The translations under genes and the position numbers were made by a program. From a virus (lineage: Duplodnaviria; Heunggongvirae; Uroviricota; Caudoviricetes), in the IMG/VR virus record IMGVR_UViG_3300032323_004296: a stretch of DNA of 64,000 bases. The stretch is one strand, 5' to 3'. Below, piece after piece: positions 1 to 64,000 of this stretch (positions within the stretch are counted from its first letter, which is position 1; every line of letters begins with the position of its first letter). The notes beneath the pieces are model-generated. The model saw nothing but the letters and a program-made list of their open reading frames with translations. It had not been told where the DNA came from and did no database searches.

Positions 1-132
1 ACAAAAAAAATAGGCCCTGTAACTGCCGACCATTTGAAAGACAAAGAAAAATTCATGATAATAAACAAAAACGGCAAGTTAATCGGAAAAGGTAAAGAAA
101 TTGTATTAAGCCTATAGTGTTCAAATAACCAT

Positions 133-690
133 ATGAGTAAAAAAGTATACACAAAGACAGGAGACAAAGGGTATACTTCTTTATTAGGTGGAACAAAAGT
201 CCCAAAAAACAATTTAAGAATAGAAGCTTACGGAACCATAGACGAATTGAACTCATTTATTGGGTTACTCTCTGACCATTTATTTTCAGATAAGTCTAAG
301 TTTATGGAACAACAACTACAATTGAATATCATTCAAAATAACCTATTCAAAATAGGTTCTGTAGTTTCTAAAGACCCAAATGCTAAGTTAGGTTTCGAAT
401 TATCGTCAGTTGATTTAGAAGATGTGAAATCTTTAGAAAATTGGATTGATAAAATGGATAATGTTCTTCCTGAATTGAAAAACTTTATACTCCCTGGTGG
501 TCACATATATGTTTCTACTGCTCACGTATGTAGAACTGTTTGTAGAAGAGCTGAGCGACTTTGTGTTTTAGAATCAGTCCCCAACGAAATTTTAATTTAC
601 CTCAATAGATTAAGTGATTATCTATTTGTTCTTTCAAGATACGTTGGATTTGTAATTGGGGTGGAAGAAAAAGTTTGGAAGTCAAACTAA
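133..690 (+). CDS. ATP:cob(I)alamin adenosyltransferase, PduO-type
   Basis: N-terminus MSKKVYTKTGDKGYTSLLGG...RIEAYGTIDELNSFIG matches the PduO/MMAB-type corrinoid adenosyltransferase signature (Y-TRTGDKG-TSL; EAYGT-DELN). Full length of 185 aa is typical for the family. Confidence 0.8.
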   Translation: MSKKVYTKTGDKGYTSLLGGTKVPKNNLRIEAYGTIDELNSFIGLLSDHLFSDKSKFMEQQLQLNIIQNNLFKIGSVVSKDPNAKLGFELSSVDLEDVKSLENWIDKMDNVLPELKNFILPGGHIYVSTAHVCRTVCRRAERLCVLESVPNEILIYLNRLSDYLFVLSRYVGFVIGVEEKVWKSN

Positions 691-1034
691 AAAATATATT
701 CTACCGAATCACCCGGCTCAATACCCACTTCTTCACAAGTACCACCTTCAAGTTCTAAGACAATATTCCCTTTACCACAGTAAGAAGGACAGTCATCACT
801 TTTACATGGAGGACAGTCGTGGTGAATATTAACTATTACGTTATTTTTAATCATTATTATATCCAAGGGTATAATACAGTCTTTCATCCAGAAACATTGT
901 TCTTTTCCACCCATCAGAAAAAGTAACCCATCGAAAGTATTATCAAAACTTTTATTCTGCATTCCAAGGGATTGTGAATTTTCATCAATTAAAGTTTTGA
1001 CCTTGAAGATATTTTCATTTATTTTTACTTTCAT
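687..1034 (-). CDS. hypothetical small Cys-rich protein (CPPC...CPSYC)
   Basis: This is the lower part of the long minus ORF 687..1442. An internal ATG at 1034 gives a 116-aa product that fits the gap between the adenosyltransferase and the NUDIX gene. The upper part overlaps the NUDIX gene and was discarded. Confidence 0.35.
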   Translation of the reverse strand: MKVKINENIFKVKTLIDENSQSLGMQNKSFDNTFDGLLFLMGGKEQCFWMKDCIIPLDIIMIKNNVIVNIHHDCPPCKSDDCPSYCGKGNIVLELEGGTCEEVGIEPGDSVEYIF

Positions 1035-1047
1035 ATATATAAATACG

Positions 1048-1470
1048 ATGGAACAACAAACATATGTAGGAATAATAGTAAAACATAAGGAGAAATGTTT
1101 ATTATGTAAAAGAAATAGTAAAGGTTCATACCCTGGTATGTGGTCTATACCAGCAGGTAAATTAGAAAAAGAAGAAGATACCCTCGAAGGTGCAAAACGA
1201 GAATTTTTCGAAGAAACTAATTTAGACATTTCTGATAAAGAATTAACCTTCACAGGTATTCTTCCAAGACATACGAGAGACGGTAAAAAAGTTAAGGGAA
1301 GAATGTACACATACGTTCTAAACACCGACAAACAAATACACCCTGACTTGGAAAATGCTTCGGATGGTGATGAACATTCTGAGTGTAAATATTTTACAGC
1401 AGAACAAATGGACGAACTTTCTACGGGAACACATTTATACAAATTACTTCAAATTATTTTGGGTAAATAA
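1048..1470 (+). CDS. NUDIX hydrolase
   Basis: Nudix box GAKREFFEETNL (Gx5Ex7REUxEExGU pattern) in ORF 997..1470. The start was moved to the internal Met of MEQQTYVGIIV. Confidence 0.8.
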   Translation: MEQQTYVGIIVKHKEKCLLCKRNSKGSYPGMWSIPAGKLEKEEDTLEGAKREFFEETNLDISDKELTFTGILPRHTRDGKKVKGRMYTYVLNTDKQIHPDLENASDGDEHSECKYFTAEQMDELSTGTHLYKLLQIILGK

Positions 1471-1823
1471 TTGACTTTTCGAAAGTAATGTGATATTTAT
1501 ATATCCACACCTGTAAAAAGGTGAACACCCCACAAAAAAAGTTTCACAGGAAAAAATTTGATGAATTGAGAAATTCTTCTTAACTTTGTGAAACAAACGA
1601 GATGGTCAAACATCTCTCCCCTTAGTCCCACGAATTTGGTAGTTTGAGAAAAGTATCGTAGATTTGTGGGACTTTTTAATCGAATAAAGTTCTTTAACAT
1701 ATTGATTCTACCCATGTACAACCAAAGCATGACTTGGATGGTGACGACGGGGAATGGGTAGAATTTCTATAGAGTCTCATCACTTTATATTTACTCTAAG
1801 ACCCTTCGACTTTATATTATATT

Positions 1824-2189
1824 ATGCCATATAAAGACAAAGACAAACAAAGAGAAAAAAACAGAGAATATCAAAAAAAACATTATTCTCAAAAAAAAGA
1901 ATATTATTATCAGAAAGCGAAGGACTCTAAACTACGAGTGAAGACCGAATATGAAAATTATAAGAGGACTTTGAAATGTGAAATTTGTGGTGAAAATCAT
2001 CCTGCAACTTTGGACTTTCATCATAGAGAACCTGACCAAAAAGAATTTATTGTTTCAGAAACAATTTGGAGGTGGAGTTGGTCGAGGGTGAAAAAAGAAA
2101 TAGATAAATGTGCAGTTCTTTGTTCTAATTGTCATAGGAAGTTACACTATGAAGAAAAAATGGCGGGCGGAGGGCAAGGTGTCCTGTAG
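1824..2189 (+). CDS. HNH endonuclease (small, Lys-rich N-terminus)
   Basis: Motif CEICGENHPATLDFHHREPDQKEF...CAVLCSNCHRKLH is a classical HNH/zinc-finger nuclease signature. The ORF runs into the tRNA-like sequence before reaching a stop, so the true C-terminus may lie earlier. Confidence 0.7.
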   Translation: MPYKDKDKQREKNREYQKKHYSQKKEYYYQKAKDSKLRVKTEYENYKRTLKCEICGENHPATLDFHHREPDQKEFIVSETIWRWSWSRVKKEIDKCAVLCSNCHRKLHYEEKMAGGGQGVL

Positions 2190-2236
2190 GTCTCATAAGC
2201 CTATTCAGCTTGGTTCGATTCCAAGGCGTCGCAACA
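2163..2236 (+). other. tRNA-like element (anticodon-arm CAT; perfect T-arm), acceptor/D-arm non-canonical
   Basis: Perfect T-arm CTTGG-TTCGATT-CCAAG at 2206-2226. Anticodon arm TAGGT-CTCATAA-GCCTA carries anticodon CAT. The 5' acceptor strand does not pair with the 3' strand (GCGTCGC) and U8 is absent. This may be a degenerate tRNA, half of a split or intron-containing tRNA, or a tRNA-like domain of a larger RNA. Confidence 0.3.
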
Positions 2237-3307
2237 AAAAAAAAGTTTTATAAAAATTTGGAAGTATAAAAAACCTTTCTTAATTTTGTAGAACAATTGA
2301 AGGAAACGGGTTGTAAAGGTCCCTGAAAGGTTTCAGGTCGTAAAAATACCTTTTTCCTTCAAACTTGATAGTTCTTTGATTTAAGATATTGGGCGGTCTA
2401 TAGTCCATAAAATAAACTGTGAAAGCAGTATAAAGTGACCTACCTCGGTTGAAGTAGGTTGCGGCTCGATAGGGGTGTCCTCTGTTGAGCTCGAGTAGAC
2501 AAGCGGGATATCATCGTCCCTGAGTAGCTGAGGGTGACACTGTAGGCGAAATGGAATGATGACCAAGCGATGTGGTTCGTTTGGTTGAGGTGGGAACACC
2601 AATTAGAATAACCCGTAGAACTCTTGCAAGAAATATGGTCATCCAACTATATAATTGCGTGATTCAATATCAGAGTTGACTTAAAACCGAAAGGTATGAG
2701 TTCGTACAGGTGGTGCTGTTGTTCTCCTTAACCTTAGTCTACCAAGACATGAGTTATGAAGTTGACTTAAAGTATGGAGGTAGGGATATCTCAGAGAGTA
2801 GTTCAGTATTTCCTCGTTCAAAAGATGGGGAAGCAGGTTGACGGACCGCTACTTTCCAAATCCACAAACCAATTCATTTGTTAATATGGTTTAACAACTA
2901 ATAATTACAAACGGAAAAGTGTCCGTCAGTTGTCAGTGAAAGGTGACTACATAGTCGTGAAGAGTTCACGGCCGTGAAGGGTCCCAAGCCCGACACGATT
3001 TTTGAAAAAGTTCTCTATTCTCGCAAGGAAGTATTGGTGAGGCATCATCGAGGAGTAGCAAGTATCAAGAGAGTATCTGACAACTCAAGGTTTGATTAAC
3101 CTAATTAATCGTCACTGAGGATTACTTCTCAAAAGGAAGTGGAAACGAAGGGAACTCATAATCCTTTTAAAGATTCTCAAAATAAACTTGTATTCTCAAA
3201 GTTTTTTTAACTAATTGACCCCGTTTGTTTCTACAAATGGGGTTTTTTGTTTTTTTTTTTGGTAGATAAAAAAAATTCTTATATTTTCGTGTCCAAAACA
3301 AGAAAAA

Positions 3308-3865
3308 ATGACAAATGAACAAAGTTATTATTTAGAATTAGCAAAACAAAAATTCAATCAGGATAAGGATACAAATTGGAGTGCAAATTTCACAGATTTT
3401 GCTTGTGAATGTTTTGTAAAACTCCCACCATGTTCTTATGGTTCGAGGATTGCTGAATATTTGAGATTGGAATTGGGTGCAGAAAAAGTTTCATCAAGAC
3501 TTGGTATTGGTGACATTTTAGTTTCTAACACATATTATGAGGTAAAGGTTTCTTTTCTTTCAAGTATTTCGAATAAATGGTCCATTACACACATTAGACC
3601 TTGGCAAAAATTCAACAATTTCATTTTTTGTTTTATAGATTGTGAAAATAATTTCGTACCACAATTCTATGTTATAAATAGGAATTCAATTCATAAATTT
3701 AATACCACACCTATGAATGGTACTTCCAAATCTAACTCAGAAAACGGTAATATCGAAATGAGAACTGATATCGAAAAAGGGTCTGATTCTCATAGGCAAT
3801 TAATCAAACTAAATTTACTTAAAAACACAACATTGGAAGAATTACGTAGTTTCATAAATTCTTGA
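3308..3865 (+). CDS. hypothetical protein (possible PD-(D/E)xK-like motif GDIL..YEVK)
   Basis: 185-aa ORF with no overlap. Weak D...EVK nuclease-like motif. Confidence 0.5.
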   Translation: MTNEQSYYLELAKQKFNQDKDTNWSANFTDFACECFVKLPPCSYGSRIAEYLRLELGAEKVSSRLGIGDILVSNTYYEVKVSFLSSISNKWSITHIRPWQKFNNFIFCFIDCENNFVPQFYVINRNSIHKFNTTPMNGTSKSNSENGNIEMRTDIEKGSDSHRQLIKLNLLKNTTLEELRSFINS

Positions 3866-3923
3866 TATTTTTCAAAAAAAAAGATTGTATTGTGAGTAAT
3901 AAAGCCCAATAAAAAAAATACAA

Positions 3924-4253
3924 TTATTTGAATTCGTAAATTAATTCTAAATCTTCTATCTCGACACCAAAGATTGATAAGTTATAGTTTTCATAAGTAT
4001 CTCGTTTGAATTCTTCTTGAAACGAATTTTTACTGAATAAGTACTCGAACGTTGGGTTATCTGGCTCGTCGTTCACTTTTTTATTGAAAACATTGAATTT
4101 AATAGTCATAACCTCAGTTAGCTTTGCACTTTCTATTTTTAGATTGAATGATAATTTAGTTTTTCTTGAATCGTATGGCAGTCTTATGAAGACTGAGACA
4201 TTATGGATTTCTTTACCTGAAATATCATCCAAGTACTTTTTTAAGTTTTTCAT
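3924..4253 (-). CDS. hypothetical protein
   Basis: 109-aa ORF in an otherwise empty interval. Confidence 0.45.
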   Translation of the reverse strand: MKNLKKYLDDISGKEIHNVSVFIRLPYDSRKTKLSFNLKIESAKLTEVMTIKFNVFNKKVNDEPDNPTFEYLFSKNSFQEEFKRDTYENYNLSIFGVEIEDLELIYEFK

Positions 4254-4315
4254 GTATTAATAAATAGAATCAGAAAAAACTTTTTTGTCCTGAAAGGTAT
4301 TTATAAATAAAAAAA

Positions 4316-5440
4316 ATGAAAAATACTATCTTAAATGAAGAGTTAGATAAAATGAAGTTTATGTTTGGGTATCAGAAAGGAAGAGTGATATCTGAACAAT
4401 CTAAATCACCTGAACAAGAAATCTATGATTTGTTATATAAAGGAACCCTAGGACCTGCTGGTGGAGTTATGGGTACAAGCATTGAGAAATTGAAACAGGG
4501 TTTTGGAAAATTCACTGGTCCGAAACAACTATTGGCGGTTGAAAAAATGATGAATGATAAACCGATGGGAACATATAGTAACTTGAGTGCTTTGTTGAGA
4601 GGAGAGTTAGAATTGGACAACTATAAAGATTTCTTAGAAATACAAAAAATGGTTGAACCTAAGGGAATTTATCTCAAATCAGGTCCAGTAGATAAAAGGT
4701 CGGGTCAATGGCCATATAATACTATTACTATTTCTGCACCAACTACTTCTACACCAGCGGAAAAACCGAGAACAACACCGTCAGGATATAACTTACCTCA
4801 ACAACCGAGAACAACACCTTCAGGATATAACTTACCCAAACAAACAAATAATACAAATCAACTTTCTCAAGACCCATTAACCCCTAGAGTTGACAACAAA
4901 CCTAAAGTAACTTTTAAACCAAATGACAACTTTCCAATAAAATTCATGGATAGTGGCGAAAAAGTAAAACAATTACAAACTGCTTTAGGTGTTGTTAATA
5001 AAGCGGGACAACCTAATATTACAGGTAAATTTTATACTTCTACTGAACAAAAATTAGTTAATAAGATGAAAGAATTAGGTTTGACGTATGATAGGAATAA
5101 AGGTGTTGATGAAGAAACATTTAACTTAGTATTGAGTGGACCTAAACCATCAAGACAAATAGAAAAACCAATCGAAATGGATAGAAAGGATGTAAATTTA
5201 AATGTACCGAAGAATAAAATAACAACAAAGGCACCAACAATTAAAACACCTCAAACTGACCTATCACTCGAACAACAATATCAGTTGGCAGATATTGAAT
5301 TCGAAAAGGCTAACGATGCTCTGAAAGCAGCACAAGAAACTGGAGATAGGGCTCAAATAGGTGCTGCGAGAGGAATTCAGCAAGCTGCGAGAATTAAAAG
5401 ACGAGAGTTGGAACGTCAGTTATACCCACCCCAACAGTAG
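4316..5440 (+). CDS. hypothetical protein with tandem 11-aa repeat PRTTPSGYNLP x2, Thr/Pro-rich linker
   Basis: 374-aa ORF followed by a strong terminator. The repeat is visible in both protein and DNA (4771-4840). Confidence 0.6.
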   Translation: MKNTILNEELDKMKFMFGYQKGRVISEQSKSPEQEIYDLLYKGTLGPAGGVMGTSIEKLKQGFGKFTGPKQLLAVEKMMNDKPMGTYSNLSALLRGELELDNYKDFLEIQKMVEPKGIYLKSGPVDKRSGQWPYNTITISAPTTSTPAEKPRTTPSGYNLPQQPRTTPSGYNLPKQTNNTNQLSQDPLTPRVDNKPKVTFKPNDNFPIKFMDSGEKVKQLQTALGVVNKAGQPNITGKFYTSTEQKLVNKMKELGLTYDRNKGVDEETFNLVLSGPKPSRQIEKPIEMDRKDVNLNVPKNKITTKAPTIKTPQTDLSLEQQYQLADIEFEKANDALKAAQETGDRAQIGAARGIQQAARIKRRELERQLYPPQQ

Positions 5441-5460
5441 AAAGTTATAAAATATAAAAA

Positions 5461-5483
5461 CCCTCTAAGTTGAGGGTTTTTTT
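5461..5483 (+). terminator. rho-independent terminator
   Basis: Hairpin CCCTCtaagttGAGGG followed by TTTTTTT. Confidence 0.7.
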
Positions 5484-5484
5484 A

Positions 5485-5757
5485 TTATCTCATCCATGGA
5501 GACTTATCTAGTAAGTCTCGTAGTTTAGTTTTGTAAGTTCCCTTTTTCAAATAATCTTCAAAATATTCAGAAACGTCTCTTGCGTTGTTTCTACCTATCT
5601 CGTACATCAAAATAGTGTAAAGGAAGTTTGGTGTCAATTTATCAAAATTATACGATAACATTTGTTTTTTTACAAAACTCAGTAACATATCGATGAATCC
5701 TTCAGCGAAATTCATTTCTTTAAGAATTTTTTTCAAAACTTCAAAATCTTTTTCCAT
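5485..5757 (-). CDS. hypothetical protein
   Basis: 90-aa ORF on the minus strand. Confidence 0.45.
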   Translation of the reverse strand: MEKDFEVLKKILKEMNFAEGFIDMLLSFVKKQMLSYNFDKLTPNFLYTILMYEIGRNNARDVSEYFEDYLKKGTYKTKLRDLLDKSPWMR

Positions 5758-5794
5758 GGTTTTTATAAATATTTGTGATTTGGATTATTTTAAG

Positions 5795-5802
5795 TAACTT
5801 TG
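5795..5802 (+). promoter_or_regulatory. Bacteroidetes-type -7 promoter element TAACTTTG
   Basis: Matches TAnnTTTG and sits about 20 nt upstream of the ATG at 5822. Confidence 0.45.
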
Positions 5803-5821
5803 TGTTTCAAAATTACATAAA

Positions 5822-6367
5822 ATGTTTGACAAACTCATCGATTTAATCGTAACTTTTATTGGAGATTTTTTACCATTCAAAATTGTGGACCAATGGGAAA
5901 TGGGTGTTCATCTCAGAGTAGGTAAATTCATAAAGGTTGTGGAACCGGGTTTGAATTGGAAAATTCCTTTCTTTGACCAAATAATCACAACTCCTGTAAT
6001 AACTCAGACTGTAAACTTATCACCCCAAACAGTGACTTCTCAAGACGAGAAGAGTGTTGTTCTCACAAGTATTGTTCGATATCACATTCATGACGTTAGA
6101 AAGTTTTTGTTGGGAGTAATGCATGCGAACGATGTCTTGGTTGATACAACACAGGGAATTATTCGTGATATAGTTGAAGGTTGTAAATGGGATGATTTGT
6201 ATGATTTGAGTAGTGTGGTAACACCTGAGATTAACGAACAGGTGGAGAAGTGGGGAATAACTGTGGAACAGGTTAGTTTCCCCGACTTGGGAGAAATACA
6301 AACTTTCAGAATAATGAGTGATTCGGGCAAAAATTTCACTCCAATCGTACAAAACACTCAAGAATAA
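5822..6367 (+). CDS. hypothetical protein
   Basis: 181-aa ORF with an upstream -7 motif. The antisense ORFs 6020..6625 and 6088..6357 were discarded. Confidence 0.6.
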   Translation: MFDKLIDLIVTFIGDFLPFKIVDQWEMGVHLRVGKFIKVVEPGLNWKIPFFDQIITTPVITQTVNLSPQTVTSQDEKSVVLTSIVRYHIHDVRKFLLGVMHANDVLVDTTQGIIRDIVEGCKWDDLYDLSSVVTPEINEQVEKWGITVEQVSFPDLGEIQTFRIMSDSGKNFTPIVQNTQE

Positions 6368-6403
6368 TTTTTTTGGTAATGTTTTTTTCCTTATCTTTGT
6401 AAT

Positions 6404-6688
6404 ATGAATACAATGAGTCACTACAACATCAGGGTTATCAATGAAACCTACGGCACTTTGGTTGATGAAGATTTCGTCAATCCATCTCAATTCAAACTTT
6501 TTTTGAAGATGATTCAAGGTTGTTTGACTATGAAAGAAGACCTTACTTTTTTCAATGGGGTTGACTTCTTGATTCATGTTCCCTACAAGACCCTTGTGGA
6601 GTCCGTAATAACCACTAAAACTCACTATTTAACATTGACTGACCAACTTATCAATAAATCCAAAATAGAGTCACCAGTCTCAAAATAA
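6404..6688 (+). CDS. hypothetical protein
   Basis: 94-aa ORF. TATCTTTG lies at 6392-6399 just upstream. Confidence 0.5.
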   Translation: MNTMSHYNIRVINETYGTLVDEDFVNPSQFKLFLKMIQGCLTMKEDLTFFNGVDFLIHVPYKTLVESVITTKTHYLTLTDQLINKSKIESPVSK

Positions 6689-6694
6689 TAACTT

Positions 6695-6973
6695 ATGATA
6701 ACGATTCAAGACGTAATATCTCTCGCAACTACAAGACCCGATGATGCAAAACAAACAATAATCGAGTCAGACTCATTTATGATTTCTATTGTAGGTGGTA
6801 GACCAGGTTTATATGGTGATTTCGAGAATGATTTCGAAATTGCACTCATAGACAAACAGACAAAAGAATTTGTAACCAAGAAATATTTTCCTGATTTAAA
6901 AGATGATGTGATGGGTTGGGTATCTGCTCAGGAGACAGAAAGAATTATAAACGAGTTGATTTTTCCAAGTTAA
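6695..6973 (+). CDS. hypothetical protein
   Basis: 92-aa ORF tightly packed after the previous gene. Confidence 0.5.
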   Translation: MITIQDVISLATTRPDDAKQTIIESDSFMISIVGGRPGLYGDFENDFEIALIDKQTKEFVTKKYFPDLKDDVMGWVSAQETERIINELIFPS

Positions 6974-7014
6974 ACTTGGTGGTGGAGCGATTGTCCCTTA
7001 TCGGACAGTCCCAA

Positions 7015-7049
7015 TAAAGAGAGACTACGGTCTCTCTTTTTATTTTTTT
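7015..7049. terminator. bidirectional rho-independent terminator
   Basis: Hairpin AGAGAGACtacgGTCTCTCT followed by a T-run. It lies between the convergent genes 6695..6973(+) and 7040..7885(-). Confidence 0.65.
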
Positions 7050-7885
7050 ACATACTTGTGAGGTAATGTCGAGACTATTGGTGATGGAGAAATATTCCAA
7101 TTTATTTTTTCTTCATCGTTAATAGAACCTATGAAATAACAATAATCTTTTTCTTGAACAAATGATTTTGGTTCAAAGGTATCAAACCTTAACCCTAAAT
7201 GAAGTATATTCTCATTCGAAGATATTGAATCAGAAAAGCTCGAATTTTCTCCGATAGGTTTGAATAACTCAGCTCTATCGAATAGATATCGTAATATATT
7301 TTTATCGTAAATTATATAATCGTATAGGTTAAAATTCACTTGTTCAGATTCTAACATTCCTTGTCCACCACATTCGTTACAGGTTAAAACCTTGTCACCA
7401 CCACATTCAGGACAAGTTAACATTGAATCTCCATTACACACCTTACATCTAATTTGACCAGTCCCTCTGCAATTATCACAATCGGCATTTCCGTATTCAC
7501 CTGTCCCATAACATTTGTAACAAAATTGGCTACCCTCACCATCACAATCATCACATTTGACTACACCGAACATGTTACATTCCTTGCATCGGTTTTCACC
7601 TCCTTCACACTTTGGACAATCGATTTCTGCAAAATCATCTGATAAAAAATTGAAGATTGAAACTAACTTGATATTTGGTAAAATTTGTTCAGCCAAATCA
7701 AAACGTCCTGTTTGCTTGAGAGAAAAAATACCATAAACGATTTCAAACTTTTCAGCAGTAGAAAATCTCGAGAAATAGTTAGGTTGTGATTTGAGTTGTT
7801 TTTTCACTTCCATATAAATTCCATTGAGGGATTCAGGACATTCCTCTGATAGTGTTAAACAAATTTTCTTGATTGTATTTTTCAT
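7040..7885 (-). CDS. Cys-rich zinc-ribbon repeat protein (about 8 CxxCxGxG DnaJ-type repeats), paralog of 8561..9475
   Basis: Repeat run CPKCEGGE..CKECNMFG..CDDCDGEG..CYKCYGTG..CDNCRGTG..CKVCNGD..CPECGGD..CNECGGQG. The N-terminal domain is similar to that of 8561..9475. Confidence 0.7.
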   Translation of the reverse strand: MKNTIKKICLTLSEECPESLNGIYMEVKKQLKSQPNYFSRFSTAEKFEIVYGIFSLKQTGRFDLAEQILPNIKLVSIFNFLSDDFAEIDCPKCEGGENRCKECNMFGVVKCDDCDGEGSQFCYKCYGTGEYGNADCDNCRGTGQIRCKVCNGDSMLTCPECGGDKVLTCNECGGQGMLESEQVNFNLYDYIIYDKNILRYLFDRAELFKPIGENSSFSDSISSNENILHLGLRFDTFEPKSFVQEKDYCYFIGSINDEEKINWNISPSPIVSTLPHKYVKK

Positions 7886-7949
7886 TCAAACTATAAATAG
7901 CTTTGGAAAATTGAATTAATTTGATTATGTTTTCAAAAAACTAAATTAT

Positions 7950-8291
7950 ATGTCAATAACTATTAATTTATCTGAAAATGAAATTTTGAATACACCTAAC
8001 GATGCAGAATTGGGTGAAAAAGTAAGAAAAATGTATTGGGAAGAAAAAGAAGAGGAATCTATCCGTGAATATGATGACGAAAAGTTTATGATTATTGCTG
8101 ATGAGGACGGATTGGTTAAGGGAATACATTTACCAAAAAAAGATTCTTATGTAGAAAACGGATATGATAAATGTGTTGTCTGTGGTAAAGTGTCACCTTA
8201 CAAAACCTATACTCATATTCATACAAGAGTTGGGTATGTTGAAGGTGCTGGTCAAGGTTGTTTTCAATCAAACATGTGTAATTATAAATAA
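7950..8291 (+). CDS. hypothetical protein (C-terminal CxxC)
   Basis: 113-aa ORF. Confidence 0.5.
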   Translation: MSITINLSENEILNTPNDAELGEKVRKMYWEEKEEESIREYDDEKFMIIADEDGLVKGIHLPKKDSYVENGYDKCVVCGKVSPYKTYTHIHTRVGYVEGAGQGCFQSNMCNYK

Positions 8292-8296
8292 AAACT

Positions 8297-8572
8297 ATGA
8301 GTTACGAAACTACTGGATTTACTTTTATAAGAACTCTGATTTCACCTGAAGAGTTTACAAAATATGTTGTTTTTGAGTGTGAGAACTTCGTTTATTCTGC
8401 TCGATGTTATCAAAATATCATACAATTTATTCAAGGTCAAAGACACACAGAACTTCTGACAAATGGACAAACTCCAACAGAAGAACAAAATATTCAACAT
8501 GATTTGAGAAGGGAACTTTACAATGGTGACCATCAACCTTTACAGGATTGGATTGATAATCTAAATCAATAA
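8297..8572 (+). CDS. hypothetical protein
   Basis: 91-aa ORF. Confidence 0.45.
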   Translation: MSYETTGFTFIRTLISPEEFTKYVVFECENFVYSARCYQNIIQFIQGQRHTELLTNGQTPTEEQNIQHDLRRELYNGDHQPLQDWIDNLNQ

Positions 8573-9475
8573 AGTATCTGGTTCGTCATTTGCACTAATT
8601 CCCTCTACTGCAACACCTTTTCTTTTGTAGAATAGTCTTGTTGAATTGAATGGGGAGATGTTGAAACAATATTTTTCATATTCTTTAACTGATGGGTCGA
8701 ATTGACCATATTCCCATCTACTGTTGATTAAGAGAACTGTTGGTCTTTCCTTGAACTCGAGGGTATGACCTAAAGGTGTGTTATTTTGCCAATCCCTGTA
8801 CAGACCATCTATAAGGTCATCGTCAAATATTAGATATTCATTTATCATATAATCGAAATCTAAAGTATCTATTTGGCCATCACTATCGCAGTAATCACAA
8901 TTTATTGAACCGTTACCATTACATTCATCACAACTTTCATACCCATCACCACCACAATTACCACAAGTCTTTCTACCACTGGCCCCACAACTATCACACT
9001 CAACTTCACCTTTTCCACTACAATTATCACATGTTTCCCCTTCAATATCACCCTCTCCATCGCATTCACTACATTCTGTTTTACCATCTCCATCGCACAT
9101 ATTACAATCTACTTCACCCTCGCCCTCACAACTGTCACAACTTATCTGTCCATTTCCATCACAATATTGACATGTCTCATTTCCATCACCATCACAATTA
9201 TCGCACTCTTCCTGATGCACGCTCACTTTATTATAATCAAAAAATTGTGCAAGCTGTAACTCAGGGATAATTTTTTCAGCAAAATCGAAACCATCAGTTT
9301 TTTTGAGAGAATAGATATAATATACCAATTTAATTGTATCATTAGCAGTAAAGGTTGGCACAAAATAATCAGGATTTTCTGACTGAAAAGTCAAAACTGA
9401 ACCGTAGATTTTTCTTAAATTATCACTGAATTCATCACTAATAATACTTGCAAGTTTCTTTAACCTATTACTCAT
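8561..9475 (-). CDS. Cys-rich zinc-ribbon repeat protein (about 13 CxxCxGxG repeats), paralog of 7040..7885
   Basis: Repeat run CDNCDGDG..CQYCDGNG..CDSCEGEG..CNMCDGDG..CSECDGEG..CDNCSGKG..CDSCGASG..CGNCGGDG..CDECNGNG..CDYCDSDG. Shares an N-terminal domain with 7040..7885. The antisense His-rich ORF 8905..9270 is a codon-complement artefact. Confidence 0.7.
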   Translation of the reverse strand: MSNRLKKLASIISDEFSDNLRKIYGSVLTFQSENPDYFVPTFTANDTIKLVYYIYSLKKTDGFDFAEKIIPELQLAQFFDYNKVSVHQEECDNCDGDGNETCQYCDGNGQISCDSCEGEGEVDCNMCDGDGKTECSECDGEGDIEGETCDNCSGKGEVECDSCGASGRKTCGNCGGDGYESCDECNGNGSINCDYCDSDGQIDTLDFDYMINEYLIFDDDLIDGLYRDWQNNTPLGHTLEFKERPTVLLINSRWEYGQFDPSVKEYEKYCFNISPFNSTRLFYKRKGVAVEGISANDEPDTLLI

Positions 9476-9586
9476 ACCAATAAATACAACAATTGATTAA
9501 AAATCTACTATTTCCCCCTTAGTGGGAAACATAACTCATTGAAAATCAATACAAAAAAAAGTTTTGGCTGATAATATGGAAAGTCG

Positions 9587-9594
9587 TATCTTTG
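9587..9594 (+). promoter_or_regulatory. -7 promoter element TATCTTTG (within repeat CGTATCTTTGTATTCACAAA)
   Basis: An identical 20-mer also occurs at 10144-10163. It lies 20 nt upstream of the ATG at 9614. Confidence 0.55.
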
Positions 9595-9613
9595 TATTCA
9601 CAAAAAACAACAT

Positions 9614-10087
9614 ATGAACACAATCACTACCACCCCCGCAGTTAAAGTTAGTACAGACCCAGTAATGGCAGGAGACGTTTTCTACGGTTCTTTTGATACC
9701 ACAATCAAGGGCAAGAGAACTTCTATCATGGTTTCTAATCATATTAAAGATGAGAATGGACAATATGAGTTCCGTATCGCCAATAAATGTAAGGCAGGTT
9801 TTGTTAACATTCATGAAATCAAAGGTAACCCTTTGGATGCAATTGGTGGATGGGCTAAAAATGCTCTTGTTACTGTTCAAGTTAAACATACTTACGATAA
9901 CGGTAAGACTCTTTGGTTCAATGTATTTACAACCAAAGGTGGTAAGTGGTATAGTATTGATTTGGGTTTCTTGAAAGTATTGACTGTAGGAAACATGAGA
10001 ACTTCTTTTCCTGATATGTGTGACATGAATCTTTGGGAATTGGTTGGAGCTAAAACTTGGGCAGACAAAGCCTTCACTCAAAACTAA
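9614..10087 (+). CDS. hypothetical protein
   Basis: 157-aa ORF bracketed by a promoter motif and a strong terminator. The antisense ORF 9536..10216 was discarded. Confidence 0.65.
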   Translation: MNTITTTPAVKVSTDPVMAGDVFYGSFDTTIKGKRTSIMVSNHIKDENGQYEFRIANKCKAGFVNIHEIKGNPLDAIGGWAKNALVTVQVKHTYDNGKTLWFNVFTTKGGKWYSIDLGFLKVLTVGNMRTSFPDMCDMNLWELVGAKTWADKAFTQN

Positions 10088-10090
10088 AAT

Positions 10091-10126
10091 AACCCCCCCC
10101 CCAAAATAGGGGGGATTTTTTATTTG
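10091..10126 (+). terminator. rho-independent terminator
   Basis: C10 stem, AAAATA loop, G7 stem, then ATTTTTT. Confidence 0.7.
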
Positions 10127-10146
10127 GCGGAATGAGAAAAAGGGCG

Positions 10147-10154
10147 TATCTTTG
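10147..10154 (+). promoter_or_regulatory. -7 promoter element TATCTTTG (second copy of the 20-mer)
   Basis: Same 20-mer as at 9587, upstream of the ATG at 10175. Confidence 0.55.
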
Positions 10155-10174
10155 TATTCACAAATCACCACTAT

Positions 10175-10915
10175 ATGACAACAATTAACACCGTTAGCAA
10201 AGTAAGAAATTATCAAGGTTCAAACAGTTTTGTTATGAAAATGAAAGAAACAATTTCACGTTACGGAGGTTTGACTCCCGCACAAGAAGCCGCGGTTGAG
10301 AAGTGTTTGAATTCAGAAGTTAAAGTGAACGTTCAGGAGTTACCTGAAGAACTCAAAATTATTGCTGATTACAATGGTCCAAGTGCGTTTGTAGCTGATA
10401 TCAAGAAAAAGTTGATTACTTACGGGACACTCACTAACAAGCAGGTTGAAGCAGCAACCAAAACAATTCAGAAAGAAAAAGACAAGAACGAAACCATCCA
10501 TGTTAAGTGGCCGACACCAGGTGAAACCATTAAAGTGGGAAGAACTGTGGGTCAGGGGTTGAAAGAGAAGTATGGTTTGAAGTTCAATCCAATCCTCCTC
10601 GATATCACAAAGATTTTGGCAATTTCTCCGAAGGCGGTTAAGTTCTCAGGAAAGATGACAGTTAAAAGAGGTGATGTTTGTATGTGTTGTGCTAAAACTT
10701 TGACTGATGAGTTTTCAATGTTGACTCGTATGGGTAAGATTTGTGCTGGTCACATGGGAGTCGAGTATATCACAGACAAGTCCCAAGCGGACAGATTCAG
10801 AGAGGAATACTTGAAAAGAGTTGAAGAGATTGGGGTGATGGAATTTTGGGTCCCAAAGTCCAAAATCATCAAGTGGGATGGTGATATGTCAATGGCGTTA
10901 GATGCGGTAAGTTAA
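10175..10915 (+). CDS. hypothetical protein (Cys cluster VCMCCAKT...CAGH)
   Basis: 246-aa ORF flanked by a promoter and a terminator. Confidence 0.65.
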   Translation: MTTINTVSKVRNYQGSNSFVMKMKETISRYGGLTPAQEAAVEKCLNSEVKVNVQELPEELKIIADYNGPSAFVADIKKKLITYGTLTNKQVEAATKTIQKEKDKNETIHVKWPTPGETIKVGRTVGQGLKEKYGLKFNPILLDITKILAISPKAVKFSGKMTVKRGDVCMCCAKTLTDEFSMLTRMGKICAGHMGVEYITDKSQADRFREEYLKRVEEIGVMEFWVPKSKIIKWDGDMSMALDAVS

Positions 10916-10920
10916 TTAGA

Positions 10921-10939
10921 ACTCCCTTCGGGGAGTTTT
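10921..10939 (+). terminator. rho-independent terminator
   Basis: Hairpin ACTCCCttcgGGGAGT followed by TTTT. Confidence 0.65.
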
Positions 10940-10955
10940 CCTTTAAACCAAAAAT

Positions 10956-11288
10956 ATGAAACGAAAGAAACTCGAGGACATGATTGAAACAGTCATGGAG
11001 CATTTCAATTGGGAAAAAACAGAAAAAACTATGAGATTTTTGAATTGGACATGGGCTGGTGTTCCTGGTCGGGGAGTTCCAAATGTTGACGATTTGAAAA
11101 GTAATGCGAGATATTTGATTGATAATGCGATTAAAGGGGCACTCGAAAGTAAAACTCTGAGACCTTGGGAGTCATTCTTTACCGCAACAGGAGGAATGAA
11201 GGCATCCGTAACAAAAAACAAGTATAATCAAATCAATTACATAAATTTAGAATTCATATTAACATCTTGGAATGATGATGGTGATTAG
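10956..11288 (+). CDS. hypothetical protein
   Basis: 110-aa ORF. Confidence 0.5.
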   Translation: MKRKKLEDMIETVMEHFNWEKTEKTMRFLNWTWAGVPGRGVPNVDDLKSNARYLIDNAIKGALESKTLRPWESFFTATGGMKASVTKNKYNQINYINLEFILTSWNDDGD

Positions 11289-11325
11289 ACTTTACAGGTA
11301 TCTTTTTTTTCTTTAAATTTAATCC

Positions 11326-12573
11326 ATGAAAACAAAAAAACCTACAGCTATTGTTTATGGTTGGGACCGAACAGGTCACCACACATTGACTTCTGATGTA
11401 TATTGGGAGGAAGGGTTACATGAAAGTGTTGAAATCTATTCACTTACCTATGATGGTAATATGGAACTTGATTTCACAAAGTATAAACCTGACTTAATCA
11501 TTTCGTTCGGACTGGATATTCCAATAAACAATTATAGACTACTTAGGATTTTTAGATACTATCAACAACAACTACCTGATAGTGTTTTGGCTAACGATAT
11601 TGTTTGTCAAACAGTGTTTAAATCCTGTGAGGTTATAAGACCAAGGTTCTCGATTTTTACACCTACCTATAATACGGGTGAAAAGATTTATAGAACCTAT
11701 GAAAGTTTAAAAAATCAAATACATAAGAACTGGCAATGGGTGGTTGTGGACGACTCACCCAACGAAGAAACCTTTAAGATTCTTAAGGACATAGAGGCGT
11801 TGGATTACCGTGTCAAGGTGTATAAACTAAACCCAATTACAGGTGGTAATGTTGGATTGGCAAAACACCAAGCGGCTATGTTGTGTGACGGTGATTGGTT
11901 AATTGAACTTGACCACGATGACTGTCTCACTACTAATTGTTTAGTGGTTGCTGATGCTGCAATTTTACAATTTCCTGATGCAGGATTCCTATATTCAGAT
12001 TGTTGTGAGTTATACGATACAGGTGAGTTTAAATATTATGACCACGATTGGACTGGTAATTGGTACGGAAGACATGATAACTTTTTTGATTTTGGTTATG
12101 CCGGACATGAGTGGGAAACTGTTGATGGAAATGAGATATTAGCACACAGATATCCTGATGTTAATCCTCTTTCTATAAGGTTCAACATCAGTATGCCAAA
12201 CCATGTTAGAATGTGGGAAAGAAACCTGTATCATAAAATCGGAGGACACAATAAAAATACACCTGTAGCAGATGATTTGGAAATACTCATCAGAACTTTT
12301 TTGAATACAAGAATGATACATGTGAAAAAGGTTTTATATCTCCAATATAGCAGTAGAAATACCACAACGGATAATAATGCACAGGATATTAACCGAAGGG
12401 CAAGATTGATAAGAGATTACTATGACTTAGCAATTCACGAAAGAATCAGTGAGTTAGGATTCTTCGATTGGAATTGGATTGAGGAACAAGGACACTCTCA
12501 AAAATTTCAGAATAGTATTGCCATAAGAAAGTTTTATGATGAAGAACAAAAAATGAATTATGTATATGAATAA
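11326..12573 (+). CDS. glycosyltransferase family 2
   Basis: FSIFTPTYNTGEKIYRTYESLKNQ...WQWVVVDDSP and a second acidic motif ELDHDD, typical GT2 signatures. Confidence 0.75.
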   Translation: MKTKKPTAIVYGWDRTGHHTLTSDVYWEEGLHESVEIYSLTYDGNMELDFTKYKPDLIISFGLDIPINNYRLLRIFRYYQQQLPDSVLANDIVCQTVFKSCEVIRPRFSIFTPTYNTGEKIYRTYESLKNQIHKNWQWVVVDDSPNEETFKILKDIEALDYRVKVYKLNPITGGNVGLAKHQAAMLCDGDWLIELDHDDCLTTNCLVVADAAILQFPDAGFLYSDCCELYDTGEFKYYDHDWTGNWYGRHDNFFDFGYAGHEWETVDGNEILAHRYPDVNPLSIRFNISMPNHVRMWERNLYHKIGGHNKNTPVADDLEILIRTFLNTRMIHVKKVLYLQYSSRNTTTDNNAQDINRRARLIRDYYDLAIHERISELGFFDWNWIEEQGHSQKFQNSIAIRKFYDEEQKMNYVYE

Positions 12574-13726
12574 AAAAACTAAGATTTGTTTGAATGCGAT
12601 GGTGGGAGATGAGGCTCCAACAATTACAAGAATGTTAGAGTCAGTAGCACCGTATATTGATTATTATGTAATACAATGTAATGGTAAGGGAGATAACACT
12701 AGAGAAATAATAGATACCTTTTTCAAACAGAAAAAGATTCCTGGTCTCACTTATTTTATTGAATGGAACTTTCCTGGTTGGAATAGAAATCATACTTTAC
12801 AAGTTGCATTACAAACTGACCATGGTTGTAATTGGATTTTGAGAATGGATGCAGATGAAACTTTAGAGATTGATAATGATTTTGATTGGAGCATATTAGA
12901 TGATACCAAAGTAGAGAGTTGGAATGTTAATGCGGTCAATGGTGCAACCAGATACATGAGAACATGGATGTGGAATGCTAAATTACCTTGGTTTTTCCAA
13001 TTAGATAAAAGACATGAAACTATTCACTTACCTAATGTAGGAGAAAGTTTCCAAAGGATTACGTTACCACAATCATTCAGACACAGAGTTGCTCAAGATG
13101 GACAAACTTGGCATGTTCCAAGAAAGTTTTTAAGGGATGCCTTAGAATTAGAAATAGATAATATTGTTGGTGATAAAGTTAAAAATGATTTATACCATTT
13201 ATGGTACATTGCTAAAAGTTACATAGATTGTTATGGAAGACCTGATGAGCTTGCTTTCGGTAAACAACACTCGGACGAGTATGCAAGGAGAGGTATATGG
13301 TATTTCGAAAGGTACTTAGAGTTAGTTCACGGATGGACACCTGAAAACCCAATTGCAACATCAAACAATGAAATGGCTTATTTTGCATTAATCTTGATGG
13401 CTCAAGCATACGAGTTCATGGGTGAAAATGATAAAACATTTAAATATTTTGATTTTGCTGAAGATTTTTGTCCTAATAGAAACGAACATTTGTTCCACAA
13501 AGTTGAAATATTGGAAGCTCAAGGTAGATATCAAGAAGCGTTGAACTTAGTAGAATTTATGGCTTCATTCGATAGACCAAATCCATACCCAAACCTTTGT
13601 TTTTTGATTGACGATAGAATTTATCACAACACCGGAACCTTGTTAAATACCTTAAAAGAAACATATACAAATAAATTGTTAAGACCGACTATAAATTTAA
13701 ACAGTTTTTCTTTTAGTTTCTCATGA
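12560..13726 (+). CDS. putative glycosyltransferase (GT2-like N-terminal domain) with C-terminal TPR-like region
   Basis: ICLNAMVGDEAPTITRMLESV...LRMDADETL resembles the GT2 N-terminal domain. The C-terminus (GRYQEALNLVEF) is TPR-like. It overlaps the upstream GT2 gene by 14 nt, which suggests an operon. Confidence 0.55.
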   Translation: MYMNKKTKICLNAMVGDEAPTITRMLESVAPYIDYYVIQCNGKGDNTREIIDTFFKQKKIPGLTYFIEWNFPGWNRNHTLQVALQTDHGCNWILRMDADETLEIDNDFDWSILDDTKVESWNVNAVNGATRYMRTWMWNAKLPWFFQLDKRHETIHLPNVGESFQRITLPQSFRHRVAQDGQTWHVPRKFLRDALELEIDNIVGDKVKNDLYHLWYIAKSYIDCYGRPDELAFGKQHSDEYARRGIWYFERYLELVHGWTPENPIATSNNEMAYFALILMAQAYEFMGENDKTFKYFDFAEDFCPNRNEHLFHKVEILEAQGRYQEALNLVEFMASFDRPNPYPNLCFLIDDRIYHNTGTLLNTLKETYTNKLLRPTINLNSFSFSFS

Positions 13727-14811
13727 TGTATGATTTCCTTGTTGTGGGTTCGGGAATCTTCGGGACTACCTGTGCACATGAATTGACTAAATTGGGATAT
13801 AAATGTTTAGTAATTGACAAAAGAAATGTAATTGGTGGGAACTGTTATACTGAAAACATTAATGATATCCACGTACATAAGCACGGTGCACATATCTTTC
13901 ACACTAATGAAAAATACTTATGGGACTATGTAAATCAATTTGCGGAGTTCAAACAATATACACACAATGTTTTAGCTAACTACAAGGACAAAATATATTC
14001 CTTACCATTTAATTTGTGGACCTTCAATCAAATATGGGGTGTCAACAATGAAAGTGAGGCGAGAAATATTATTGAAAATCAGAAGTATAAAGGTGATATT
14101 GTTAATTTAGAACAACAAGCAAAATCATTAGTTGGTGAAGACATATATAAAATATTAATTAAGGGATATACGGAAAAACAGTGGAATAAGTCCTGTGATG
14201 AGTTGCCCCCATATATTATAAAAAGATTACCAGTAAGATTTACATGGAATAGTAGTTATTTCGATGACAAATACGTTGGAATGCCGATTGGTGGTTATAC
14301 CCAAATATTCGAAAAAATGTTAAATGGGATTGATGTTCAGTTAGGGGTAGACTACTTCGAAAGTAAGGAGAAATATAATTCATTATGTAGTAAAGTGATA
14401 TTCACAGGAGAGATTGACAGATTTTATGACTACAGATTCGGAAAGTTAGAATACAGAAGTTTGAGATGGGAAGAAAAACATATGGAAGATGATAACTTTC
14501 AAGGAGTGCCTGTTATGAACTATACCGACAAAGACATTCCTTACACTAGGATAGTGGAACATAAATGGTTCGATTTCCAACAACAAAAGGGTACGATTGT
14601 TAGTTATGAATATCCGGAAAACTACACAGGATATAACGAACCATACTATCCAGTCAGAGACTCATTGAACAGCTCACTTTTTGAGAAATATTCTGAATTA
14701 TCAAAAAAAGAAAAAAACATTTTCTTTGGAGGTAGATTGGCGAATTATATTTATTACGACATGCACCAAATTATTGCTTCCGCACTAAAATTAGTGGATA
14801 AGATAAAATAG
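13723..14811 (+). CDS. glf: UDP-galactopyranose mutase
   Basis: MMYDFLVVGSGIFGTTCAHEL...VIDKRNVIGGNCYTE...HKHGAHIFHTNEKYLWDYVNQFAEF is a very close match to the canonical Glf/UGM N-terminal FAD-binding and substrate motifs. Length of 362 aa is typical. Confidence 0.9.
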   Translation: MMYDFLVVGSGIFGTTCAHELTKLGYKCLVIDKRNVIGGNCYTENINDIHVHKHGAHIFHTNEKYLWDYVNQFAEFKQYTHNVLANYKDKIYSLPFNLWTFNQIWGVNNESEARNIIENQKYKGDIVNLEQQAKSLVGEDIYKILIKGYTEKQWNKSCDELPPYIIKRLPVRFTWNSSYFDDKYVGMPIGGYTQIFEKMLNGIDVQLGVDYFESKEKYNSLCSKVIFTGEIDRFYDYRFGKLEYRSLRWEEKHMEDDNFQGVPVMNYTDKDIPYTRIVEHKWFDFQQQKGTIVSYEYPENYTGYNEPYYPVRDSLNSSLFEKYSELSKKEKNIFFGGRLANYIYYDMHQIIASALKLVDKIK

Positions 14812-14851
14812 TGTTTTTGAAATTAAACCACAAATATTTGTATTTATATTT

Positions 14852-15256
14852 GTGAAATTACCACTCAAAAACATAAGAAACTTTTTCGACTCGCAAGAAA
14901 CGGAAGTGATAAAAGAGTTTATAGTTTTTCTTCAAAAACAATTACCATTATCACAAGCTGTGAATATACAATTTACGGACAACAGACAATTCAATATGAC
15001 TACAGGTCTGAGAATGAAACCTATGGGGATTGTTGTTTTAGCTAAAGACAGACTTTTAGTAGATATACTTAGAACAATTACTCATGAGTGGGTTCACGAA
15101 TACCAACACCAAAAATTAGGTCTAACTGAGAAGGAAAAAAAACAAAACATTGGTGGTCCTGATGAAAATTTGGCAAACATCTTGAGTGGTATAATGTTCA
15201 AAAAGTTCGAGAAAGAAAATGAAAAATACAAAAAAACTATCTACGGGGAAGATTAA
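14852..15256 (+). CDS. small HExxH metallopeptidase-like protein (HEWVH)
   Basis: Motif ITHEWVHEYQH. GTG start immediately after a TATATTTG element. Member of a dispersed HExxH family in this window. Confidence 0.5.
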   Translation: MKLPLKNIRNFFDSQETEVIKEFIVFLQKQLPLSQAVNIQFTDNRQFNMTTGLRMKPMGIVVLAKDRLLVDILRTITHEWVHEYQHQKLGLTEKEKKQNIGGPDENLANILSGIMFKKFEKENEKYKKTIYGED

Positions 15257-15506
15257 AGGATATTTGGTTCAAGAGGGTTCCTATATCTTCTTCAAACCTA
15301 ACAAAGGGGAAAACTTACCTAACCAAGTTGGATATGTTAAGTATACAAATAAAGTTGATATCAACGTAGATGTTGGATTTATAGATTACTACCCAATTAC
15401 TGAATTTTTACTTTCGAAACTTTTAGAAGAGAATACAATTTGTGAATTAGAAACTAAAGATGGTCAAATAGTTTTACACGATGACAAATTGATTATTATC
15501 ATTTAA
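15219..15506 (+). CDS. hypothetical protein
   Basis: 95-aa ORF that overlaps the previous gene end. Confidence 0.4.
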   Translation: MKNTKKLSTGKIKGYLVQEGSYIFFKPNKGENLPNQVGYVKYTNKVDINVDVGFIDYYPITEFLLSKLLEENTICELETKDGQIVLHDDKLIIII

Positions 15507-15543
15507 ATTTTTATCTTTATATTCATAACAAAACTAAACTCCA

Positions 15544-15735
15544 ATGTTACATCATATAGGAAGACTTATCGTCGGGGTATTGATAATCGTCGGAGCATAT
15601 TTTTTAGTTGGTTGGATTAAAATGGATTGGAGAGACAAAATATTTTGGTGTTTTGCTTTGGTCGTTTCTTATTTCATAGGGTATACTATAGAATTAATGG
15701 TCAACAGGAAGAAAAAGAAAAAAACTTTCTATTGA
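15544..15735 (+). CDS. small membrane protein (2 TM, basic C-terminus)
   Basis: Two hydrophobic helices followed by a KKKKKK tail. Confidence 0.45.
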   Translation: MLHHIGRLIVGVLIIVGAYFLVGWIKMDWRDKIFWCFALVVSYFIGYTIELMVNRKKKKKTFY

Positions 15736-15753
15736 TAAAAGGTATTTATAATC

Positions 15754-16359
15754 ATGTCCAGTCAAAGTTTCAATAATTTAAACGAAGAACCTTTTGGTCT
15801 TTTTTCACCCAACAAAAATTTAGCATCATCCAAAACATGGGTCTCACCTCAGGGTTCTAAAATTGACACCTATTTCGAGACATCACAAGGTTCAAAATAT
15901 CTGAGAACTGAAAAGGGAGAAACAAAAAGATGGAAAAAAGAACACTCCAATGATTGGGATTTCGGACTCAAGGATTGGTTCTCAAACTCTCTATTCGTTC
16001 CAGAATCTGAAGAAAAGTTTGCAAATGCTGGACAGTTTCTTTTTTCGAGAGGATATAAGGTAGCTTTAGCAAATGCAGGTAACAAAAAGGTTTTCGTAAT
16101 ATTTGATGGTGGATGGAGACCTGCAAAATGGAAAGATTCATATCCAACACATGCTCAAAAATTTCCTGAAATGGCGGAAAAAATACTGGGATTTAGTTTT
16201 ATTGAACAACCAAGAAAAGGATACAATGTTGTGGAATATAATTTTAAACCGAACGGCTCACTGCAGAGTTATCATTTCGGAAGTCCTGTAAGTAAGGTTA
16301 TGAAATTTTCCGATTTAGATGACGAAAACTTCAAACTGTTCTTCAAAAAGTTCGATTAA
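15754..16359 (+). CDS. hypothetical protein
   Basis: 201-aa ORF. Confidence 0.55.
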   Translation: MSSQSFNNLNEEPFGLFSPNKNLASSKTWVSPQGSKIDTYFETSQGSKYLRTEKGETKRWKKEHSNDWDFGLKDWFSNSLFVPESEEKFANAGQFLFSRGYKVALANAGNKKVFVIFDGGWRPAKWKDSYPTHAQKFPEMAEKILGFSFIEQPRKGYNVVEYNFKPNGSLQSYHFGSPVSKVMKFSDLDDENFKLFFKKFD

Positions 16360-16578
16360 TGTTTTCTCATTTCCTTTATTGGGTATGGAAACATATTACA
16401 AGAACTTTTACCCTTAGTTAGATTTCTACCATTCTTTTTGTAATTAGTATAATAATCCTTTTTCTTCATTATGAAACATGAAGAAAACAAAGATGTTATT
16501 AACAGGAAAAACAATATTTTCTTTATCATATATCAATATTAAAATTTTAATCAAGCTAGTAAATAAGAATCTTAAATT

Positions 16579-16770
16579 ATGAAGGAAGAAAATAAAAATA
16601 GAGTATCAGGGATATTTGTACCTTTGAATGTTGGAGACATAATTTATACTGGAAAATTTAAAAACAAAAAAACGACAGTAAAAACTATCGGAGTCGATGA
16701 ACATGGGATGCCAACTATCAACGGTAAACGTGCGTGTACATTTAGGTTGGTTCCTAAAGAAAAAAGTTAG
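16579..16770 (+). CDS. hypothetical protein
   Basis: 63-aa ORF. Confidence 0.35.
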   Translation: MKEENKNRVSGIFVPLNVGDIIYTGKFKNKKTTVKTIGVDEHGMPTINGKRACTFRLVPKEKS

Positions 16771-17036
16771 ATTTTATTTATCAGATTGGCTAAGTTATGA
16801 CATTTATCTGAAACTTTATTGGCTTCGTGGTCAAATAATAAAATCTTTACAGAATTGTATTTTACTAACATATCAGGATGATGATTTTCTTTTTCTGCAA
16901 TCGAACCAACTTTATTAACAAATTTTAGAACGTCTTTGTAAGTCTCGAAATTAAATGTTTTTTCCAATTGTCCGTTATTAATTTTCCACCCTTTAACTAA
17001 TCTTTTTTCCTGTTCCTCTGTTATAATGTAATACAT
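16767..17036 (-). CDS. phhB: pterin-4-alpha-carbinolamine dehydratase (PCD/DCoH)
   Basis: Motif KENHHPD plus the W...LEKTF..F....FVNKV pattern and a length of 89 aa are characteristic of PCD. Confidence 0.8.
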   Translation of the reverse strand: MYYIITEEQEKRLVKGWKINNGQLEKTFNFETYKDVLKFVNKVGSIAEKENHHPDMLVKYNSVKILLFDHEANKVSDKCHNLANLINKI

Positions 17037-17056
17037 ACTATTAAATATTTATCAAT

Positions 17057-17410
17057 ATGGATATTGAAATTATTAGAGATGATTTTGGTTTGAATATTTC
17101 TTTGGTCTACGATGGTCAAGAAGTCGGACATATGACGTTAGAAAAAGATGTGAGAGCAAATGAATACACTATAATCGATGCCAACATCATACCGAAATTC
17201 AGGGGAAAAGGTTTATATCAAAAGTTACTTTTGAAACTTTTGGAGGAAATGCCATCAATTAAAATTAACTCGGTCTTCAGAAGTCCTGAGGCTGAGAGAG
17301 CTTGGGTGGCTCTTTTGAAAAAAATGCCCATCGAAGTTGCTGTTGAAACAATTCCACTGAAACGTGAAAAAACAACATTGTATCAACTTTATCTGAGAAG
17401 TTCAAAATAG
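17057..17410 (+). CDS. putative GNAT-family acetyltransferase (small)
   Basis: FRGKGLYQKLL resembles GNAT motif A (R/Q-x-x-G-x-G/A). 117 aa. Confidence 0.4.
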   Translation: MDIEIIRDDFGLNISLVYDGQEVGHMTLEKDVRANEYTIIDANIIPKFRGKGLYQKLLLKLLEEMPSIKINSVFRSPEAERAWVALLKKMPIEVAVETIPLKREKTTLYQLYLRSSK

Positions 17411-17412
17411 TT

Positions 17413-18399
17413 ATGCCGAATTTAATAAAATATAGTACGACGAATGTAAATAAATCAATTAAAAAGGGAAACGTATCGATAGGTGTAAATATTGGTGATT
17501 ACGGACCAACAGATACTACGGGCTTTTGGAATGGTATAACACCAACAACTGGAGGTTATACTGTTTATACATTACCTTCAGGACAAACTACACCAAGTAT
17601 TGTTTGTCCACCTAATGACTCTGAGTTAGTTTATTGGATAAAGTCTTTAGGGGGTAATGTAACAACCGCAACAGAAGCATTGACGTATGTTGGTTCATCA
17701 CTACCAAATGTTTTAGTTGCGAACAGAGATTATCCCAATATTCCCACTAATGGGTTAGTTTCATGTATAGATGGGGGTTATACAGGTTCATACACAAGAC
17801 AAACAGGAGGAATTTCCTACGATTTGTCAGGTAACAACAACAGGGTACAATTAACACTAGCGAATTATGATTCTGCATCAGGGGGCTCAATGCTATTTGG
17901 TCAAAATAAGTTTGGTACTCATACACTCAGTTCCGCCCCATTCAATGGAGATTTTACTTTCAACATAATTTTTAAACATACTAATGCATACCCTTTTGGT
18001 AATTGGGATTTCTTATATACCGTTAATGCTTTCGGGGTGGGATTCACTGTCACAACTTTTCTTGATAAACCTAGAATTAATTATGGTCAATGGTTTACTG
18101 ATGTTTTGGATAGTAGTTCCTTCTCGGCGTTAACTGTTGGGCAAAATTATATGATGACTGTAATAAAAAGTTCAAATGTTTTTTCATGTTATGTGAATGC
18201 AGTATCTTATGGGGTGGGGTCAACAACTGCGACATCAATTACATTAACAAATTTTAGAATAGGTTGTGGACCATCAACAAATGTTGGGGTGGAGTATTGG
18301 GTTGGAAACATTTATGTTATCAACATTTATAATAGAGCAATATCTCAATCAGAGATAACCTCTTTGTATGACGGATATAAAACAATCTATAATATTTAA
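17413..18399 (+). CDS. hypothetical Gly/Thr/Asn-rich protein (possible structural or glycan-binding beta-sandwich)
   Basis: 328 aa with a composition typical of fibre or lectin-like domains. No specific motif recognised. Confidence 0.5.
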   Translation: MPNLIKYSTTNVNKSIKKGNVSIGVNIGDYGPTDTTGFWNGITPTTGGYTVYTLPSGQTTPSIVCPPNDSELVYWIKSLGGNVTTATEALTYVGSSLPNVLVANRDYPNIPTNGLVSCIDGGYTGSYTRQTGGISYDLSGNNNRVQLTLANYDSASGGSMLFGQNKFGTHTLSSAPFNGDFTFNIIFKHTNAYPFGNWDFLYTVNAFGVGFTVTTFLDKPRINYGQWFTDVLDSSSFSALTVGQNYMMTVIKSSNVFSCYVNAVSYGVGSTTATSITLTNFRIGCGPSTNVGVEYWVGNIYVINIYNRAISQSEITSLYDGYKTIYNI

Positions 18400-18409
18400 A
18401 TTTACATAA

Positions 18410-18598
18410 ATGAAATATATTATTCTTAAAGAAATTATTGCAAATGGTCAAGTTGACCATGGAGCTTATTTAGGAAAAGTAAGTACGGATGACCCTTACT
18501 ATATTTATGATACTTTAGAAGAAGCACAAGTTAAAATGCAAGAGTTGATTGATGATGATACAATAGGTAGAGGTTTCAAAATTAATGAAATCCCTTAA
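18410..18598 (+). CDS. hypothetical protein
   Basis: 62 aa. N-terminus MKYIILKE is weakly like leader family B. Confidence 0.35.
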   Translation: MKYIILKEIIANGQVDHGAYLGKVSTDDPYYIYDTLEEAQVKMQELIDDDTIGRGFKINEIP

Positions 18599-18631
18599 TT
18601 GAGTTTGAATTTATTTTAATATATTTGTAAC

Positions 18632-18919
18632 ATGAAACTATTACAATACCTTACACTCAAACTCCTCCTCAAGGACCCAATAATCACTGCAAAAGTTTAC
18701 AAGATATTATTCGAGGACGAATTTTCATATCAAGAACCCAAACAGAATGGACAGAATAAGATAACTGAAGTAAAACCAAAGCCTACAAAAAAACCTGAGA
18801 ACGATTTACAAAGAACTCTGAGAGAACTCAAATCAAAACCAAATAAAAGTAAAAAAGACAAAGAATCTATAGGTATTTTAGAGGCGGTTATCAAAAACGG
18901 GCATGATTCTTTTTCATAA
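18632..18919 (+). CDS. hypothetical Lys-rich protein
   Basis: 95-aa ORF. Confidence 0.4.
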   Translation: MKLLQYLTLKLLLKDPIITAKVYKILFEDEFSYQEPKQNGQNKITEVKPKPTKKPENDLQRTLRELKSKPNKSKKDKESIGILEAVIKNGHDSFS

Positions 18920-18937
18920 TATATCTATTTATAAGAT

Positions 18938-19276
18938 ATGAGAATTATCATCACTGAAGGTCAATCTGATTCATTGATTTATAATATTTTGGCAGATACC
19001 TTTACAGGTTACGAATTGAAGTTCGAAGGTGATGGTAGAAATATCTACGTAGACGGTCAAGTGATGATGACAATTTATCCTAACAGAGTCGTAATCGACA
19101 AAAGTATTATCGACCATATCACAAACACATTTTTCTTTGATGACATCAGAGACTTGAAAAAAATAATCAGAGAATGGGTTGTAGAAAACTTTGGAGTTAA
19201 AAGGGCAAGTCAAACGTTTTTTGGTGTTCAATTCAAAGACCTTTCGGGAAATTCAACTCAAAGATTGGAGAAATAG
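18938..19276 (+). CDS. hypothetical protein (leader MRIIITEGQSDSLIYNIL, family B-like)
   Basis: N-terminus resembles the B leader, including an ITE tripeptide. Confidence 0.45.
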   Translation: MRIIITEGQSDSLIYNILADTFTGYELKFEGDGRNIYVDGQVMMTIYPNRVVIDKSIIDHITNTFFFDDIRDLKKIIREWVVENFGVKRASQTFFGVQFKDLSGNSTQRLEK

Positions 19277-19280
19277 GAAA

Positions 19281-19667
19281 TTAATAAATTGAACGATTAC
19301 CAGGTTCACGAGTAATACCTACTTCATCTATTTCAACATTCAAGTTTTCACTAACCCAATCTGCAATAATATCAATTATTTTACTTTCTCTTACATTAAG
19401 ACTTATTCTTAGGTTGTCGACCAAATTGGAGTCAATGTAAAGACTACCCATACCATTATGTGGATTTCCATCGTCGTCTTCACCAGGGCCGTACCAAAAA
19501 TAACTCATTGGATGTTCTCCATCGTCAGTGTAGATTTCAACTCTCCATACACTACCATCTTCAACATGAGGGTTTTTGTAATTCCTAAAATCTTCTTTTG
19601 AGAAAATTTCCGTAAGGTATCTGTAAACCAAGGAATGAAATTGAGATGGACTTATAATATATCGCAT
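19281..19667 (-). CDS. leader family B protein (MRYIISPSQFHSLVYRYL)
   Basis: N-terminal motif shared with the MKYIITEEQY family. Confidence 0.5.
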   Translation of the reverse strand: MRYIISPSQFHSLVYRYLTEIFSKEDFRNYKNPHVEDGSVWRVEIYTDDGEHPMSYFWYGPGEDDDGNPHNGMGSLYIDSNLVDNLRISLNVRESKIIDIIADWVSENLNVEIDEVGITREPGNRSIY

Positions 19668-19718
19668 TTAGGTTTGTTTAGTAATAAATACAAAGATATT
19701 TATCTTTATAGATACAAT

Positions 19719-20195
19719 ATGAACTTACAAGAAAACATACATAGGATTAGAGAGATGATGGGTATAAGTGAGTCAACCATCCCAAACTCAATTAAAAGGA
19801 GAGCTAATGAGCTGACATTGAAAGAATACATAACCAAAGGAGAATTACAATATCCAACTCTATGTGATGATTTTGAGGATGAATATGAATATGCTGATGC
19901 AGTAATTGATTATGGTCTTGACGAATTTTTATATGAAGTGAACGATGACATCTTCGATGAAGATTATTACAGTGATGTTATGGATTATTTAAGAAACACG
20001 TGCAGAGATTTGTTTGGCCAGTATTTGATTGATATATACAAAACAACTTGTTCTGAATATATGTCAGATTCAGATATGAAAGAAGAACAGAACGAATCAG
20101 AAATTACTGAGAGATGTTGGAAAGGATATACTCAGAAAGGAATGAAAACAATGTTCGGTAAAAGATACCCAAATTGTGTTAAAAAGAAAAAGTAA
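19719..20195 (+). CDS. leader family C protein (MNLQENIHRIREMMGI); body paralogous to 37856..38197
   Basis: Start set at the internal ATG at 19719, which is preceded by TATCTTTATA. Its body ...IPNSIKRRANELTLKEYI...YADAVIDYGLDEF...MDYLRNTCRDLFGQ aligns with 37856..38197. Confidence 0.6.
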   Translation: MNLQENIHRIREMMGISESTIPNSIKRRANELTLKEYITKGELQYPTLCDDFEDEYEYADAVIDYGLDEFLYEVNDDIFDEDYYSDVMDYLRNTCRDLFGQYLIDIYKTTCSEYMSDSDMKEEQNESEITERCWKGYTQKGMKTMFGKRYPNCVKKKK

Positions 20196-20196
20196 T

Positions 20197-21159
20197 ATGA
20201 ACTTACAAGAGAACATACAAAGGATAAAAGAGATGATGGGTATAATTTCTGAAACCACAAAAATGGTTAACAAGATTGAATGGGTCAAACCTGAGTTCCA
20301 AACGGAAGAAAACGAATTTATGAATCATTTTCTTAATTGGTTACAAGACGACGTTCTTCAAGTAAACTTTGAGCATTTTTCAAATAAACAATTAGACAAA
20401 CTTATTGATGATATTCACAGCGCTTATGAAAGGGCTGACGTAAAATCATTAACTGATGAAGAATGGTCAAAGATGGAAAATACAGATAGTTGGACAATAG
20501 AAACATATAAAGATTTGTTCGATATTATACATGGGCAATGGGGTAGGAGTGAGGAAAGGATAATTAAACATTCAATAGAGCCGCTCAAAAATGGTGGAAT
20601 AGTTGAAACACCTATAGTTGCATACGCAGACAACCATCCACCCTATTTAGTTGCGGGAAACACAAGATTGTCCGTTTGTAAACTTTTAGGTATAACTCCA
20701 AAAGTTACCAAAGTTAAAATCAAAATTAATATCAAGGAAGAAAAAAAATCAGGAGAGGAGTGGGTCAAGTGTGTTAATTGCAAAAAGAAGTTTACACAAA
20801 CAATTCATAAAGGAAAAAAGTCTTTACCAATCTGTCCTCATTGTGGTACAAACAATGATTTAGTTAAAGAATCGGTAATTCCTGTTTATCTTAAAAGAAG
20901 ATTGTTCGAGATGTTACCAAATTTCATAAGAAATACCTATGAATGGTTGGCACCATGGTCATTTAATAGTTATGACGAATACATGGAAAGAATTATTTTC
21001 AATGTTGTAAGAGAAATTTCTCTTTCTGCTGGAGAGGAAAACTATGAAGAAATAATGAAAATGAGGGAGAAACTTGCTCCATATATAACCAAATACATCG
21101 AAGATAATTTCTCAGAGGAAATAGAAGAATATTACAACGACAACTCGACACCTGGATAA
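20197..21159 (+). CDS. leader family C protein with ParB/Srx-like motif and C-terminal zinc ribbon
   Basis: Leader MNLQENIQRIKEMMGI. HPPYLVAGNTRLSVCKLLGI resembles the ParB N-terminal / sulfiredoxin fold. Zinc ribbon CVNCKKKF...CPHCG. Confidence 0.55.
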   Translation: MNLQENIQRIKEMMGIISETTKMVNKIEWVKPEFQTEENEFMNHFLNWLQDDVLQVNFEHFSNKQLDKLIDDIHSAYERADVKSLTDEEWSKMENTDSWTIETYKDLFDIIHGQWGRSEERIIKHSIEPLKNGGIVETPIVAYADNHPPYLVAGNTRLSVCKLLGITPKVTKVKIKINIKEEKKSGEEWVKCVNCKKKFTQTIHKGKKSLPICPHCGTNNDLVKESVIPVYLKRRLFEMLPNFIRNTYEWLAPWSFNSYDEYMERIIFNVVREISLSAGEENYEEIMKMREKLAPYITKYIEDNFSEEIEEYYNDNSTPG

Positions 21160-21908
21160 TTTGATTCGAACATCGGAAATACTGCATCCTCAGGTGAAAC
21201 TTCCACAAGTCCAATACCTAAGTAATTAGCGTCCATTCCTTCATATTGGTCAATAAATTCATAGGTCTTCTTGTGATTTTTTTTGACTTCATTCCAAATC
21301 AATCTAGTACTTTCTGAGTTCCTATTACTTATATCGTGAAAGATAATGTATTTCGCACCCAAAATAAGTGCTGTGACATAATCATGTTTGACACAAGGAT
21401 AAGTATGACATCCGTCTATGAATACTAAATCAATTTTCTTTGTTGTAATTCCTAAAGGCATCTGGTCCACCCCTGTGAGGGTATCGAAGAAGGTAGAACT
21501 GTGTGATGGAGTTTGGTGATAATAAAATCTATCCCTCACAAACTCGTGTTGATATGTATGTAATATTTCGGAGGGAGGAATAATATCCACACAATGAGAC
21601 TCCACGTAGTTATTATATCTTTTAAGTAATTCGTTTATCAAAACAAATGTACCACCATACCTTACACCAATTTCTAAGTATGAATTAATTTTCTTCCCTT
21701 TCAAATGACAAAGTAATTTACTAAGTTGGTTTGGGTATTGCCAAAACTTTATTCCCCATCCCATATATTTCGAGAACATAGGGGGTATTTCACTAATGTA
21801 TTCATTGTTCATTCCAAAGGTCGGAAGTATATTTTCAATTTCTTTTTGTGATGCGTTAACAAAATCAAAGTTAACTATTTCGGTTAATGATTGTCTAATT
21901 GTCTTCAT
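21132..21908 (-). CDS. class I SAM-dependent O-methyltransferase (TylF/MycF-like, Methyltransf_24)
   Basis: SYLEIGVRYGGTFVL (SAM motif I) and IDLVFIDGCHTY...IIFHDI, typical of macrocin/sugar O-methyltransferases. Confidence 0.7.
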   Translation of the reverse strand: MKTIRQSLTEIVNFDFVNASQKEIENILPTFGMNNEYISEIPPMFSKYMGWGIKFWQYPNQLSKLLCHLKGKKINSYLEIGVRYGGTFVLINELLKRYNNYVESHCVDIIPPSEILHTYQHEFVRDRFYYHQTPSHSSTFFDTLTGVDQMPLGITTKKIDLVFIDGCHTYPCVKHDYVTALILGAKYIIFHDISNRNSESTRLIWNEVKKNHKKTYEFIDQYEGMDANYLGIGLVEVSPEDAVFPMFESNYPGVELSL

Positions 21909-22148
21909 TCAGGAAATATAACAAAAAAGTTTTGCTTGTCTAATAGTTCAATATCTTTTTATCGTCACAAACTTTTAATATATTTGGGACATGTATACCA
22001 CAGAGAAGGAACTTCAAATCAAGTCAAGGACAACAGGATTTGCATCACCTGCGGAGTCATATGTAGACAATAGTTTATGTCTCAGAAGTTCACGACATCA
22101 TGGGCGGATATACCGTCAGTATTTGTGTGATGTTTATATTTATTTATT

Positions 22149-22862
22149 ATGAAAGAGGGTAATCATTCGAAACTTAAAAAAACAATCGAACAACTACAAA
22201 AATATAAAAAAGTTTTGTTACTTACGTGTTCAAACAGAGGTGCGGAAGTAATAAAAACTCAAACACCCAAGTCAAGTATTCTAGCAAGAGTAATAAATAA
22301 AAATGTAGATAATTCTACCTTGATAGATGTGACCAAACTAAAAATTTATCCTTGTGAAGGTAATGTTTCGAGAATGGAGGGAAATGTCTGTGGAATTAAA
22401 GAAGCTTTATTGGAAGACGAAGAAAAAAATCCTAGTGGTTACCATAGGTGTTGGGCATCTATAAATAATCCTGACGACGAACTTTGGCAAATAAGTAAAG
22501 AACTTTTTGAATCAGACTGTGTAATTTTCTTTGCATCGGTTAGATGGGGTTCTGCAAATATGTTTTATCAAAAATTAATCGAAAGGTTAAATTGGATAAA
22601 TAATAGATATATACCTTACGGAGAATCCAATATAATCAAAGATATTACTTCGGGATTCATAATTGTAGGTCAACACCAATATGCTGACCATATTTGTAAA
22701 CAACAATATAATAACCATACCGATTATGGTTTCAAATCTGACAAAAACCTTTATTGGTATTGGAATGCTGAAGATATCGAATACGATGAAGAAACATTAC
22801 AAGGTTACATCGAAAGTTATCCTGAGTTTTTCGAAGAGTTCAAAATCAGAGTAGTAGAATAA
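22149..22862 (+). CDS. conserved hypothetical (flavodoxin-like fold?) protein, paralog of 58230..58997
   Basis: Extended identity blocks with 58230..58997: LLL(T/A)CSNR..., IYPCEGNVSR(M/A)EGN(V/S)CG, NPSGYHRCWAS, DELW(Q/K)I(S/T)KELF, VRWG(S/Q)ANMFYQKLIERL(N/T)WI. Confidence 0.6.
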   Translation: MKEGNHSKLKKTIEQLQKYKKVLLLTCSNRGAEVIKTQTPKSSILARVINKNVDNSTLIDVTKLKIYPCEGNVSRMEGNVCGIKEALLEDEEKNPSGYHRCWASINNPDDELWQISKELFESDCVIFFASVRWGSANMFYQKLIERLNWINNRYIPYGESNIIKDITSGFIIVGQHQYADHICKQQYNNHTDYGFKSDKNLYWYWNAEDIEYDEETLQGYIESYPEFFEEFKIRVVE

Positions 22863-22915
22863 ATAATCTTTTTACTATTTGCTCGAAATGATGTATTTTT
22901 ACACAAAAGTATATC

Positions 22916-23629
22916 ATGTCATATTTAAACACTCCAATTCCAATTGTAGAGGCATACATCAGAGGAAACTTCCTTAGAAACCAAGAAGATTCTTTTGACA
23001 AAAAATTCCCTTGTTATATTTTCGGAATGTCATCAATACCTGCTCAAGCACCTTTGTTCCATTTCATGATGGAAGATGGTGGAATTTGGTGGAGGATGCC
23101 TATCCACGCTTTTTGTTGGAAAGAAGATGCACCACAACAAGAGTTGGATGAACTTGTATTGTGGGATTCCTTTGCCTACCATGTTGGAGTTACAGCATTT
23201 CCTATTTTGAAGAACAAAACTTGTAAGTTTACGTCGAGAAGAAGAGTTCAATATTCAGGACGTTATTTATTTACCCTGGATTGGGGTAGCTCTGATGACA
23301 TGAGTGATACTGATTTTGGATTAAGTGAGTTTCCATCTCAACACAAGTGTGGACACTTCATCCAAATGGATAATGGTAATTTTGCGATACAACCAAACAA
23401 TCGTTTGATAATCCATGACCCATCATTTACTGTGAAACAGGACATTGTCATCAATAGGAAATATAACACAACTCTGTGGACTGCAGAAAGGAATAGTAGG
23501 TGGGTAACTCCTGATACGGATGTTTTCAATTACGACCATACTGATTTGGAGTCTGGTGAATCCAATAGAGAACGTTCGGAGGAGTACGATAGATTAGATT
23601 TAAAATTCAATAATGAAGATAATATTTGA
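22916..23629 (+). CDS. hypothetical protein
   Basis: 237-aa ORF. Confidence 0.55.
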   Translation: MSYLNTPIPIVEAYIRGNFLRNQEDSFDKKFPCYIFGMSSIPAQAPLFHFMMEDGGIWWRMPIHAFCWKEDAPQQELDELVLWDSFAYHVGVTAFPILKNKTCKFTSRRRVQYSGRYLFTLDWGSSDDMSDTDFGLSEFPSQHKCGHFIQMDNGNFAIQPNNRLIIHDPSFTVKQDIVINRKYNTTLWTAERNSRWVTPDTDVFNYDHTDLESGESNRERSEEYDRLDLKFNNEDNI

Positions 23630-24224
23630 CCACTCGAAGGGTCATATAAAAGATGATAGGATTTTCTGTGAGGTGTTCGCCATTCCTGAGGGAGAAAAAG
23701 AATGTGAACTTTTAGAACTTGGTTTTTTACCATGTCAACCGCCACTTTATTGGTATCAAGCAAGAAGTTGTAGAATAAATAATAATAAAGTTAATTTTTC
23801 ATCCAAAAGAAAAAAAATATTATCTCAATTACAAATACAAATCTTTCCATACAAAGACGTTAAGGAAGATGTTGATAGTTTCTTCGCGAACTATATTCAG
23901 TTCAAGAAATTTGATATGTTAAGTTCATATACAAATAATTCTTCCTTTGATGACCTTAAGGTTATGGAAGTCAAGTACAAAGATAAAGTTGTTGTTTATA
24001 CTAGGTTCAGAGAATTTGAGAAATCATTGTTAGATATAGAAACTGCTATTACTCAAGATATGCCCAAATTTTCATTAGGAAAAGATGCGATTCTTTTATT
24101 AAGTAATTACGGAAAAACAAAAGGTATTAATTATGTGTACCTTTATGAGTCATATGATGATTATTTCCCATATAAACTAGAAATTACAGGTATGGAGTAT
24201 TGGGAAGGTGAAAAATGGATATAA
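23613..24224 (+). CDS. hypothetical protein
   Basis: 203-aa ORF. Confidence 0.55.
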   Translation: MKIIFDHSKGHIKDDRIFCEVFAIPEGEKECELLELGFLPCQPPLYWYQARSCRINNNKVNFSSKRKKILSQLQIQIFPYKDVKEDVDSFFANYIQFKKFDMLSSYTNNSSFDDLKVMEVKYKDKVVVYTRFREFEKSLLDIETAITQDMPKFSLGKDAILLLSNYGKTKGINYVYLYESYDDYFPYKLEITGMEYWEGEKWI

Positions 24225-24230
24225 AGATTA

Positions 24231-24608
24231 CTATAGGTCATCTTCATCATCTTCAAACTCATAATCTTCATCATCTTCGGACTCATCATCCTCATCTTCC
24301 AAATCATGTGGAAACATAGAAATTATGTAATCACCATAATTCTCCTCGATGAATTCCTTCAATTCTTCTTCGTCCAATCCCTCTTGTCCACCTGTCTCCA
24401 TAAAAAGCCTATCTACCACGATATTAATGACAATGTTCAAGAATTCAATTATGTTTGTGAATTCACCACCTCCATCTTTATGTATTTCCGAAATTTCGTC
24501 TTGGATGATTTTCTCGATTGAATTAATTCTTCTTCTAAGAAATGGAGAACTTAAGTCTAACTCTTCTTTAATTAAATTATATTGTCGTTCAGTTACAATG
24601 TATTTCAT
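24231..24608 (-). CDS. leader family B protein with poly-acidic C-terminal tail
   Basis: N-terminus MKYIVTERQYNLIKEEL. The C-terminal 30 aa are almost all D/E with aromatic residues (DLEDEDDESEDDEDYEFEDDEDDL). Confidence 0.55.
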   Translation of the reverse strand: MKYIVTERQYNLIKEELDLSSPFLRRRINSIEKIIQDEISEIHKDGGGEFTNIIEFLNIVINIVVDRLFMETGGQEGLDEEELKEFIEENYGDYIISMFPHDLEDEDDESEDDEDYEFEDDEDDL

Positions 24609-24641
24609 AATATATAATTATTTTTAATTTGATATTTATTC

Positions 24642-25091
24642 ATGATGAATTTACAGGAAAATATACAAAGAATTAAGGGTATGATGGGAATTACAGAAGA
24701 GTCATACGTTAATACCGAGGATGGAACATATGTCACCACCGAAGATGGGGTTCGAGAATTAGAATATATTTTGAATAAAAGAATGCCGAAGATATTCCCA
24801 TGGTGGAAAAAAATTGATTTAGAATACATAGGTCATCATGTTCGATATCCTAATATGAGACTTAAAGGAACGTTGTTTGTAGATAGAGATTGGGCAATCA
24901 ATAGGTTTGAATCACATAATACTTATAGTAAATTTGACGATGATAAAAATCTTTATTTAGGACATTTTTTGGTAACAGATGAGGTAAATGAGATTGAGGA
25001 ATATGTCAAAGAAAATTACTCAATCATTGCTGGGAAAAACCCTATGAGTGTTAAAATGTTCAGGAAAGATATCAAAGTTGTTGCGGTATAA
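24642..25091 (+). CDS. leader family C protein (MMNLQENIQRIKGMMGI)
   Basis: N-terminal motif. Confidence 0.55.
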   Translation: MMNLQENIQRIKGMMGITEESYVNTEDGTYVTTEDGVRELEYILNKRMPKIFPWWKKIDLEYIGHHVRYPNMRLKGTLFVDRDWAINRFESHNTYSKFDDDKNLYLGHFLVTDEVNEIEEYVKENYSIIAGKNPMSVKMFRKDIKVVAV

Positions 25092-25097
25092 TACATA

Positions 25098-25667
25098 CTA
25101 AGTACGTGAATAAGGAACGGGAGCAACAAAAGACATATCATATCCCTCGAGTTTCTTTTTATATTCCAACAAGTCCTCACGAGTGTATATAGGTGAAAAC
25201 TTAGGTCTATCCCTGAATGGCACATTATCACGATTATCCCAATCCTCAAGTTGTTTTTCAATCTGTGATATCACTTGTTTTAGAACTTCATATCTGTTCC
25301 ACTTTTCATAGTCTTCTTCAGAGACGATATAGTTCAATTCACCATAGTTATGTATCTCACCGAGGTCGGGGTTAGTAGAATAAACATCTACAATACCATC
25401 TTCACCATCATACTTATAAAGGAGGTCCTGAAGGGTATGTTTATTTTTAATATCACTTTCTACCCAATTGCGTCCATATGAACGGACCTTACAGATATAC
25501 AAATAGCCGTCTTTATGGTTACTAATTCTGTTCATGATTTCGTGGTTTAATGTAATGAGTTCCTCGATTGTATAATTTGTCAAGTCCATAGTCTTGCAAA
25601 GATAATCAATTATATAATACGAATAAAAAAAAGTTTGACAGTCTATCTTTAAACCTTCAACCTTCAT
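25098..25667 (-). CDS. hypothetical protein
   Basis: 189-aa ORF. Confidence 0.55.
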   Translation of the reverse strand: MKVEGLKIDCQTFFYSYYIIDYLCKTMDLTNYTIEELITLNHEIMNRISNHKDGYLYICKVRSYGRNWVESDIKNKHTLQDLLYKYDGEDGIVDVYSTNPDLGEIHNYGELNYIVSEEDYEKWNRYEVLKQVISQIEKQLEDWDNRDNVPFRDRPKFSPIYTREDLLEYKKKLEGYDMSFVAPVPYSRT

Positions 25668-25715
25668 TTACCAAAACGAAACCCCCCTACCTTCAAATAC
25701 CCGATGTTTTTGGTT

Positions 25716-26567
25716 CTATATTATCTTTTTACCTTTTTTCATATTTTCTACACCCCACAATGGACGAAGATTTGTGTAGTGATTAAGTTTAATAACCTCC
25801 TCCAATGTTTTTGCGGATGATAAAGGAATTATGTGGTCTATGTGCCACCCCGAAAAACAGTAGTTATCCCAAGACATACCATCTTGGAATTGTTTTTCTA
25901 AATGTTCTTTCAGTTCTCGAGGGGTACATCCTATCATATTAAGAGTTTTAAAATGAGGTTTTTTTATTCCTTTATGTTTAAGGTATGCTTTGATTCTACC
26001 CCTTACGTTTTGGGATATTGCAAATAAAGGGTCAATTTTTCTCCTTTCTTTAACATATTTCTTTTGACGTTTCAAAATCATCTCACGATTATTTTTGACA
26101 TATATTTTTTTATGTTCATCAACTTTTTCTTTGTTAGACGAATAATAGTCAGACGAAGCCTTTTTACGACAATCTTTACAAACAGTGTTTAGACCATCAT
26201 TACTTATTCTAAGTTTACCAAAACATTTCATTTCCAAAATTTGATTACATCTATAACAATATTTTTTATTCTGTGATTTCGCTATCTCATAAATTTTTTC
26301 CTCTTCCAAAATAAAATCAACGCTCACCCCCCTCTTCCACGCTCTATGTTTAATGTTTCTTTCAAATTTTTCATTTTCAGTCAAGTTTTTTCTTTTTTCT
26401 TGATTCTTTTTCTTTTGTGCTTCATAAATCTCAGGGTTATTATTCAAATAAATCCTATTCAATTCTGTAGTACATTTTACACAATTAGGTCTTTTACCGC
26501 TTCTTAATTTATGAAAATTAGTAATGGGTTGTTCTATCCCACATCTTTTACATACTTTAGTTTCCAT
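25716..26567 (-). CDS. HNH homing-type endonuclease with N-terminal zinc finger
   Basis: C-terminus GWHIDHIIPLS...LNHYTNLRPLWGVENMKKGKK is the HNH motif. N-terminal CKRCG...CVKC zinc fingers. Confidence 0.75.
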   Translation of the reverse strand: METKVCKRCGIEQPITNFHKLRSGKRPNCVKCTTELNRIYLNNNPEIYEAQKKKNQEKRKNLTENEKFERNIKHRAWKRGVSVDFILEEEKIYEIAKSQNKKYCYRCNQILEMKCFGKLRISNDGLNTVCKDCRKKASSDYYSSNKEKVDEHKKIYVKNNREMILKRQKKYVKERRKIDPLFAISQNVRGRIKAYLKHKGIKKPHFKTLNMIGCTPRELKEHLEKQFQDGMSWDNYCFSGWHIDHIIPLSSAKTLEEVIKLNHYTNLRPLWGVENMKKGKKII

Positions 26568-26696
26568 ACCAAAAAAATAAAAAGAATTTCATTAATAGTG
26601 TAGATTATAGAGTAAGTTAGTTCACTGCAGGACAATACATTCCTCACTCCGTTCGGAAGTCCTTACGTTCACAACCTTACTCTATAATCGTATGTA

Positions 26697-26996
26697 TTAT
26701 TTAGTTTCAGTACTATGAAACTCCACATCATCGAATCGCTGATAGTGCTCAGGTCCGAGTGCATTAAAACAAGTCTCAGTTAATTCAGCCACTTCTTTAA
26801 AATCTTCCGTAATAGTAATATCTCCATCTTCGTCAGGGGTAACATAATAAATGACTATAAATTTTTCAACACCAATCTTTTTTAACCTTCCCATGACGGG
26901 TCTAAAAGTATCTGCCTTTATTTCGAAATCCTGTATAAAAGGGTACTTACCAATTATCAATTTCCTTATCAACTTATCTAACAAAACTTTCATCAT
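26697..26996 (-). CDS. hypothetical protein, tandem paralog 1
   Basis: MMKVLLDKLIRKLIIGKYPFIQDFEIK...ELTETCFNALGPEHYQR is about 65% identical to 27019..27354. Confidence 0.55.
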   Translation of the reverse strand: MMKVLLDKLIRKLIIGKYPFIQDFEIKADTFRPVMGRLKKIGVEKFIVIYYVTPDEDGDITITEDFKEVAELTETCFNALGPEHYQRFDDVEFHSTETK

Positions 26997-27018
26997 ACTT
27001 ACTCTATAATCGTATTAT

Positions 27019-27354
27019 TTAATCCTCATAACCATAAAACTCAACATCTTTAACTCGCTGATAATCCGCAGGTCCTAACGCATTAAAACAAGTCTCAGTC
27101 AATTCTGTTATCTCTTTAAACTCATCATCATAAGGGTACTCTCCATTTTCATCAGGGGTTACATTATAAATAATGGTATATCTCTCAACATCAATCTTTC
27201 TAAACTTTCCTATTTTGGGTTTAAAAGTGTCTAATTTTATTTCAAAATCCTTAATGAAAGGATACTCACTAATTATTAATTTTCTTATCAAACTATCTAA
27301 CAAAACTTTCATCATACTAATAAGTATTTTAGTTGTCAAGTAATTCTTGACCAC
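27019..27354 (-). CDS. hypothetical protein, tandem paralog 2
   Basis: MMKVLLDSLIRKLIISEYPFIKDFEIK...ELTETCFNALGPADYQR. A flanking 18-bp repeat CTTACTCTATAATCGTAT is found 3' of each copy. Confidence 0.55.
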   Translation of the reverse strand: MVKNYLTTKILISMMKVLLDSLIRKLIISEYPFIKDFEIKLDTFKPKIGKFRKIDVERYTIIYNVTPDENGEYPYDDEFKEITELTETCFNALGPADYQRVKDVEFYGYED

Positions 27355-27491
27355 TCGACTTCATTAAATCTTCATGTCGAATATAAAACAATTTTTCGAC
27401 CTAACTCCTACTATCGAACGAGAGAAAAAAATATTTGGTGAAGGTAAAAGAAATAGTATCTTTGTTGCTCACAAAAAAAACAAATACATTT

Positions 27492-27929
27492 ATGAAAAAG
27501 TTGACAACCTTATTTACAATCTTAGCGTTATTGTTTGTCTCCTGTAAAGAAAAATTACCATCCAATATCTCTTCAGCACTTTACAATTATGAAAGACAGG
27601 TCCAATACAATAGAGAAAGTGATAGTATTATTCTTTCACTCACTAAAGAAAGCATAGATAAATTATCTATGGATAGTATAAACATTATTCTTTTCAGAAA
27701 TGCATATGCTTCAGATAGGTATAACGAAGTAGAAAAAAAATTAGATGAATATCTAAAATATAATCCAGAATATTCCGATTACAACGAGATAAAAAGTAAG
27801 GGTTTACCCTACAGGTACACAGACCTTACCAAATTTCATAACAATGTTCGCTACTTAAATGAAATAGAGTTCTATAATCATTCAATCAAGTATGACAAAA
27901 ATACTGAAAAACCTCAGTATGGATTGTAA
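27492..27929 (+). CDS. putative lipoprotein
   Basis: MKKLTTLFTILALLFVSCKEK is a signal peptide with lipobox LFVSC. The start was moved to the internal ATG. Confidence 0.55.
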   Translation: MKKLTTLFTILALLFVSCKEKLPSNISSALYNYERQVQYNRESDSIILSLTKESIDKLSMDSINIILFRNAYASDRYNEVEKKLDEYLKYNPEYSDYNEIKSKGLPYRYTDLTKFHNNVRYLNEIEFYNHSIKYDKNTEKPQYGL

Positions 27930-28746
27930 TAACAACCCAAACTATAACCCTCACTCAATAGTGGGGGTTTTATATAATATACTTTTAGTGGATTAGTAAT
28001 GTGTAGTATAGTTCACTCACTCCGATGACCAATACACCCTCACTATCGTTCGGGGTCACCTCCATTCGTTCTCTAACCACACATTACATTTCCCCCACCA
28101 TATAGTTCGTCCCCCATTTAATGACAGGACATAATGAGATGGTGATATATTGTGTCAAGCTATAACTTAACAAAACATCCCTTCGGGTCAAGCTATAAGT
28201 TTACTTTTGACACATACGAAGGACTATACGCAATTACATATAAAACAATACCTTCGGTAAAAATTATATGTAATAACATATAGTCCCACATATTCCCACC
28301 ATATGAGTTGTCCACTACGAAGGGGACTCGTTTGGTCCATATGAGGGGGTCATATAACCTATCCCTTCGGTCGTTGAAGGGGTTATTTTATAGGTTCTAA
28401 AGTTCACTTCGTTCACTCCCCCGCTATTATACTTAACAGCCCTTTTTTTGCTGGATTCCGAAGGTAGTAAAAAAATGGTCTTCCTGATATCTGCAGAGGG
28501 GAAAAAGTGGTCCTGACACTATCTATAACACAATATCGGTGGTAAAAAGTGGGAATCAGTGGTGGGAGAAAGTGGGGGAAAATGTGACGAGGGGATTATC
28601 CCCATCTCAACGAGTCCCCTGACATTCTGACAATTCCAAATTTTTCCGTATAAAAAGTTATCCACATCCCCTTTTTTAATAGCGTCAGACATAATGTCAG
28701 TGTGGATAATTATTTATTTTTATATGTTCCGTAATACCATTATGAC
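27930..28746. repeat. non-coding repeat-rich region: UUCG-type hairpins, AAAGTGG iteron-like repeats, palindrome GGGGATTATCCCC, convergent DnaA boxes
   Basis: 817 bp without ORFs. CCCTTCGG-type hairpins occur 4 or more times. TCAAGCTATAA occurs twice. (A)AAAGTGG(G) occurs 3-4 times at about 12-nt spacing (28497-28585). TTATCCACA at 28658-28666 and TGTGGATAA at 28701-28709. Confidence 0.45.
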
Positions 28747-29061
28747 ATGAAGACATGGAAAGACATTGTAACCCCAACGATAGAGTCACTTACTGAGGAC
28801 CGAGTGAGAGTAGTATTACAGGTAGAGGGAGTAGAAGTGGGGGTATTATATTTCGAGAAAGCAAAGAAGGGGTGGAACACAAAACCCATCCGACAGAGTG
28901 GATGGGCATGTGTGGAGGCTAAAGTCGAGGGACTATATGTTTATGGTGGGGAGAGTGCAACCCCCAAGGACTTAGTTGCTTGGTGTCAACAACTTATTTC
29001 AACTTCTTCTCAATCAGGGACCATACCCACATCAGGAGATACCCAAGGAACAGTGCTTTAA
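28747..29061 (+). CDS. hypothetical protein (locally GC-rich ORF)
   Basis: 104 aa. Composition is atypical (richer in GC) for this window. Confidence 0.45.
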   Translation: MKTWKDIVTPTIESLTEDRVRVVLQVEGVEVGVLYFEKAKKGWNTKPIRQSGWACVEAKVEGLYVYGGESATPKDLVAWCQQLISTSSQSGTIPTSGDTQGTVL

Positions 29062-29206
29062 GAAACTTTCTCATATTACTTTTTATTTATTGCTCTTACT
29101 AATAGAATGACTACGGTCCCCACAATTATGTACCCAATAAAGTCGGGGATGTTTTGTAACCCCCAAAGGAATAGGAACCCCACTATTAATGCTGACAGTA
29201 TGAATC

Positions 29207-29614
29207 TCATATCAATTGTTTTATTTGTTTGAATGCTTCGGTGTATAACTTCTCACTGTTTCTTGCTTCCACTTCATAGGGGTGGTTATCATATCCAACT
29301 TTCTTATAGAGTTGTATATAGGTATTCATATTCTGAAGGTAGTGAGTATACTCGTGAAGGAGGGTTTGGATAAACAACTTCACATCAGCAGCATATGCTC
29401 TATTCACCACAATCTTATTGGTCCCACAATCAAACATACCATAGAACTTATCATCGGGGTTGTTGATAACGGAAACCTTCGGGACCTTCTTATACTTATG
29501 GACCCCAAACTTGGCAATGGAATACATAAGGGTTAGGGAAGCAATCTCCTTAACCTTCTTCAAAGAAAGGTCCTGTGTATTGGTCTTTAATAATATGGTC
29601 TTGGTCATTTTCAT
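29207..29614 (-). CDS. small HExxH metallopeptidase-like protein (HEYTH...PYEVEA)
   Basis: LLHEYTHYLQ followed by a downstream E-x-E-A, as in 42735..43268. Confidence 0.55.
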   Translation of the reverse strand: MKMTKTILLKTNTQDLSLKKVKEIASLTLMYSIAKFGVHKYKKVPKVSVINNPDDKFYGMFDCGTNKIVVNRAYAADVKLFIQTLLHEYTHYLQNMNTYIQLYKKVGYDNHPYEVEARNSEKLYTEAFKQIKQLI

Positions 29615-29618
29615 ACTA

Positions 29619-29686
29619 CAAAGATACGCCCTTTTTCTGACATGGCCAAAAGAATTTTATATAGGGGGGAATAACCTACAAAGATA
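29619..29686 (-). promoter_or_regulatory. tandem -7 promoter elements (reverse complement of CGTATCTTTGTAG, two copies) for 29207..29614
   Basis: CTACAAAGATACG at 29617-29629 and 29677-29689 is the reverse complement of the 9587/10147 promoter 20-mer core. Confidence 0.5.
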
Positions 29687-29882
29687 CGAAATATTTCCCA
29701 AACTGCCAAATAAAGTTATCCACATATTAAGGTCAAGTTTTTCGAGCAGAAAACTTGACCTTAATAATATTATTAAGCAACCTGCCCCTGATTCAGCTCC
29801 AAGAGGTTCTCTCCAGCCCGTCCTACTTATATTCAGACAAAGCAAAGGTACAATGTATTTATGATATAACAAAAAATAATTT

Positions 29883-30311
29883 ATGTTTGGTAAAATAACA
29901 AGGGAAGAATTCTTGGACAACTATGAATACAAAGTAATAAGAAGATTACTGAAGAAAGAGTTCTCCTTCATTATTGATGTGGTCCCCACCGATAGCTTCG
30001 AAGAATATGCATCGCTCCATTTTGTATTTGTTGTTATTGACCCCAATAAGTTTATAGAAGAACATCCCGAAGCTAAACTATACTCTTACATATCATACCT
30101 TGGTGATACAATCATGCCAGGTTATGTATATGGTATGTCATTCAAGTTCTTCTTCAATTCAGAGGAAGACTTCTATCCAATACAACAAGAAATCAATGAT
30201 ACCATAAAAGGAGTACATAACTCCAACTCAATACCATCGGACCTTAAACTCCCCACCACAATATCTGTATCAGGTTTCTTAGTACCAAAAAAACTTATCC
30301 CCACAACTTAA
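29883..30311 (+). CDS. hypothetical protein
   Basis: 142-aa ORF. Confidence 0.5.
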   Translation: MFGKITREEFLDNYEYKVIRRLLKKEFSFIIDVVPTDSFEEYASLHFVFVVIDPNKFIEEHPEAKLYSYISYLGDTIMPGYVYGMSFKFFFNSEEDFYPIQQEINDTIKGVHNSNSIPSDLKLPTTISVSGFLVPKKLIPTT

Positions 30312-30541
30312 CTATCTTATCCCCCCCGTCATTATGTCTGTTAATAACTAACAGGGGGAGGGGTATAAATTGTGGATAACTCCCCCCCATTATACCCCCC
30401 TCTGGCATGGGGGTACCACCCCCCCCTCCTAGGTATCCCCCCTCCCTATACGTCAAAATGTCAGAATAGGGGGGATAATACCTTAGATTACGCGAAAAAA
30501 ATTTTTGGGAAAATTGGAACCATTTTAGGTATTTATAAACT
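30312..30541. repeat. non-coding region with multiple C/G homopolymer runs and a DnaA box
   Basis: Runs of C6-C8 and G5-G7. TGTGGATAA at 30371-30379. AAAAAAATTTTTGGGAAAATT element at 30495-30516. ORF 30372..30554 (Pro-rich) is an artefact of the C-runs. Confidence 0.45.
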
Positions 30542-30814
30542 ATGGATTATATAGTTAAAGAATCACAACTAACAAATTTTTTGAAGAGGAGGTTTTCTAT
30601 GGAAGACCTTGAACAAATTGTAAATGATGTTAAGGGGAGTATTGAGCAAGGGGAGAATTGGGATACCTCACTATATGATGGAATTAGACAATTAATCAAA
30701 AGTAAAAAATTTAAAGACATTGATGAGTTTGGAAATGATGAGTCATATTGGAATTCATATCTGAAATATGAAAAGGAGTTGTTGGCTTATGTTGTTTCCA
30801 AATTGAATTTATAA
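30542..30814 (+). CDS. hypothetical protein (leader MDYIVKESQLTNFLKRR, family B-like)
   Basis: N-terminus resembles the B family. Confidence 0.45.
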   Translation: MDYIVKESQLTNFLKRRFSMEDLEQIVNDVKGSIEQGENWDTSLYDGIRQLIKSKKFKDIDEFGNDESYWNSYLKYEKELLAYVVSKLNL

Positions 30815-30874
30815 TCCCATATAGTCAAAAAAAATTTTTGGAAAAATTTTGTATTTATGATAAAATAGGGTTAT

Positions 30875-31276
30875 ATGAAAAAGGTTGTAAGATTAACTGA
30901 GTCTGATTTGTCAAAGTTGGTTAAAAGGGTTTTAATTGAACAGGAGAAACAATCATCATTTATGGATAAGTTATCTTCAATAAATTTTGATTTACCAAAT
31001 GCGAAACAGGTTCTCAAGAAAATGGTATTATTTCCTATTGAAATGGTATTGGGAAATCTTCCTCCTGTAATGATGGGGAAGGTTGCATATTTTCTTTTCA
31101 AGAATAAGGATAGTGTTCCTGAGATTTCTGCATGTATTCAACAAACAAGGTTTAGATTTCCAAAATCTTGTGATGGGTCATCAAACTTTCAAAGTGGTCC
31201 ATGTATTAGTTCGTTAAAACAAAATTCATCTCAACTTGGGGATTTATATTCTTGTATAAAGGGAAAGATGAAATAA
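30875..31276 (+). CDS. leader family A protein (MKKVVRLTESDLSKLVKRVLIEQ)
   Basis: Conserved leader with a Cys-containing body. Confidence 0.6.
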   Translation: MKKVVRLTESDLSKLVKRVLIEQEKQSSFMDKLSSINFDLPNAKQVLKKMVLFPIEMVLGNLPPVMMGKVAYFLFKNKDSVPEISACIQQTRFRFPKSCDGSSNFQSGPCISSLKQNSSQLGDLYSCIKGKMK

Positions 31277-31334
31277 ATTAAAATATATCTCCTTCAATTA
31301 TAAGTGGGGGTTTTTATTATAAAGAAGAGACATT

Positions 31335-31682
31335 ATGAAAAAGACTATAAGATTAACTGAATCTGAATTGATTAAATTGGTTAAGAGAGTTGTTAGTGAA
31401 CAATTTAATGATAGATTTGTGGACTATGATTCAACGGATATGGAAAATGATTCAGATAATTGGAAAGATATTGGTGATAAGATGGATATGAGAAATAATG
31501 AAATCACAAAAAATCAACTTAAGGATATTATCATGAATTTTTCTCGAATAGATTGTAGTAATGTTAATGCCTTTGATGGTGAGAACTTGACTAGTGAAAT
31601 TCCTGAACGTGATATAATTTATTGTCAGTACTACAAAGGGAAATCTCGAGCTGATTTAATGAGAAAATATAAGTCTTTATAA
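31335..31682 (+). CDS. leader family A protein (MKKTIRLTESELIKLVKRVVSEQ)
   Basis: Conserved leader. Confidence 0.6.
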   Translation: MKKTIRLTESELIKLVKRVVSEQFNDRFVDYDSTDMENDSDNWKDIGDKMDMRNNEITKNQLKDIIMNFSRIDCSNVNAFDGENLTSEIPERDIIYCQYYKGKSRADLMRKYKSL

Positions 31683-31690
31683 GACAATGA

Positions 31691-31716
31691 CCCCTCCAAT
31701 GAAGAGGGGTTTTTTA
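31691..31716 (+). terminator. rho-independent terminator
   Basis: Hairpin CCCCTCcaatgaaGAGGGG followed by TTTTTT. Confidence 0.65.
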
Positions 31717-31831
31717 TTTCTATAACATGACCCCCCCTTTTATAATTTATCTCCTATTCTCAAAAAAAAATTTTTGGGAAAATTATTATTTTTTGGGTTT
31801 TGTATTTTAGTTTTGGAATTAAACTTATGAT

Positions 31832-32473
31832 ATGTGGAATTCAGATGATATTGTAAATATTTTGGGGAGAAGTGATAACTTGGTTTTATTCGATGTAGGT
31901 GCTGCAGATTTCAGAGATAGTGTTATCATGAGAAATTCTTTTCCTGATTCAACAATATATTCTTTTGAGCCTGACAAAACAAATCTTGAATGGTACGGAA
32001 GTATATCCAAAAATTACAATCTCAACATATTTCCTTTCGGTCTATCGGATGAGAACGGAACATTTAAATTTTATACAAGTGAAACATTGAATGGAGCAAC
32101 GTGGAAATATTCTGGGTCTTTTATGAAACCTGTCGTTAAAGAGGGAACATCTGAAGGACTATTCCATTCAAATTTAATTTATAATATGGAAGGTATAGAA
32201 CTTGAGACCAAAAGATTGGATAGTTTCTGTATGGAAAATGGAATAACACAAATTGATTTCATGCATTTGGATGTACAGGGAGCGGAAACAAAAGTAATTC
32301 ACGGTATGGGTGACCTTAGACCTTATGTAATATTTGCAGAGACATGTGAGTATGAGACTTATGAAACAAATACAAATCTCCAAGAGTTTGATAAACTCAT
32401 GGGGGACCTTGGGTATTCAATCCGACAAAGGTATGAATATGATACTTTGTATGTTCATGAACATGTAATATAA
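31832..32473 (+). CDS. FkbM-family methyltransferase
   Basis: LFDVGAADFRDS...FEPDKTN...IDFMHLDVQGAETKVIHG matches the Methyltransf_21/FkbM domain pattern. Confidence 0.7.
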   Translation: MWNSDDIVNILGRSDNLVLFDVGAADFRDSVIMRNSFPDSTIYSFEPDKTNLEWYGSISKNYNLNIFPFGLSDENGTFKFYTSETLNGATWKYSGSFMKPVVKEGTSEGLFHSNLIYNMEGIELETKRLDSFCMENGITQIDFMHLDVQGAETKVIHGMGDLRPYVIFAETCEYETYETNTNLQEFDKLMGDLGYSIRQRYEYDTLYVHEHVI

Positions 32474-32538
32474 TTGTCAACGGTTTCTAATTCACCGTAA
32501 GTTTTTATCTTCATTTGTATTTATTATAAACAAAAATT

Positions 32539-33132
32539 ATGAAACATTTATTGAATGATTTAACGGAGCAAGAAAAGAATTCTATCCGTGAACAACATAC
32601 AGAGAAAATTAGAATTGATACATCAAAGTTTTCCAAATTGGTTAATACAAAGTCGGGTGATGCAAAACCATTTATTAATGAACAATCCGATGTCTGGTCG
32701 AAATATCCATGTGTCAAAAAAATGAAAGATGGTCTTAGTCCTAATGGTCAGAAATTTAAAACTGATGGGAAGATGCAATATTATTCTAATGGTAGAGCTA
32801 TGGACCCTGTGACAAAGAAAAAGTATAATTATGAATGTGGTGATGGAGATGAAATTCTTACAACAATACAAGAACAATCTGAAGGTCAGAGTCATCAATC
32901 ATCTAATTTTTCTTCAGGTCAAGTTGTTAAAGCAAAAAGGGATAAGGATGGTCAGGTTTATACAATTCAGATTGTTAAATCTGAACCGAAGTTTATTTTG
33001 GGGACAATTACGGGACCAGGTACATATCAGGGTCAGTCATTGAAAAATGGCACACAGGTTGAATTATATTCTTATTCTCCTGGTAAATTATCCGGCAATA
33101 TGGATTTGGGCAATTTTACAGTTGTAAAATAA
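32539..33132 (+). CDS. hypothetical protein
   Basis: 197-aa ORF followed by a terminator at 33155-33181. Confidence 0.55.
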   Translation: MKHLLNDLTEQEKNSIREQHTEKIRIDTSKFSKLVNTKSGDAKPFINEQSDVWSKYPCVKKMKDGLSPNGQKFKTDGKMQYYSNGRAMDPVTKKKYNYECGDGDEILTTIQEQSEGQSHQSSNFSSGQVVKAKRDKDGQVYTIQIVKSEPKFILGTITGPGTYQGQSLKNGTQVELYSYSPGKLSGNMDLGNFTVVK

Positions 33133-33204
33133 TTTCGATATAATGAATTATAAACCCCTTCCTTTATCGGAGGGGTTTTTTGTTTGTGGTTCTATTTATC
33201 TTAT

Positions 33205-33510
33205 ATGAAATATATCATAACGGAAGAACAATATAAAAGAATTGCATACTCTCCTAGTAGGTTATGGATATTGAGGAGATATGATTTGGTTAAAAAATCA
33301 TTTATGGAAACGTTGAAGAATGTTAACCCTTGTACGACAAACTCTTTTGAACAATACGAAAACGAATTTTATCTTACTTTAATGGATGACCTCCATGAGT
33401 TATATTATTTGGTTGATGGTTTTGACTATTTAGGTGTTTTTGAAGAATTGAAGGACCTATTTTATGTTGACCTCACCGAAGAATATTTTGAACGCAAAAG
33501 GGCTTGTTAA
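33205..33510 (+). CDS. leader family B protein (MKYIITEEQYKRI)
   Basis: Start moved to the internal ATG. Confidence 0.55.
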   Translation: MKYIITEEQYKRIAYSPSRLWILRRYDLVKKSFMETLKNVNPCTTNSFEQYENEFYLTLMDDLHELYYLVDGFDYLGVFEELKDLFYVDLTEEYFERKRAC

Positions 33511-33671
33511 TTCTCTGCAGCCGGAAACCGACGACAATCCCCCTACCCCCTTTTTGACCGACGGTCCCCGACCGACTTCGTCGGTTCTTGTTCCTTATAT
33601 AATATCCCCCTTCGTTGAACCCATCTTAAACAATGTGGTCGGATGATATATTTATTTAAAAATAATTTATA

Positions 33672-34172
33672 ATGAAAAAGATAGTTAGACTTACAGAATC
33701 GGAGTTGGTTCGTTTGGTTAATAAAGTTCTTGAAGAACAAAAAGTAACAACAAAGGGTATTTCTTTAACTCCTGATAAGTCAAAAGATAATAAAGGAAAA
33801 TGTAAACCACCATCCTCCCCAGAGGAATTTGAAGACGCAGTTCTTGATAGAGTTGAAACTTGGGATGAGATACACAACGTAATTTATAGTATTAACCCAA
33901 CTCCACTGATTTTATCCAAACTAAAAGGAACAAGATATGGAGGTTTCTCATATGATAAGGCAAGTAATACTATATCATTATATAAATTCACAGGGTATTG
34001 GAGGATGTTTTTTACAGGTGAAAGCTTAGGTGATTTTCTTGTGAAGATAAAGATGCCTATCAATTTATTACCAAAATTACCTAGAGAATACTTTGATGAG
34101 TCAATGTCAATGGTACCCACTTTTGAGATAGAAAGTGGAAAGATAAAATTATTTATGACTGGACTTTGTTAA
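33672..34172 (+). CDS. leader family A protein (MKKIVRLTESELVRLVNKVLEEQ)
   Basis: Leader is nearly identical at DNA level to the copy at 34872. Confidence 0.6.
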   Translation: MKKIVRLTESELVRLVNKVLEEQKVTTKGISLTPDKSKDNKGKCKPPSSPEEFEDAVLDRVETWDEIHNVIYSINPTPLILSKLKGTRYGGFSYDKASNTISLYKFTGYWRMFFTGESLGDFLVKIKMPINLLPKLPREYFDESMSMVPTFEIESGKIKLFMTGLC

Positions 34173-34249
34173 AAATATATCAAAAAAAAATAGATAAGAA
34201 CCTTCACGTATAAGTGAGGGTTTTTTATTTTCTTTTGTATTTATAAGTA

Positions 34250-34789
34250 ATGAAATATCTCATTACAGAAAGACAATATGGTGTATTAATGGAACAACAA
34301 GTTAGAATTCCTATGCCGCTTCAGAATCCGGTTTTCGACAAGGTTATCAAATTAAATAAAAAGGTTTTTGGATTACCTGTTAATCCACAAATTACTCCTG
34401 AATATACAAAAAAAATGAATGATTTATTGAACAAAAAAAATGTTGATACATCACAGAGAACTTTGTTGGGAGCTTTGGTAAACTTCATACCCATATATGA
34501 AACATATTTGGACCTGGAGACACTTATAGATGGAATCACAACGTTAGATAGAGCAAAAATGAATGGTGGATTTATTGCTTTGATTTATCCTTCGTTTTCC
34601 TATAAAGCAATGACAAATTTGTATTCTTGGTTTGTAGAAAAAACGTCGGGTAAGGAACAAGCTGATTATCAGGATAATGCCAGAATTGATTTAGTAAATA
34701 TGACTCAAGTAGATAGAGAAAAATTATTTAAGAAATATGGGTATGGTGGTTATGAAAAGTGGATTAAAGCTGGAAAACCAAAACTGTAA
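34250..34789 (+). CDS. leader family B protein (MKYLITERQYGVLMEQQ)
   Basis: Leader motif. Confidence 0.55.
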   Translation: MKYLITERQYGVLMEQQVRIPMPLQNPVFDKVIKLNKKVFGLPVNPQITPEYTKKMNDLLNKKNVDTSQRTLLGALVNFIPIYETYLDLETLIDGITTLDRAKMNGGFIALIYPSFSYKAMTNLYSWFVEKTSGKEQADYQDNARIDLVNMTQVDREKLFKKYGYGGYEKWIKAGKPKL

Positions 34790-34871
34790 TTTTAAAACTG
34801 TCCGAAACGAGTGAGTCTCATATTTTTCGGCGCAATTGTTATTTTGGGATATTTATTTTAAAAATAATGTT

Positions 34872-35375
34872 ATGAAAAAGATAGTTAGATTATCAGAATC
34901 AGATTTGGTTCGTTTGGTAAATAAAGTTATTAAAGAACAATCTGTATCTCCGATTCCTTCAAAAGGCGCTCAACCAAAATCACCAAATATAGGTACTAAC
35001 ACAAAACAAAACCCGTCACAAATGAGAGGTTCAGTACCGGCACAATCAAGAGCGACGGCTGTGAAGGGTACACCAGCAAAACCTGGTATGTTACCTAATG
35101 TAGATATCTTGAACAGGGACTACAAAGGGAAAAGTTTCAATTGGAATGGTAAGTCTGTACAAATAGATGGTTTTGTTTTGGCAAAAAATCCTCAGACTGG
35201 TGCAATGGAACCTAATTTTCCTGTAGATATGCAAACCTATGTTAATGGAAATGGAATGGATTGGTCATTTGACTGTAAATCTAAAGGTTTTTCAAAGGTG
35301 GGAAACATGCCAAATACGAAATTAACAGGAACAAGAATCGAAACTCAGATTTATCAAAACTATTGTAGAAGATAA
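34872..35375 (+). CDS. leader family A protein (MKKIVRLSESDLVRLVNKVIKEQ)
   Basis: Start moved to the internal ATG. Confidence 0.6.
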   Translation: MKKIVRLSESDLVRLVNKVIKEQSVSPIPSKGAQPKSPNIGTNTKQNPSQMRGSVPAQSRATAVKGTPAKPGMLPNVDILNRDYKGKSFNWNGKSVQIDGFVLAKNPQTGAMEPNFPVDMQTYVNGNGMDWSFDCKSKGFSKVGNMPNTKLTGTRIETQIYQNYCRR

Positions 35376-35491
35376 TTTATCTTTATTAATCTATATGAAC
35401 CCTCTTCAATTATGAAGGGGGTTTATATTATATGGTAACACCCACCTTCGTAAAAACTATCCGTTTGATGTATTTATTATAAAGTAGAATT

Positions 35492-35986
35492 ATGAGTTAT
35501 CAAAAAAAAAATAATATCCGAGAGGTTAATATGAACTTGGAGATAAGATTCTTAAATGAACAAACGGTTGTTCCTCTCATGACCGTTTTGTCAACGCCCA
35601 ATAATGTGGCAGTTAATGCTCAAGACAACACTGACATCATTTTTTTGACTATGAGAGATAAAACAGGAAAAATTGTTCCAAACTCAAAATATTCATATAA
35701 AGTGAGGGGTAAAAAAGGTTTTATTTCCTTCGACCTTACTTTAAGAAAAGTTGAAAGACTCAATAATGGTGATTTAAGTGCAGAGGCTTATCCTAAGAAC
35801 GATATTATGAAAGGACTTTTAAGTTTAATCCCGAGCAAATACAAAACCGCAGATGGTTATGTAAAAATACTCGTTCCTAACGCAAAAATTACTGAGGCGA
35901 TAAAAAAACTACAAGCAAATAAAGGTGTCAATGCAACCGTAGATGCGGGTAATGGAATTGATGTCGTATTCAAATTGATTCAATAA
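35492..35986 (+). CDS. hypothetical protein
   Basis: 164-aa ORF. Confidence 0.5.
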   Translation: MSYQKKNNIREVNMNLEIRFLNEQTVVPLMTVLSTPNNVAVNAQDNTDIIFLTMRDKTGKIVPNSKYSYKVRGKKGFISFDLTLRKVERLNNGDLSAEAYPKNDIMKGLLSLIPSKYKTADGYVKILVPNAKITEAIKKLQANKGVNATVDAGNGIDVVFKLIQ

Positions 35987-35997
35987 TAATTTGATTT

Positions 35998-36570
35998 GTG
36001 AAATATATTATAACAGAAGAACAATATAGTATTTTAAAAGAACAAAATCTTATCAACCGTTATTTGGATAGTAGAGGGGGGATAATTAGGATGTCGAAAT
36101 TAATTGCCGACCAATACTTCAAGTTGATTCATTTTGTTGATGTAACGAAACCCCAAATAGAAGAAATGGGTGAAAAAATATATCCCGCAAATGAAATGGT
36201 ATCCAAAAACCCAAAGTTGAAAGGTACACCTGAATATAGAGAATTAAAAGATAAAGAGGACGCCTATGACCACCAGCTCGCGAGTGCGATTGCATCTTCA
36301 ATCTTCGGACCAGAATTTTCAGAACTATTGGGAAAGGCGAATGAAATAAAAGGTGGGCTTAGAATGTTCTTAAAAGGGTCTCCATCAAAAGGGATTGATA
36401 AATTTGAACAATTTACATCAGGTTGGGAAGAAGACAATGCAAACAATCAAATTGGTATTGAGTTGGGGAAGAAGTATCCGAACAAAAATATACAGTTTTT
36501 TTCAGATTTGGTTGTGAAAAATATAGAAAACAAAAATTACTACGATTCTACGGGAAAAAAGAAAAAGTAA
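35998..36570 (+). CDS. leader family B protein (MKYIITEEQYSILKEQNL)
   Basis: Leader motif. Confidence 0.55.
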   Translation: MKYIITEEQYSILKEQNLINRYLDSRGGIIRMSKLIADQYFKLIHFVDVTKPQIEEMGEKIYPANEMVSKNPKLKGTPEYRELKDKEDAYDHQLASAIASSIFGPEFSELLGKANEIKGGLRMFLKGSPSKGIDKFEQFTSGWEEDNANNQIGIELGKKYPNKNIQFFSDLVVKNIENKNYYDSTGKKKK

Positions 36571-36624
36571 TTCTTTTTTTGGAAAAGTTTTAGAAATGTC
36601 TATCTTTGTAAAAAAGATATAGAC

Positions 36625-36798
36625 ATGAGAAATTATTATGAATATTGGTATAAAAAATTTTTGAAAGATGGTTTAAAGGCCATAAAGATTGTAATTGGTT
36701 TGGGACTCGCTGTTTCTTTGGGTTATTCTGTAAACCTTCCTGTTGGAATTTTGTTTTTTGGTTGGGTATTGATTGAATCTTTAATTGAGAAAAATTAA
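36625..36798 (+). CDS. small membrane protein (57 aa, below ORF-track cutoff)
   Basis: ATG at 36625 with TATCTTTG at 36601-36608. Hydrophobic core VIGLGLAVSLGYSVNLPVGILFFGWVLI. Confidence 0.35.
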   Translation: MRNYYEYWYKKFLKDGLKAIKIVIGLGLAVSLGYSVNLPVGILFFGWVLIESLIEKN

Positions 36799-36803
36799 AA
36801 CAT

Positions 36804-36977
36804 ATGAAAAAGTTTAGTATTAGTGAGTTATTGATATTGATTGTATGTGTCGTTTGTATCTTTGTTAGTGAATATATCTACATTGTACAGGGTAACCCAA
36901 CAAAAGCGATTTTTATTGGTTTGTGGCCTCCAACTATATTGGGTTTGTTGAATTTTGTTAACATAAAAAGAAAATAG
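36804..36977 (+). CDS. small membrane protein (57 aa, below cutoff)
   Basis: MKKFSISELLILIVCVVCIFV... Two hydrophobic segments. Confidence 0.35.
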   Translation: MKKFSISELLILIVCVVCIFVSEYIYIVQGNPTKAIFIGLWPPTILGLLNFVNIKRK

Positions 36978-36979
36978 TA

Positions 36980-37330
36980 ATGCAGAATTTGGATATTATA
37001 GTTTTGACAAGCATTCTGTCAACACTTTTTGTTGTCTTCGGTGTTTTGGTATATAAGGAACTAACAAATCTTGATGAGGATGATTATAAGACTTCTAAAG
37101 CAGGAGGACCAAGAGTTCATTTGTTGAAATTGATGGAAAAGGTGTTTGATAATCGTTCCATTCCCGTTGAAGAAAAGAAAATGATTTATAAAGCTGTGAA
37201 ACGAACTATATCTGATATGGAATCTGATGGAATGTATTTTCCTGATGATGTTAAGGAGAAGTTAAAAGAATATAGGGACGAGTTGTTATGTGAGTATAGT
37301 GGTTTACCTTCTCCAAAATCTTATGAATAA
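36980..37330 (+). CDS. membrane-anchored hypothetical protein
   Basis: N-terminal TM LDIIVLTSILSTLFVVFGVLVY. Confidence 0.5.
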   Translation: MQNLDIIVLTSILSTLFVVFGVLVYKELTNLDEDDYKTSKAGGPRVHLLKLMEKVFDNRSIPVEEKKMIYKAVKRTISDMESDGMYFPDDVKEKLKEYRDELLCEYSGLPSPKSYE

Positions 37331-37336
37331 TATTTT

Positions 37337-37447
37337 ATGACATTATTAGTTGTTCTTTTATGCTCCGTTGTATTGTCTGTCGGGGCTATGTATTTGGGTT
37401 ATAAGTATGTTTTCATCAAAGAGGATGATGAACCATTTTTCTTTTAA
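37337..37447 (+). CDS. small membrane peptide (36 aa)
   Basis: MTLLVVLLCSVVLSVGAMYLGYKYVFIKEDDEPFFF. Confidence 0.3.
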   Translation: MTLLVVLLCSVVLSVGAMYLGYKYVFIKEDDEPFFF

Positions 37448-37466
37448 GATGGGGTATTTATTGTTA

Positions 37467-37841
37467 ATGAAATACATTATATCTGAAGAACAATACCAAA
37501 AGGTGATTTGGCAAGACCAATCTTCCGACACGTCTATCGAAGAAATTCGTGGAATGAAGGAATATATCGAAAGTTTTTTACCAAAAATTTTGAAATATTT
37601 TAAGTCTAAGTATAAGAACGATTTGGTTAAAATTGACGTAGAAACAAAAAATGTACTTTTTGGTTATGAAGATTTTGTCATGGAAATACCATTAATCACC
37701 TTTTATTTTTCCGAGTCCGTAATAAACAGGACTGAAGAAATCTTCAATGATTTAAAAAATATTTTTGATATAAACATGAAAAGTTATGGTGTCCCTTTGA
37801 GTATTAGGATATACGAACAAACATGGAAACGTGTTTATTGA
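37467..37841 (+). CDS. leader family B protein (MKYIISEEQYQKVIWQ)
   Basis: Start moved to the internal ATG. Confidence 0.55.
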   Translation: MKYIISEEQYQKVIWQDQSSDTSIEEIRGMKEYIESFLPKILKYFKSKYKNDLVKIDVETKNVLFGYEDFVMEIPLITFYFSESVINRTEEIFNDLKNIFDINMKSYGVPLSIRIYEQTWKRVY

Positions 37842-37855
37842 TAAAATCAAACACC

Positions 37856-38197
37856 ATGAAATACATTATTTCCGAATCTCAGTACAAAACATTGTTGGAA
37901 CAAAATGTTCCGAATTCAATCAAAAGAAGAGCCAATAAAAAAACATTGGATAAGTATATCTCGTTATCGAAAAGAAATAACCCACCTTATTGTCAGGAAC
38001 ACGAAGATGGGTACGATTATGCTGATGAAGTGATATACTATGCCATTGATTATTTTTTTACTGAAGTTGGTCCTCAAGTAGAATATATAGATGATTATAC
38101 TGATATTATGAATTATCTTAGAAACATGTGTAGAGAATTGTTTGGTGAATCTTTGGTCTATCATTATGAAAATAATTGTATTCCTGATGAAAGTTAA
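37856..38197 (+). CDS. leader family B protein (MKYIISESQYKTLLEQNV); body paralogous to 19719..20195
   Basis: Body VPNSIKRRANKKTLDKYI...YADEVIYYAIDYF...MNYLRNMCRELFGE aligns with the family-C-led 19719..20195. Confidence 0.6.
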   Translation: MKYIISESQYKTLLEQNVPNSIKRRANKKTLDKYISLSKRNNPPYCQEHEDGYDYADEVIYYAIDYFFTEVGPQVEYIDDYTDIMNYLRNMCRELFGESLVYHYENNCIPDES

Positions 38198-38218
38198 TTT
38201 ATATAATAAAAACTTCGA

Positions 38219-38503
38219 ATGAACTACGAAATAAGTGAAAATAGGTTAAAATATTTGATAATGACGATAATCCGAAATCTCGATATTTACGGATTATATC
38301 GAGTTCAAATTAATTTACCGGTAGGTAAAAGTGGATATGTTGTAGCTCTTTTCATGGATAAGGTTATGATGAGTGAGAAACAACTTGATATTAAAAATGA
38401 AGTTGAAATTGCTTTGAAGAGTATTTTGAACTTTGATGGTATTGTAATCATCATACCTTTCAGTGAAGCAAAATATCATTTAAGGGAACCAAAAAATATT
38501 TAA
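38219..38503 (+). CDS. hypothetical protein
   Basis: 94 aa. Confidence 0.45.
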   Translation: MNYEISENRLKYLIMTIIRNLDIYGLYRVQINLPVGKSGYVVALFMDKVMMSEKQLDIKNEVEIALKSILNFDGIVIIIPFSEAKYHLREPKNI

Positions 38504-38506
38504 AGT

Positions 38507-38830
38507 ATGACTACTTTTCAACTATCGAAAGCTCTATCTATAGTATTCAACAACCTCGCAAATGATTGGATTAAAGAACATTTGGACCAAGAACCTTTTT
38601 TATTCAGAACTTTGGTCAGAAAACCAGGTCACGATGAAGAGGAATTAGGAGATTTTATTGTTGAAGTGTACACTGATAGATTTATACCAAGAACGATGAC
38701 TTACACCAAAGACGGTAAGAAGAAAAAAGTAACTCCTGAATTTTTGAGGAAAAAACTCATCGCACTTTCAAAATATATTGAACCCACAAAATCCATCGAA
38801 ATTAAATTGATGGACATAGATTACAAGTAA
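38507..38830 (+). CDS. hypothetical protein
   Basis: 107 aa. Confidence 0.45.
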   Translation: MTTFQLSKALSIVFNNLANDWIKEHLDQEPFLFRTLVRKPGHDEEELGDFIVEVYTDRFIPRTMTYTKDGKKKKVTPEFLRKKLIALSKYIEPTKSIEIKLMDIDYK

Positions 38831-38866
38831 ATTTTTATCGCATTTTTTGTTATATTTGCTCTCATT

Positions 38867-39394
38867 ATGAGACGTAAAATTATTTTTATTGATATTGATG
38901 GACCATTAGCTTGGGGAACTTGGGGTGATGGGAGAATCGACATAGATTTAGGTAATAAATCTTTTAAGATTCCTTATCCATGGGTTAAAGAGGATTGTGA
39001 TGCACTCAAAACCATTCTAAACAAAACTAACGCAATGATGGTTTTGAGTTCAGATTGGAGAGGTCATTTTAGTATCAATCAAATGAGAGCAATTTTCGAA
39101 CACTACGGTATACATGGTCATAATTTGATAGACATTACAACTCATCAATCTCTTTGGAATAAGATGAGCAGACCTTCGATTGATTGGGAAAGAGCAACAC
39201 AGATTGTGAAGTGGGTGAGAGATAACAAAATTTCTAATTGGGTTGCAATTGACGACTTGAATTTGAAAGGACAATTCAAGTGGATGAAACCCCGTGTTCC
39301 AATGTGGAGACATGTCCAAGTGGATGGAGATTTTGGTCAGGGGGGTAGGCTTAGGGATAAAATTGATGAGTGTATTACCAAATTGAATAAGTAA
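38867..39394 (+). CDS. putative HAD-superfamily hydrolase
   Basis: Motif I FIDIDGPL (DxDG), motif II VLSSD, motif IV WVAIDDL. Confidence 0.5.
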   Translation: MRRKIIFIDIDGPLAWGTWGDGRIDIDLGNKSFKIPYPWVKEDCDALKTILNKTNAMMVLSSDWRGHFSINQMRAIFEHYGIHGHNLIDITTHQSLWNKMSRPSIDWERATQIVKWVRDNKISNWVAIDDLNLKGQFKWMKPRVPMWRHVQVDGDFGQGGRLRDKIDECITKLNK

Positions 39395-39424
39395 TTCAAT
39401 TACTTCATTCGAGTATTTATCAGT

Positions 39425-39736
39425 ATGTTTTCTTCTGAGTATACATGGGTGATGATTTTGGGTATATTTACCGCCCTTATGTTTATTATGGGTAGTACTT
39501 ACTTTGTTTACCAAATGTTTGCTAAAAGTACCAAAGAAATTTTAGTAAGGTTCATTTTAGTAATTTTTACTTCACTCGTTGCCCTTTATATTGTTGACAA
39601 AACAATTGCTTGGAAGGTTAATTTAATTAGTCCCGAACAAAATGAACAATTATTTGATTTAATTAGGACATTGGTACTTATGATTTTTTCTTATTATTTC
39701 GGAACCAAGGATTCAAAAAAAGAACAAGATGAATAA
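39425..39736 (+). CDS. membrane protein (3 TM)
   Basis: Hydrophobic segments. Preceded by GTATTTAT. Confidence 0.5.
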   Translation: MFSSEYTWVMILGIFTALMFIMGSTYFVYQMFAKSTKEILVRFILVIFTSLVALYIVDKTIAWKVNLISPEQNEQLFDLIRTLVLMIFSYYFGTKDSKKEQDE

Positions 39737-39995
39737 AGAAATAAAATATTTTAAAAAACAATTTGGAAAATACATCGAGAGTGTTATTTTACCCTCTTAT
39801 CCCCAAATTGTTGACTATAGAATAGAAGAATGGTTTCCTGATTCACAAAACTTGAATTTTGAATTTTATTTTTATTACGATTCATATCCTGATGTCCGTG
39901 TAGATAATTCAATAGAAGACTCCGTTCGTGAAATGATTAATTCATTTTCTATTGAAGAAATCGTATATGGAATTAACTTTAAAATAAAAGAATAA
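39729..39995 (+). CDS. hypothetical protein
   Basis: 88 aa. Confidence 0.45.
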   Translation: MNKEIKYFKKQFGKYIESVILPSYPQIVDYRIEEWFPDSQNLNFEFYFYYDSYPDVRVDNSIEDSVREMINSFSIEEIVYGINFKIKE

Positions 39996-40142
39996 CTTAT
40001 GGGAAGTGCCGCAAAAAAACCAAGACCAATGAAAAGTAGAAAAAGTGGTCTCAAAACAAAAAAAAGAATTGACAGTAATCATTTGGTAATTAAAAAACTT
40101 GAGTCTCGGAAAAATCAATAAACTAAATAAAAAATAAAAATC

Positions 40143-40928
40143 ATGAAAAGAAAATTATTCGTTTTAGTATTAGGATTAGCCGCTATCGTAAGTAGTTGTA
40201 CCGTTGTAAGACAAGGAGAAGTTGGTGTAAAAAGAACCATTGGTAAAATTCAGCAGAAACCGTTAATGGAAGGTGCCAGACTTTTCAACCCTTTTGTTAC
40301 CACAATTATTAAACTTCCAACAAGAACCGTAAACATGGAGGTAAGATTACCTCTACCTTCGAAAGAGGGTTTGACAGTTCAATCTGAAATTTCAATATTG
40401 TATAGATTAGATGGACAATCTGCACCAAGTGTAATTGAAAAACTTGGAACGAATTATGAGCAGGTGGTAATTCTACCTGTATTCCGTTCAGCAGCTGCTG
40501 ACATATCTTCACAATATTTCGCAAAAGATATGCATACAGGACAAAGAGCAGTAATCGAAAAGGATATAAAAAAGTTGATGGAATCACAACTGAAAGATAG
40601 AGGATTTACTATCGAATCAGTATTATTGAAGAGTATCGTTCTACCAACAGGTTTGGCCAAAGCAATTGAAGAAAAATTAGAGGCCGAACAAGATGCACAA
40701 AGAATGGAATTTACACTAAATAAAGAACGCCAAGAGGCTACAAGAAGAATTATAGAAGCTGAAGGTATTCGAAATTCACAAAAAATAATTTCTGAGGGAT
40801 TGACACCGATGTTGTTACAGTTTAAAAGTATAGAGGCTTTCTTGAAACTTTCAACATCACCAAATTCAAAGGTTATTATAACAAGTGGTAGTCAACCATT
40901 TGTAATTAATCCAGATAATCAAAAATAA
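40143..40928 (+). CDS. SPFH/band-7 (prohibitin/HflKC-like) lipoprotein
   Basis: Lipobox signal MKRKLFVLVLGLAAIVSSC. The SPFH core VGVKRTIGKIQQKPLMEGARLFNPF... is followed by a coiled-coil region. Confidence 0.8.
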   Translation: MKRKLFVLVLGLAAIVSSCTVVRQGEVGVKRTIGKIQQKPLMEGARLFNPFVTTIIKLPTRTVNMEVRLPLPSKEGLTVQSEISILYRLDGQSAPSVIEKLGTNYEQVVILPVFRSAAADISSQYFAKDMHTGQRAVIEKDIKKLMESQLKDRGFTIESVLLKSIVLPTGLAKAIEEKLEAEQDAQRMEFTLNKERQEATRRIIEAEGIRNSQKIISEGLTPMLLQFKSIEAFLKLSTSPNSKVIITSGSQPFVINPDNQK

Positions 40929-40931
40929 TTT

Positions 40932-41801
40932 ATGAAAAAGTTAATTTTCCTATTATTTTTTCCAATTTTAGTTTTTTCTCAGTCTGAAAGAGCACAAAAA
41001 GCTGAAGTAAGAAGTTTCGGAACCTATGGTCCATCAACTTCTTCACAATTCAGAACAGAATCTTTTAATAGACCATCAACTAACGAGTTCCAACAGAAAC
41101 AAAGTGCAAGAAACCGACGTTCTGAGTATTATGCCCCTCAAAACAACCGACCAGGTAGATACTTTGGTTACGACCCATGGATGGATTGGGGTTGGGGATT
41201 CAATAGGTGGTCTCCTATGTGGGGATGGAATACTTTTACACCTTTTTTTTGGTATGATAGTTGGGGATATAGGAATCCAGGAAGGGTATACATGTACGAT
41301 GACGGAAAAAGAGATACAATCCGATTGAAACCAGTTCATGGTTCAATCGGATTGTCCTATAATTTAAATTCTGAGTTTGGTGTTTGGGGAACTTTGGGTC
41401 GTGAAATATATGTAATCGCAGAGTTCTCTAAAAATAACCCAAGAGATATATCAGTTTTTTATCCACAACTAACTTTAGACAAAGTTATCCCTTGGGAAGA
41501 CAGAAAACTTTCTAATTATCAACAACAATCTACTTTTTCGATTGGTTTGGGAAAAAAATTAAATAAATTTGCAGGCGTTCACATGATGGTAGGGTTCGGA
41601 AGAGAAAAAAACAACTTTAGATATTTCGATGAATTATTTATATTGTCCAATAATGGAGAATATAGTTTTCCTAACTTTAGAACCAACATAACAACGTTCA
41701 AAATTGGTACACTTTTGAATTTGTCAAATAAATTCAATTCCAAAATAGATTACGACTTAGGTGTACGTCACATATCTTGGGGTTTGGGTGTAAAACTTTA
41801 A
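40932..41801 (+). CDS. secreted Trp/aromatic-rich protein (possible outer-membrane beta-barrel)
   Basis: Signal peptide MKKLIFLLFFPILVFSQ. C-terminal half has alternating hydrophobic residues typical of beta strands. Confidence 0.55.
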   Translation: MKKLIFLLFFPILVFSQSERAQKAEVRSFGTYGPSTSSQFRTESFNRPSTNEFQQKQSARNRRSEYYAPQNNRPGRYFGYDPWMDWGWGFNRWSPMWGWNTFTPFFWYDSWGYRNPGRVYMYDDGKRDTIRLKPVHGSIGLSYNLNSEFGVWGTLGREIYVIAEFSKNNPRDISVFYPQLTLDKVIPWEDRKLSNYQQQSTFSIGLGKKLNKFAGVHMMVGFGREKNNFRYFDELFILSNNGEYSFPNFRTNITTFKIGTLLNLSNKFNSKIDYDLGVRHISWGLGVKL

Positions 41802-41811
41802 AAAAAAACAT

Positions 41812-42006
41812 ATGAATCTTACAAATCAACAGAAAGCAGCCCTCTACGATGAGGGTATTAGGAGATATAATTTAGTGGATGAAGAAATTAGACAAATAAA
41901 GGCAAAAAATTTTGAAGTTTCTGATTCTGATAGACAAATTATAGAAAGATTGGAAAGAAAAAAGAAAGAAATTTTTAACAAAACACAAACATTACACGCA
42001 AAATAG
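41812..42006 (+). CDS. hypothetical protein
   Basis: 64 aa. Confidence 0.4.
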   Translation: MNLTNQQKAALYDEGIRRYNLVDEEIRQIKAKNFEVSDSDRQIIERLERKKKEIFNKTQTLHAK

Positions 42007-42014
42007 AATTTTAT

Positions 42015-42263
42015 ATGTTCAATAATTTAACTGTAGGTAAAGTTTACGAAATAAGTGAAATTTCTTCAGGAACTCCCTGTTTAAATTGTAATTCTTGTAT
42101 AAGAATGAGACTGATGGAAATGGGATTAACTGAAGGTGAGAAAATTCGTGTCGAAGGTAAATCACACGGGTTGTACAGATTGAGTATTTTATCTAAAAAA
42201 GAGAATTTATTTACAACTTTAGCTCTGAGAGAAGAAGAAATGGAAAGAATTTGTGTTTTGTAA
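42015..42263 (+). CDS. FeoA-like domain protein
   Basis: GKVYEISEI...RLMEMGLTEGEKIRVEGKSHGLYRL matches the FeoA/SH3-like pattern (RL.ELGL.PG..I.V). Confidence 0.55.
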   Translation: MFNNLTVGKVYEISEISSGTPCLNCNSCIRMRLMEMGLTEGEKIRVEGKSHGLYRLSILSKKENLFTTLALREEEMERICVL

Positions 42264-42293
42264 AAAAAATTCATACCTTTACAAAAAAAAGAT

Positions 42294-42725
42294 ATGACTA
42301 AAGTAAAAATCTCAACAGAACAAGGGGATATGATTGCAGAATTGTATGATGATGCGACTCCCAAAACAGTAAAAAACTTTGTAGACCTGATTCAAAAAGG
42401 GTTTTATAATGGACTAAACTTCCATAGAGTAATTCCGAACTTTGTTATTCAAGGGGGTTGTCCAAATGGAATTGGTAATGGTGGTCCTGGTTATACAATC
42501 GAATGTGAGGTAAACTCTCCTCAACAATATCACGACAGAGGTGTATTATCCATGGCTCACGCAGGCAGAAATACAGGTGGTTCTCAGTTTTTTATCTGTC
42601 ACGGTAGGACAAATACACAACATCTTGATGGAAACCATACTTGTTTCGGTAAAGTTGTTGAAGGGCTTGATGTTATCGACAAAATTTCGCAGGGTAACAA
42701 AATTAATTCTATCGCAATCATTTAA
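42294..42725 (+). CDS. cyclophilin-type peptidyl-prolyl cis-trans isomerase
   Basis: KTVKNFVDL...FHRVIPNFVIQGGCPNGIGNGGPGYTIECE...GVLSMAHAGRNTGGSQFFICH...HLDGNHTCFGKVVEGLDVIDKI are canonical cyclophilin motifs. Confidence 0.9.
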   Translation: MTKVKISTEQGDMIAELYDDATPKTVKNFVDLIQKGFYNGLNFHRVIPNFVIQGGCPNGIGNGGPGYTIECEVNSPQQYHDRGVLSMAHAGRNTGGSQFFICHGRTNTQHLDGNHTCFGKVVEGLDVIDKISQGNKINSIAII

Positions 42726-42734
42726 TTTCTAAAA

Positions 42735-43268
42735 ATGAAAAATAATAAACTTTTAATTTTAGTGGGATTAGTTATTTTGGGTTTGGGTTTTTTTATTATC
42801 TATGATTCACAAACAAAAGAAGAACCTTCTTTCAAACCTGTAGAATTAAAACAACAAAATTCCGTAATCAATGGTTCTCTTCCTTCTTACTATGATACAA
42901 TAGTAAAGGTTGGTTTAGAATTGACGGGTATTGAAGGTGTTACCGTAACTATTGAAGAACTTCCTGAAGAGGTTAAAAAAACCTTTGATGGTGAATTGAA
43001 TGCCCATGTCAGATACTTGGATGGTCGTTTCTACTTGTTTATTGACCCTCTAAATAAAAGAAAGGCTATTACTGTCATCTCACACGAAATTGTTCACATG
43101 AAACAATATTTGGATGGAACATTTAAATATGATGATGGTAAGATAACTTGGAATGGTCAGCCCTATTTATTAGAAGATATTACCTATGATGATAGACCTT
43201 GGGAAACCGAAGCATTTCAAATAGAAGGTCAATTGGCTTCTCAAATATCTGAAGTAGTATATCAATAA
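42735..43268 (+). CDS. membrane-anchored HExxH metallopeptidase-like protein (HEIVH...PWETEA)
   Basis: N-terminal TM followed by ISHEIVHMKQ and a downstream ETEA. Confidence 0.55.
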   Translation: MKNNKLLILVGLVILGLGFFIIYDSQTKEEPSFKPVELKQQNSVINGSLPSYYDTIVKVGLELTGIEGVTVTIEELPEEVKKTFDGELNAHVRYLDGRFYLFIDPLNKRKAITVISHEIVHMKQYLDGTFKYDDGKITWNGQPYLLEDITYDDRPWETEAFQIEGQLASQISEVVYQ

Positions 43269-43285
43269 AACCAAAAACAAAAAAA

Positions 43286-43756
43286 ATGCCTACGTCTATT
43301 TTAGTTTTAGTCGGTTTGGGAATTTTGTTCGGAGCTCTTGCTTTTTTTACTCTCAAAAAAGATAAAAAAGTTGTATCCCCTACTTATGAAGAAATTCCGA
43401 CACCACGTTTGAGCTTTGACCCTTCTATTAAAGAACCTGAACCAACTCCTGTTCCTCAAGAACCTGAAGTTGTTTCAGTTCCTCCTGTTGTTGACCCAAT
43501 CCACCAACTATGTTGGGGACATCGTGTCAGTGTTTCTAACGGTATTGAAACAATCTGTCAGAGTCAAGAAGAGATTACTGTTTATACTTGTGTTGAATCT
43601 TTATTTGAATCAACCCAATTATTTATGAGTGAAGAAGCTTGTAAATTTGACAGACCAAATTGGTCTGAGCAGTATAATCACGTAAAATCCTCAGGAAAGT
43701 ATTGTTCTGTGGATACTGAAGGACGAGTCCTTGGTTTCCTTGATTGTATCGAGTAA
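43286..43756 (+). CDS. membrane-anchored Pro-rich protein with Cys-rich C-terminal domain
   Basis: TM ILVLVGLGILFGALAFF followed by a PxP-rich linker. Confidence 0.5.
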   Translation: MPTSILVLVGLGILFGALAFFTLKKDKKVVSPTYEEIPTPRLSFDPSIKEPEPTPVPQEPEVVSVPPVVDPIHQLCWGHRVSVSNGIETICQSQEEITVYTCVESLFESTQLFMSEEACKFDRPNWSEQYNHVKSSGKYCSVDTEGRVLGFLDCIE

Positions 43757-43798
43757 AAAAAATCCCACAAATTGTGGGATTTTTTGTATCTTTGTATT

Positions 43799-44098
43799 AT
43801 GAACTACGAAAAAATGAAATTATCTGAGTTGAAAGTCTTGGCAGACCTTCATGAAATTCCTACAAACCTTACTAAAGACCAAATTATTAAAAACTTAAAA
43901 CTCGTGGAACAAGATAAGTACATCAAACCAACCACTTGTGAAAAATATGATAAGGATTCTTATTTGGTTGGAGTTGATTTGAAAAACCAACAAAAATTGG
44001 TGTCCTGTGGTAAATTTATTGAAAATGGTGAAATGAAAAAGTCTATGATGTATAGTTCAGACAGAGTATACTTCATTTCTTCATTCAGAATGATGTAA
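43799..44098 (+). CDS. hypothetical protein with SAP/Rho-N-like motif
   Basis: MKLSELKVLADLHEIPTNLTKDQIIKNL resembles the SAP helix-extension-helix motif. TATCTTTG at 43787-43794. Confidence 0.4.
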   Translation: MNYEKMKLSELKVLADLHEIPTNLTKDQIIKNLKLVEQDKYIKPTTCEKYDKDSYLVGVDLKNQQKLVSCGKFIENGEMKKSMMYSSDRVYFISSFRMM

Positions 44099-44762
44099 AC
44101 AAAGAACTAAAGTTATTTCCTACTTTTTTATTAAACTGTTCTAAGGTCACTTTTTCATCTTCTAATCCATTAGGTTTATCTTTTGTATTTTTAAAGATAT
44201 AATATTCGTATTTGTTCTGTGATTTGATGTAAATAACTTTCCAGCAAAGTTCAGGAACTGATACTTGACCGATTTTTTTCATTTCTCCTACGTTTCCGCA
44301 CCATACTCTTACAGAATCAAATTTTTTGGACAATTCTCTTGTCTCCATTTCCAATTTTTTCCAATCTCCAGCATTTAATGAATGATATTGTGGGGACATA
44401 TTAGTAAAATAGAAACTTTCGTTCAAAACATCTTTGCCTGAACATTGATTATCCGCAGCAGGACTCATATGTCCTCTATCAAAACCACTTTTGGTGTAAG
44501 AATCTTGTAAATTAGTTTGTTCCTTCAATGAAGGGTCAGGTAAAAATTTATCTGACCTTGGGATAGGGTTTGTACAAGTAACTTTTTGTTTTGTAACCCA
44601 CCACTCAACCAAAACAGGATATTTTTTACTTTTAGAAAATACTGTAGTATAATTTTTATGAATTAATCTCACAGTATCTTGAGAAAAAACGATTTTTCCG
44701 ATGAAACATAACAAAAAAAACAGAATAAACTTTTTCATGTATATAAATAGAGAAATAAACAA
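44085..44762 (-). CDS. secreted DNA/RNA non-specific endonuclease (Serratia nuclease family)
   Basis: Signal peptide and active-site motif FDRGHMSPAADN (DRGH). Confidence 0.8.
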   Translation of the reverse strand: MFISLFIYMKKFILFFLLCFIGKIVFSQDTVRLIHKNYTTVFSKSKKYPVLVEWWVTKQKVTCTNPIPRSDKFLPDPSLKEQTNLQDSYTKSGFDRGHMSPAADNQCSGKDVLNESFYFTNMSPQYHSLNAGDWKKLEMETRELSKKFDSVRVWCGNVGEMKKIGQVSVPELCWKVIYIKSQNKYEYYIFKNTKDKPNGLEDEKVTLEQFNKKVGNNFSSLFTSF

Positions 44763-44788
44763 TTACAAAAAACAAAATATTTAAAAGT

Positions 44789-45286
44789 ATGGAAAGAAGA
44801 TTTATTTTAACAGAAGAAGAAAAGAAAAATATTAGAAAACAATATTTTTTCGAACAATCTACAGAAAAAACTGAAAAAAGGTTTTGTCACAAGGGTAATA
44901 CTAAGTCTTTAGAAGACATCATGGGTCCTGAAGATGCTGAAGATTATATTGAAGGTGTCAGATTGAGAAATTCAGGTGTTCGTGGATTGACAGATACTCT
45001 CGAATTACTCAAAACAATTCATCTACATCCGAATATTTCGGATGGTGGAATGGATTTAGCTAACAAACTTGTCAGCAATCTTCAAACTTACAAACCTTAC
45101 AACTATTTTGACGAAACTAAGAAAGAATGTAATAGAGCAATGGATAAAATTATTGAACTCTATAAAGAAAACGAACACGGTGAAGAATTAGTTAAAGATA
45201 TTGAAAAAGTATATCAAATAAAAGATGTTTCAGACAGAGCTAAAGAATATATCAAACACGGACTAGCTATCATAAAGGGTGAATAA
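44789..45286 (+). CDS. hypothetical protein
   Basis: 165 aa. Terminator follows at 45278-45310. Confidence 0.5.
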   Translation: MERRFILTEEEKKNIRKQYFFEQSTEKTEKRFCHKGNTKSLEDIMGPEDAEDYIEGVRLRNSGVRGLTDTLELLKTIHLHPNISDGGMDLANKLVSNLQTYKPYNYFDETKKECNRAMDKIIELYKENEHGEELVKDIEKVYQIKDVSDRAKEYIKHGLAIIKGE

Positions 45287-45321
45287 TTGAATTCACCCTT
45301 TTTTATTTTTATTATTGTTCC

Positions 45322-45702
45322 GTGAGCACACAATCCCATATAGATAAAGTAAATTTAAAGCCAAATACCCTCCCATACCCACACCATGTAGGTGCACCTA
45401 AAATAGAACCAGTTGATGTAACATTTTTCAAACAGAATGGTACTCGAAAAGTTAATAGGGTTCTACAGAGAAGGTATGACGAGTTGTTGCAAGAGGCAGA
45501 AACACTCCAAAATTCGTATTTAACTAATCAGGAGGTCTATGACTCACATTACAAATTCGAACCCGTTATCGGGGAGATATATCACTTATACGAGGATTTA
45601 GATGGTATAAAGACACTCTCGTTAATTTCACCCAGAGAATGGGGAAAAAAACATTTGTATTCTGTTGTTTTAAATTCTGATTTAACATGGACAAAAGTTT
45701 GA
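45322..45702 (+). CDS. hypothetical protein
   Basis: 126 aa. Confidence 0.5.
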   Translation: MSTQSHIDKVNLKPNTLPYPHHVGAPKIEPVDVTFFKQNGTRKVNRVLQRRYDELLQEAETLQNSYLTNQEVYDSHYKFEPVIGEIYHLYEDLDGIKTLSLISPREWGKKHLYSVVLNSDLTWTKV

Positions 45703-45929
45703 TGAAAATAGTTGTCAAAGTTTTAGAAATCAATTATGAAAATTTAATTATAGAGTCTTGTGAAAAGGTAAAAACCTTTGCCTATGATGAGAAATCAGAA
45801 AATTGGTTACCTGACGATTTTACTCTTTTTATCAAAGTAAAAAATAAAACTCACGACATATGGAATTCTACCGATGTTGAACGTTGTTTATTTGAACATT
45901 TAGGTGTAACTTCCGTAATAACTGTGTGA
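45687..45929 (+). CDS. hypothetical protein
   Basis: 80 aa. Confidence 0.4.
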   Translation: MDKSLMKIVVKVLEINYENLIIESCEKVKTFAYDEKSENWLPDDFTLFIKVKNKTHDIWNSTDVERCLFEHLGVTSVITV

Positions 45930-45978
45930 CAATTTAATAAAGACCATCATATTTATTAGGTATATTAAATTTAATTAA

Positions 45979-46278
45979 ATGGCAGAATCACCGATTTGGA
46001 CGGTTTTTGTTACCGCAATAACAGTTTTAGGTTCCGCAAGTGCGTGGAGATATTGGGAAAGAAGGGCAATGAAAAAAGAAAAAGATGAGGATTTCATGAA
46101 AAGCGACTGTAGAGATAGAATTTCTAAATTAGAAGCACTATTATCTGAAAGTAGTAGAGAAAAAGATGAAATGAGAGAACTGATTTTATCTTTGACTGAG
46201 AAAGTTGCTGCACTTTCTGTCAAGGTTGAATATTTACAGAAGGAGAACCATGAACTTCAGAATAGAATAGTAAATTAA
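45979..46278 (+). CDS. TM + coiled-coil protein (spanin-like architecture)
   Basis: N-terminal TM IWTVFVTAITVLGSASAW followed by a heptad-rich helix to the C-terminus. Confidence 0.45.
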   Translation: MAESPIWTVFVTAITVLGSASAWRYWERRAMKKEKDEDFMKSDCRDRISKLEALLSESSREKDEMRELILSLTEKVAALSVKVEYLQKENHELQNRIVN

Positions 46279-46283
46279 AAGTT

Positions 46284-47402
46284 ATGAGAAGGATTATAAG
46301 ATTAAATGAAAATGATTTAGAATCAATTATACAAAAAGTTATTTTAGAGCAAGGAAGTATGTTTGGAACTGCGGGGACAAACCTACCTGGATATAGAAGA
46401 GACGACCCAAGAAACACTCAACCAAAAGTTGTTACTCCAAGGGTTGAGGATATTAATCCTAAGAAATTGAAAATGGGTGATGGAGGTAGAAAAAATCCAA
46501 AACAAGAAGAGGATGTAAAAATTTTACAAAGAAAATTAATGAAGTTAGGTCATCTTGTAATTAAAGAACCTACAGGATATTTTGGTTCATTAACTCAAAA
46601 GGCTTTGGACAATTATTACAATTCAGGAAAAACAAGTGGAACTGAAAAAAAGAAAACAACAACCACAACTACGACTAAACCAACAGAAAATGTTAAATAT
46701 TCAAAACAAGTTCAGGACCAATTGAATTATATGAAAAATTCAGGAATATTGAAAAATGAAAAATTTACAATACTTGATGACAAAAATTCAATAGTTTATG
46801 CTTTCTTACCTGAATACAAATTCTACAAATTATATTATGTTATCACAGGGAAAAACAGAGGGGATGCTCTCAAAACTAAAAGTATGACAGATTGGATTTG
46901 GGAAAATTGGCGTCAAGTTGGTTCATATATTTGGAAACAAGTAAAAGGTGTTGGAAAATGGAGTGACATCACCAGTTTACCTGATAGAGTTGCTGATTAC
47001 ATTGATGGTTGTTATTTTAATTCTGGTGATTGGGTAATTAAAAACACACCCTCAGGAGTATTTAAAAGAGCGGGTACTATTTCAAACTATATGAATGATT
47101 TATTATTAACTACGTTTATAAGTGAAGATTATGGGGATAGGTTTATATCTTGGGACACTTGTGAAGGAAAAACCATACCTTTCGGATTTCACGGAACAGG
47201 AAGTGCAGATAGATTGGAGGTTCTAAACAATGCCAATCCTGAGAAAGTTTCTTGCCAAAGGCGTAAAATGTCTTTCGGATGTATAAATTTCAACCAAAAG
47301 GATGTTAATAATATCAATAACTTTATCAGTGCAGGTCAATTGACTATTTGGTTACCTGATAAAACTAATGATATTGTAGAAATTCCACAAAACTGTTTGT
47401 AA
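46284..47402 (+). CDS. leader family A + peptidoglycan-binding domain + L,D-transpeptidase (YkuD)-like catalytic domain
   Basis: Leader MRRIIRLNENDLESIIQKVILEQ. The PG_binding_1-like segment is DVKILQRKLMKLGHLVIKEPTGYFGSLTQKAL. The YkuD signature HGTGS...SFGCINF has the His and Ser-x-Gly-Cys spacing of L,D-transpeptidase. Confidence 0.65.
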   Translation: MRRIIRLNENDLESIIQKVILEQGSMFGTAGTNLPGYRRDDPRNTQPKVVTPRVEDINPKKLKMGDGGRKNPKQEEDVKILQRKLMKLGHLVIKEPTGYFGSLTQKALDNYYNSGKTSGTEKKKTTTTTTTKPTENVKYSKQVQDQLNYMKNSGILKNEKFTILDDKNSIVYAFLPEYKFYKLYYVITGKNRGDALKTKSMTDWIWENWRQVGSYIWKQVKGVGKWSDITSLPDRVADYIDGCYFNSGDWVIKNTPSGVFKRAGTISNYMNDLLLTTFISEDYGDRFISWDTCEGKTIPFGFHGTGSADRLEVLNNANPEKVSCQRRKMSFGCINFNQKDVNNINNFISAGQLTIWLPDKTNDIVEIPQNCL

Positions 47403-47407
47403 TCAAA

Positions 47408-47845
47408 TTAGTTGTTATAATTCTTTTTATAACCTCTAGTGTCGATGTGTATCATTCTTCTTGTGAAGAAACCTTTATTTGTGTAAGTACCTAAAGCACC
47501 CCTCAAATGAGGAAATTCATTTTCAACATAATCATTAGCTGATTTGAAAATTTGAATGTCTTTTTTATCGAACTTATTATTACCGTCGATATCAATTACC
47601 CAAATATCTATTGCATCACCATTCAAATGATGAGAATTTTTTGCTGCGTTGGATAAAATACTGTTATACCATCTATGTCTTTTTCTACTTATTACAAACC
47701 AATTTGTATTGTAACCTCTCTTAGAAATCTCATTTTCTATCATTTCTAATTTAGTAGTCACTTTCTGATTTGATGGATAGAAGAAAACCAACTTTACAAC
47801 AATCAAAATTGATACAACCAATAAAACTTTTTTGAACTTACTCAT
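47408..47845 (-). CDS. peptidase M15-family (D-Ala-D-Ala carboxypeptidase/endolysin-like) with N-terminal signal-anchor
   Basis: SHHLNGDAIDI...HIDTR matches the SxHxxGxAxD...H zinc-binding pattern of M15. N-terminal TM. Confidence 0.55.
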   Translation of the reverse strand: MSKFKKVLLVVSILIVVKLVFFYPSNQKVTTKLEMIENEISKRGYNTNWFVISRKRHRWYNSILSNAAKNSHHLNGDAIDIWVIDIDGNNKFDKKDIQIFKSANDYVENEFPHLRGALGTYTNKGFFTRRMIHIDTRGYKKNYNN

Positions 47846-47890
47846 ATCTTTTTTTTTTCAAAGGTAAAGAAACTTTACAAATAAAAAAAA

Positions 47891-48175
47891 TTAACTTTCC
47901 CAACTTATCATCACTTTTATGTGTTGTTCGGGATAGATTGGTTCAATAGTTTCTCTAATTAATAAATCGCACATTTCATTTTCCATAACTTCTTCAGAAA
48001 TTACTTCACCAAGTTCTATTTTGACTTCAACTAATATTAAATTGTTAGATAACGAATAGGAAAGGTTTTTTACCTTAATTTTTGTTCCAGTACCATAAAA
48101 GGAGTCTATAGTATCTTGGCAACTTTCAGCAAGATACCTATTCATAATTTTGATTATACTTCTTTTACTAGCCAC
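47891..48175 (-). CDS. hypothetical protein
   Basis: 94 aa. Confidence 0.45.
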   Translation of the reverse strand: MASKRSIIKIMNRYLAESCQDTIDSFYGTGTKIKVKNLSYSLSNNLILVEVKIELGEVISEEVMENEMCDLLIRETIEPIYPEQHIKVMISWES

Positions 48176-48346
48176 TAATAAAAATATAATCGACTATTAA
48201 ATTAAAGGGAACTTCATCTACCTTGTCCTCTATAATTCTTCTCAGAAGAGTCATGTTTGTTGTAAGATTTTTGGTGTTTTCCTTTCTTTCTTTTTCCAAA
48301 TGTTAGCTTCCTCGAGTCTCCACTTTTTGAACCTTTTGATTTTGTC

Positions 48347-48679
48347 ATGTATTATGATTTGACAATAAATATTGATATATTTATTTATATGTTATTAACA
48401 GAACAAGAAAAAGAAGAAATAAAGAAAAAATACGAGGACAACATATCAAAAGAGGTCTTGGCTCATTTGAAAAGATATTATCCTATTTATGAATTCAATA
48501 TGAAATTTATGGATTCTCCTGTCAAACAGATTTTAGTGGATGATAAACTATATATGCTTTCTCAAAATAAAAAGTATCTAGTTAATAAGATATCTTCCAT
48601 TATAGAAGAAACATTTACGTCAGTAGAAAAACCCTTTCTCAGAAGAACTGTAAAATTTTATTTAGATATGTTGAAATAA
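48347..48679 (+). CDS. hypothetical protein
   Basis: 110 aa. Confidence 0.45.
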   Translation: MYYDLTINIDIFIYMLLTEQEKEEIKKKYEDNISKEVLAHLKRYYPIYEFNMKFMDSPVKQILVDDKLYMLSQNKKYLVNKISSIIEETFTSVEKPFLRRTVKFYLDMLK

Positions 48680-48705
48680 AATTTGATTGGTTCGAAAATA
48701 CTTCA

Positions 48706-48713
48706 TACCTTTG
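48706..48713 (+). promoter_or_regulatory. -7 promoter element TACCTTTG upstream of tRNA-Phe
   Basis: TAnnTTTG lies 60 nt upstream of the tRNA. Confidence 0.4.
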
Positions 48714-48773
48714 TAAAGGATTTGAAACCCATAGGTGATGAAAGATACTCAGGTAATTCAAATTCAGTTCTTT

Positions 48774-48849
48774 GGTAGCGGTAGCTCAGTTCCGGTAGAG
48801 CAACATCCTGAACAGATGTGTGCCAGAGGTTCGATTCCTCTCCCTACCA
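48774..48849 (+). tRNA. tRNA-Phe (anticodon GAA)
   Basis: D-arm TAGCTCAGTTCCGGTAGAGC. Anticodon arm ACATC-CTGAACA-GATGT. T-arm AGAGG-TTCGATT-CCTCT. Acceptor GGTAGCG/CCCTACC with one mismatch and one extra nt before U8, so needs tRNAscan confirmation. Confidence 0.6.
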
Positions 48850-49207
48850 CGAAATCTTCGGAATTTTTTCTGAACTTTCATCAAAAGATTTGGTTGTTTG
48901 TAAAAACTTACTTATCTTTGAAATAACAGGACAGCGGAATGTTTATTATAGGTGGTTCCCCATACTCACCTTACCCATATTCTTCTCCGCTTTATAAATT
49001 AGAAACTAATGGTTAAATAAACACGGGCAGTTTGTGAGAGTGGTCATCTCGGTCTTACTGTAAAAGACAAAACTCACCAAGTCTCTTTTTTCACTCTGGT
49101 TCGTTTTCACAGACTTAAAACAAGAAAACAGAAGTACGTCCTACTTCACGGGTTTCAGAGATTGACCCACCACAAAACAACTCAAAACTTGTCCTGACGG
49201 GGACTTC

Positions 49208-49233
49208 GGGGAGACGACGGTCTCCCCTTTTTG
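49208..49233 (+). terminator. rho-independent terminator
   Basis: Hairpin GGGGAGACgacgGTCTCCCC followed by TTTTT. It ends a 300-bp ORF-free stretch downstream of the tRNA. Confidence 0.65.
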
Positions 49234-49264
49234 TTATATTTATTGGTAAGTAAATTACCAATAT

Positions 49265-49525
49265 ATGAAAAAATTTTTTAAATCACTTTTCAGTGATGAC
49301 AACAACATCAATGAAAAAGCAGTAATCGGTTTCGGAGCATTTGTTATGATGGTTGTATTCGCAATTGCGGATATTATCACAGGAAGTATGGGGAAAGAAT
49401 TGATAATTCAAGAATTCATCTTCAATTCCTTCTTAATCATGACTTTGGGTTGTTTCGGCATTGCCTCTGTCGACAAGTACATGAACAAAAAGTTTGGAGA
49501 CAAAGAAGAAGAAATTTCCGAGTAA
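49265..49525 (+). CDS. small membrane protein (2 TM)
   Basis: 86 aa. Terminator at 49532-49557. Confidence 0.5.
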   Translation: MKKFFKSLFSDDNNINEKAVIGFGAFVMMVVFAIADIITGSMGKELIIQEFIFNSFLIMTLGCFGIASVDKYMNKKFGDKEEEISE

Positions 49526-49580
49526 AATTAGTCCCCTCCTTCGAGAGGGGATTTTAATTTATTTTTGTATTTATAGAAAT

Positions 49581-50552
49581 ATGAATGTTATTGTATCACA
49601 GGACCAAATAGAAAGGGTAATCCCAAACGAAGACATCGAATTTGTCAGGAAATATAGGGAGATGTATGGTAATTACCCAACATTTAGGGGACTACAACAG
49701 GGTAAACATACTGTTGGTGAAGTTCATCCTAATCACTCAAAAAAAGATTTGAAATGGAAAACTTATGTTGATGGTTTAGGTAAACTTTTCTCACTGATTG
49801 TTATGATAGTTTCTAAAGGAAAAGGTGAAGAATTGGCAGATATCAAAAAGACCGGAAAGAGACTTCAGAGCTTAGATAAGAAACATCTTTTTGTTAGTAA
49901 GTTAGAGGCATTTACGTACAACATATTTCTTTTAGAAAATGTTGCACAAGAAATGGAATTGGAACCGAAAAAATTCTTACGTACCTGTAATAAGATACCT
50001 GATTTTCTTTGGGAAAATAAAAAGTTGGTTATTGAGGTTGCTGGCATGGAATCTGAAAAATATATCAACAAGTTAGAAGACGCTAAAAAATGTTTTTCAG
50101 ATTTGGGTTATAATGTAATAACTTTGGATGCAAGAAAATTCGAAAGAGCTAATAAATTTATAGAATATTACCTCTATGTGTGTAATATTTTTGGTTTTAA
50201 ACCTAAAAAAGAAGTTTTGGGTTCTCCATACAAATATTTGGGATTTACGCAATTGCAACGTCAAGATTTACAAAAATATATCGATGACAATATCAACAAG
50301 TATAATGAACTTGACAGGAAAGGTCAGTATACATTAAACAAATATGTTCAGGAGCTCCATGGTATGAATGTCAGACAATATAAAAATAAAATAGGACTTC
50401 CAAGATATTCAAACTCAGTTTCAAAACAAAAAATAATTGACTACAAAAAAGAAAATCCTACAATGTCCAATCAGGAAATTGCGGATTACTTTGGAGTTAG
50501 TAAAAATACAATACAGGGAGCAACTTCAGGTATGGTTGGTAGAAACAATTAA
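49581..50552 (+). CDS. hypothetical protein with C-terminal HTH-like segment
   Basis: Start at the ATG that follows TTTGTATTTATAG. C-terminus SNQEIADYFGVSKNTIQ is HTH-like. Confidence 0.55.
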   Translation: MNVIVSQDQIERVIPNEDIEFVRKYREMYGNYPTFRGLQQGKHTVGEVHPNHSKKDLKWKTYVDGLGKLFSLIVMIVSKGKGEELADIKKTGKRLQSLDKKHLFVSKLEAFTYNIFLLENVAQEMELEPKKFLRTCNKIPDFLWENKKLVIEVAGMESEKYINKLEDAKKCFSDLGYNVITLDARKFERANKFIEYYLYVCNIFGFKPKKEVLGSPYKYLGFTQLQRQDLQKYIDDNINKYNELDRKGQYTLNKYVQELHGMNVRQYKNKIGLPRYSNSVSKQKIIDYKKENPTMSNQEIADYFGVSKNTIQGATSGMVGRNN

Positions 50553-50569
50553 ATTTGTATTTATTCAAT

Positions 50570-51862
50570 ATGGAAAAAATTAGAAAACAAATAAAAAAGT
50601 TTTTAAATGAGATAGTTTCTGAAAAGAATGAAACAGAATTTAATTATGATTTATTCATTGAAAATATTTTGACTGAAGAAACTGAAAGGATTGATGTTGA
50701 GAAAAGATTGAAGAGTTACACAGGGGACATAAAAATTCTGAGTGATTTGCACCAAAAATTACAAAAAGGTGTATCTTTGTCTGACGAAGAAATAAAAGTT
50801 GCAAAAAAAGAACTTGAAATTTTTCAAAAACAAAAAAATACCATGACCAATACACCGAACATTTCTAAATTTATAAAGTCAAACAGAGAGTTACAATCGA
50901 AAGTTAAGAGTTTAGGGATAAAAACATATAAGGATTTAATAAGAACAGATAAAAAAATTCTGTTAAATACTCTACTCGAAAATACAAAGTTCAGAATAGA
51001 TTCACCTAACAAAGGTTGGTATCAAAGAAACATCGATGATTTAGAAATTCTTAGAAGTAGATTTAAATCTACTGTAGGTAATATTAGATGGTCGGATGGG
51101 TCAATTTCCACATTCGATGAAAAAATAACCGAAATGATTAATAAATGCGAAAATAAAGATTTTTTTGGTATTTTGGAGAAAGATGGGGATAACGACGTTT
51201 GGAGTATCACAAACAAATTAGATACCAATTATAGTAATTGGGCTGAAATGATTGAAGAAAAACAAAAAGAAGGTTCAATATCTGGTTCAGATTATGACGC
51301 TCTTGTCTTAGACTATTTCAAACAAAGACCAATTGATGAAGCAATTACTGACAATGAACTGAGAGACAAAATAAAAGACATCGAGAAAAAGAAAAATATT
51401 TCAATCAATACATTCAGTTTTGCTGAATCTGATATTATCGAGGCATTCCAAGACGAATCAAGTCCAAAATTGAAAAACATATTTGACAGGTTATCAAGTA
51501 CAACAAAAGAAGGTGATTATGTTGAAGAAAATTTCAAAAAATTAATTACCTCTTTTCCAAAATATGTTGAAGATTTACATGATTTTTCAAGTTGGGGTAA
51601 TATTGTTGATATGGTTTTTGGTATTGATTTAATTGTGAAATTGAATGGGACTGAATATGCCGTTCAGGTCAAAAAAGACCAAAGACATGCCGAAAAGGCT
51701 TTCATAAGAAAATTGGGGATAAATTATGTTGTAATCTATCCTTCAGGTAAAGGTAAGTATTACTTCGGTTATATTTCACCGAAACAACCAGGTGGAGATT
51801 TTACAGAAGATTTTAGGAAACTCGTCCAACGAGAGAAGGGAGAAAATAAAAAAGGGGGATAA
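50570..51862 (+). CDS. hypothetical protein
   Basis: 431 aa from the ATG that follows TTTGTATTTATTC. Terminator at 51853-51878. Confidence 0.55.
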   Translation: MEKIRKQIKKFLNEIVSEKNETEFNYDLFIENILTEETERIDVEKRLKSYTGDIKILSDLHQKLQKGVSLSDEEIKVAKKELEIFQKQKNTMTNTPNISKFIKSNRELQSKVKSLGIKTYKDLIRTDKKILLNTLLENTKFRIDSPNKGWYQRNIDDLEILRSRFKSTVGNIRWSDGSISTFDEKITEMINKCENKDFFGILEKDGDNDVWSITNKLDTNYSNWAEMIEEKQKEGSISGSDYDALVLDYFKQRPIDEAITDNELRDKIKDIEKKKNISINTFSFAESDIIEAFQDESSPKLKNIFDRLSSTTKEGDYVEENFKKLITSFPKYVEDLHDFSSWGNIVDMVFGIDLIVKLNGTEYAVQVKKDQRHAEKAFIRKLGINYVVIYPSGKGKYYFGYISPKQPGGDFTEDFRKLVQREKGENKKGG

Positions 51863-51874
51863 TTTCCCCCTTTT

Positions 51875-52252
51875 TTAATAATTTAACTTCTTCTCAAAAT
51901 TATTCAAAAGAAATTTAATATTATCACTCCCAACAGGATTGGCAGAATGTATGTTCCATTTAGGTAATGGAATCCCATTAGTCCAACAATAATCACATAA
52001 CCACTTTGCAGCGTCATATCCGGTCCTTTCTTTGAATTCAACACCTAATGGGTCAGGTGGATTATCATGTCCCCCATTATCAAAATAATACTTTGTGTGT
52101 TCTCTTGATAAGTCGTGGTCAAAAGATACTTCTTCAGGTACTCCATTTTGTTCAATATAATTCACAAAATCATCGTAACTACGAACGATGTCCCATCCCT
52201 CAGTTTTTGGAGTTCTTATGTCGTCTAAATATAACTTCTTTAATTGGTTCAT
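51875..52252 (-). CDS. hypothetical protein
   Basis: 125 aa. Confidence 0.5.
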   Translation of the reverse strand: MNQLKKLYLDDIRTPKTEGWDIVRSYDDFVNYIEQNGVPEEVSFDHDLSREHTKYYFDNGGHDNPPDPLGVEFKERTGYDAAKWLCDYCWTNGIPLPKWNIHSANPVGSDNIKFLLNNFEKKLNY

Positions 52253-52454
52253 TTTTTTCTTTTTTTAATGATTCGTTACCAACTTCTTGGTAGGCGTCCC
52301 ATAGTTGTCCTAAAGCGTACTCTAATTTAAATTTTATTTCTTTATTTTTTTTGGAGACAGGATGTTTTACACAATGTTCATCTAAAGTACACATTAGTAC
52401 ATGTAGTCTATCCATTAATTCCAAATAGTGACCATCATTTATTTTATTTTTCAT
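52200..52454 (-). CDS. hypothetical protein
   Basis: 84 aa. Confidence 0.4.
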   Translation of the reverse strand: MKNKINDGHYLELMDRLHVLMCTLDEHCVKHPVSKKNKEIKFKLEYALGQLWDAYQEVGNESLKKEKNEPIKEVIFRRHKNSKN

Positions 52455-53125
52455 GGGTAATCAATTTGTTTTGTTTCAACATCGAAATCAACAACTATAG
52501 GTTTGTTATGATGTTGATATTGTTCGTCTAAAACTGAAGCGTTTAAGAATTCAACACCATTAAAATACTTTTGTCCATATGCACAATGGATATGACCGCA
52601 AACATGAATTTTTGGTTTGATTTCCATTATTTTATAAAATAAATCTTGACATCCGGCTTGAGTTCCATTTGGAAGCCAATCGAGCATTCCATGAGCTGGA
52701 CCATGAGTAATTAATACATCAGTATCATTTGGTATTAAAGCCCACTTTTCAGCGAGTTTTTCCCCTCTTGGTAGGTTAAATGCCCAATTATAAAATTCTG
52801 GTTGCCATGGACTACCATAGAACTTAACACCATCAATTACAATCTCACTATCAAAAAGATAGTGAACGCCTTTTTCTTTGTATTCAGATGCAATATCATT
52901 ATGGAGTTCGAAACCCCAATCATGATTACCTGCAATGAATATTTTGTGAGTAAACTCAGTATTTGAGAACCAATCCAAAAAGTTTTCGATTTCGTGGGTT
53001 TTACCCATACCTGTACAGTCACCGGCATGAACTAATACATCACCACTTCCAAGTATGTTATTATAAGTTTTGCTTGTAAGATGCTTGTGTTTGTTGTGGG
53101 TGTCGCTTATAAATGTAATTTTCAT
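52451..53125 (-). CDS. calcineurin-like metallophosphoesterase
   Basis: Motifs ISDTHNKH, GD..GMG, GNHD, then GH.H. Confidence 0.75.
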   Translation of the reverse strand: MKITFISDTHNKHKHLTSKTYNNILGSGDVLVHAGDCTGMGKTHEIENFLDWFSNTEFTHKIFIAGNHDWGFELHNDIASEYKEKGVHYLFDSEIVIDGVKFYGSPWQPEFYNWAFNLPRGEKLAEKWALIPNDTDVLITHGPAHGMLDWLPNGTQAGCQDLFYKIMEIKPKIHVCGHIHCAYGQKYFNGVEFLNASVLDEQYQHHNKPIVVDFDVETKQIDYP

Positions 53126-53310
53126 AATATTTGTTCTTTATCTTGTTCATCAATGTCCCAATTCAAAAAATCTTCTCCTTTGTAGTTGGGATGAAACTTT
53201 TGCATGTAATCAATTCCTCCTAACCATAACCATGCAACAGTTCCACTGAGCGCTAAGATAAGTATAATAACTCCAATCATAAAATGTTTTTTAATAATTA
53301 GTCCCACCAA
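53122..53310 (-). CDS. small membrane protein
   Basis: 62 aa with TM GVIILILALSGTVAWLWLGG. Confidence 0.4.
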   Translation of the reverse strand: MVGLIIKKHFMIGVIILILALSGTVAWLWLGGIDYMQKFHPNYKGEDFLNWDIDEQDKEQIL

Positions 53311-53930
53311 TGTTTCATACCACTCCCGTCATACCATTCGAGCCACAAATTTCCCTTTTTTTTATCATCAGTGAGAGAATTGAATAATTTTCTATATTCC
53401 TCTATGTCCTGACCCTTCAAAATTGTAAAAAGTTCATCCCACTCTTGAGCTTCAATTTCATCGGCTAATTTGTAAACTTTTCTGTTGTGTTCGTTTTCTT
53501 CTTGGTTATTGGTATCAATTAATTGGTATAGCTCGGGATTATCTTGAGCGGGTTCAAAGTCCCAATCAAAGTGTTTTAATTCACCGAGTTTCTTTTCAGC
53601 CATTTCAATGTAAGAATCTGTACGAATGTTATCAATTAACTGAATAACTCGTTTTATTTTTTCAACTTTCTTCAATCTTGTAGTATCAACCTCGAAACCA
53701 TGGAATTCAATTGTTTTAACGGTCTTTTCTAAAGAACGTGCGAAAATTTGTAGGTTAAAAGAATAATCCCATGACCTGAACTCCCAAAGTTGTTTTCTAA
53801 AAAACCATAGGTTTTTGAAGAACTGTGGAAGTTTGTATCTAAACAATTCGTAGAATTTGTAGATAGGATGTTGATGCCAAATCAATCTCTTCAAAGACTT
53901 GTGAAAACTGTCAGCAAATTTTATTTCCAT
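53298..53930 (-). CDS. hypothetical protein
   Basis: 210 aa. Confidence 0.5.
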   Translation of the reverse strand: MEIKFADSFHKSLKRLIWHQHPIYKFYELFRYKLPQFFKNLWFFRKQLWEFRSWDYSFNLQIFARSLEKTVKTIEFHGFEVDTTRLKKVEKIKRVIQLIDNIRTDSYIEMAEKKLGELKHFDWDFEPAQDNPELYQLIDTNNQEENEHNRKVYKLADEIEAQEWDELFTILKGQDIEEYRKLFNSLTDDKKKGNLWLEWYDGSGMKHWWD

Positions 53931-54201
53931 GGGTTCAATTTTTTTAATAAGTCATTGAATGTTTTTTCTTTTACGATAACATTATGATTTTCATCAAGTA
54001 ATGGTGCTCGCCAAACTTCATACCATAACCACAATATGGTTATTACAATGCTCAAAATATAAAGATAGATAAATTCCATATCACAAATATAGGAAAAAAA
54101 AATGACCCGTCAAAAAAATGACGGGTCTTTAAAACTTATATAGAAAACACTCCGAGTGATACCAATAAATACTACTTTTTTTTAAGAAAGTCAACTTGGC
54201 G

Positions 54202-54618
54202 CTATCTTGAGAAGTAATTTTTTAACTTTTCAACTCTTTTTTCATCGAATTTGGTCTTATGTCTGTCTTCATAGTTTTTTTGTAACAATTCGACAGCATC
54301 ATCTTTTCCTTTACTTCTTAGTAAAATATAAGCTCCTAAATCTGCATCTATTTCATCATCATCGTTCCTATCTTTATCGTGTCCTAAAATTATATGAGCC
54401 ACTTCATGAGCCTCGATAAATTTTAAAAAAGATGGGTCATAGTTCTGAAGTAAAATTTCTCCATTTATGACAATTAGATTTTGATTTGGAACCATAAATC
54501 CATATCCGTATTTATTGAACAAAGGTAGTAATTCTTTATACTTCTTGTCTTCAGAAAAGACAACAGCGATGTTTACACCCTCTAAAAATTCACTTTCGTA
54601 GGTTAGTCTTGTTGACAT
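54202..54618 (-). CDS. ImmA/IrrE-like HExxH metallopeptidase
   Basis: FIEAHEVAHIILGHDKD is similar to the ImmA/IrrE zinc-peptidase motif. Confidence 0.5.
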   Translation of the reverse strand: MSTRLTYESEFLEGVNIAVVFSEDKKYKELLPLFNKYGYGFMVPNQNLIVINGEILLQNYDPSFLKFIEAHEVAHIILGHDKDRNDDDEIDADLGAYILLRSKGKDDAVELLQKNYEDRHKTKFDEKRVEKLKNYFSR

Positions 54619-54623
54619 TTAAA

Positions 54624-55433
54624 TTATTTAAGTAGGTTATAATATTCTTTAAAGTGTTTTTTTCTGTCTTCTAATCCTATTGTTCCACCATTTACACATT
54701 TAGTAACAGATGTTACTGCGGCATCAGATTCGTCCACACACTTACTTAAACAATTTTTACTGAAAAACCAAGCGGCAGATAATAATGGATATTTCGTAGA
54801 AACCAAATCAGGATTTGAAACGACATCTTCATTAATCGCTTTACCAAAAGCCGTATAGTTGTCTTTACCGGTCAATTGAATAAATCCGCGGCCACGAAAT
54901 TTGAAACCTTCTTTGGTCTCTTCTACACCATTACCCATTCTTCCACCATAAACTCTTGATGCAATCTTTTCGGGTTGTCTTGCATAAGATTCTGAAAGAG
55001 TTCCGGGAAAATACTTAGGAAATATTTTTTTGAGACCGTCAGAAGAGTAATTTAGATTTTCATTCACAACTTTGAATCCTCCTGATTCATGTCCACATTG
55101 TGCTAAGAAGTGAGCTAACTTAAGTGGAGTATCAATTTTGAATTTGGCTGCAGTATCAGGTATCTGTGCAATCACAGAATCAGGAATATGACCCTTCAGT
55201 TTATCAAGTTTAAGACCACCAACTTGAGGGGCGACTTGAGGAGTGACTGACTCATTCATAATCTTACTCCAAGTGTTATCACCTACAATACCGTCAGGTG
55301 TTAACGAATTTTTAGTTTGAAAATTTTTAACGGATTCTTCAGTTTTTTTACCGAAGTCACCATCACCAGATAATCCAAGTTTTAATTGTAATTTTTTTAC
55401 ATCTTCTCCTTTGGACCCTAATTTTAATAGCAT
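54624..55433 (-). CDS. endolysin: N-terminal peptidoglycan-binding domain + glycoside hydrolase family 19 (chitinase/lysozyme-like) domain
   Basis: PG_binding_1 segment is LKLGSKGEDVKKLQLKLGLSGDGDFGKKTEESVKNFQ. GH19-like catalytic region is LAHFLAQCGHESGGFKVVNENLNYS...GRGFIQLTGKDNY. Confidence 0.8.
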   Translation of the reverse strand: MLLKLGSKGEDVKKLQLKLGLSGDGDFGKKTEESVKNFQTKNSLTPDGIVGDNTWSKIMNESVTPQVAPQVGGLKLDKLKGHIPDSVIAQIPDTAAKFKIDTPLKLAHFLAQCGHESGGFKVVNENLNYSSDGLKKIFPKYFPGTLSESYARQPEKIASRVYGGRMGNGVEETKEGFKFRGRGFIQLTGKDNYTAFGKAINEDVVSNPDLVSTKYPLLSAAWFFSKNCLSKCVDESDAAVTSVTKCVNGGTIGLEDRKKHFKEYYNLLK

Positions 55434-55492
55434 AAAAAAAATATTTATAAGGTTTATTACCCTATAAATATTTTTATTTTGATAACTTTACT

Positions 55493-55768
55493 TTAGTGAG
55501 ATAAACTATCTACGGAAACTGATAAAGTATCCACAACATTTACTAAAGTGTCTACAGGTAAAATAACACTGTCCTTCGCAGTTGATACAAAAATACCATC
55601 AACCTGATTAATAATCAAATGGAAATCAACCATATCTTCAGTAATATAACCGTACTTAACACCTAACAATGAAAGTCCGATTACAACTAAAGACACAACA
55701 ATCACCATAGGTCTTTTACCTTTGAGAATAGAAATGAGAGGTAAAAATTTTTCTTGAAGTTTTTTCAT
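55493..55768 (-). CDS. small single-TM protein (holin candidate)
   Basis: 91 aa with TM MVIVVSLVVIGLSLLGV. Sits immediately upstream of the endolysin. Confidence 0.4.
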   Translation of the reverse strand: MKKLQEKFLPLISILKGKRPMVIVVSLVVIGLSLLGVKYGYITEDMVDFHLIINQVDGIFVSTAKDSVILPVDTLVNVVDTLSVSVDSLSH

Positions 55769-55785
55769 AGTTTTTTAATTTAATT

Positions 55786-56901
55786 TTATTTTTTTTCTTT
55801 ACCACCTTCTTGTGTGGCATATTTTATACCCATAATTGTTCCTACTATTGAGAATGCGTTTGTCAATAATACACTAAACATGTTACTCCAAGTCGAGCCA
55901 ATAATCTGTGTATCCTTACCAGTAATGATTGCCATCCAATACAATATAGTTGTTACAACACCTACCCCGACAATAACAGCTAGTGCAACTTTTACGATTA
56001 CCTTAATTAACTCAGATTGACTTTTTTTCATTACCACATCCAAATCATTCAACGCAGCGTTCTTCTCTCTTTCAATTGAGTCTTTGAGTTTTTCCGATTC
56101 CTTTAACTGTAGTTGCAAATCTTTTGATAATAAATCAATTTCCTTTTTATTATTTACTGCTTCGGTAACATCAGTGGCAATTTTAATTACACTTGTAACG
56201 TTTCCTTTACTGTCAAAGACAGGATTATAAGTTGCCTGTAGATAGATAGTAGACCCATCTACTTTTTTTCTTTCGAATATCCCATCTAAAAACTTACCAT
56301 TATTTAAGTTCTTCCAAAACTTAGAATACTCATCAGATTTTGAATACTCATAACTAACAAAAATACTATGATGCTTTCCAACAACTTGATTTTTTTCGTT
56401 TGGTTTAAAACCCATTGTTTCTAAGAAAATTTCATTAGCATCCAAAATAAAACCCTTCATGTCAAAAGTAATAGTGGCGGTACTTTTGTTAATTGCATCT
56501 ATTTGTTTTTTACTATCAACAATTGCAGTAATGTCAGTAGCAACTTTCATTATTTTAGTAATCGTACCAGTTTCATCAAAAATAGGGTTGTAGGTTGCTT
56601 GTAAGTTGATAAGATTACCGTCTCTTTTTCTTCTTTCAAATTCCCCTTTATAGTACTTACCACTTCTTAAGATATCCCAAAACTTTTCGTACTCTAACGA
56701 CCTTGCATAATCTTCACATACAAAAATACTATGGTGTTTACCAACAATTTCCGCGTGCTCATCCTCCCCATATCCCATTGCCTTCAAAAAAATAGCATTA
56801 ACACCTAAAATTTTTCCGGTTAGGTCAAAATAAATAAGAGCGTTACTCCTATTTATCGCCTCCATCCTGCTGAGTAACTCTTCCTTTGATAGGTTCTTCA
56901 C
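55786..56901 (-). CDS. tandem PAS-domain protein with C-terminal coiled-coil and TM anchor
   Basis: Two repeats of about 120 aa matching the PAS_3 pattern (GKHHSIFV..Y.....KFW..L..GK...G.FERKK.DG..I.LQATYNP.FD..G....I.K.ATD.T). C-terminal TM IVKVALAVIVGVGVV... Confidence 0.7.
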   Translation of the reverse strand: MKNLSKEELLSRMEAINRSNALIYFDLTGKILGVNAIFLKAMGYGEDEHAEIVGKHHSIFVCEDYARSLEYEKFWDILRSGKYYKGEFERRKRDGNLINLQATYNPIFDETGTITKIMKVATDITAIVDSKKQIDAINKSTATITFDMKGFILDANEIFLETMGFKPNEKNQVVGKHHSIFVSYEYSKSDEYSKFWKNLNNGKFLDGIFERKKVDGSTIYLQATYNPVFDSKGNVTSVIKIATDVTEAVNNKKEIDLLSKDLQLQLKESEKLKDSIEREKNAALNDLDVVMKKSQSELIKVIVKVALAVIVGVGVVTTILYWMAIITGKDTQIIGSTWSNMFSVLLTNAFSIVGTIMGIKYATQEGGKEKK

Positions 56902-57335
56902 GGTTTTGTATATTTTTTATTAATACCGAAAAAGCAACCCAAAAGTTTAGAAAAAACTTTTAGATAGTATCTTGGTTACTATAAATATATAAATTGTTAG
57001 TATCTTTATTAAGAAAATATAAAATTTACTTAAATCGATTATGTAGAATCAACTAAGATTTATTAAACGTAAATTATGTTATGAAATTAATCTTCTTTTA
57101 TTTCTGTAACGATTATATTATTAATTTGGCTTGAGAACCAAGTGTCCAAAATAATCAAAATTAAATGTGTTTGTATTTCTTCTATGGGATGAGGGACTGT
57201 GGCAATCAAATTTATTACCAACCAAGAAATGACCTTTATTCCTAAATAAATTCTTACTAATGTTATTAAAACAGCAAAGATTGTCTGTAATCTCATAATA
57301 CAAAAACTAAAACTATTTATTAGAAAAATCAAGTT

Positions 57336-57962
57336 ATGGGTAACCTCAGAGAATTAATAGAAGAGGCTTTAGACAGTTATAAAGAGCCTAGTTTAATACT
57401 TAATCAAGACGTTAAAGTTTCAGATGAATTAAAATATCATATTGAAAACGATATTACATTAACAAATAATGTTTTTAGATATTATAGTCAAAAATATTTT
57501 GATTTGATTAACGAAGTTAGGTCACTCTATGAAAACGGTATGATTCAATTAAATGAAGAAGACCTGTTGATGGTAGAATCAGATACTGGAAAAACTGTTG
57601 AGGTTGATGGTGAAATAATTTATTTAGATACCCCGTATTTACTCGAAGATAATGACGAACATCAAGATTTGATGGAAGCAAAACACAGAGGAAAAAATGT
57701 TAAATTGGGGAAACCATTTAGAACTTCAGGAGGACCTAAAAAATTCGCTGTGTATGTAAAAAGTAAATCGGGTGGCGTCAAAAAAGTAAGTTTTGGAGAC
57801 CCTGGTTTGAAGGTTAAAAATAGTAATAAAAAGGCTGCAAAGTCTTTCAGAGCAAGACATAGATGTGACCAAAAGAAAGATAGAACCACTGCAGGATATT
57901 GGAGTTGTAATGTTGGTAGATATGCCAAGCAATTAGGTTTGTCCTCATCAAATAGATGGTAA
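57336..57962 (+). CDS. hypothetical basic protein
   Basis: 208 aa with a Lys-rich C-terminal half. Confidence 0.5.
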   Translation: MGNLRELIEEALDSYKEPSLILNQDVKVSDELKYHIENDITLTNNVFRYYSQKYFDLINEVRSLYENGMIQLNEEDLLMVESDTGKTVEVDGEIIYLDTPYLLEDNDEHQDLMEAKHRGKNVKLGKPFRTSGGPKKFAVYVKSKSGGVKKVSFGDPGLKVKNSNKKAAKSFRARHRCDQKKDRTTAGYWSCNVGRYAKQLGLSSSNRW

Positions 57963-57965
57963 TTT

Positions 57966-58238
57966 ATGCAAGAGCTCCCTTTTGAACAAGAAATTGAAGA
58001 TAACAAGTTAATCAGGACATTTCTACCATCCGTTGATTCTGAAGAATTAAAATGGCATCAAGATGATAAAGATAGAATTGTGACAGTAATAGAAGACGGA
58101 GGTTGGATGTTTCAAAAAGAGGATATGTTGCCAAACAAATTGTCAAAAAATCAAAAACTACAGATACCAAAATTTGTTTGGCATAGAGTTATAAAAGGAA
58201 ACGATAAACTTGTGGTAGAAATTGAAGAATTAGAATAA
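57966..58238 (+). CDS. hypothetical protein
   Basis: 90 aa. Confidence 0.45.
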   Translation: MQELPFEQEIEDNKLIRTFLPSVDSEELKWHQDDKDRIVTVIEDGGWMFQKEDMLPNKLSKNQKLQIPKFVWHRVIKGNDKLVVEIEELE

Positions 58239-58997
58239 ATCTTCAATTTTGAATTTATCAATGAACGTAGGAAAAGCTTCCTTGTATGACTTTTGAGTTT
58301 CGTCAGACATTTTGTTTGTGTATTGCCAATTCCAATAGAAATCATCATTAGTTTTGAAACCGTAGAACGTGTGAACTTTTTTTTGTGTGTCAACAACATC
58401 CATACCTTTCCAGTTTTGACCAACACAGATAAAACCAGATTGTATATTTTCAACTAAATTCGACTCACCTAATGTTGAGTGTCTATTTTGAATCCATGTA
58501 AGCCTTTCGATAAGTTTTTGATAAAACATGTTAGCTTGTCCCCATCTTACAGAACTAAAAAATATAACGGCATTAGAATCAAAAAGTTCTTTTGTAATTT
58601 TCCAAAGCTCATCATCTTTTTCATTAAAAGATGCCCAACATCTGTGATACCCTGATGGATTTTTTGTATCACTTTTAAGTAACGATTTTTTTACACCACA
58701 ACTATTACCCTCAGCTCTCGATACATTTCCTTCACAGGGGTAAATCTTGAGTTCAGGCACATCAATCAAAACTGCTTTGTCACCCAAGTATTCTTGAATA
58801 ACCATTGCAAGGATAGTCGATTTTGGAATATCAATTTTATTAGGGTCCCAATTATACCTATTGGAGCAAGCCAATAATAATACTTTATCCAACTTATCTA
58901 ATTCAAGAATAGTGTTCTTGAATTTTTTATAGTTACCTGTTGAATTGTTTTTTTCTGTGACGTTATACTTGTCGAAAAGTTCGTCTAATCTTTGCAT
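58230..58997 (-). CDS. conserved hypothetical (flavodoxin-like fold?) protein, paralog of 22149..22862
   Basis: Shares the identity blocks listed for 22149..22862. Confidence 0.6.
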   Translation of the reverse strand: MQRLDELFDKYNVTEKNNSTGNYKKFKNTILELDKLDKVLLLACSNRYNWDPNKIDIPKSTILAMVIQEYLGDKAVLIDVPELKIYPCEGNVSRAEGNSCGVKKSLLKSDTKNPSGYHRCWASFNEKDDELWKITKELFDSNAVIFFSSVRWGQANMFYQKLIERLTWIQNRHSTLGESNLVENIQSGFICVGQNWKGMDVVDTQKKVHTFYGFKTNDDFYWNWQYTNKMSDETQKSYKEAFPTFIDKFKIEDLF

Positions 58998-59056
58998 ACC
59001 AATATAAATATGTTAAGATATAATTATAAACCCCACTTTCAGGTGGGGTTATTTAT

Positions 59057-60058
59057 TTATGCTCTCATTGTTGGTGGTGCTTCTGGAATTTCCATAAGAC
59101 TTCTTGCATGATATTCAGCTAACTCCTGAGCTTCTTGGGATATATTAGCAAATCTATCGTTCAAAGTAACAATATCAAGTGTGGGTTCATTCAATCTAAC
59201 AGATATACTATTTTTATCATCATCCATCAGTCTAAATAGTGAATTACATTCTTCAGCCACTTTGAATAATTTATCAGAAGTGAGGAACGATGAGTTAGTT
59301 TTATTTTGTGATATTATTCTTTTTATGACAGGTAGTAAATATTCGTCGATATCGACTTCAAAGAAGTCACACCTGTTATCTTGTTGGTTCCAAAATGAGA
59401 TATCTATTAATTTTTCATTAGAACATTCTCCATACAAAGCTACCTTATATCCCGATTCTTTGTTTATGAAATAAACTAAAGTTCCTTTGTAGAAATATTT
59501 GAAAAAATAATCCTTTTCTCTTTTGAATGTCGTACACCACTTTGTTGCTGCTCCGTATCTTGATGAAGATTGAAAACTTAGTGGTCTAACGAGTAACCAT
59601 TTATCATCTTCAAATTCTTTGATGACCTCGTTTTCTAATTCCTTTTCGATTTGTTTGATTTCACAGAGAGAAACTGCACCCATTAAATCATCAATCGTAG
59701 AATACTTTGTTAAGTCAGAGTTTTGAATTAGTCCACGTTCATTGAATTCTTTAAACTGAGTAAATGTGTTTAAATCACTTGGATTATAAAAATTCTCTAT
59801 TATCCTGAACTTAATATATTTTAAATTTATTGGCTCTTTGATATCAATATTGAAAAAAGATAGTTTGTCATCAATCTCGCTTATGAAACTATTTCTATCT
59901 AAAGTATTTTTTATTTCGAAATTATGAGAGTTTGATAAAACCTTACATAAGAGTTGGAGGTACTTGTGACTTTTAGTACCATCGAGTTCTGAAAGAACGT
60001 CGAGTAATGAAATATCGAGGTGAGGAAATTGTTTTTTTAATGTTTCTATCCTAGACAT
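59057..60058 (-). CDS. hypothetical protein
   Basis: 333 aa. A terminator-like hairpin at 59031-59053 separates it from the downstream gene. Confidence 0.55.
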   Translation of the reverse strand: MSRIETLKKQFPHLDISLLDVLSELDGTKSHKYLQLLCKVLSNSHNFEIKNTLDRNSFISEIDDKLSFFNIDIKEPINLKYIKFRIIENFYNPSDLNTFTQFKEFNERGLIQNSDLTKYSTIDDLMGAVSLCEIKQIEKELENEVIKEFEDDKWLLVRPLSFQSSSRYGAATKWCTTFKREKDYFFKYFYKGTLVYFINKESGYKVALYGECSNEKLIDISFWNQQDNRCDFFEVDIDEYLLPVIKRIISQNKTNSSFLTSDKLFKVAEECNSLFRLMDDDKNSISVRLNEPTLDIVTLNDRFANISQEAQELAEYHARSLMEIPEAPPTMRA

Positions 60059-60104
60059 ATATTTTTTTTAGAATTCTAAACAAAATTTATTTTCTTGTCA
60101 AAAG

Positions 60105-60261
60105 CTGTAAGGGGAGGATTCGAACCTCCACACTGAGATTCAGTAATGAACAAATATGCTGCAGCTTGTGGTCAACCCATATTCATCACCTATTTCTTTG
60201 TCAGTGCCCCCGTGACTGGAGGGTGTGTCTGCCTTGGAGCTACCCATTTCACCACCTTACA
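60105..60261 (-). ncRNA. 157-nt tRNA-like RNA (7-bp acceptor stem + canonical T-arm, non-canonical interior)
   Basis: Minus-strand 5' TGTAAGG pairs with 3' CCTTACA. T-arm GGAGG-TTCGAAT-CCTCC. No standard anticodon arm abuts the T-arm and the interior is about 80 nt too long. Confidence 0.35.
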
Positions 60262-60350
60262 ATAAAAGAGAAGCAGGATTTACATTTTAGACAGAGGTCA
60301 TTATGTGTAAAAAAACCTACTACCGAATGACTTGCGGTTACTTCTCAGAG

Positions 60351-60438
60351 CGGAGAGAGTAGGATTCGAACCCACGGACCCCTTGCGAGGTCTTCAGATT
60401 TCAAGTCTGACGCGATAGACCAACTCTGCCATCTCTCC
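60351..60438 (-). tRNA. tRNA-Ser (anticodon TGA), type II with long variable arm
   Basis: Perfect 7-bp acceptor GGAGAGA/TCTCTCC, discriminator G. Anticodon arm CAGAC-TTGAAAT-CTGAA region with anticodon TGA. Variable arm ACCTCGCAAGGGGTCC. T-arm GTGGG-TTCGAAT-CCTAC. Confidence 0.8.
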
Positions 60439-60444
60439 GTACAA

Positions 60445-60669
60445 TTATAAAGAACTATTTCTTCTTCTTGCTTCTTCACTTTCTTTGTAGATTCTAATCC
60501 ACGTCAAACTAACATCGACGACCATCATTACGGGGGCCATCACAATAATTGCCAAAGTTTCTAAACCTGGTGATGAACCTATAACGTTATTACCGTGACT
60601 TTTCATGTAACTCCTTGTCATTCTGTATACACAATATACAAGTGACACTAAATAAAATACTAAAAACAT
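60445..60669 (-). CDS. small membrane protein (2 TM)
   Basis: 74 aa. Confidence 0.4.
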   Translation of the reverse strand: MFLVFYLVSLVYCVYRMTRSYMKSHGNNVIGSSPGLETLAIIVMAPVMMVVDVSLTWIRIYKESEEARRRNSSL

Positions 60670-60707
60670 AATTTGTTATTTAGATACAAAGTTAGTAATT
60701 TTGTTTA

Positions 60708-61148
60708 ATGAAAACAACTATTTTAATTTTATTTACGTTTTTTTGTTTGTCCTCTTATTCACAGACAAGTGATATTCTTTGGGTGCCTGACCAAAAATCG
60801 TTAGTAGCGTCTATGAGACCTTATCACTCACCCCTTGGTCTATATGTTGGAGGGTATTATACCAAAAAATTCCCATCCCCTTACATCTACACAACACCTA
60901 TATCTATCATCAATAGAGCGGGTATAAACTTTGTAGGACCAAAGCAACAATGGGGTATCATGGGTGGCGTATATTTCGAAAACACTGAAGATTATAAGAA
61001 TTTGAAACCAGACCTTTGGATTAAATTTTACCCGTTGAAAATGATTACCGGTGCTACAACAGGTTTTGACTTTTCTATTGGTTTGAATTACATGGATGGG
61101 GTTAGGTACGGTATTGGTATTTCTATCCCTACAATCGGTGGGTATTGA
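60708..61148 (+). CDS. secreted protein (possible small outer-membrane beta-barrel)
   Basis: Signal peptide MKTTILILFTFFCLSSYSQ. Gly/aromatic-rich with a C-terminal aromatic residue. Confidence 0.5.
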   Translation: MKTTILILFTFFCLSSYSQTSDILWVPDQKSLVASMRPYHSPLGLYVGGYYTKKFPSPYIYTTPISIINRAGINFVGPKQQWGIMGGVYFENTEDYKNLKPDLWIKFYPLKMITGATTGFDFSIGLNYMDGVRYGIGISIPTIGGY

Positions 61149-61190
61149 TTATTACAATCCCATAGTATTTATAGTTAGAAACAACTACAA

Positions 61191-61853
61191 ATGGAAAAAA
61201 AAGTCATCATTGAATCAAAACATGACACTTTAATTAATTTTATTGTTAAAGATATATTAAAGCAATTGAAAAGATTTTCAGTATCTGATTCTGATGAAGA
61301 TGAATTGGACTTACCTGAAGAAGATGATTACTACCACACTCCGTTTATTTATGGTGAAAGTTTCCCCTTCTACATAGAACTTTTTTTATTCAAGACAGAC
61401 CAAAAAAATTACAAAATCGATGCTGATGCGCCAATTGATATGGATGAGAATAATATTGCGATAGCGATTTATTTCAATCCAAAAAATCTGAAAAATCAAA
61501 TCGAAGAGATTAAGAATAATCTTATCTACACGTTGAGACACGAATACGAACATCTTCTACAAACAATACAGGACTACGAAAATGTTACATACCCAAAAAC
61601 ACATAAGTATAGAAACGACAGCTTGAAAAATTTACTTAAGAGACAAGAAATAGAACCTCAATTAAGAGGGTATTTTTTACAATCAAAAAAGGAAAGAAAA
61701 CCTTTTGATACGGTGATTAAAAATCACTTGGATAAATTGGAAAAAAACGGACAAATTAATTTTTTAGGACCTGAAAGAAAACAAATCGTTGTCGACGTGT
61801 TAGTAAATTATGCCAAAGAAATAAAACTTCCAATAAAGTTATCAAATGGTTAA
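61191..61853 (+). CDS. HExxH metallopeptidase-like protein (HEYEH)
   Basis: Motif YTLRHEYEHLLQ. Confidence 0.5.
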   Translation: MEKKVIIESKHDTLINFIVKDILKQLKRFSVSDSDEDELDLPEEDDYYHTPFIYGESFPFYIELFLFKTDQKNYKIDADAPIDMDENNIAIAIYFNPKNLKNQIEEIKNNLIYTLRHEYEHLLQTIQDYENVTYPKTHKYRNDSLKNLLKRQEIEPQLRGYFLQSKKERKPFDTVIKNHLDKLEKNGQINFLGPERKQIVVDVLVNYAKEIKLPIKLSNG

Positions 61854-62232
61854 CGGACAAGTCTTAGAAGTATCAATAGAAAAACTTAAGTATATTTTCA
61901 ACTTGAATGCAAAAGGGTTCGAAATTACTAATATTGAAATAGACCCTAGTATCTCTAATAGTACTGGAAAACTGCACATGTACAACGTGCATTTTAATTT
62001 GAAATTAAATTCGGATAATGGACTTTCTTCATTACAACATAACTTGAATAAAGTTTCAAATATATTAGAGGATTTATTAAACGAGTATTCTCTTTCTGAA
62101 AAAGGAAAATTGGTTTTCACTCCTTTTAAAGATATTATGGTAAATGAACCATATATTCTCAGTGTAAATTCAGAACCTTGGTCAAACCAAACGGAAATTG
62201 TTCTATTTTTTACAGTCGATGTTTATGGATAA
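61846..62232 (+). CDS. hypothetical protein
   Basis: 128 aa. Confidence 0.45.
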   Translation: MVNGQVLEVSIEKLKYIFNLNAKGFEITNIEIDPSISNSTGKLHMYNVHFNLKLNSDNGLSSLQHNLNKVSNILEDLLNEYSLSEKGKLVFTPFKDIMVNEPYILSVNSEPWSNQTEIVLFFTVDVYG

Positions 62233-62234
62233 CA

Positions 62235-62864
62235 TCATTTCTTGAACCTTTTTAAAATTTTACTTATAACATCAATTAGGATTTGACCTGCAACAAGAAC
62301 AACTCCTGAAGTTAGTAATCTTTCAACAATAATTTTGGAGGCATTAGCGATACTTGTTGCTCCATGAGCGACTAGTTGTAAGTCGTTGATAATTGGTATT
62401 AGAAATGAATAATGAATCATTTCAACAGTTGTGCCCAACGTAAGATTCAAACTTTCCATAAAACTAACAAACGAATCTTTGAGTTGTTTACTCTTCAATA
62501 ACATTTCTTCAAAAAAACTAACTAACCCTTCTTTTTCAATTTGTTCGTAAAGTTTTTTTGTTTCTTTTTTATTTTGATAAAAATAAGTACAGGCAATACC
62601 CAATGTGATTAGGATTATTGAATCTTCAGAAAATTCTAAATAATTGTCTCGGATATATTTGTCTAAAGGGCCAACAAAACCACCAATAACAGGACCCCAA
62701 GTAACCAAAAATTTGAAGTTGAGACCAAATATCCTTTTAGCTTTATTAATTAAGTTTACAGTAAATGAATTCAGTTGTTTCATGTTACGGGTAAACTTTT
62801 CAGTGTTCTCTGACTCTACTAAAAAATTGAGTTGCGATTCATTAATAAGAAAATCCATACACAT
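62235..62864 (-). CDS. membrane protein
   Basis: 209 aa with several hydrophobic helices. Confidence 0.5.
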   Translation of the reverse strand: MCMDFLINESQLNFLVESENTEKFTRNMKQLNSFTVNLINKAKRIFGLNFKFLVTWGPVIGGFVGPLDKYIRDNYLEFSEDSIILITLGIACTYFYQNKKETKKLYEQIEKEGLVSFFEEMLLKSKQLKDSFVSFMESLNLTLGTTVEMIHYSFLIPIINDLQLVAHGATSIANASKIIVERLLTSGVVLVAGQILIDVISKILKRFKK

Positions 62865-62893
62865 AAATACTTAGTGATTATATATTTATTTCT

Positions 62894-63511
62894 ATGATGA
62901 ATCCCAAATTAGAACCTGGCGATAAAATAATTTTATATCATATGGATGGTGAGGTCAACCTCCCACCAGGAACTGTCGGTATAGTAGACAGGATAATTGA
63001 AGACCCCTTTGATAGAAATGAACAAATCATTTATGTGAATTGGGAAACTGGTAGTAATCTATCTCTATTATCTGGTCAAGATTCTTGGAAAAAAATTAAA
63101 AAAGACGTTATCGACGAATCTACAGAACATTTTATTGACCCAAAAATTGACCCTCATGGCAGTTGGATAGAAAAGAATATCAATGTTAGAAGAGCATTCA
63201 ATATAGAATACCTAATGGAATATATGTTGTTATTGAAAGAATCAGGAATTGTCAATATGTGGGGGTCAGCACCCTTTCTTTATTCTGGTCCTGACCATAT
63301 AGAAAGGTATTATGGTGAAGGTAGAGAAGATGATGAAACTTTCCAAAAACTTTTGGAAGAATCTGACAAAGCAAAAAATGTTTTTATTGCTGGTTTACTC
63401 AAATGGATGGATTTAGAGAATTTAGAAGTAGATGACATGAGTAAAGTCAACAGATATGCAGATAGGATATCTAAAAGTCTAGTTCAGTATTACATACTTT
63501 TTCATCCTTAA
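62894..63511 (+). CDS. hypothetical protein
   Basis: 205 aa. Confidence 0.5.
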   Translation: MMNPKLEPGDKIILYHMDGEVNLPPGTVGIVDRIIEDPFDRNEQIIYVNWETGSNLSLLSGQDSWKKIKKDVIDESTEHFIDPKIDPHGSWIEKNINVRRAFNIEYLMEYMLLLKESGIVNMWGSAPFLYSGPDHIERYYGEGREDDETFQKLLEESDKAKNVFIAGLLKWMDLENLEVDDMSKVNRYADRISKSLVQYYILFHP

Positions 63512-63987
63512 TTAGACAATGGCGCTTTGATTTTTGGATGTGATTGATAATCTATCAACTCAAAACAATCAGGTCTATAGCTTAGTATTTTTTCACTGAA
63601 TGTTTTTTCCCCCAAGTGTTTCTTGACTGATTCGTGCATGTACCAGTTTCTTTCAGTAATTTGAACTTTAGGTAATTCGTATGGGGTTCTGAGAATTTGT
63701 TCTTTTGCTTGTTCGACATGATTCGAATATAAATGAACATCCCCCAAGTTTCCAATCAATTCATCAGGAACCATTTCCACCTCCTTTGCAATGATTTCTA
63801 ACAACAAACCATATGATGCTATGTTGAATGGCAAACCAAGAAATGTATCTACTGAACGTTGATTCCACATTAGAGATATTGCTCTTCTTGGAATGTTTCG
63901 TTGTTCTAAACGATTTATAGCTACATTATGTAAACCATCTGGCGGCCAGTCATATTTGGCAATGCTATACCTTTCTTTTAAACTCAA
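63508..63987 (-). CDS. thymidylate synthase (ThyA)-like protein, C-terminal part (N-terminus beyond window)
   Basis: QRSVDTFLGLPFNIASYGLL...GDVHLYSNH...HPKIKAPLSN matches the ThyA C-terminal half. Where the PPCH catalytic motif is expected, the sequence reads PPDGLH. Confidence 0.7.
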   Translation of the reverse strand: MSLKERYSIAKYDWPPDGLHNVAINRLEQRNIPRRAISLMWNQRSVDTFLGLPFNIASYGLLLEIIAKEVEMVPDELIGNLGDVHLYSNHVEQAKEQILRTPYELPKVQITERNWYMHESVKKHLGEKTFSEKILSYRPDCFELIDYQSHPKIKAPLSN

Positions 63988-64000
63988 CTTTCTCGTATAA

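Follow-up and report, generated by a model that had tools for sequence, protein, structure and literature searches.

Conserved N-terminal leaders on unrelated proteins of a large uncultured phage: candidate head-targeting propeptides of the T4 type

Between 22 and 24 genes in a 64-kb stretch of phage DNA (the window) begin with one of three short conserved leader peptides, A, B or C, or with a possible fourth type. There is about an even chance that these leaders are head-targeting propeptides of the T4 type, carried by a very large set of proteins and functionally similar to the T4 capsid-targeting sequence (CTS).

The consensus sequences were MKKIVRLTESDLxRLVKRVIxEQ for leader A, MKYIITEEQYxxLxEQ for leader B and MNLQENIQRIKEMMGI for leader C. 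All six-frame regex matches to the leaders in the 64-kb window (100%) lay at ORF starts. In an unbiased test, 110 proteins of the window were compared all against all over their 18 N-terminal residues, and 35 pairs reached a BLOSUM62 score of at least 30; shuffled N-termini gave 2 such pairs, and N-termini compared with internal segments gave none (0/4851). The resulting clusters recovered B (11 members), A (5) and C (3), and the recurrence is far above chance expectation. A sequence-only reading of this DNA had listed leader starts and counted at least 17 leader proteins: the leaders were present at every start, and the set proved larger than listed. Two of its positions on the minus strand, 24231 and 19281, do belong to genes with leader B and a B-like leader, respectively, but are the low ends of their ORFs, which start at 24608 and 19667, and its weak B match at 18410 shares MKYII alone. 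Absent from its list were a B-like gene at 62858 (minus strand), a C-like gene at 4316 and the genes at 32539, 44789 and 48389, whose common pattern LTEqEKxxIxxqY defines the possible fourth type. The genes concerned are given below, with a slash at putative cuts.

30875..31276, plus: leader-A gene, 133 aa, MKKVVRLTESDLSKLVKRVLIEQ, ORFan body; TATTTAT at -23, terminator-like hairpin 31291-31310 after gene
31335..31682, plus: leader-A gene, 115 aa; terminator-like hairpin 31689-31711 after gene
33672..34172, plus: leader-A gene, 166 aa; AlphaFold2 model; hairpin 34196-34225 after gene
34872..35375, plus: leader-A gene, 167 aa; leader DNA 88% identical to 33672, body unrelated to it
46284..47402, plus: leader-A gene, 372 aa; PG_binding_1 at residues 75-108, YkuD unconfirmed
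33205..33510, plus: leader-B gene, 101 aa, MKYIITEEQYKRI; upstream, hairpin 33152-33178, then TATTTAT
34250..34789, plus: leader-B gene, 179 aa, MKYLITERQYGVLME/Q
35998..36570, plus: leader-B gene, 190 aa, GTG start, MKYIITEEQYSILKE/Q
37467..37841, plus: leader-B gene, 124 aa
37856..38197, plus: leader-B gene, 113 aa; body homologous to leader-C gene 19719 (leader swap)
24231..24608, minus: leader-B gene, 125 aa, acidic C-terminal tail
19281..19667, minus: leader-B-like gene, 128 aa, MRYIISPSQF
18938..19276, plus: leader-B-like gene, 112 aa, MRIIITEGQS
30542..30814, plus: weaker leader-B-like gene, 90 aa, MDYIVKESQL
62235..62858, minus: weaker leader-B-like gene, 207 aa, MDFLINESQLNFLVE/S, hydrophobic body
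19719..20195, plus: leader-C gene, 158 aa, MNLQENIHRIREMMGISE/S; several function-unknown PHROGs match the Cys motif at its C-terminus
20197..21159, plus: leader-C gene, 320 aa; weak zinc-ribbon match in body, below Pfam cut-off
24645..25091, plus: leader-C gene, 148 aa; alternative ATG at 24642
4316..5440, plus: C-like leader gene, 374 aa, MKNTILNEELDKMKFMFG...VISE/Q; region replaced in 95%-identical strain
32539..33132, plus: possible fourth-type leader gene, 197 aa, LTEQEKNSIREQH
44789..45286, plus: possible fourth-type leader gene, 165 aa, ILTEEEKKNIRKQYFFEQ
48389..48679, plus: possible fourth-type leader gene, MLLTEQEKEEIKKKYE; body homologue adjoins gp23-like capsid gene in L083
16767..17036, minus: doubtful member, 89 aa, MYYIITEEQEKRL start, DCoH-like HHP motif by eye
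57336..58238, plus: two leaderless genes, 208 and 90 aa; homologues beside capsid gene in T4-like head clusters

IMG/VR contains leader A in over 281 viral loci, whereas among 185,579 cellular species genomes just 5 short MAG contigs carried it; it is nearly absent from cells and specific to viruses. It is covered by no Pfam or PHROG model, and no cultured phage carrying these leader proteins was found in GenBank. Close strains have an extra leader-A gene just 5' of window position 1 (L094:9677-9985, L178:17900-18205). The window is part of a genome of at least 230 kb, that of a large uncultured phage.

The bodies behind the leaders had been described as unrelated, which holds except for a single pair among 24 leader proteins, 37856 (leader B) and 19719 (leader C), with 49% identity (E 9e-27). 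Judged by alignment, this is a module swap, the same body with different leaders. The bodies of 134 leader-A proteins fell into at least 102 unrelated clusters, and most leader-protein bodies are ORFans. Pfam and PDB sequence searches gave no support for the L,D-transpeptidase-like and ParB-like bodies once proposed; in 46284 a PG_binding_1 domain was confirmed and a YkuD domain, also searched for, was not. The HHP motif seen by eye in 17036 (minus strand) is without a family match; should it prove to be a pterin dehydratase, the B-like start could simply be the N-terminus native to that fold.

Selection targets the peptide, as conserved residues use many synonymous codons: among 131 distinct leader-A copies, conserved positions occupied by Leu, Ser, Thr or Arg are encoded by 4–6 different codons, with both TCN and AGY for Ser. 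This codon variety confirms the earlier proposal of protein-level rather than DNA-level conservation. The leaders of 33672 and 34872, previously called nearly identical in DNA, are indeed the closest pair, at 88% identity; other pairs reach 58–78% and differ at non-synonymous as well as synonymous sites. It is thus highly improbable that a DNA or RNA element, such as a recombination cassette or a translation-initiation enhancer, accounts for the conserved stretch. Such an element would suit the arrangement of leader genes as separate promoter-to-terminator cassettes (TATTTAT and hairpins), the 88% pair, and the recombination at leader borders that must occur, since one body pair carries swapped leaders. 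The codon usage nevertheless largely refutes it, most leader copies are only 58–78% identical in DNA, and the amino-acid conservation persists across phages of differing genome context; the nucleotide-level conservation expected of a recombination or regulatory DNA cassette (PeSL-like) was not found.

AlphaFold2 modelled residues 1-8 of 33672 as extended and residues 9-27 as a helix with pLDDT 95–97, followed by a linker and body of low confidence. The hydrophobic moment of leader A (0.60–0.69) is that of a strongly amphipathic helix; leader C (0.41) is comparable to the T4 CTS (0.45), and leader B (0.23) is not amphipathic. The linker after leader A is barely more disorder-prone than the bodies (0.64 vs 0.59). 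Sec, Tat and lipoprotein signal peptides were considered and rejected: the leaders have no h-region of about 8 or more hydrophobic residues behind a basic n-region and instead form charged, amphipathic helices (in leader A, 9 of the 23 residues are charged). Genuine lipoprotein signals in the window (40143, 40932) look unlike the leaders.

Leader-bearing contigs other than that of the window contain genes for a T4-type portal, a gp21-like protease, a scaffold and a gp23-like capsid protein (T4-type head genes were seen in L067, L014, L083, L128 and L171), and the His and Ser motifs of the gp21-family protease are conserved. The order in L067 is portal, 254-aa ORF, two leader-A genes, 143-aa ORF, gp21-like protease, and a leader-B protein of 126–134 aa is encoded directly 5' of the protease gene in 34 loci. 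Leader-A and leader-B genes occupy a portal-to-protease slot equivalent to that of T4 gp67/gp68, and the leader-B protein in the gp68 position showed no homology to T4 gp68 (hhalign profile comparison, probability 0.1%). Leader-A proteins also adjoin the gp23-like capsid gene, one example being a 77–88-aa poly-Lys basic protein reminiscent of the T4 internal proteins. A gp6-like baseplate gene adjoins leader genes in L032. A search of 102 kb of the genome to which the window belongs (the window plus flanks of 28 kb on the upstream and 10 kb on the downstream side) found neither a head module nor the protease. The genes at 57336..58238 link this genome to the T4-like clade, where the capsid gene has their homologues at its side; a gp21-type protease is predicted for it only from genes shared with T4-like contigs.

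The motif TATTTAT, scored within 45 nt upstream of a gene, precedes 75 of 79 protease genes (95%), 39 of 44 portal genes, 24 of 34 leader-B126 genes, compared with 2% of random windows, and 90 of 133 leader-A genes overall. Within the window it precedes 15/22 leader genes and 18/85 other genes (p = 5e-5). The leader genes are probably expressed with the head genes from this common promoter-like motif, with a timing that we infer.

These neighbourhoods bear on two further explanations. The leader might be an interaction or oligomerisation helix without a virion role, binding a host or phage hub or directing intracellular localisation. A single amphipathic helix could bind many partners, and with most bodies ORFans nothing ties them to the virion, but the leader genes lie between portal and protease and beside the capsid gene, with the promoter-like motif of head genes, and we consider this explanation unlikely. 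Quite unlikely, too, is a tag for a phage chaperone or unfoldase (ClpA/C-like AAA+ ATPase, Hsp70 or M42-like aminopeptidase) serving timed degradation or folding. The most recurrent neighbours of leader-A genes do include a 679-aa double-AAA+ Clp-like ATPase without N-domain (within 10 kb in about 19 of 79 loci), an M42/M20-like peptidase (within 10 kb in 16 loci) and Hsp70 (a 4-member cluster). However, all three genes are absent from the 64-kb window and its readable flanks, the association is possibly mere synteny in one subclade, no leaders occur within 20 kb of the ATPase's nearest GenBank homologue, which belongs to a 642-kb phage, and the head-cluster position is left unaccounted for.

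Further support for head targeting comes from the leader ends. Leader A has I, L or V at -2 in 131/131 copies and ends in E in 126/131, and its conservation stops there. A terminal hydrophobic-x-E was found in 7/7 C leaders and 29/49 B leaders; in 13/49 leader-B proteins, including 33205 and 37467 of the window, it was absent from the 16 residues after the motif. In the capsid protein of one leader-bearing phage, SYLINE/AATT lines up with the T4 gp23 site SFLTE65/A66, and the T4 cleavage site is kept (LINE/A vs LTE/A). Cleavage had been proposed after the early LTE, ITE or LQE. Since conservation stops at the terminal hydrophobic-x-E, as in T4 MKTYQEFIAE/, this is the likelier site, with predicted cuts at V-I-x-E22/Q in A, L-x-E15/Q in B and after G-I/L-x-E in C. 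The early tripeptide could serve as a further site, by analogy with T4 Alt, which is cleaved at ITE-6 (PMC5694885).

A leader could also stay uncleaved, as a virion-docking helix that fixes diverse accessory proteins to a conserved component of the particle, for instance the portal, the inside of the capsid, or part of the tail or baseplate. The head-cluster position and the common promoter-like motif fit this just as well, and the baseplate neighbour in L032 favours it. Moreover, the conservation of leader A extends over 23 residues between very distant phages and exceeds that of T4 CTSs; this suggests that the partner it binds is conserved as well, and could mean that the leader is a retained functional element and not a disposable propeptide. 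Without cleavage, however, it is unexplained why conservation ends at a hydrophobic-x-E matching the form of the capsid maturation site, and we regard docking as rather unlikely.

Among known systems, the CTS of T4 IPI-III and Alt, removed by gp21, comes closest. T4 internal proteins are diverse and only a CTS of 10–19 residues is conserved (PMC3012670, PMC9026906), and the CTS has been proposed as a general T4-like route for loading varied proteins (PMC9026906, PMC3012670). Like the leaders, it is a short N-terminal peptide common to unrelated dispensable proteins and ends in (L/I)-x-E (for the leaders a sequence pattern, near-complete in A, 7/7 in C and 29/49 in B); its genes form variable arrays, and its carriers, like leader-bearing contigs other than that of the window, have a T4-type portal, gp21-like protease, scaffold and gp23-like capsid protein. 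The leaders differ in being longer (16–23 vs 10–19 residues), in comprising three or more distinct families in a single genome, in their conservation across very distant uncultured phages and in scale, which is far larger: 64 kb hold about 20 leader genes, and leader A by itself is joined to at least 102 unrelated body clusters. Only M-K and the terminal hydrophobic-x-E are shared with MKTYQEFIAE, the peptides being too short for statistics. Ejection proteins of phiKZ and SPN3US also have N-terminal propeptides, such as the identical 15-residue starts of the paralogues gp53/gp54, and resemble the present case in the jumbo-phage setting, in conserved N-termini, there on diverged head proteins, and in cleavage after Glu in a short motif at multiple sites per propeptide, which is predicted here (PMC5694885). 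Those propeptides mostly exceed 100 residues and are shared by paralogues only, whereas here the same short leader stands on non-homologous bodies. MuF polymorphic toxins of temperate phages combine a conserved N-terminal head-associated module with variable C-terminal effectors; MuF is a large folded domain, unlike the short leaders, on which neither MuF nor any other Pfam domain was found, and most bodies likewise gave no Pfam domain.

The original capsid-targeting idea thus gains from the T4-type head genes, the head-cluster position, the promoter-like motif and the peptide-level constraint, and loses from the lack of sequence homology to the T4 CTS. By analogy with that CTS, the leaders most likely route proteins into the assembling phage head. 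In this model, in which we infer core binding, cleavage, packaging, ejection and a protease in the window's own genome, the short extended segment and amphipathic helix of the leader would dock cargo on the scaffolding core of the assembling prohead late in infection. A prohead protease of the T4 gp21 type would then cut after the leader-terminal hydrophobic-x-E, perhaps also after the earlier LTE, ITE or LQE, and the mature cargo would remain in the head and enter the next host with the DNA. Since 16–23 added codons would suffice to address any body, the phage lineage could accumulate a large, fast-turning set of packaged proteins. If the leaders are head-targeting propeptides, this would be a packaged set of the T4 CTS kind at a far larger scale.

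The peptides assigned in the sequence-only reading were present at every leader start it named, and its figure of at least 17 leader genes in the window rose to 22–24. A leader regular expression run over all six frames of the window matched only at ORF starts. When every window protein was represented by its 18 N-terminal residues and all were compared without bias, 35 pairs scored at least 30, against 0/4851 for N-terminus versus internal segments and 2 for shuffled sequences, and the resulting clusters were again families B, A and C. The added members are 62858(-) and 4316, together with a possible fourth leader type (LTEqEKxxIxxqY) at 32539, 44789 and 48389; 18410 and 17036(-) are doubtful, the latter carrying a DCoH-like HHP motif seen by eye. 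Only one N-terminal similarity cluster was simply due to whole-gene duplication, that of the tandem full-length paralogues 26697-26996 (-) and 27019-27315 (-) (MMKVLLD.LIRKLII..YPFI.DFEIK).

The bodies that follow the leaders are in general unrelated, as had been claimed, except for a single homologous pair, 37856 and 19719 (49% identity). The first has leader B and the second leader C, direct evidence that leaders can be exchanged as modules. The 134 distinct leader-A proteins formed 102 clusters by body, of which 84 had a single member, and few bodies had a Pfam domain (PG_binding_1 five times, YkuD once, Tlde1 once). Pfam DUF6576 was considered as a leader family and rejected, its matches falling on bodies, outside the leader. 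Several leader proteins have at their C-terminus a basic, Cys-rich motif (CWKGY..G.K..FGK.YPNCV or CSRGKNAAKAKYxVYPSAYANGYAVQVCKG). It has matches among function-unknown PHROGs and among hypothetical proteins from pelagiphages and from a Prochlorococcus phage. Its sites are:

Window 20100-20195, C-terminus of the 19719 protein
Window 57336-57962
Leader-bearing locus L014, 5001-5471
Leader-bearing locus L128, 17833-18096

Could the conserved stretch be a cassette kept at the DNA level? Within the window, leader-A DNA is 58–78% identical, rising to 88% between 33672 and 34872, the pair already singled out as close in DNA, and over the 131 nt after the leader identity is at random level. However, each of the invariant Leu, Thr, Ser and Arg positions is written with four to six codons across the 131 distinct copies of leader A, Ser with codons of both its blocks. 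The peptide is thus what selection acts on, which bears out the earlier claim of conservation at the protein level and largely refutes the cassette.

Leader A was found in more than 281 IMG/VR loci, with leaders B and C together with it in the same loci. A search of 185,579 bacterial and archaeal species genomes gave five leader-A matches only, all in short MAG contigs, and one of 5.8 billion proteins matched hundreds of unnamed metagenomic proteins. None of the Pfam or PHROG models spans the leaders. Leader C (window 19719-19800, residues 2-27) weakly matches phrog_8701 (E 0.044), a 69-position family of unknown function, so that a C-like leader may exist in some GenBank phages. Queries of GenBank phages with window DNA, the leader consensus, leader proteins and two head-cluster leader proteins returned no leader match, although leader-only matches there would fall below the E-value limit and absence from cultured phages is thus not proven; the sole phage matches were to the Cys-rich C-terminal domain, in pelagiphages. 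Flavobacterium phage immuto, which has the PurM-like gene in common with the window, is not T4-like and its first 50 kb is without leaders. Full-text literature searches found no description of these leaders or of CTS-like signals in metagenomic phages.

T4 head proteins were searched against the leader-bearing loci. In one of them, L067, the gene order is:

gp20-like portal
254-aa ORF
leader-A gene, 137 aa
leader-A gene, 86 aa
143-aa ORF
gp21-like protease, keeping the GE(L/A)(N/D)HP and GVSSRG motifs

The leader-A genes thus lie between portal and protease; T4 has genes 67 and 68 (prohead core) between its genes 20 and 21. In L014, L017 and L018, the distance between a leader-A gene and the genes for a gp23-like capsid protein and an acidic scaffold-like protein is 1.6 kb. 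The capsid protein sequence SYLINE|AATT aligns with the T4 maturation site SFLTE65|A66 (PMC5694885). Among 80 further gp21-like protease loci retrieved, leader genes occurred in 35, and in 34 loci a 126–134-aa leader-B protein (MKVIITENQLLRLFE|AN) is encoded directly upstream of the protease. Comparison of this protein, which sits in the gp68 slot, with T4 gp68 gave no sign of homology. Two leader-A proteins are encoded beside the capsid gene, one of 77–88 aa that has a Cys-rich domain and a poly-Lys tract, the other of 505 aa. The gp21-like proteases L067:3979-4677 and L128:9971-10690 themselves have ILIE or LLIE near their N-termini, aligned with LIE-9 of T4 gp21, a proposed autocleavage or targeting site (PMC9026906).

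The window is linked to these clusters by genes 57336, 57966 and 59057, which have homologues in them, and by locus L083, which combines four genes in common with the window and a gp23-like capsid gene. A gp21-like protease and a scaffold-like gene, of the kinds that the sequence-only reading had proposed to look for, were found in other leader-bearing contigs but not beside the window, where no head gene was met in 28 kb upstream and 10 kb downstream, read through IMG/VR relatives and ENA/JGI contigs.

TATTTAT is the top enriched 7-mer upstream of window genes (8.5-fold), preceding 15/22 leader genes versus 18/85 others (p = 5e-5) and, across all loci, 90/133 leader-A genes.

TATTTAT within 45 nt upstream of genes in T4-like head clusters
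Protease: 75/79
Portal: 39/44
Leader-B gene near the protease (126–134 aa): 24/34
Capsid (MCP): 0/52
Large terminase: 2/29
Random 45-nt windows: 2%

The genes of the array at 30.5–38.2 kb are set apart by terminator-like hairpins (11 versus 4.2 ± 1.9 in shuffles), and no enrichment of sigma-70-type promoters was found. From these upstream sequences we infer that the leader genes probably belong to the head-gene (late-type) transcription class. In mid-array (36625-37330), three small genes (57, 57 and 116 aa) lack a leader and have hydrophobic segments that look transmembrane. Another upstream motif, TAtcTTTGTA, which we take to resemble the Bacteroidota sigma-A -7 box TAnnTTTG, precedes a gene set other than the TATTTAT one, suggesting that promoters are of two classes, one host-type and the other phage or late-type. 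Examples in the window are:

9580-9612
10140-10172
29615-29650 (-)
36590-36622
43765-43797

Conservation of each leader ends at a hydrophobic-x-E. In leader A, position -2 is I/L/V in 131/131, E is present in 126/131 and the next residue is Q in 83; the terminal motif is found in 7/7 of leader C, and leader B has E15 or E16 in 29/49, with some members lacking it. The LTE/ITE/LQE tripeptides proposed earlier as cleavage motifs are indeed conserved, but the end-of-leader motif fits the T4 (L/I)-x-E rule at the CTS end better. The candidate cuts would fall after E22 in A, E15 in B and E18-19 in C, or after E9, E7 or E5 at the earlier tripeptides. In T4, replacement of the terminal Glu by Asp blocks processing. 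T4 Alt is cleaved at ITE-6, and propeptides of T4 and giant phages are commonly cut more than once (PMC5694885).

AlphaFold2 modelled the 33672 protein (59-sequence alignment) with an extended stretch (residues 1-8) that leads into a helix (9-27, pLDDT 95–97), followed by a linker and body of low confidence; a disordered linker after leader A gave only a marginal difference. The leader-A helix is strongly amphipathic (hydrophobic moment 0.60–0.69), leader C (0.41) is near the T4 CTS (0.45), and the leader-B segment (0.23) is not amphipathic. The unusually strong conservation of leader A across distant phages is a weak point of the propeptide reading, whose rivals include a docking helix that is retained and an interaction helix without a virion role.

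Another rival makes the leader a tag for a Clp-like unfoldase, Hsp70 or M42-like peptidase, in favour of which genes for all three are repeatedly found close to leader-A genes in IMG/VR loci. The unfoldase is a ClpA/C-like double-AAA+ ATPase of 679 aa that lacks an N-domain and has a 'GVGF' loop through which it may dock ClpP. It and an M42/M20-like peptidase are encoded again and again within 10 kb of leader-A genes, in loci L004, L005, L010-L012, L022, L024, L028, L030, L035, L041, L042, L053, L054, L061, L062, L070, L078 and L079 (examples are L062:5710-7746 and L061:4679-5737), and a phage Hsp70 is another frequent neighbour (representative L036). In GenBank the ATPase is matched best by huge phages of 635–642 kb; LR756502 (642 kb), the best of these, carries no leader within 20 kb of the gene.

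The window itself is AT-rich (~32% G+C), with ~110 genes and three tRNAs, and has the appearance of a large phage's accessory region. Among its PHROG matches are phage endonuclease VII and a PurM-like gene of cyanophage and pelagiphage type, and by our own reading its lipoprotein/signal peptides look Bacteroidota-type. A 173,409-bp ENA contig (L089; ERZ28594331, KRAE22-1_SAMEA4981841 scaffold_31) is 99.99% identical to window 56345-64000, which puts the genome at ~230 kb or more; one JGI contig, 95% identical, and two IMG/VR contigs extend it upstream. The 28 kb upstream holds large tail-fibre-like ORFs, a Peptidase_S74 (tail-fibre-type) domain, methyltransferases and a DnaJ-like protein recognised by eye, and the 10 kb downstream ThyA and a T4-type RNA ligase. 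IMG/VR searches with the window itself and with an FkbM-like gene gave no match. Array gene order is unchanged in the contigs retrieved. Further features are:

3199-3912 and 4399-5244, replaced or missing in the 95%-identical strain (L094), a strain-level gene-content turnover touching the C-like leader gene 4316; nearby, a product of 459 aa weakly matches N6_Mtase (methyltransferase)
22149-22862 (+), 237 aa, and 58230-58997 (-), 255 aa, clear paralogues sharing LLL(T/A)CSNR ... KIYPCEGNVSR.EGN.CG ... NPSGYHRCWAS ... VRWG.ANMFYQKLIERL, neither with a Pfam or PHROG match
7040-7885 (-) and 8561-9475 (-), paralogues with long runs of CxxCxGxG-type zinc-finger repeats, DnaJ-like in appearance by eye, both preceded by TATTTAT

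Taken as a whole, the leaders would be best explained as a head-targeting propeptide system like that of the T4 CTS, in several diversified families, used on a far larger scale than in T4 and without homology to the CTS in sequence. The three or four families might even be distinct 'addresses' of multi-channel cargo loading, each with a separate prohead partner, position or release step, which we consider unlikely. Were it so, a jumbo phage could sort and dose dozens of injected effectors and recruit new ones by leader swapping alone, and the leaders would be a searchable marker of the anti-host proteins that environmental phages inject, a very large and unexplored set. If the leaders are head-targeting signals, the T4 CTS principle would be widespread beyond T-even phages and diversified into several leader families, and phages of non-model hosts might gain new packaging tags for delivering proteins. 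The chief interest of the leaders lies in the very many candidate injected proteins to which they give a handle: a 16–23-residue motif would give bioinformatic access to the proteins injected by uncultured T4-like and jumbo phages, leader A alone marking more than 100 unrelated protein families with a known function for almost none, and injected proteins are prime candidates for anti-defence and host-takeover roles.

Follow-up and report, generated by a model that had tools for sequence, protein, structure and literature searches.

The 372-residue protein described here is a modular peptidoglycan (PG)-acting enzyme of a huge uncultivated phage, and it is very probable that its YkuD-fold catalytic part belongs to a two-gene cassette that is swapped as a unit. 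An earlier note on the window, that is, the whole stretch of 64,000 nucleotides that was analysed, had read the gene as combining a family A leader, a PG-binding segment and a YkuD-type domain, and profile searches, alignment and a structural model bear out all three parts. An ORF check found both this gene and the one upstream of it at the positions given in Table 1. The enzyme gene begins 5 nt past the upstream stop codon and has no promoter motif of its own; no terminator was found between the two genes, and a search for intrinsic terminators around both likewise gave none.

Table 1. Features of the locus, in window positions.
Feature	Residues	Position	Strand	Basis or remark
TATTTAT promoter-like motif		45950..45956	+	22 nt upstream of the TM-coiled-coil gene
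TM-coiled-coil membrane protein, constant first gene of the socket	99 aa	45979..46278	+	Hydropathy, charges, heptads
Leader / PG_binding_1 / YkuD-like enzyme gene	372 aa	46284..47402	+	
Family A leader	1-23	46284..46352	+	Ends I-L-E-Q; five-copy family, profile
PG_binding_1 domain	75-108	46506..46607	+	Pfam match, pLDDT >90
Swappable cassette: catalytic-domain coding part and entire convergent partner gene		46617..47845		blastn boundaries
Thr-rich disordered linker	116-133	46629..46682	+	pLDDT <50
Divergent YkuD-fold domain	136-372	46689..47399	+	Conservation, Pfam in homologs, AlphaFold, Foldseek, hhalign
His303 codon	303	47190-47192	+	
Cys333 codon	333	47280-47282	+	
Exported LAS-type zinc peptidase, M15 / DUF882 (MepK) family	145 aa	47408..47845	-	Pfam, hhalign, AlphaFold, Foldseek
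TACCTTTG, TAnnTTTG element		47859..47866	-	13 nt upstream of the M15 partner ATG

The PG-binding segment scored above the gathering cut-off of PF01471 (26.3 bits against 23, E 8.3e-6), the match is present in all 41 aligned homologs of the enzyme, and the three-helix region was modelled by AlphaFold with pLDDT >90. The linker that follows it holds seven consecutive Thr residues. No Sec, Tat or lipoprotein signal was found on the enzyme; the N-terminal string MRRIIRL was considered as a Tat/Sec signal and rejected on direct reading, since no hydrophobic core follows it and the homologs have KK.

The window enzyme itself has no PF03734 match at E<=0.1 in Pfam. Among its homologs, 23 of 41 match that family at E<=0.01, four of them (P0013, P0050, P0069 and P0099) with 26.7-27.5 bits against a gathering cut-off of 23.4, and in several the match runs from profile position 7 to 141 out of 146. 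All 41 sequences, some with identity as low as 38%, keep His303-Gly-Thr and Gly332-Cys333 unchanged, and likewise the TPSG and HGT motifs. hhalign paired the His and Cys of the enzyme with HGT and GC in B. subtilis YkuD (77% probability, E 1.9e-5), in an alignment that carries a 14-residue insertion and uses a hand-entered YkuD reference sequence. Comparison of a predicted structure with YkuD structures, which the earlier note had proposed, returned that fold: the AlphaFold model (pLDDT 75) found L,D-transpeptidases in 49 of the 50 PDB matches listed by Foldseek (1y7m/4a1i, LdtMt2, Ldtfm; probability ~1, E 5e-4 to 2e-2), with a target-normalised TM of 0.54-0.58 for single-domain chains. Together with the invariant His and Cys this upholds the signature first noticed in the sequence. 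The best viral structure matches were "large polyvalent protein" and "gp88 domain" proteins of uncultured phages (E ~5e-8). A PDB sequence search with the enzyme family profile returned PG-binding domains only, and when the enzyme family was aligned by hhalign with the L015 partner YkuD_2 and with the canonical L021 YkuD, the outcome was only noise.

The domain departs from the canonical form in several ways. A large helical insertion of about 60-90 residues, modelled with moderate confidence only, lies at approximately residues 195-285. There are 29 residues between His303 and Cys333, and the Cys lies in the motif S-F-G-C-I-N, so that the enzyme does not fit the strict H-X14-17-[S/T]-H-G-C-h pattern and is therefore a divergent relative rather than a canonical YkuD member. 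Given the atypical spacing and the SFGC, its predicted chemistry may be that of a transpeptidase, a carboxypeptidase or an endopeptidase. The enzyme also has Asn after GC(I/V), where L,D-transpeptidases conserve an Arg in their catalytic sites (review, PMC12729407).

The leader of the enzyme, MRRIIRLNENDLESIIQKVILEQ, is one of five family A copies in the window, on genes starting at 30875, 31335, 33672, 34872 and 46284. M1, R6, L7, E9, L12, V19, E22 and Q23 are invariant in the five, position 20 is I, L or V, and Q23 is kept in at least 90% of sequences. A 30-column profile of the five N-termini matched 6,877 cluster representatives at E<=0.001, the match starting at residue 1 in nearly all of the best 150 of these; chance cannot explain this spread, and the assignment of the enzyme to family A stands. 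AlphaFold placed a low-confidence helix at residues 9-25 and then disorder at residues 22-52. Among 16 leaders synonymous codons vary freely, with conserved Leu, Thr and Ser each using 3-5 codons. Judged by its codons, the leader is selected at the protein level, and a nucleotide-level element such as a translation enhancer or recombination box is ruled out by the 3-5 codons per conserved residue.

At least four leader families are present, and leaders of any family were found on 55 of the 223 ORFs in five sampled loci (~25%). The motif [LIVM]xE[QE] occurred at residues 10-32 in 29 of the 55 leader ORFs versus 11 of 168 other ORFs, a comparison that is partly circular since the motif belongs to the leader itself. 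The leader is absent from a clear GH19 endolysin and from the exported M15 protein. A short N-terminal peptide is thus common to unrelated proteins of one phage, and it ends at a hydrophobic-x-Glu motif, which makes it compatible, at the level of sequence only, with a capsid-targeting sequence or prohead-protease propeptide. The leader motif also occurs inside some proteins, two to five times in each, and resembles a strand-plus-helix element. About 30 proteins with a leader were scanned against Pfam and PHROG and no informative function came out, five leader strings had no match in the searchable literature, and the N-terminal 116 residues as sole query returned no homolog candidates, probably owing to a word-index limit.

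The product of the upstream gene had been described as having a spanin-like TM plus coiled-coil architecture. The architecture is real, since a hydrophobic segment covers residues 4-22 and a clean a/d heptad pattern residues 45-99; the likeness to spanins did not survive. The TM segment is flanked by a net charge of -1 on its N side and by six K/R in 15 residues on its C side, in 3/3 homologs examined, and by the positive-inside heuristic, on which the topology rests, this predicts an N-out/C-in protein with a cytoplasmic coiled coil, the reverse of an i-spanin. Furthermore, the + strand between 45900 and 46700 holds no lipobox ORF of at least 20 aa, neither embedded nor adjacent, the next gene being the enzyme, and neither Pfam nor PHROG gave a spanin family match. 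We therefore rejected the i-spanin identity; that the protein bridges the envelope at lysis is very improbable indeed, despite its single TM segment and long coiled coil. Its sole family matches are holin-type and weak, namely PHROG 2658 "hol-like chemotaxis" (E 1.4e-6) and the holin family PF23987 (E 0.006 and 4e-4; 17.0 and 20.7 bits, below the cut-off of 27), and no curated holin family reached its cut-off. The protein is small, spans the membrane, has a charged tail predicted to face the cytoplasm and is encoded beside a wall hydrolase gene, as a holin would be; it is holin-like rather than spanin-like. It is 100% identical in L018, and its gene is kept before swapped cassettes in L005, L006, L015, L016 and L018; on further contigs an ORF of 99 aa precedes the TseH gene. 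Its junction with the enzyme gene is a 5-nt gap or a 4-nt overlap in all relatives. No match to the protein was found by tblastn in 50,697 GenBank phage records.

The locus is a socket. What stays constant in it is the gene of the TM-coiled-coil protein, the stretch that encodes leader and PG-binding domain, and one promoter at either side, and its variable unit consists of the catalytic domain plus the convergent exported-protein gene, which are replaced together. The blastn homology stops sharply at window positions 46603-46616 and resumes equally sharply at 47842-47890, with flanks that are 84-92% identical to L017, L018 and L019 and 73% identical to L015 and L016. The mapped socket takes three replacement domains, a TseH-like one, a Tlde1-like one and one of unknown fold, and their partners are respectively C92 (L017), YkuD_2 (L015) and an unrelated 114-aa signal-peptide protein (L018); with the YkuD-like domain of the window this makes four catalytic domain types. 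A constant N-terminal module is therefore joined to a variable C-terminal domain that is co-replaced with the downstream gene, as in polymorphic toxins. Every partner bears a TM anchor or a signal peptide, from which export is predicted, and the enzyme bears none; by their sequences the M15, YkuD_2 and C92 partners look like active enzymes. A fifth domain type (P0110/P0118) has the leader and PG-binding module in common with the others and stands in a different context, with no exported partner and no TM-coiled-coil gene upstream.

Neither the swapping nor the M15 partner had been mentioned in the earlier note. The partner has an N-terminal TM anchor at residues 7-25 with a predicted N-in/C-out topology. 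PF05951 matches four of its five homologs (best E 1.1e-5), and hhalign aligned it to E. coli MepK at 96.4% probability (E 1.4e-9) with the zinc-site motifs conserved; a PDB sequence search with the M15 profile gave nothing significant. In its AlphaFold model (pLDDT 91.8) it shows the LAS fold, an H-x6-D...H zinc site and both the SxHxxGxAxD and the HxD motif, and S71, H73, D80, H133 and D135 are invariant. The Foldseek neighbours were phage L-Ala-D-Glu peptidases, ChiX, hedgehog, LdcB and VanY, and thus include both L-Ala-D-Glu peptidases and carboxypeptidases; the protein also matches PHROG 894 "endolysin". By homology the partner is a MepK (DUF882) protein, and the YkuD-like/M15 pair therefore mirrors E. 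coli ldtD-mepK. The two genes stay adjacent in relatives down to 43% identity, and at least 15 further enzyme/M15 homolog pairs appear to co-occur, judging by the equal size of the longest contigs; the M15 gene is absent in some relatives (L003, L012).

The two sides of the socket differ in their promoters: the partners are preceded by TAnnTTTG, and the enzyme operon, like the endolysin gene, by TATTTAT. TATTTAT lies 11-25 nt upstream of the homologous TM gene in L005, L006, L015 and L018. It occurs 70 times in the window versus 38.3 +/- 6.3 in shuffles and precedes 32 of 108 ORFs; as a leader-specific promoter it was rejected, there being no significant link to leader genes (Fisher p 0.35). 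The element TACCTTTG fits the Bacteroidota sigma-A -7 consensus, TAnnTTTG, and in L004, L005, L006, L017 and L018 the partner gene likewise has a TAnnTTTG at 4-16 nt upstream. The endolysin in question, GH19 plus PG_binding_1, is encoded in the window 7 kb away (PHROG 181, E 3e-65) next to a TM protein.

The enzyme's relatives come from IMG/VR contigs 109-321 kb long, and of 185,579 species genomes only one has the family, in a lake Bacteroidetes MAG on a contig of 2 kb; with the GH19 endolysin in the window, these findings speak for a phage origin. The host is probably a freshwater Bacteroidota species. No close cultured relative turned up: against the 50,697 phage records, blastn of 5 kb gave only a tRNA-sized match, and tblastn of the enzyme and of a family-C protein gave none. 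No capsid, portal or prohead protease gene was seen in the 64-kb window or in the loci of relatives examined; a lake Bacteroidetes phage clade of similar size, which we do not equate with the present one, has a T4-type prohead protease (PMC9723584).

In our view the leader most likely serves to incorporate the protein into the virion, much as the capsid-targeting sequence of T4 does, and would be removed by a cut between the E and Q of [LIV]-x-E-Q. The particle would then carry the mature PG-binding enzyme and at infection release it into the periplasm, where it would trim or re-link peptide stems locally. The partner, expressed from a host-type promoter and exported by Sec, would reverse or limit this activity in the already infected cell, like the immunity protein of a T6SS effector or like Spackle acting on gp5. 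The probable targets of both proteins are bonds at the L-centre of meso-DAP, with the mDAP-D-Ala bond of tetrapeptide stems and 3-3 cross-links as the predicted ones. Virion delivery of the enzyme, which the earlier note had raised on condition that the leaders target proteins into the capsid, is plausible, and the chance that the full scenario of delivery and partner is right seems to us slightly less than even. Consistent with delivery are the lack of an export signal on the enzyme, the protein-level selection of the leader and its [LIV]xE-Q end, the leaderless endolysin and M15 protein, and the presence in sister phages of T6SS-effector-type domains behind the same module. The internal proteins of T4 are similarly diverse and have only a capsid-targeting sequence of 10-20 aa in common (PMC3012670, PMC5694885), Spackle is a periplasmic inhibitor of the virion lysozyme (PMC7677548), and Tlde1/Tae5 and TseH are injected periplasmic toxins. 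The viral structure matches given above and the promoter difference between the two sides of the socket also count in favour of the scenario.

Several observations weigh on the other side. Since leaders were found on about a quarter of the sampled ORFs, the packaged proteome would be unusually large, which counts against delivery, as do the internal copies of the motif. The holin-like upstream gene is tightly coupled to the enzyme gene, as holin and endolysin genes classically are; modular Gram-negative endolysins usually have their PG-binding domain N-terminal to the catalytic one, and virion lysins are usually without binding domains. The M15, YkuD_2 and C92 partners look enzymatic and not inhibitor-like, which speaks against an antagonist role, and the fifth domain type without an exported partner and the relatives without M15 do not favour the scenario as a whole. 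More tentatively still, several leader families of about 20 residues may serve a large clade of uncultivated huge phages, probably of Bacteroidota, as a general tag for loading an effector arsenal into the particle, with this locus as a polymorphic effector socket in which PG-targeting domains otherwise seen in T6SS toxins (YkuD/Tlde1-like, TseH-like and others) would change places behind a fixed leader and PG-binding module, each with its cognate exported antagonist. Family A alone is found on about 6,900 protein clusters, and such an arsenal would be large and fast-changing.

The main rival to virion delivery is a holin-dependent role in lysis, which we regard as possible, though on balance unlikely. 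The TM protein would be the holin, the enzyme a cytoplasmic endolysin or accessory peptidase released late, the M15 protein a second, Sec-exported lysis peptidase, and the leader a general feature with no part in localisation. The holin-type matches of the TM protein and its tight junction with the enzyme gene in all relatives agree with this, as do the TATTTAT common to the operon and the GH19 endolysin gene, the endolysin-like order and swapping of domains, the recorded if rare use of YkuD and Tlde1 domains in phage lytic proteins (PhaLP), and the M15 protein's PHROG 894 match and its fold, which is like that of phage L-Ala-D-Glu endolysins. However, the holin matches lie under the family cut-offs, and the phage has a complete alternative 7 kb away in the GH19 endolysin with its adjacent TM protein. 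Each partner has, behind a host-type promoter, either a strong anchor or an ordinary signal peptide of the cleavable kind, and none is SAR-like; the partners would thus reach the wall early and cannot be lethal lysis enzymes. YkuD-type enzymes, moreover, are not known to cut the dominant 4-3 cross-links. Finally, a role in lysis would explain neither the leader nor why the partner is swapped along with the domain.

It is less probable that the enzyme is a true L,D-transpeptidase which, by forming 3-3 cross-links or attaching protein to mDAP, would make up a writer/eraser pair with a MepK-like cutter and re-tune wall strength, or shut out other phages, in the course of a huge phage's long infection cycle. 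The conserved His and Cys and the ldtD-mepK-like pairing would fit such wall remodelling, in the Tlde1-like and YkuD_2 cassette, too, both enzymes act on one and the same stem peptide, and bacterial L,D-transpeptidases do serve stress repair and toxin release (PMC12729407). Yet the TseH/C92 and unknown-domain cassettes misfit a scheme of cross-link writing and erasing, Asn stands at the conserved Arg position, and since the enzyme is without a signal it would have no route to the periplasm of a living cell. We think it even less probable that the leader is a recurrent structural or oligomerisation helix, or a tag for docking on the outside of the particle at a tail or decoration site, with the YkuD-like domain a PG-binding pseudo-enzyme or adaptor. 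The internal motif copies with their strand-plus-helix likeness would suit this, and so would the SFGC, the 29-residue spacing and the large insertions with their moderate model confidence, but His303, Cys333, TPSG and HGT are invariant in 41 sequences to 38% identity and the sister cassettes carry clearly enzymatic domains.

That phages encode wall enzymes is well established, and among these the YkuD-type domains form a rare class on record. Going by the searchable literature for the leader strings and by the GenBank phages for the enzyme, three features seem undescribed: a single socket in which catalytic domains of at least four families are exchanged with a matching exported partner between flanks 84-92% identical; a phage equivalent of the ldtD-mepK pair, indicative of chemistry at the meso-DAP L-centre; and a leader peptide superfamily whose members are spread over protein clusters in the thousands. 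Should the leader prove to be a tag for packaging or delivery, the injection of non-DNA cargo by huge phages becomes directly testable, and a short tag for loading foreign proteins would be at hand, as with the capsid-targeting sequence of T4. If the effector-socket reading is true, the locus would be a phage counterpart of bacterial polymorphic toxin/immunity systems, generalising gp5/Spackle. If it is a lysis module instead, it would supply new Gram-negative lysin domains with built-in binding modules.

The enzyme resembles the YkuD L,D-transpeptidases (B. subtilis YkuD, LdtMt2, Ldtfm and the hydrolytic relatives Csd6 and DpaA) in its fold, its His and Cys on HGT...GC and its TPxG and GK, and the LdtD-type enzymes in having a PG-binding domain ahead of the catalytic one. 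Unlike them it lies under Pfam detection, spaces its His and Cys by 29 residues where they have 14-17, reads SFGC-I-N in place of [S/T]HGC-h-R, carries a helical insertion and no signal peptide, and is phage-encoded and practically absent from cellular genomes. Like E. coli ldtD and mepK, a gene for a YkuD-family enzyme adjoins one for a putative L,D-endopeptidase of the DUF882/M15 family; the phage genes differ in being convergent and both highly diverged, with no signal peptide on the enzyme. The constant N-terminal module with a variable C-terminal PG-targeting domain recalls the T6SS effectors Tlde1/Tae5 and TseH and polymorphic toxin loci. An exported-protein gene lies immediately downstream and is co-swapped with the domain, as in effector/immunity loci, and sister cassettes themselves carry Tlde1-like and TseH-like domains. 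Tae5 shows that a YkuD-type fold can act as a toxic L,D-carboxypeptidase. In contrast to the T6SS systems, the carrier here is a phage and most partners (M15, YkuD_2, C92) look enzymatic and have no known immunity fold; protection by the partner is putative.

Among phages, the internal proteins and Alt of T4, which are ejected with the DNA (PMC3012670, PMC5694885), likewise carry a short N-terminal peptide on unrelated, fast-evolving, genome-clustered small proteins, and the gp21-processed capsid-targeting sequence of T4 ends, like our leader, in hydrophobic-x-Glu. Our leaders differ in their at least four families, their thousands of cargo clusters and their internal copies, and their cleavage and packaging are putative. 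T4 also offers a virion-borne wall enzyme, gp5, acted on in the periplasm of the infected cell by Spackle (PMC7677548), a pairing with a small exported phage protein that resembles ours; the virion location is in our case a prediction, the genes are adjacent and co-swapped, and the partner is a MepK-type enzyme. In PhaLP, YkuD is a rare catalytic class of phage lytic proteins with 10 entries. Modular endolysins of Gram-negative jumbo phages, of the KZ144 type, join PG_binding_1 to a catalytic domain. The present enzyme has the same order, with PG_binding_1 N-terminal and the catalytic domain C-terminal, and a small membrane protein is encoded beside it; unlike those endolysins it carries an extra leader and a 50-residue disordered linker before the binding domain, and its phage encodes a separate, leaderless GH19 endolysin.

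It is highly probable that the window encodes an enzyme of YkuD fold that acts on peptidoglycan and belongs to a two-gene socket with swappable content. Homology to the window spans the TM-coiled-coil gene, the leader and the PG-binding domain of the enzyme, ends at 46603-46616 and restarts at 47842-47890, the start codon of the convergent M15 partner gene; outside this cassette, identity is 84-92% for loci L017-L019 and 73% for L015-L016. Since homology breaks and resumes at these edges and the TM-coiled-coil protein is constant across the socket (the L018 copy is 100% identical), the exchange unit is the catalytic domain together with the partner gene. A YkuD-like domain is paired with a TM-anchored, MepK-like M15 partner in the window, L005, L006 and L013, a TseH-like domain (PF25218, E 2e-12) with a signal-peptide Peptidase_C92 (E 1.5e-32) in L017, a Tlde1/YkuD-like domain (PF10908) with a signal-peptide YkuD_2 protein (E 4e-36) in L015 and L016, and a domain of ~300 aa without known family with a 114-aa signal-peptide protein in L018 and L019. 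The fifth domain (P0110, P0118; L021) has no Pfam match and no partner. In L021 a leader-tagged canonical YkuD (250-984; IYIHGT...SNGCIRV, normal spacing) is encoded directly upstream of the fifth-domain gene, which is directly followed by a conserved 94-aa gene without an exported partner between.

Both ORFs of the operon are as the earlier note gave them, 5 nt apart and with no terminator-like sites found near them, and the leader, PG_binding_1 and YkuD-type parts that it had read in the enzyme were all borne out. The enzyme itself lies below Pfam detection for the YkuD domain, and PF03734 is matched by 23 of its 41 homologs, several above threshold and over almost the whole profile. Across the 41 homologs, down to 38% identity, His303-Gly-Thr, Gly332-Cys333 and a TPSG motif do not vary, and hhalign aligned His303 and Cys333 with the catalytic His/Cys pair of B. 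subtilis YkuD (reference sequence entered by hand), an insertion of 14 residues separating the two. The structure prediction proposed in the note gave the same answer, the AlphaFold model being of YkuD-type fold in Foldseek, with L,D-transpeptidases making up 49 of the 50 PDB matches listed. The domain is atypical: His-Cys spacing is 29 residues, whereas it is 14-17 in canonical YkuD, the motif is SFGC-I-N rather than [S/T]HGC-h-R, and the model contains, at only moderate confidence, a helical insert some 60-90 residues long. Since YkuD-fold enzymes may be transpeptidases, L,D-carboxypeptidases, endopeptidases or amidases (PMC12729407; Tae5/Tlde1), the fold sets the probable target, bonds at the L-centre of meso-DAP, but not the reaction direction. 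In L008-L012 (contigs of 137-321 kb) the YkuD-like domain follows a family B leader, not family A, and there is no PG-binding domain.

Features of the window and of the 372-aa enzyme
Feature	Position	Strand	Basis or remark
TM-coiled-coil protein, 99 aa	45979-46278	+	
Enzyme, 372 aa	46284-47402	+	
Family A leader	residues 1-23		five copies in window
Helix, low confidence	residues 9-25		AlphaFold model
Disordered stretch	residues 22-52		AlphaFold model
PG_binding_1	residues 75-108		Pfam, above cut-off
Thr-rich linker, disordered	residues 116-133		AlphaFold model
Catalytic domain (predicted), mixed alpha/beta	residues 136-372		AlphaFold model
M15 partner, 145 aa	47408-47845	-	
Probable lysis region	54202-56901	-	
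PAS-domain protein, C-terminal TM segments	55786-56901	-	
91-aa TM protein	55493-55768	-	
GH19 + PG_binding_1 endolysin	54624-55433	-	
138-aa protein	54202-54618	-	HEVAHIILGHD motif
tRNA-Met, tRNA-Phe, tRNA-Ser	2160-2233, 48774-48850, 60350-60438		
Auxiliary, host-like genes	133-690, 997-1470, 11326-14811, 40143-40928, 42015-42725, 44085-44762		
Cys-repeat paralogs	7040-7885, 8561-9475	-	
237-aa paralog	22149-22862	+	
255-aa paralog	58230-58997	-	
Family B leader ORFs	16767-38197, 62235-62864		e.g. 18938, 19281(-), 24231(-), 30542, 33205, 34250, 35998, 37467, 37856
Family C leader proteins	19719-20195, 20197-21159, 24645-25091		
Further leader types	32539-33132, 44789-45286, 48389-48679, 4316-5440, 35492-35986		
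TATTTAT, examples	45950, 55464(-), 30852, 33649, 34850		

The partner gene is convergent to that of the enzyme, with 5 nt from stop to stop, and its product is predicted to have a strong N-in/C-out anchor. Its domain matches DUF882 and, at 96.4% probability in hhalign, E. coli MepK, with the SxHxxGxAxD and HxD motifs kept; the model (pLDDT 91.8) has the fold of a LAS zinc peptidase. In E. coli K-12, ldtD is directly followed by mepK, and the phage pair reproduces this cellular arrangement, already known, in which a YkuD-family enzyme is coupled to an L,D-endopeptidase. The two phage genes stay adjacent in L001, L004, L005 and L006, down to 43% identity, and adjacency is implied for at least 15 further pairs by equal longest-contig sizes in both homolog lists. 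The contigs L003 and L004, otherwise near-identical, differ at ~7369-7812, where only one of them has an M15 gene beside the YkuD-like gene, and in these YkuD-like homologs (P0059, P0093) the leader is broken up by a CxxC...CxxC insert resembling a zinc ribbon.

TAnnTTTG, the Bacteroidota sigma-A -7 consensus, lies 4-16 nt before the partner genes, non-homologous ones included, while TATTTAT precedes the operon of the TM protein and the enzyme as well as the GH19 endolysin gene, which suggests that the host polymerase would transcribe the partner gene, and a phage-modified one the operon. The window is enriched in both motifs. TATTTAT, likely a phage-specific promoter element, has 70 sites there against 38 in shuffles and occurs in the 45 nt before 32 of the 108 ORFs, among which it is not specific to leader genes.

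The upstream product had been described as spanin-like. Its TM segment and coiled coil stand, residues 4-22 being moderately hydrophobic and rich in small residues and residues 45-99 showing a clean heptad pattern. The spanin part does not: since the N-terminal flank is net negative and the C-terminal flank has six Lys/Arg in 15 residues (in all three homologs examined), an N-out/C-in orientation is predicted, the reverse of an i-spanin, and no lipoprotein ORF was found overlapping or after the gene. These two points speak against an i-spanin, and the spanin reading is extremely improbable. Its family matches, all of them weak, are to holin-type families (PHROG 2658, E 1.4e-6; PF23987, below cut-off).

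We tentatively propose that the enzyme is delivered by the virion and that the partner acts as its antagonist, an arrangement with a precedent in T4 gp5 and Spackle. An export signal is missing on the enzyme and present on every partner, the clear endolysin and the partners have no leader, the socket includes domains known elsewhere from injected periplasmic toxins, and the best viral structural neighbours are 'polyvalent'-type large phage proteins. However, leader proteins are very numerous, the partners look like active enzymes, the leader motif is also internal in some proteins, and capsid or protease genes were not found in the window or the fetched loci. It is somewhat less likely that the holin-like TM protein and the enzyme, as lysin, form a lysis module, as would fit the constant holin-like gene tightly coupled to the enzyme gene, the endolysin-like domain order and the promoter motif common to the operon and the endolysin gene; yet the window has a separate endolysin candidate, partner export would be early and unconditional, and the leader and the co-swapping would be left unexplained. 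Cell-wall remodelling inside the infected cell appears unlikely, and other readings more so.

The window has four or more leader families, and across five non-redundant loci about one ORF in four bears a leader. Since synonymous sites are free to vary, the leader is conserved as protein. The family A profile matched 6,877 cluster representatives at E<=0.001, of which 131 reach E<=1e-10; in nearly all of the best 150 of the 6,877 the match is at residue 1. Some of the proteins P0244-P0393 (e.g. P0248, P0250, P0262, P0264, P0305, P0310) also contain the motif internally, in two to five copies that typically begin with ...N-K-K-V-V-R-L-T-E... and sit between Cys-rich or uncharacterised domains; these may be polyproteins or tandem fusions. 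The family B leader (MKYIITEEQY..L.EQ) is found on at least 11 small uncharacterised ORFs, mostly in tandem arrays, and family C (MNLQENIQRIKEMMGI.E) on unrelated proteins without Pfam matches; those of L012 (6992-11810) include, by direct reading, a P-loop-motif protein and another whose HEIQH motif is zinc-protease-like. Further types are ..LTEQEK..I..., MKNTILNEELDKMKFMFGYQKGRVISEQ and ...MNLEIRFLNEQ, and the socket's conserved flank includes the gene at 44789 as well as its homologs in L006 and L015. The leaders of family A, and many of families B and C, terminate in hydrophobic-x-Glu-Gln/Glu; the specificity of the T4 prohead protease is L/I-x-Glu. There is a realistic chance, though not a high one, that the leader is a general protein-delivery tag in huge phages.

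The window (G+C 32.7%) is read as phage DNA because of its leaderless GH19 + PG_binding_1 endolysin (PHROG 181, E 3e-65) and its many short ORFs without detectable relatives. In blastn with 5 kb of the window and tblastn with the enzyme, no similar GenBank phage was found, the sole blastn match being Ralstonia phage RsoM2USA on the tRNA-Phe. Relatives of the enzyme are carried by IMG/VR viral contigs of 109-321 kb, and of 185,579 species genomes just one was found to have the family, in a Lake Loclat Bacteroidetes MAG on a contig of 2 kb. The signal peptides of the window's secreted proteins are, by direct reading, Bacteroidota-style. In size and habitat, the phage is like a lake Bacteroidetes phage clade with genomes up to 331 kb (PMC9723584). 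Since L013, from an independent sequencing run (Logan ERR2848548), is 100% identical at 846-5604 to window 45242-50000, this genotype recurs in another sample. The auxiliary genes encode a cobalamin adenosyltransferase, Nudix, GT2 glycosyltransferase, UDP-galactopyranose mutase, SPFH/Band 7 lipoprotein, cyclophilin, secreted DNA/RNA non-specific endonuclease and FeoA, the last assigned via L005/L015 homologs only. Two paralogs are full of CxxCxGxG-type Cys repeats like the DnaJ zinc-finger region, their sole family match being a weak one to Anti-TRAP, and two diverged paralogs have ...YPCEGNVSR.EGN.CG.K..LL.....NPSGYHRCWAS... in common.

Lysin domain shuffling is well known; the literature searched yielded no description of a fixed socket with co-swapped exported partners, of an ldtD-mepK-like phage pair or of a leader superfamily at such scale. 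YkuD- or Tlde1-domain phage lysins are on record but rare (PhaLP). The nearest precedent for the leader is the T4 capsid-targeting sequence, a propeptide of 10-20 residues on diverse internal proteins that is removed by the prohead protease (PMC3012670, PMC5694885). Domain and partner are exchanged together in the socket, as is characteristic of polymorphic toxin/immunity loci, and T6SS effector families account for two of its catalytic domains.
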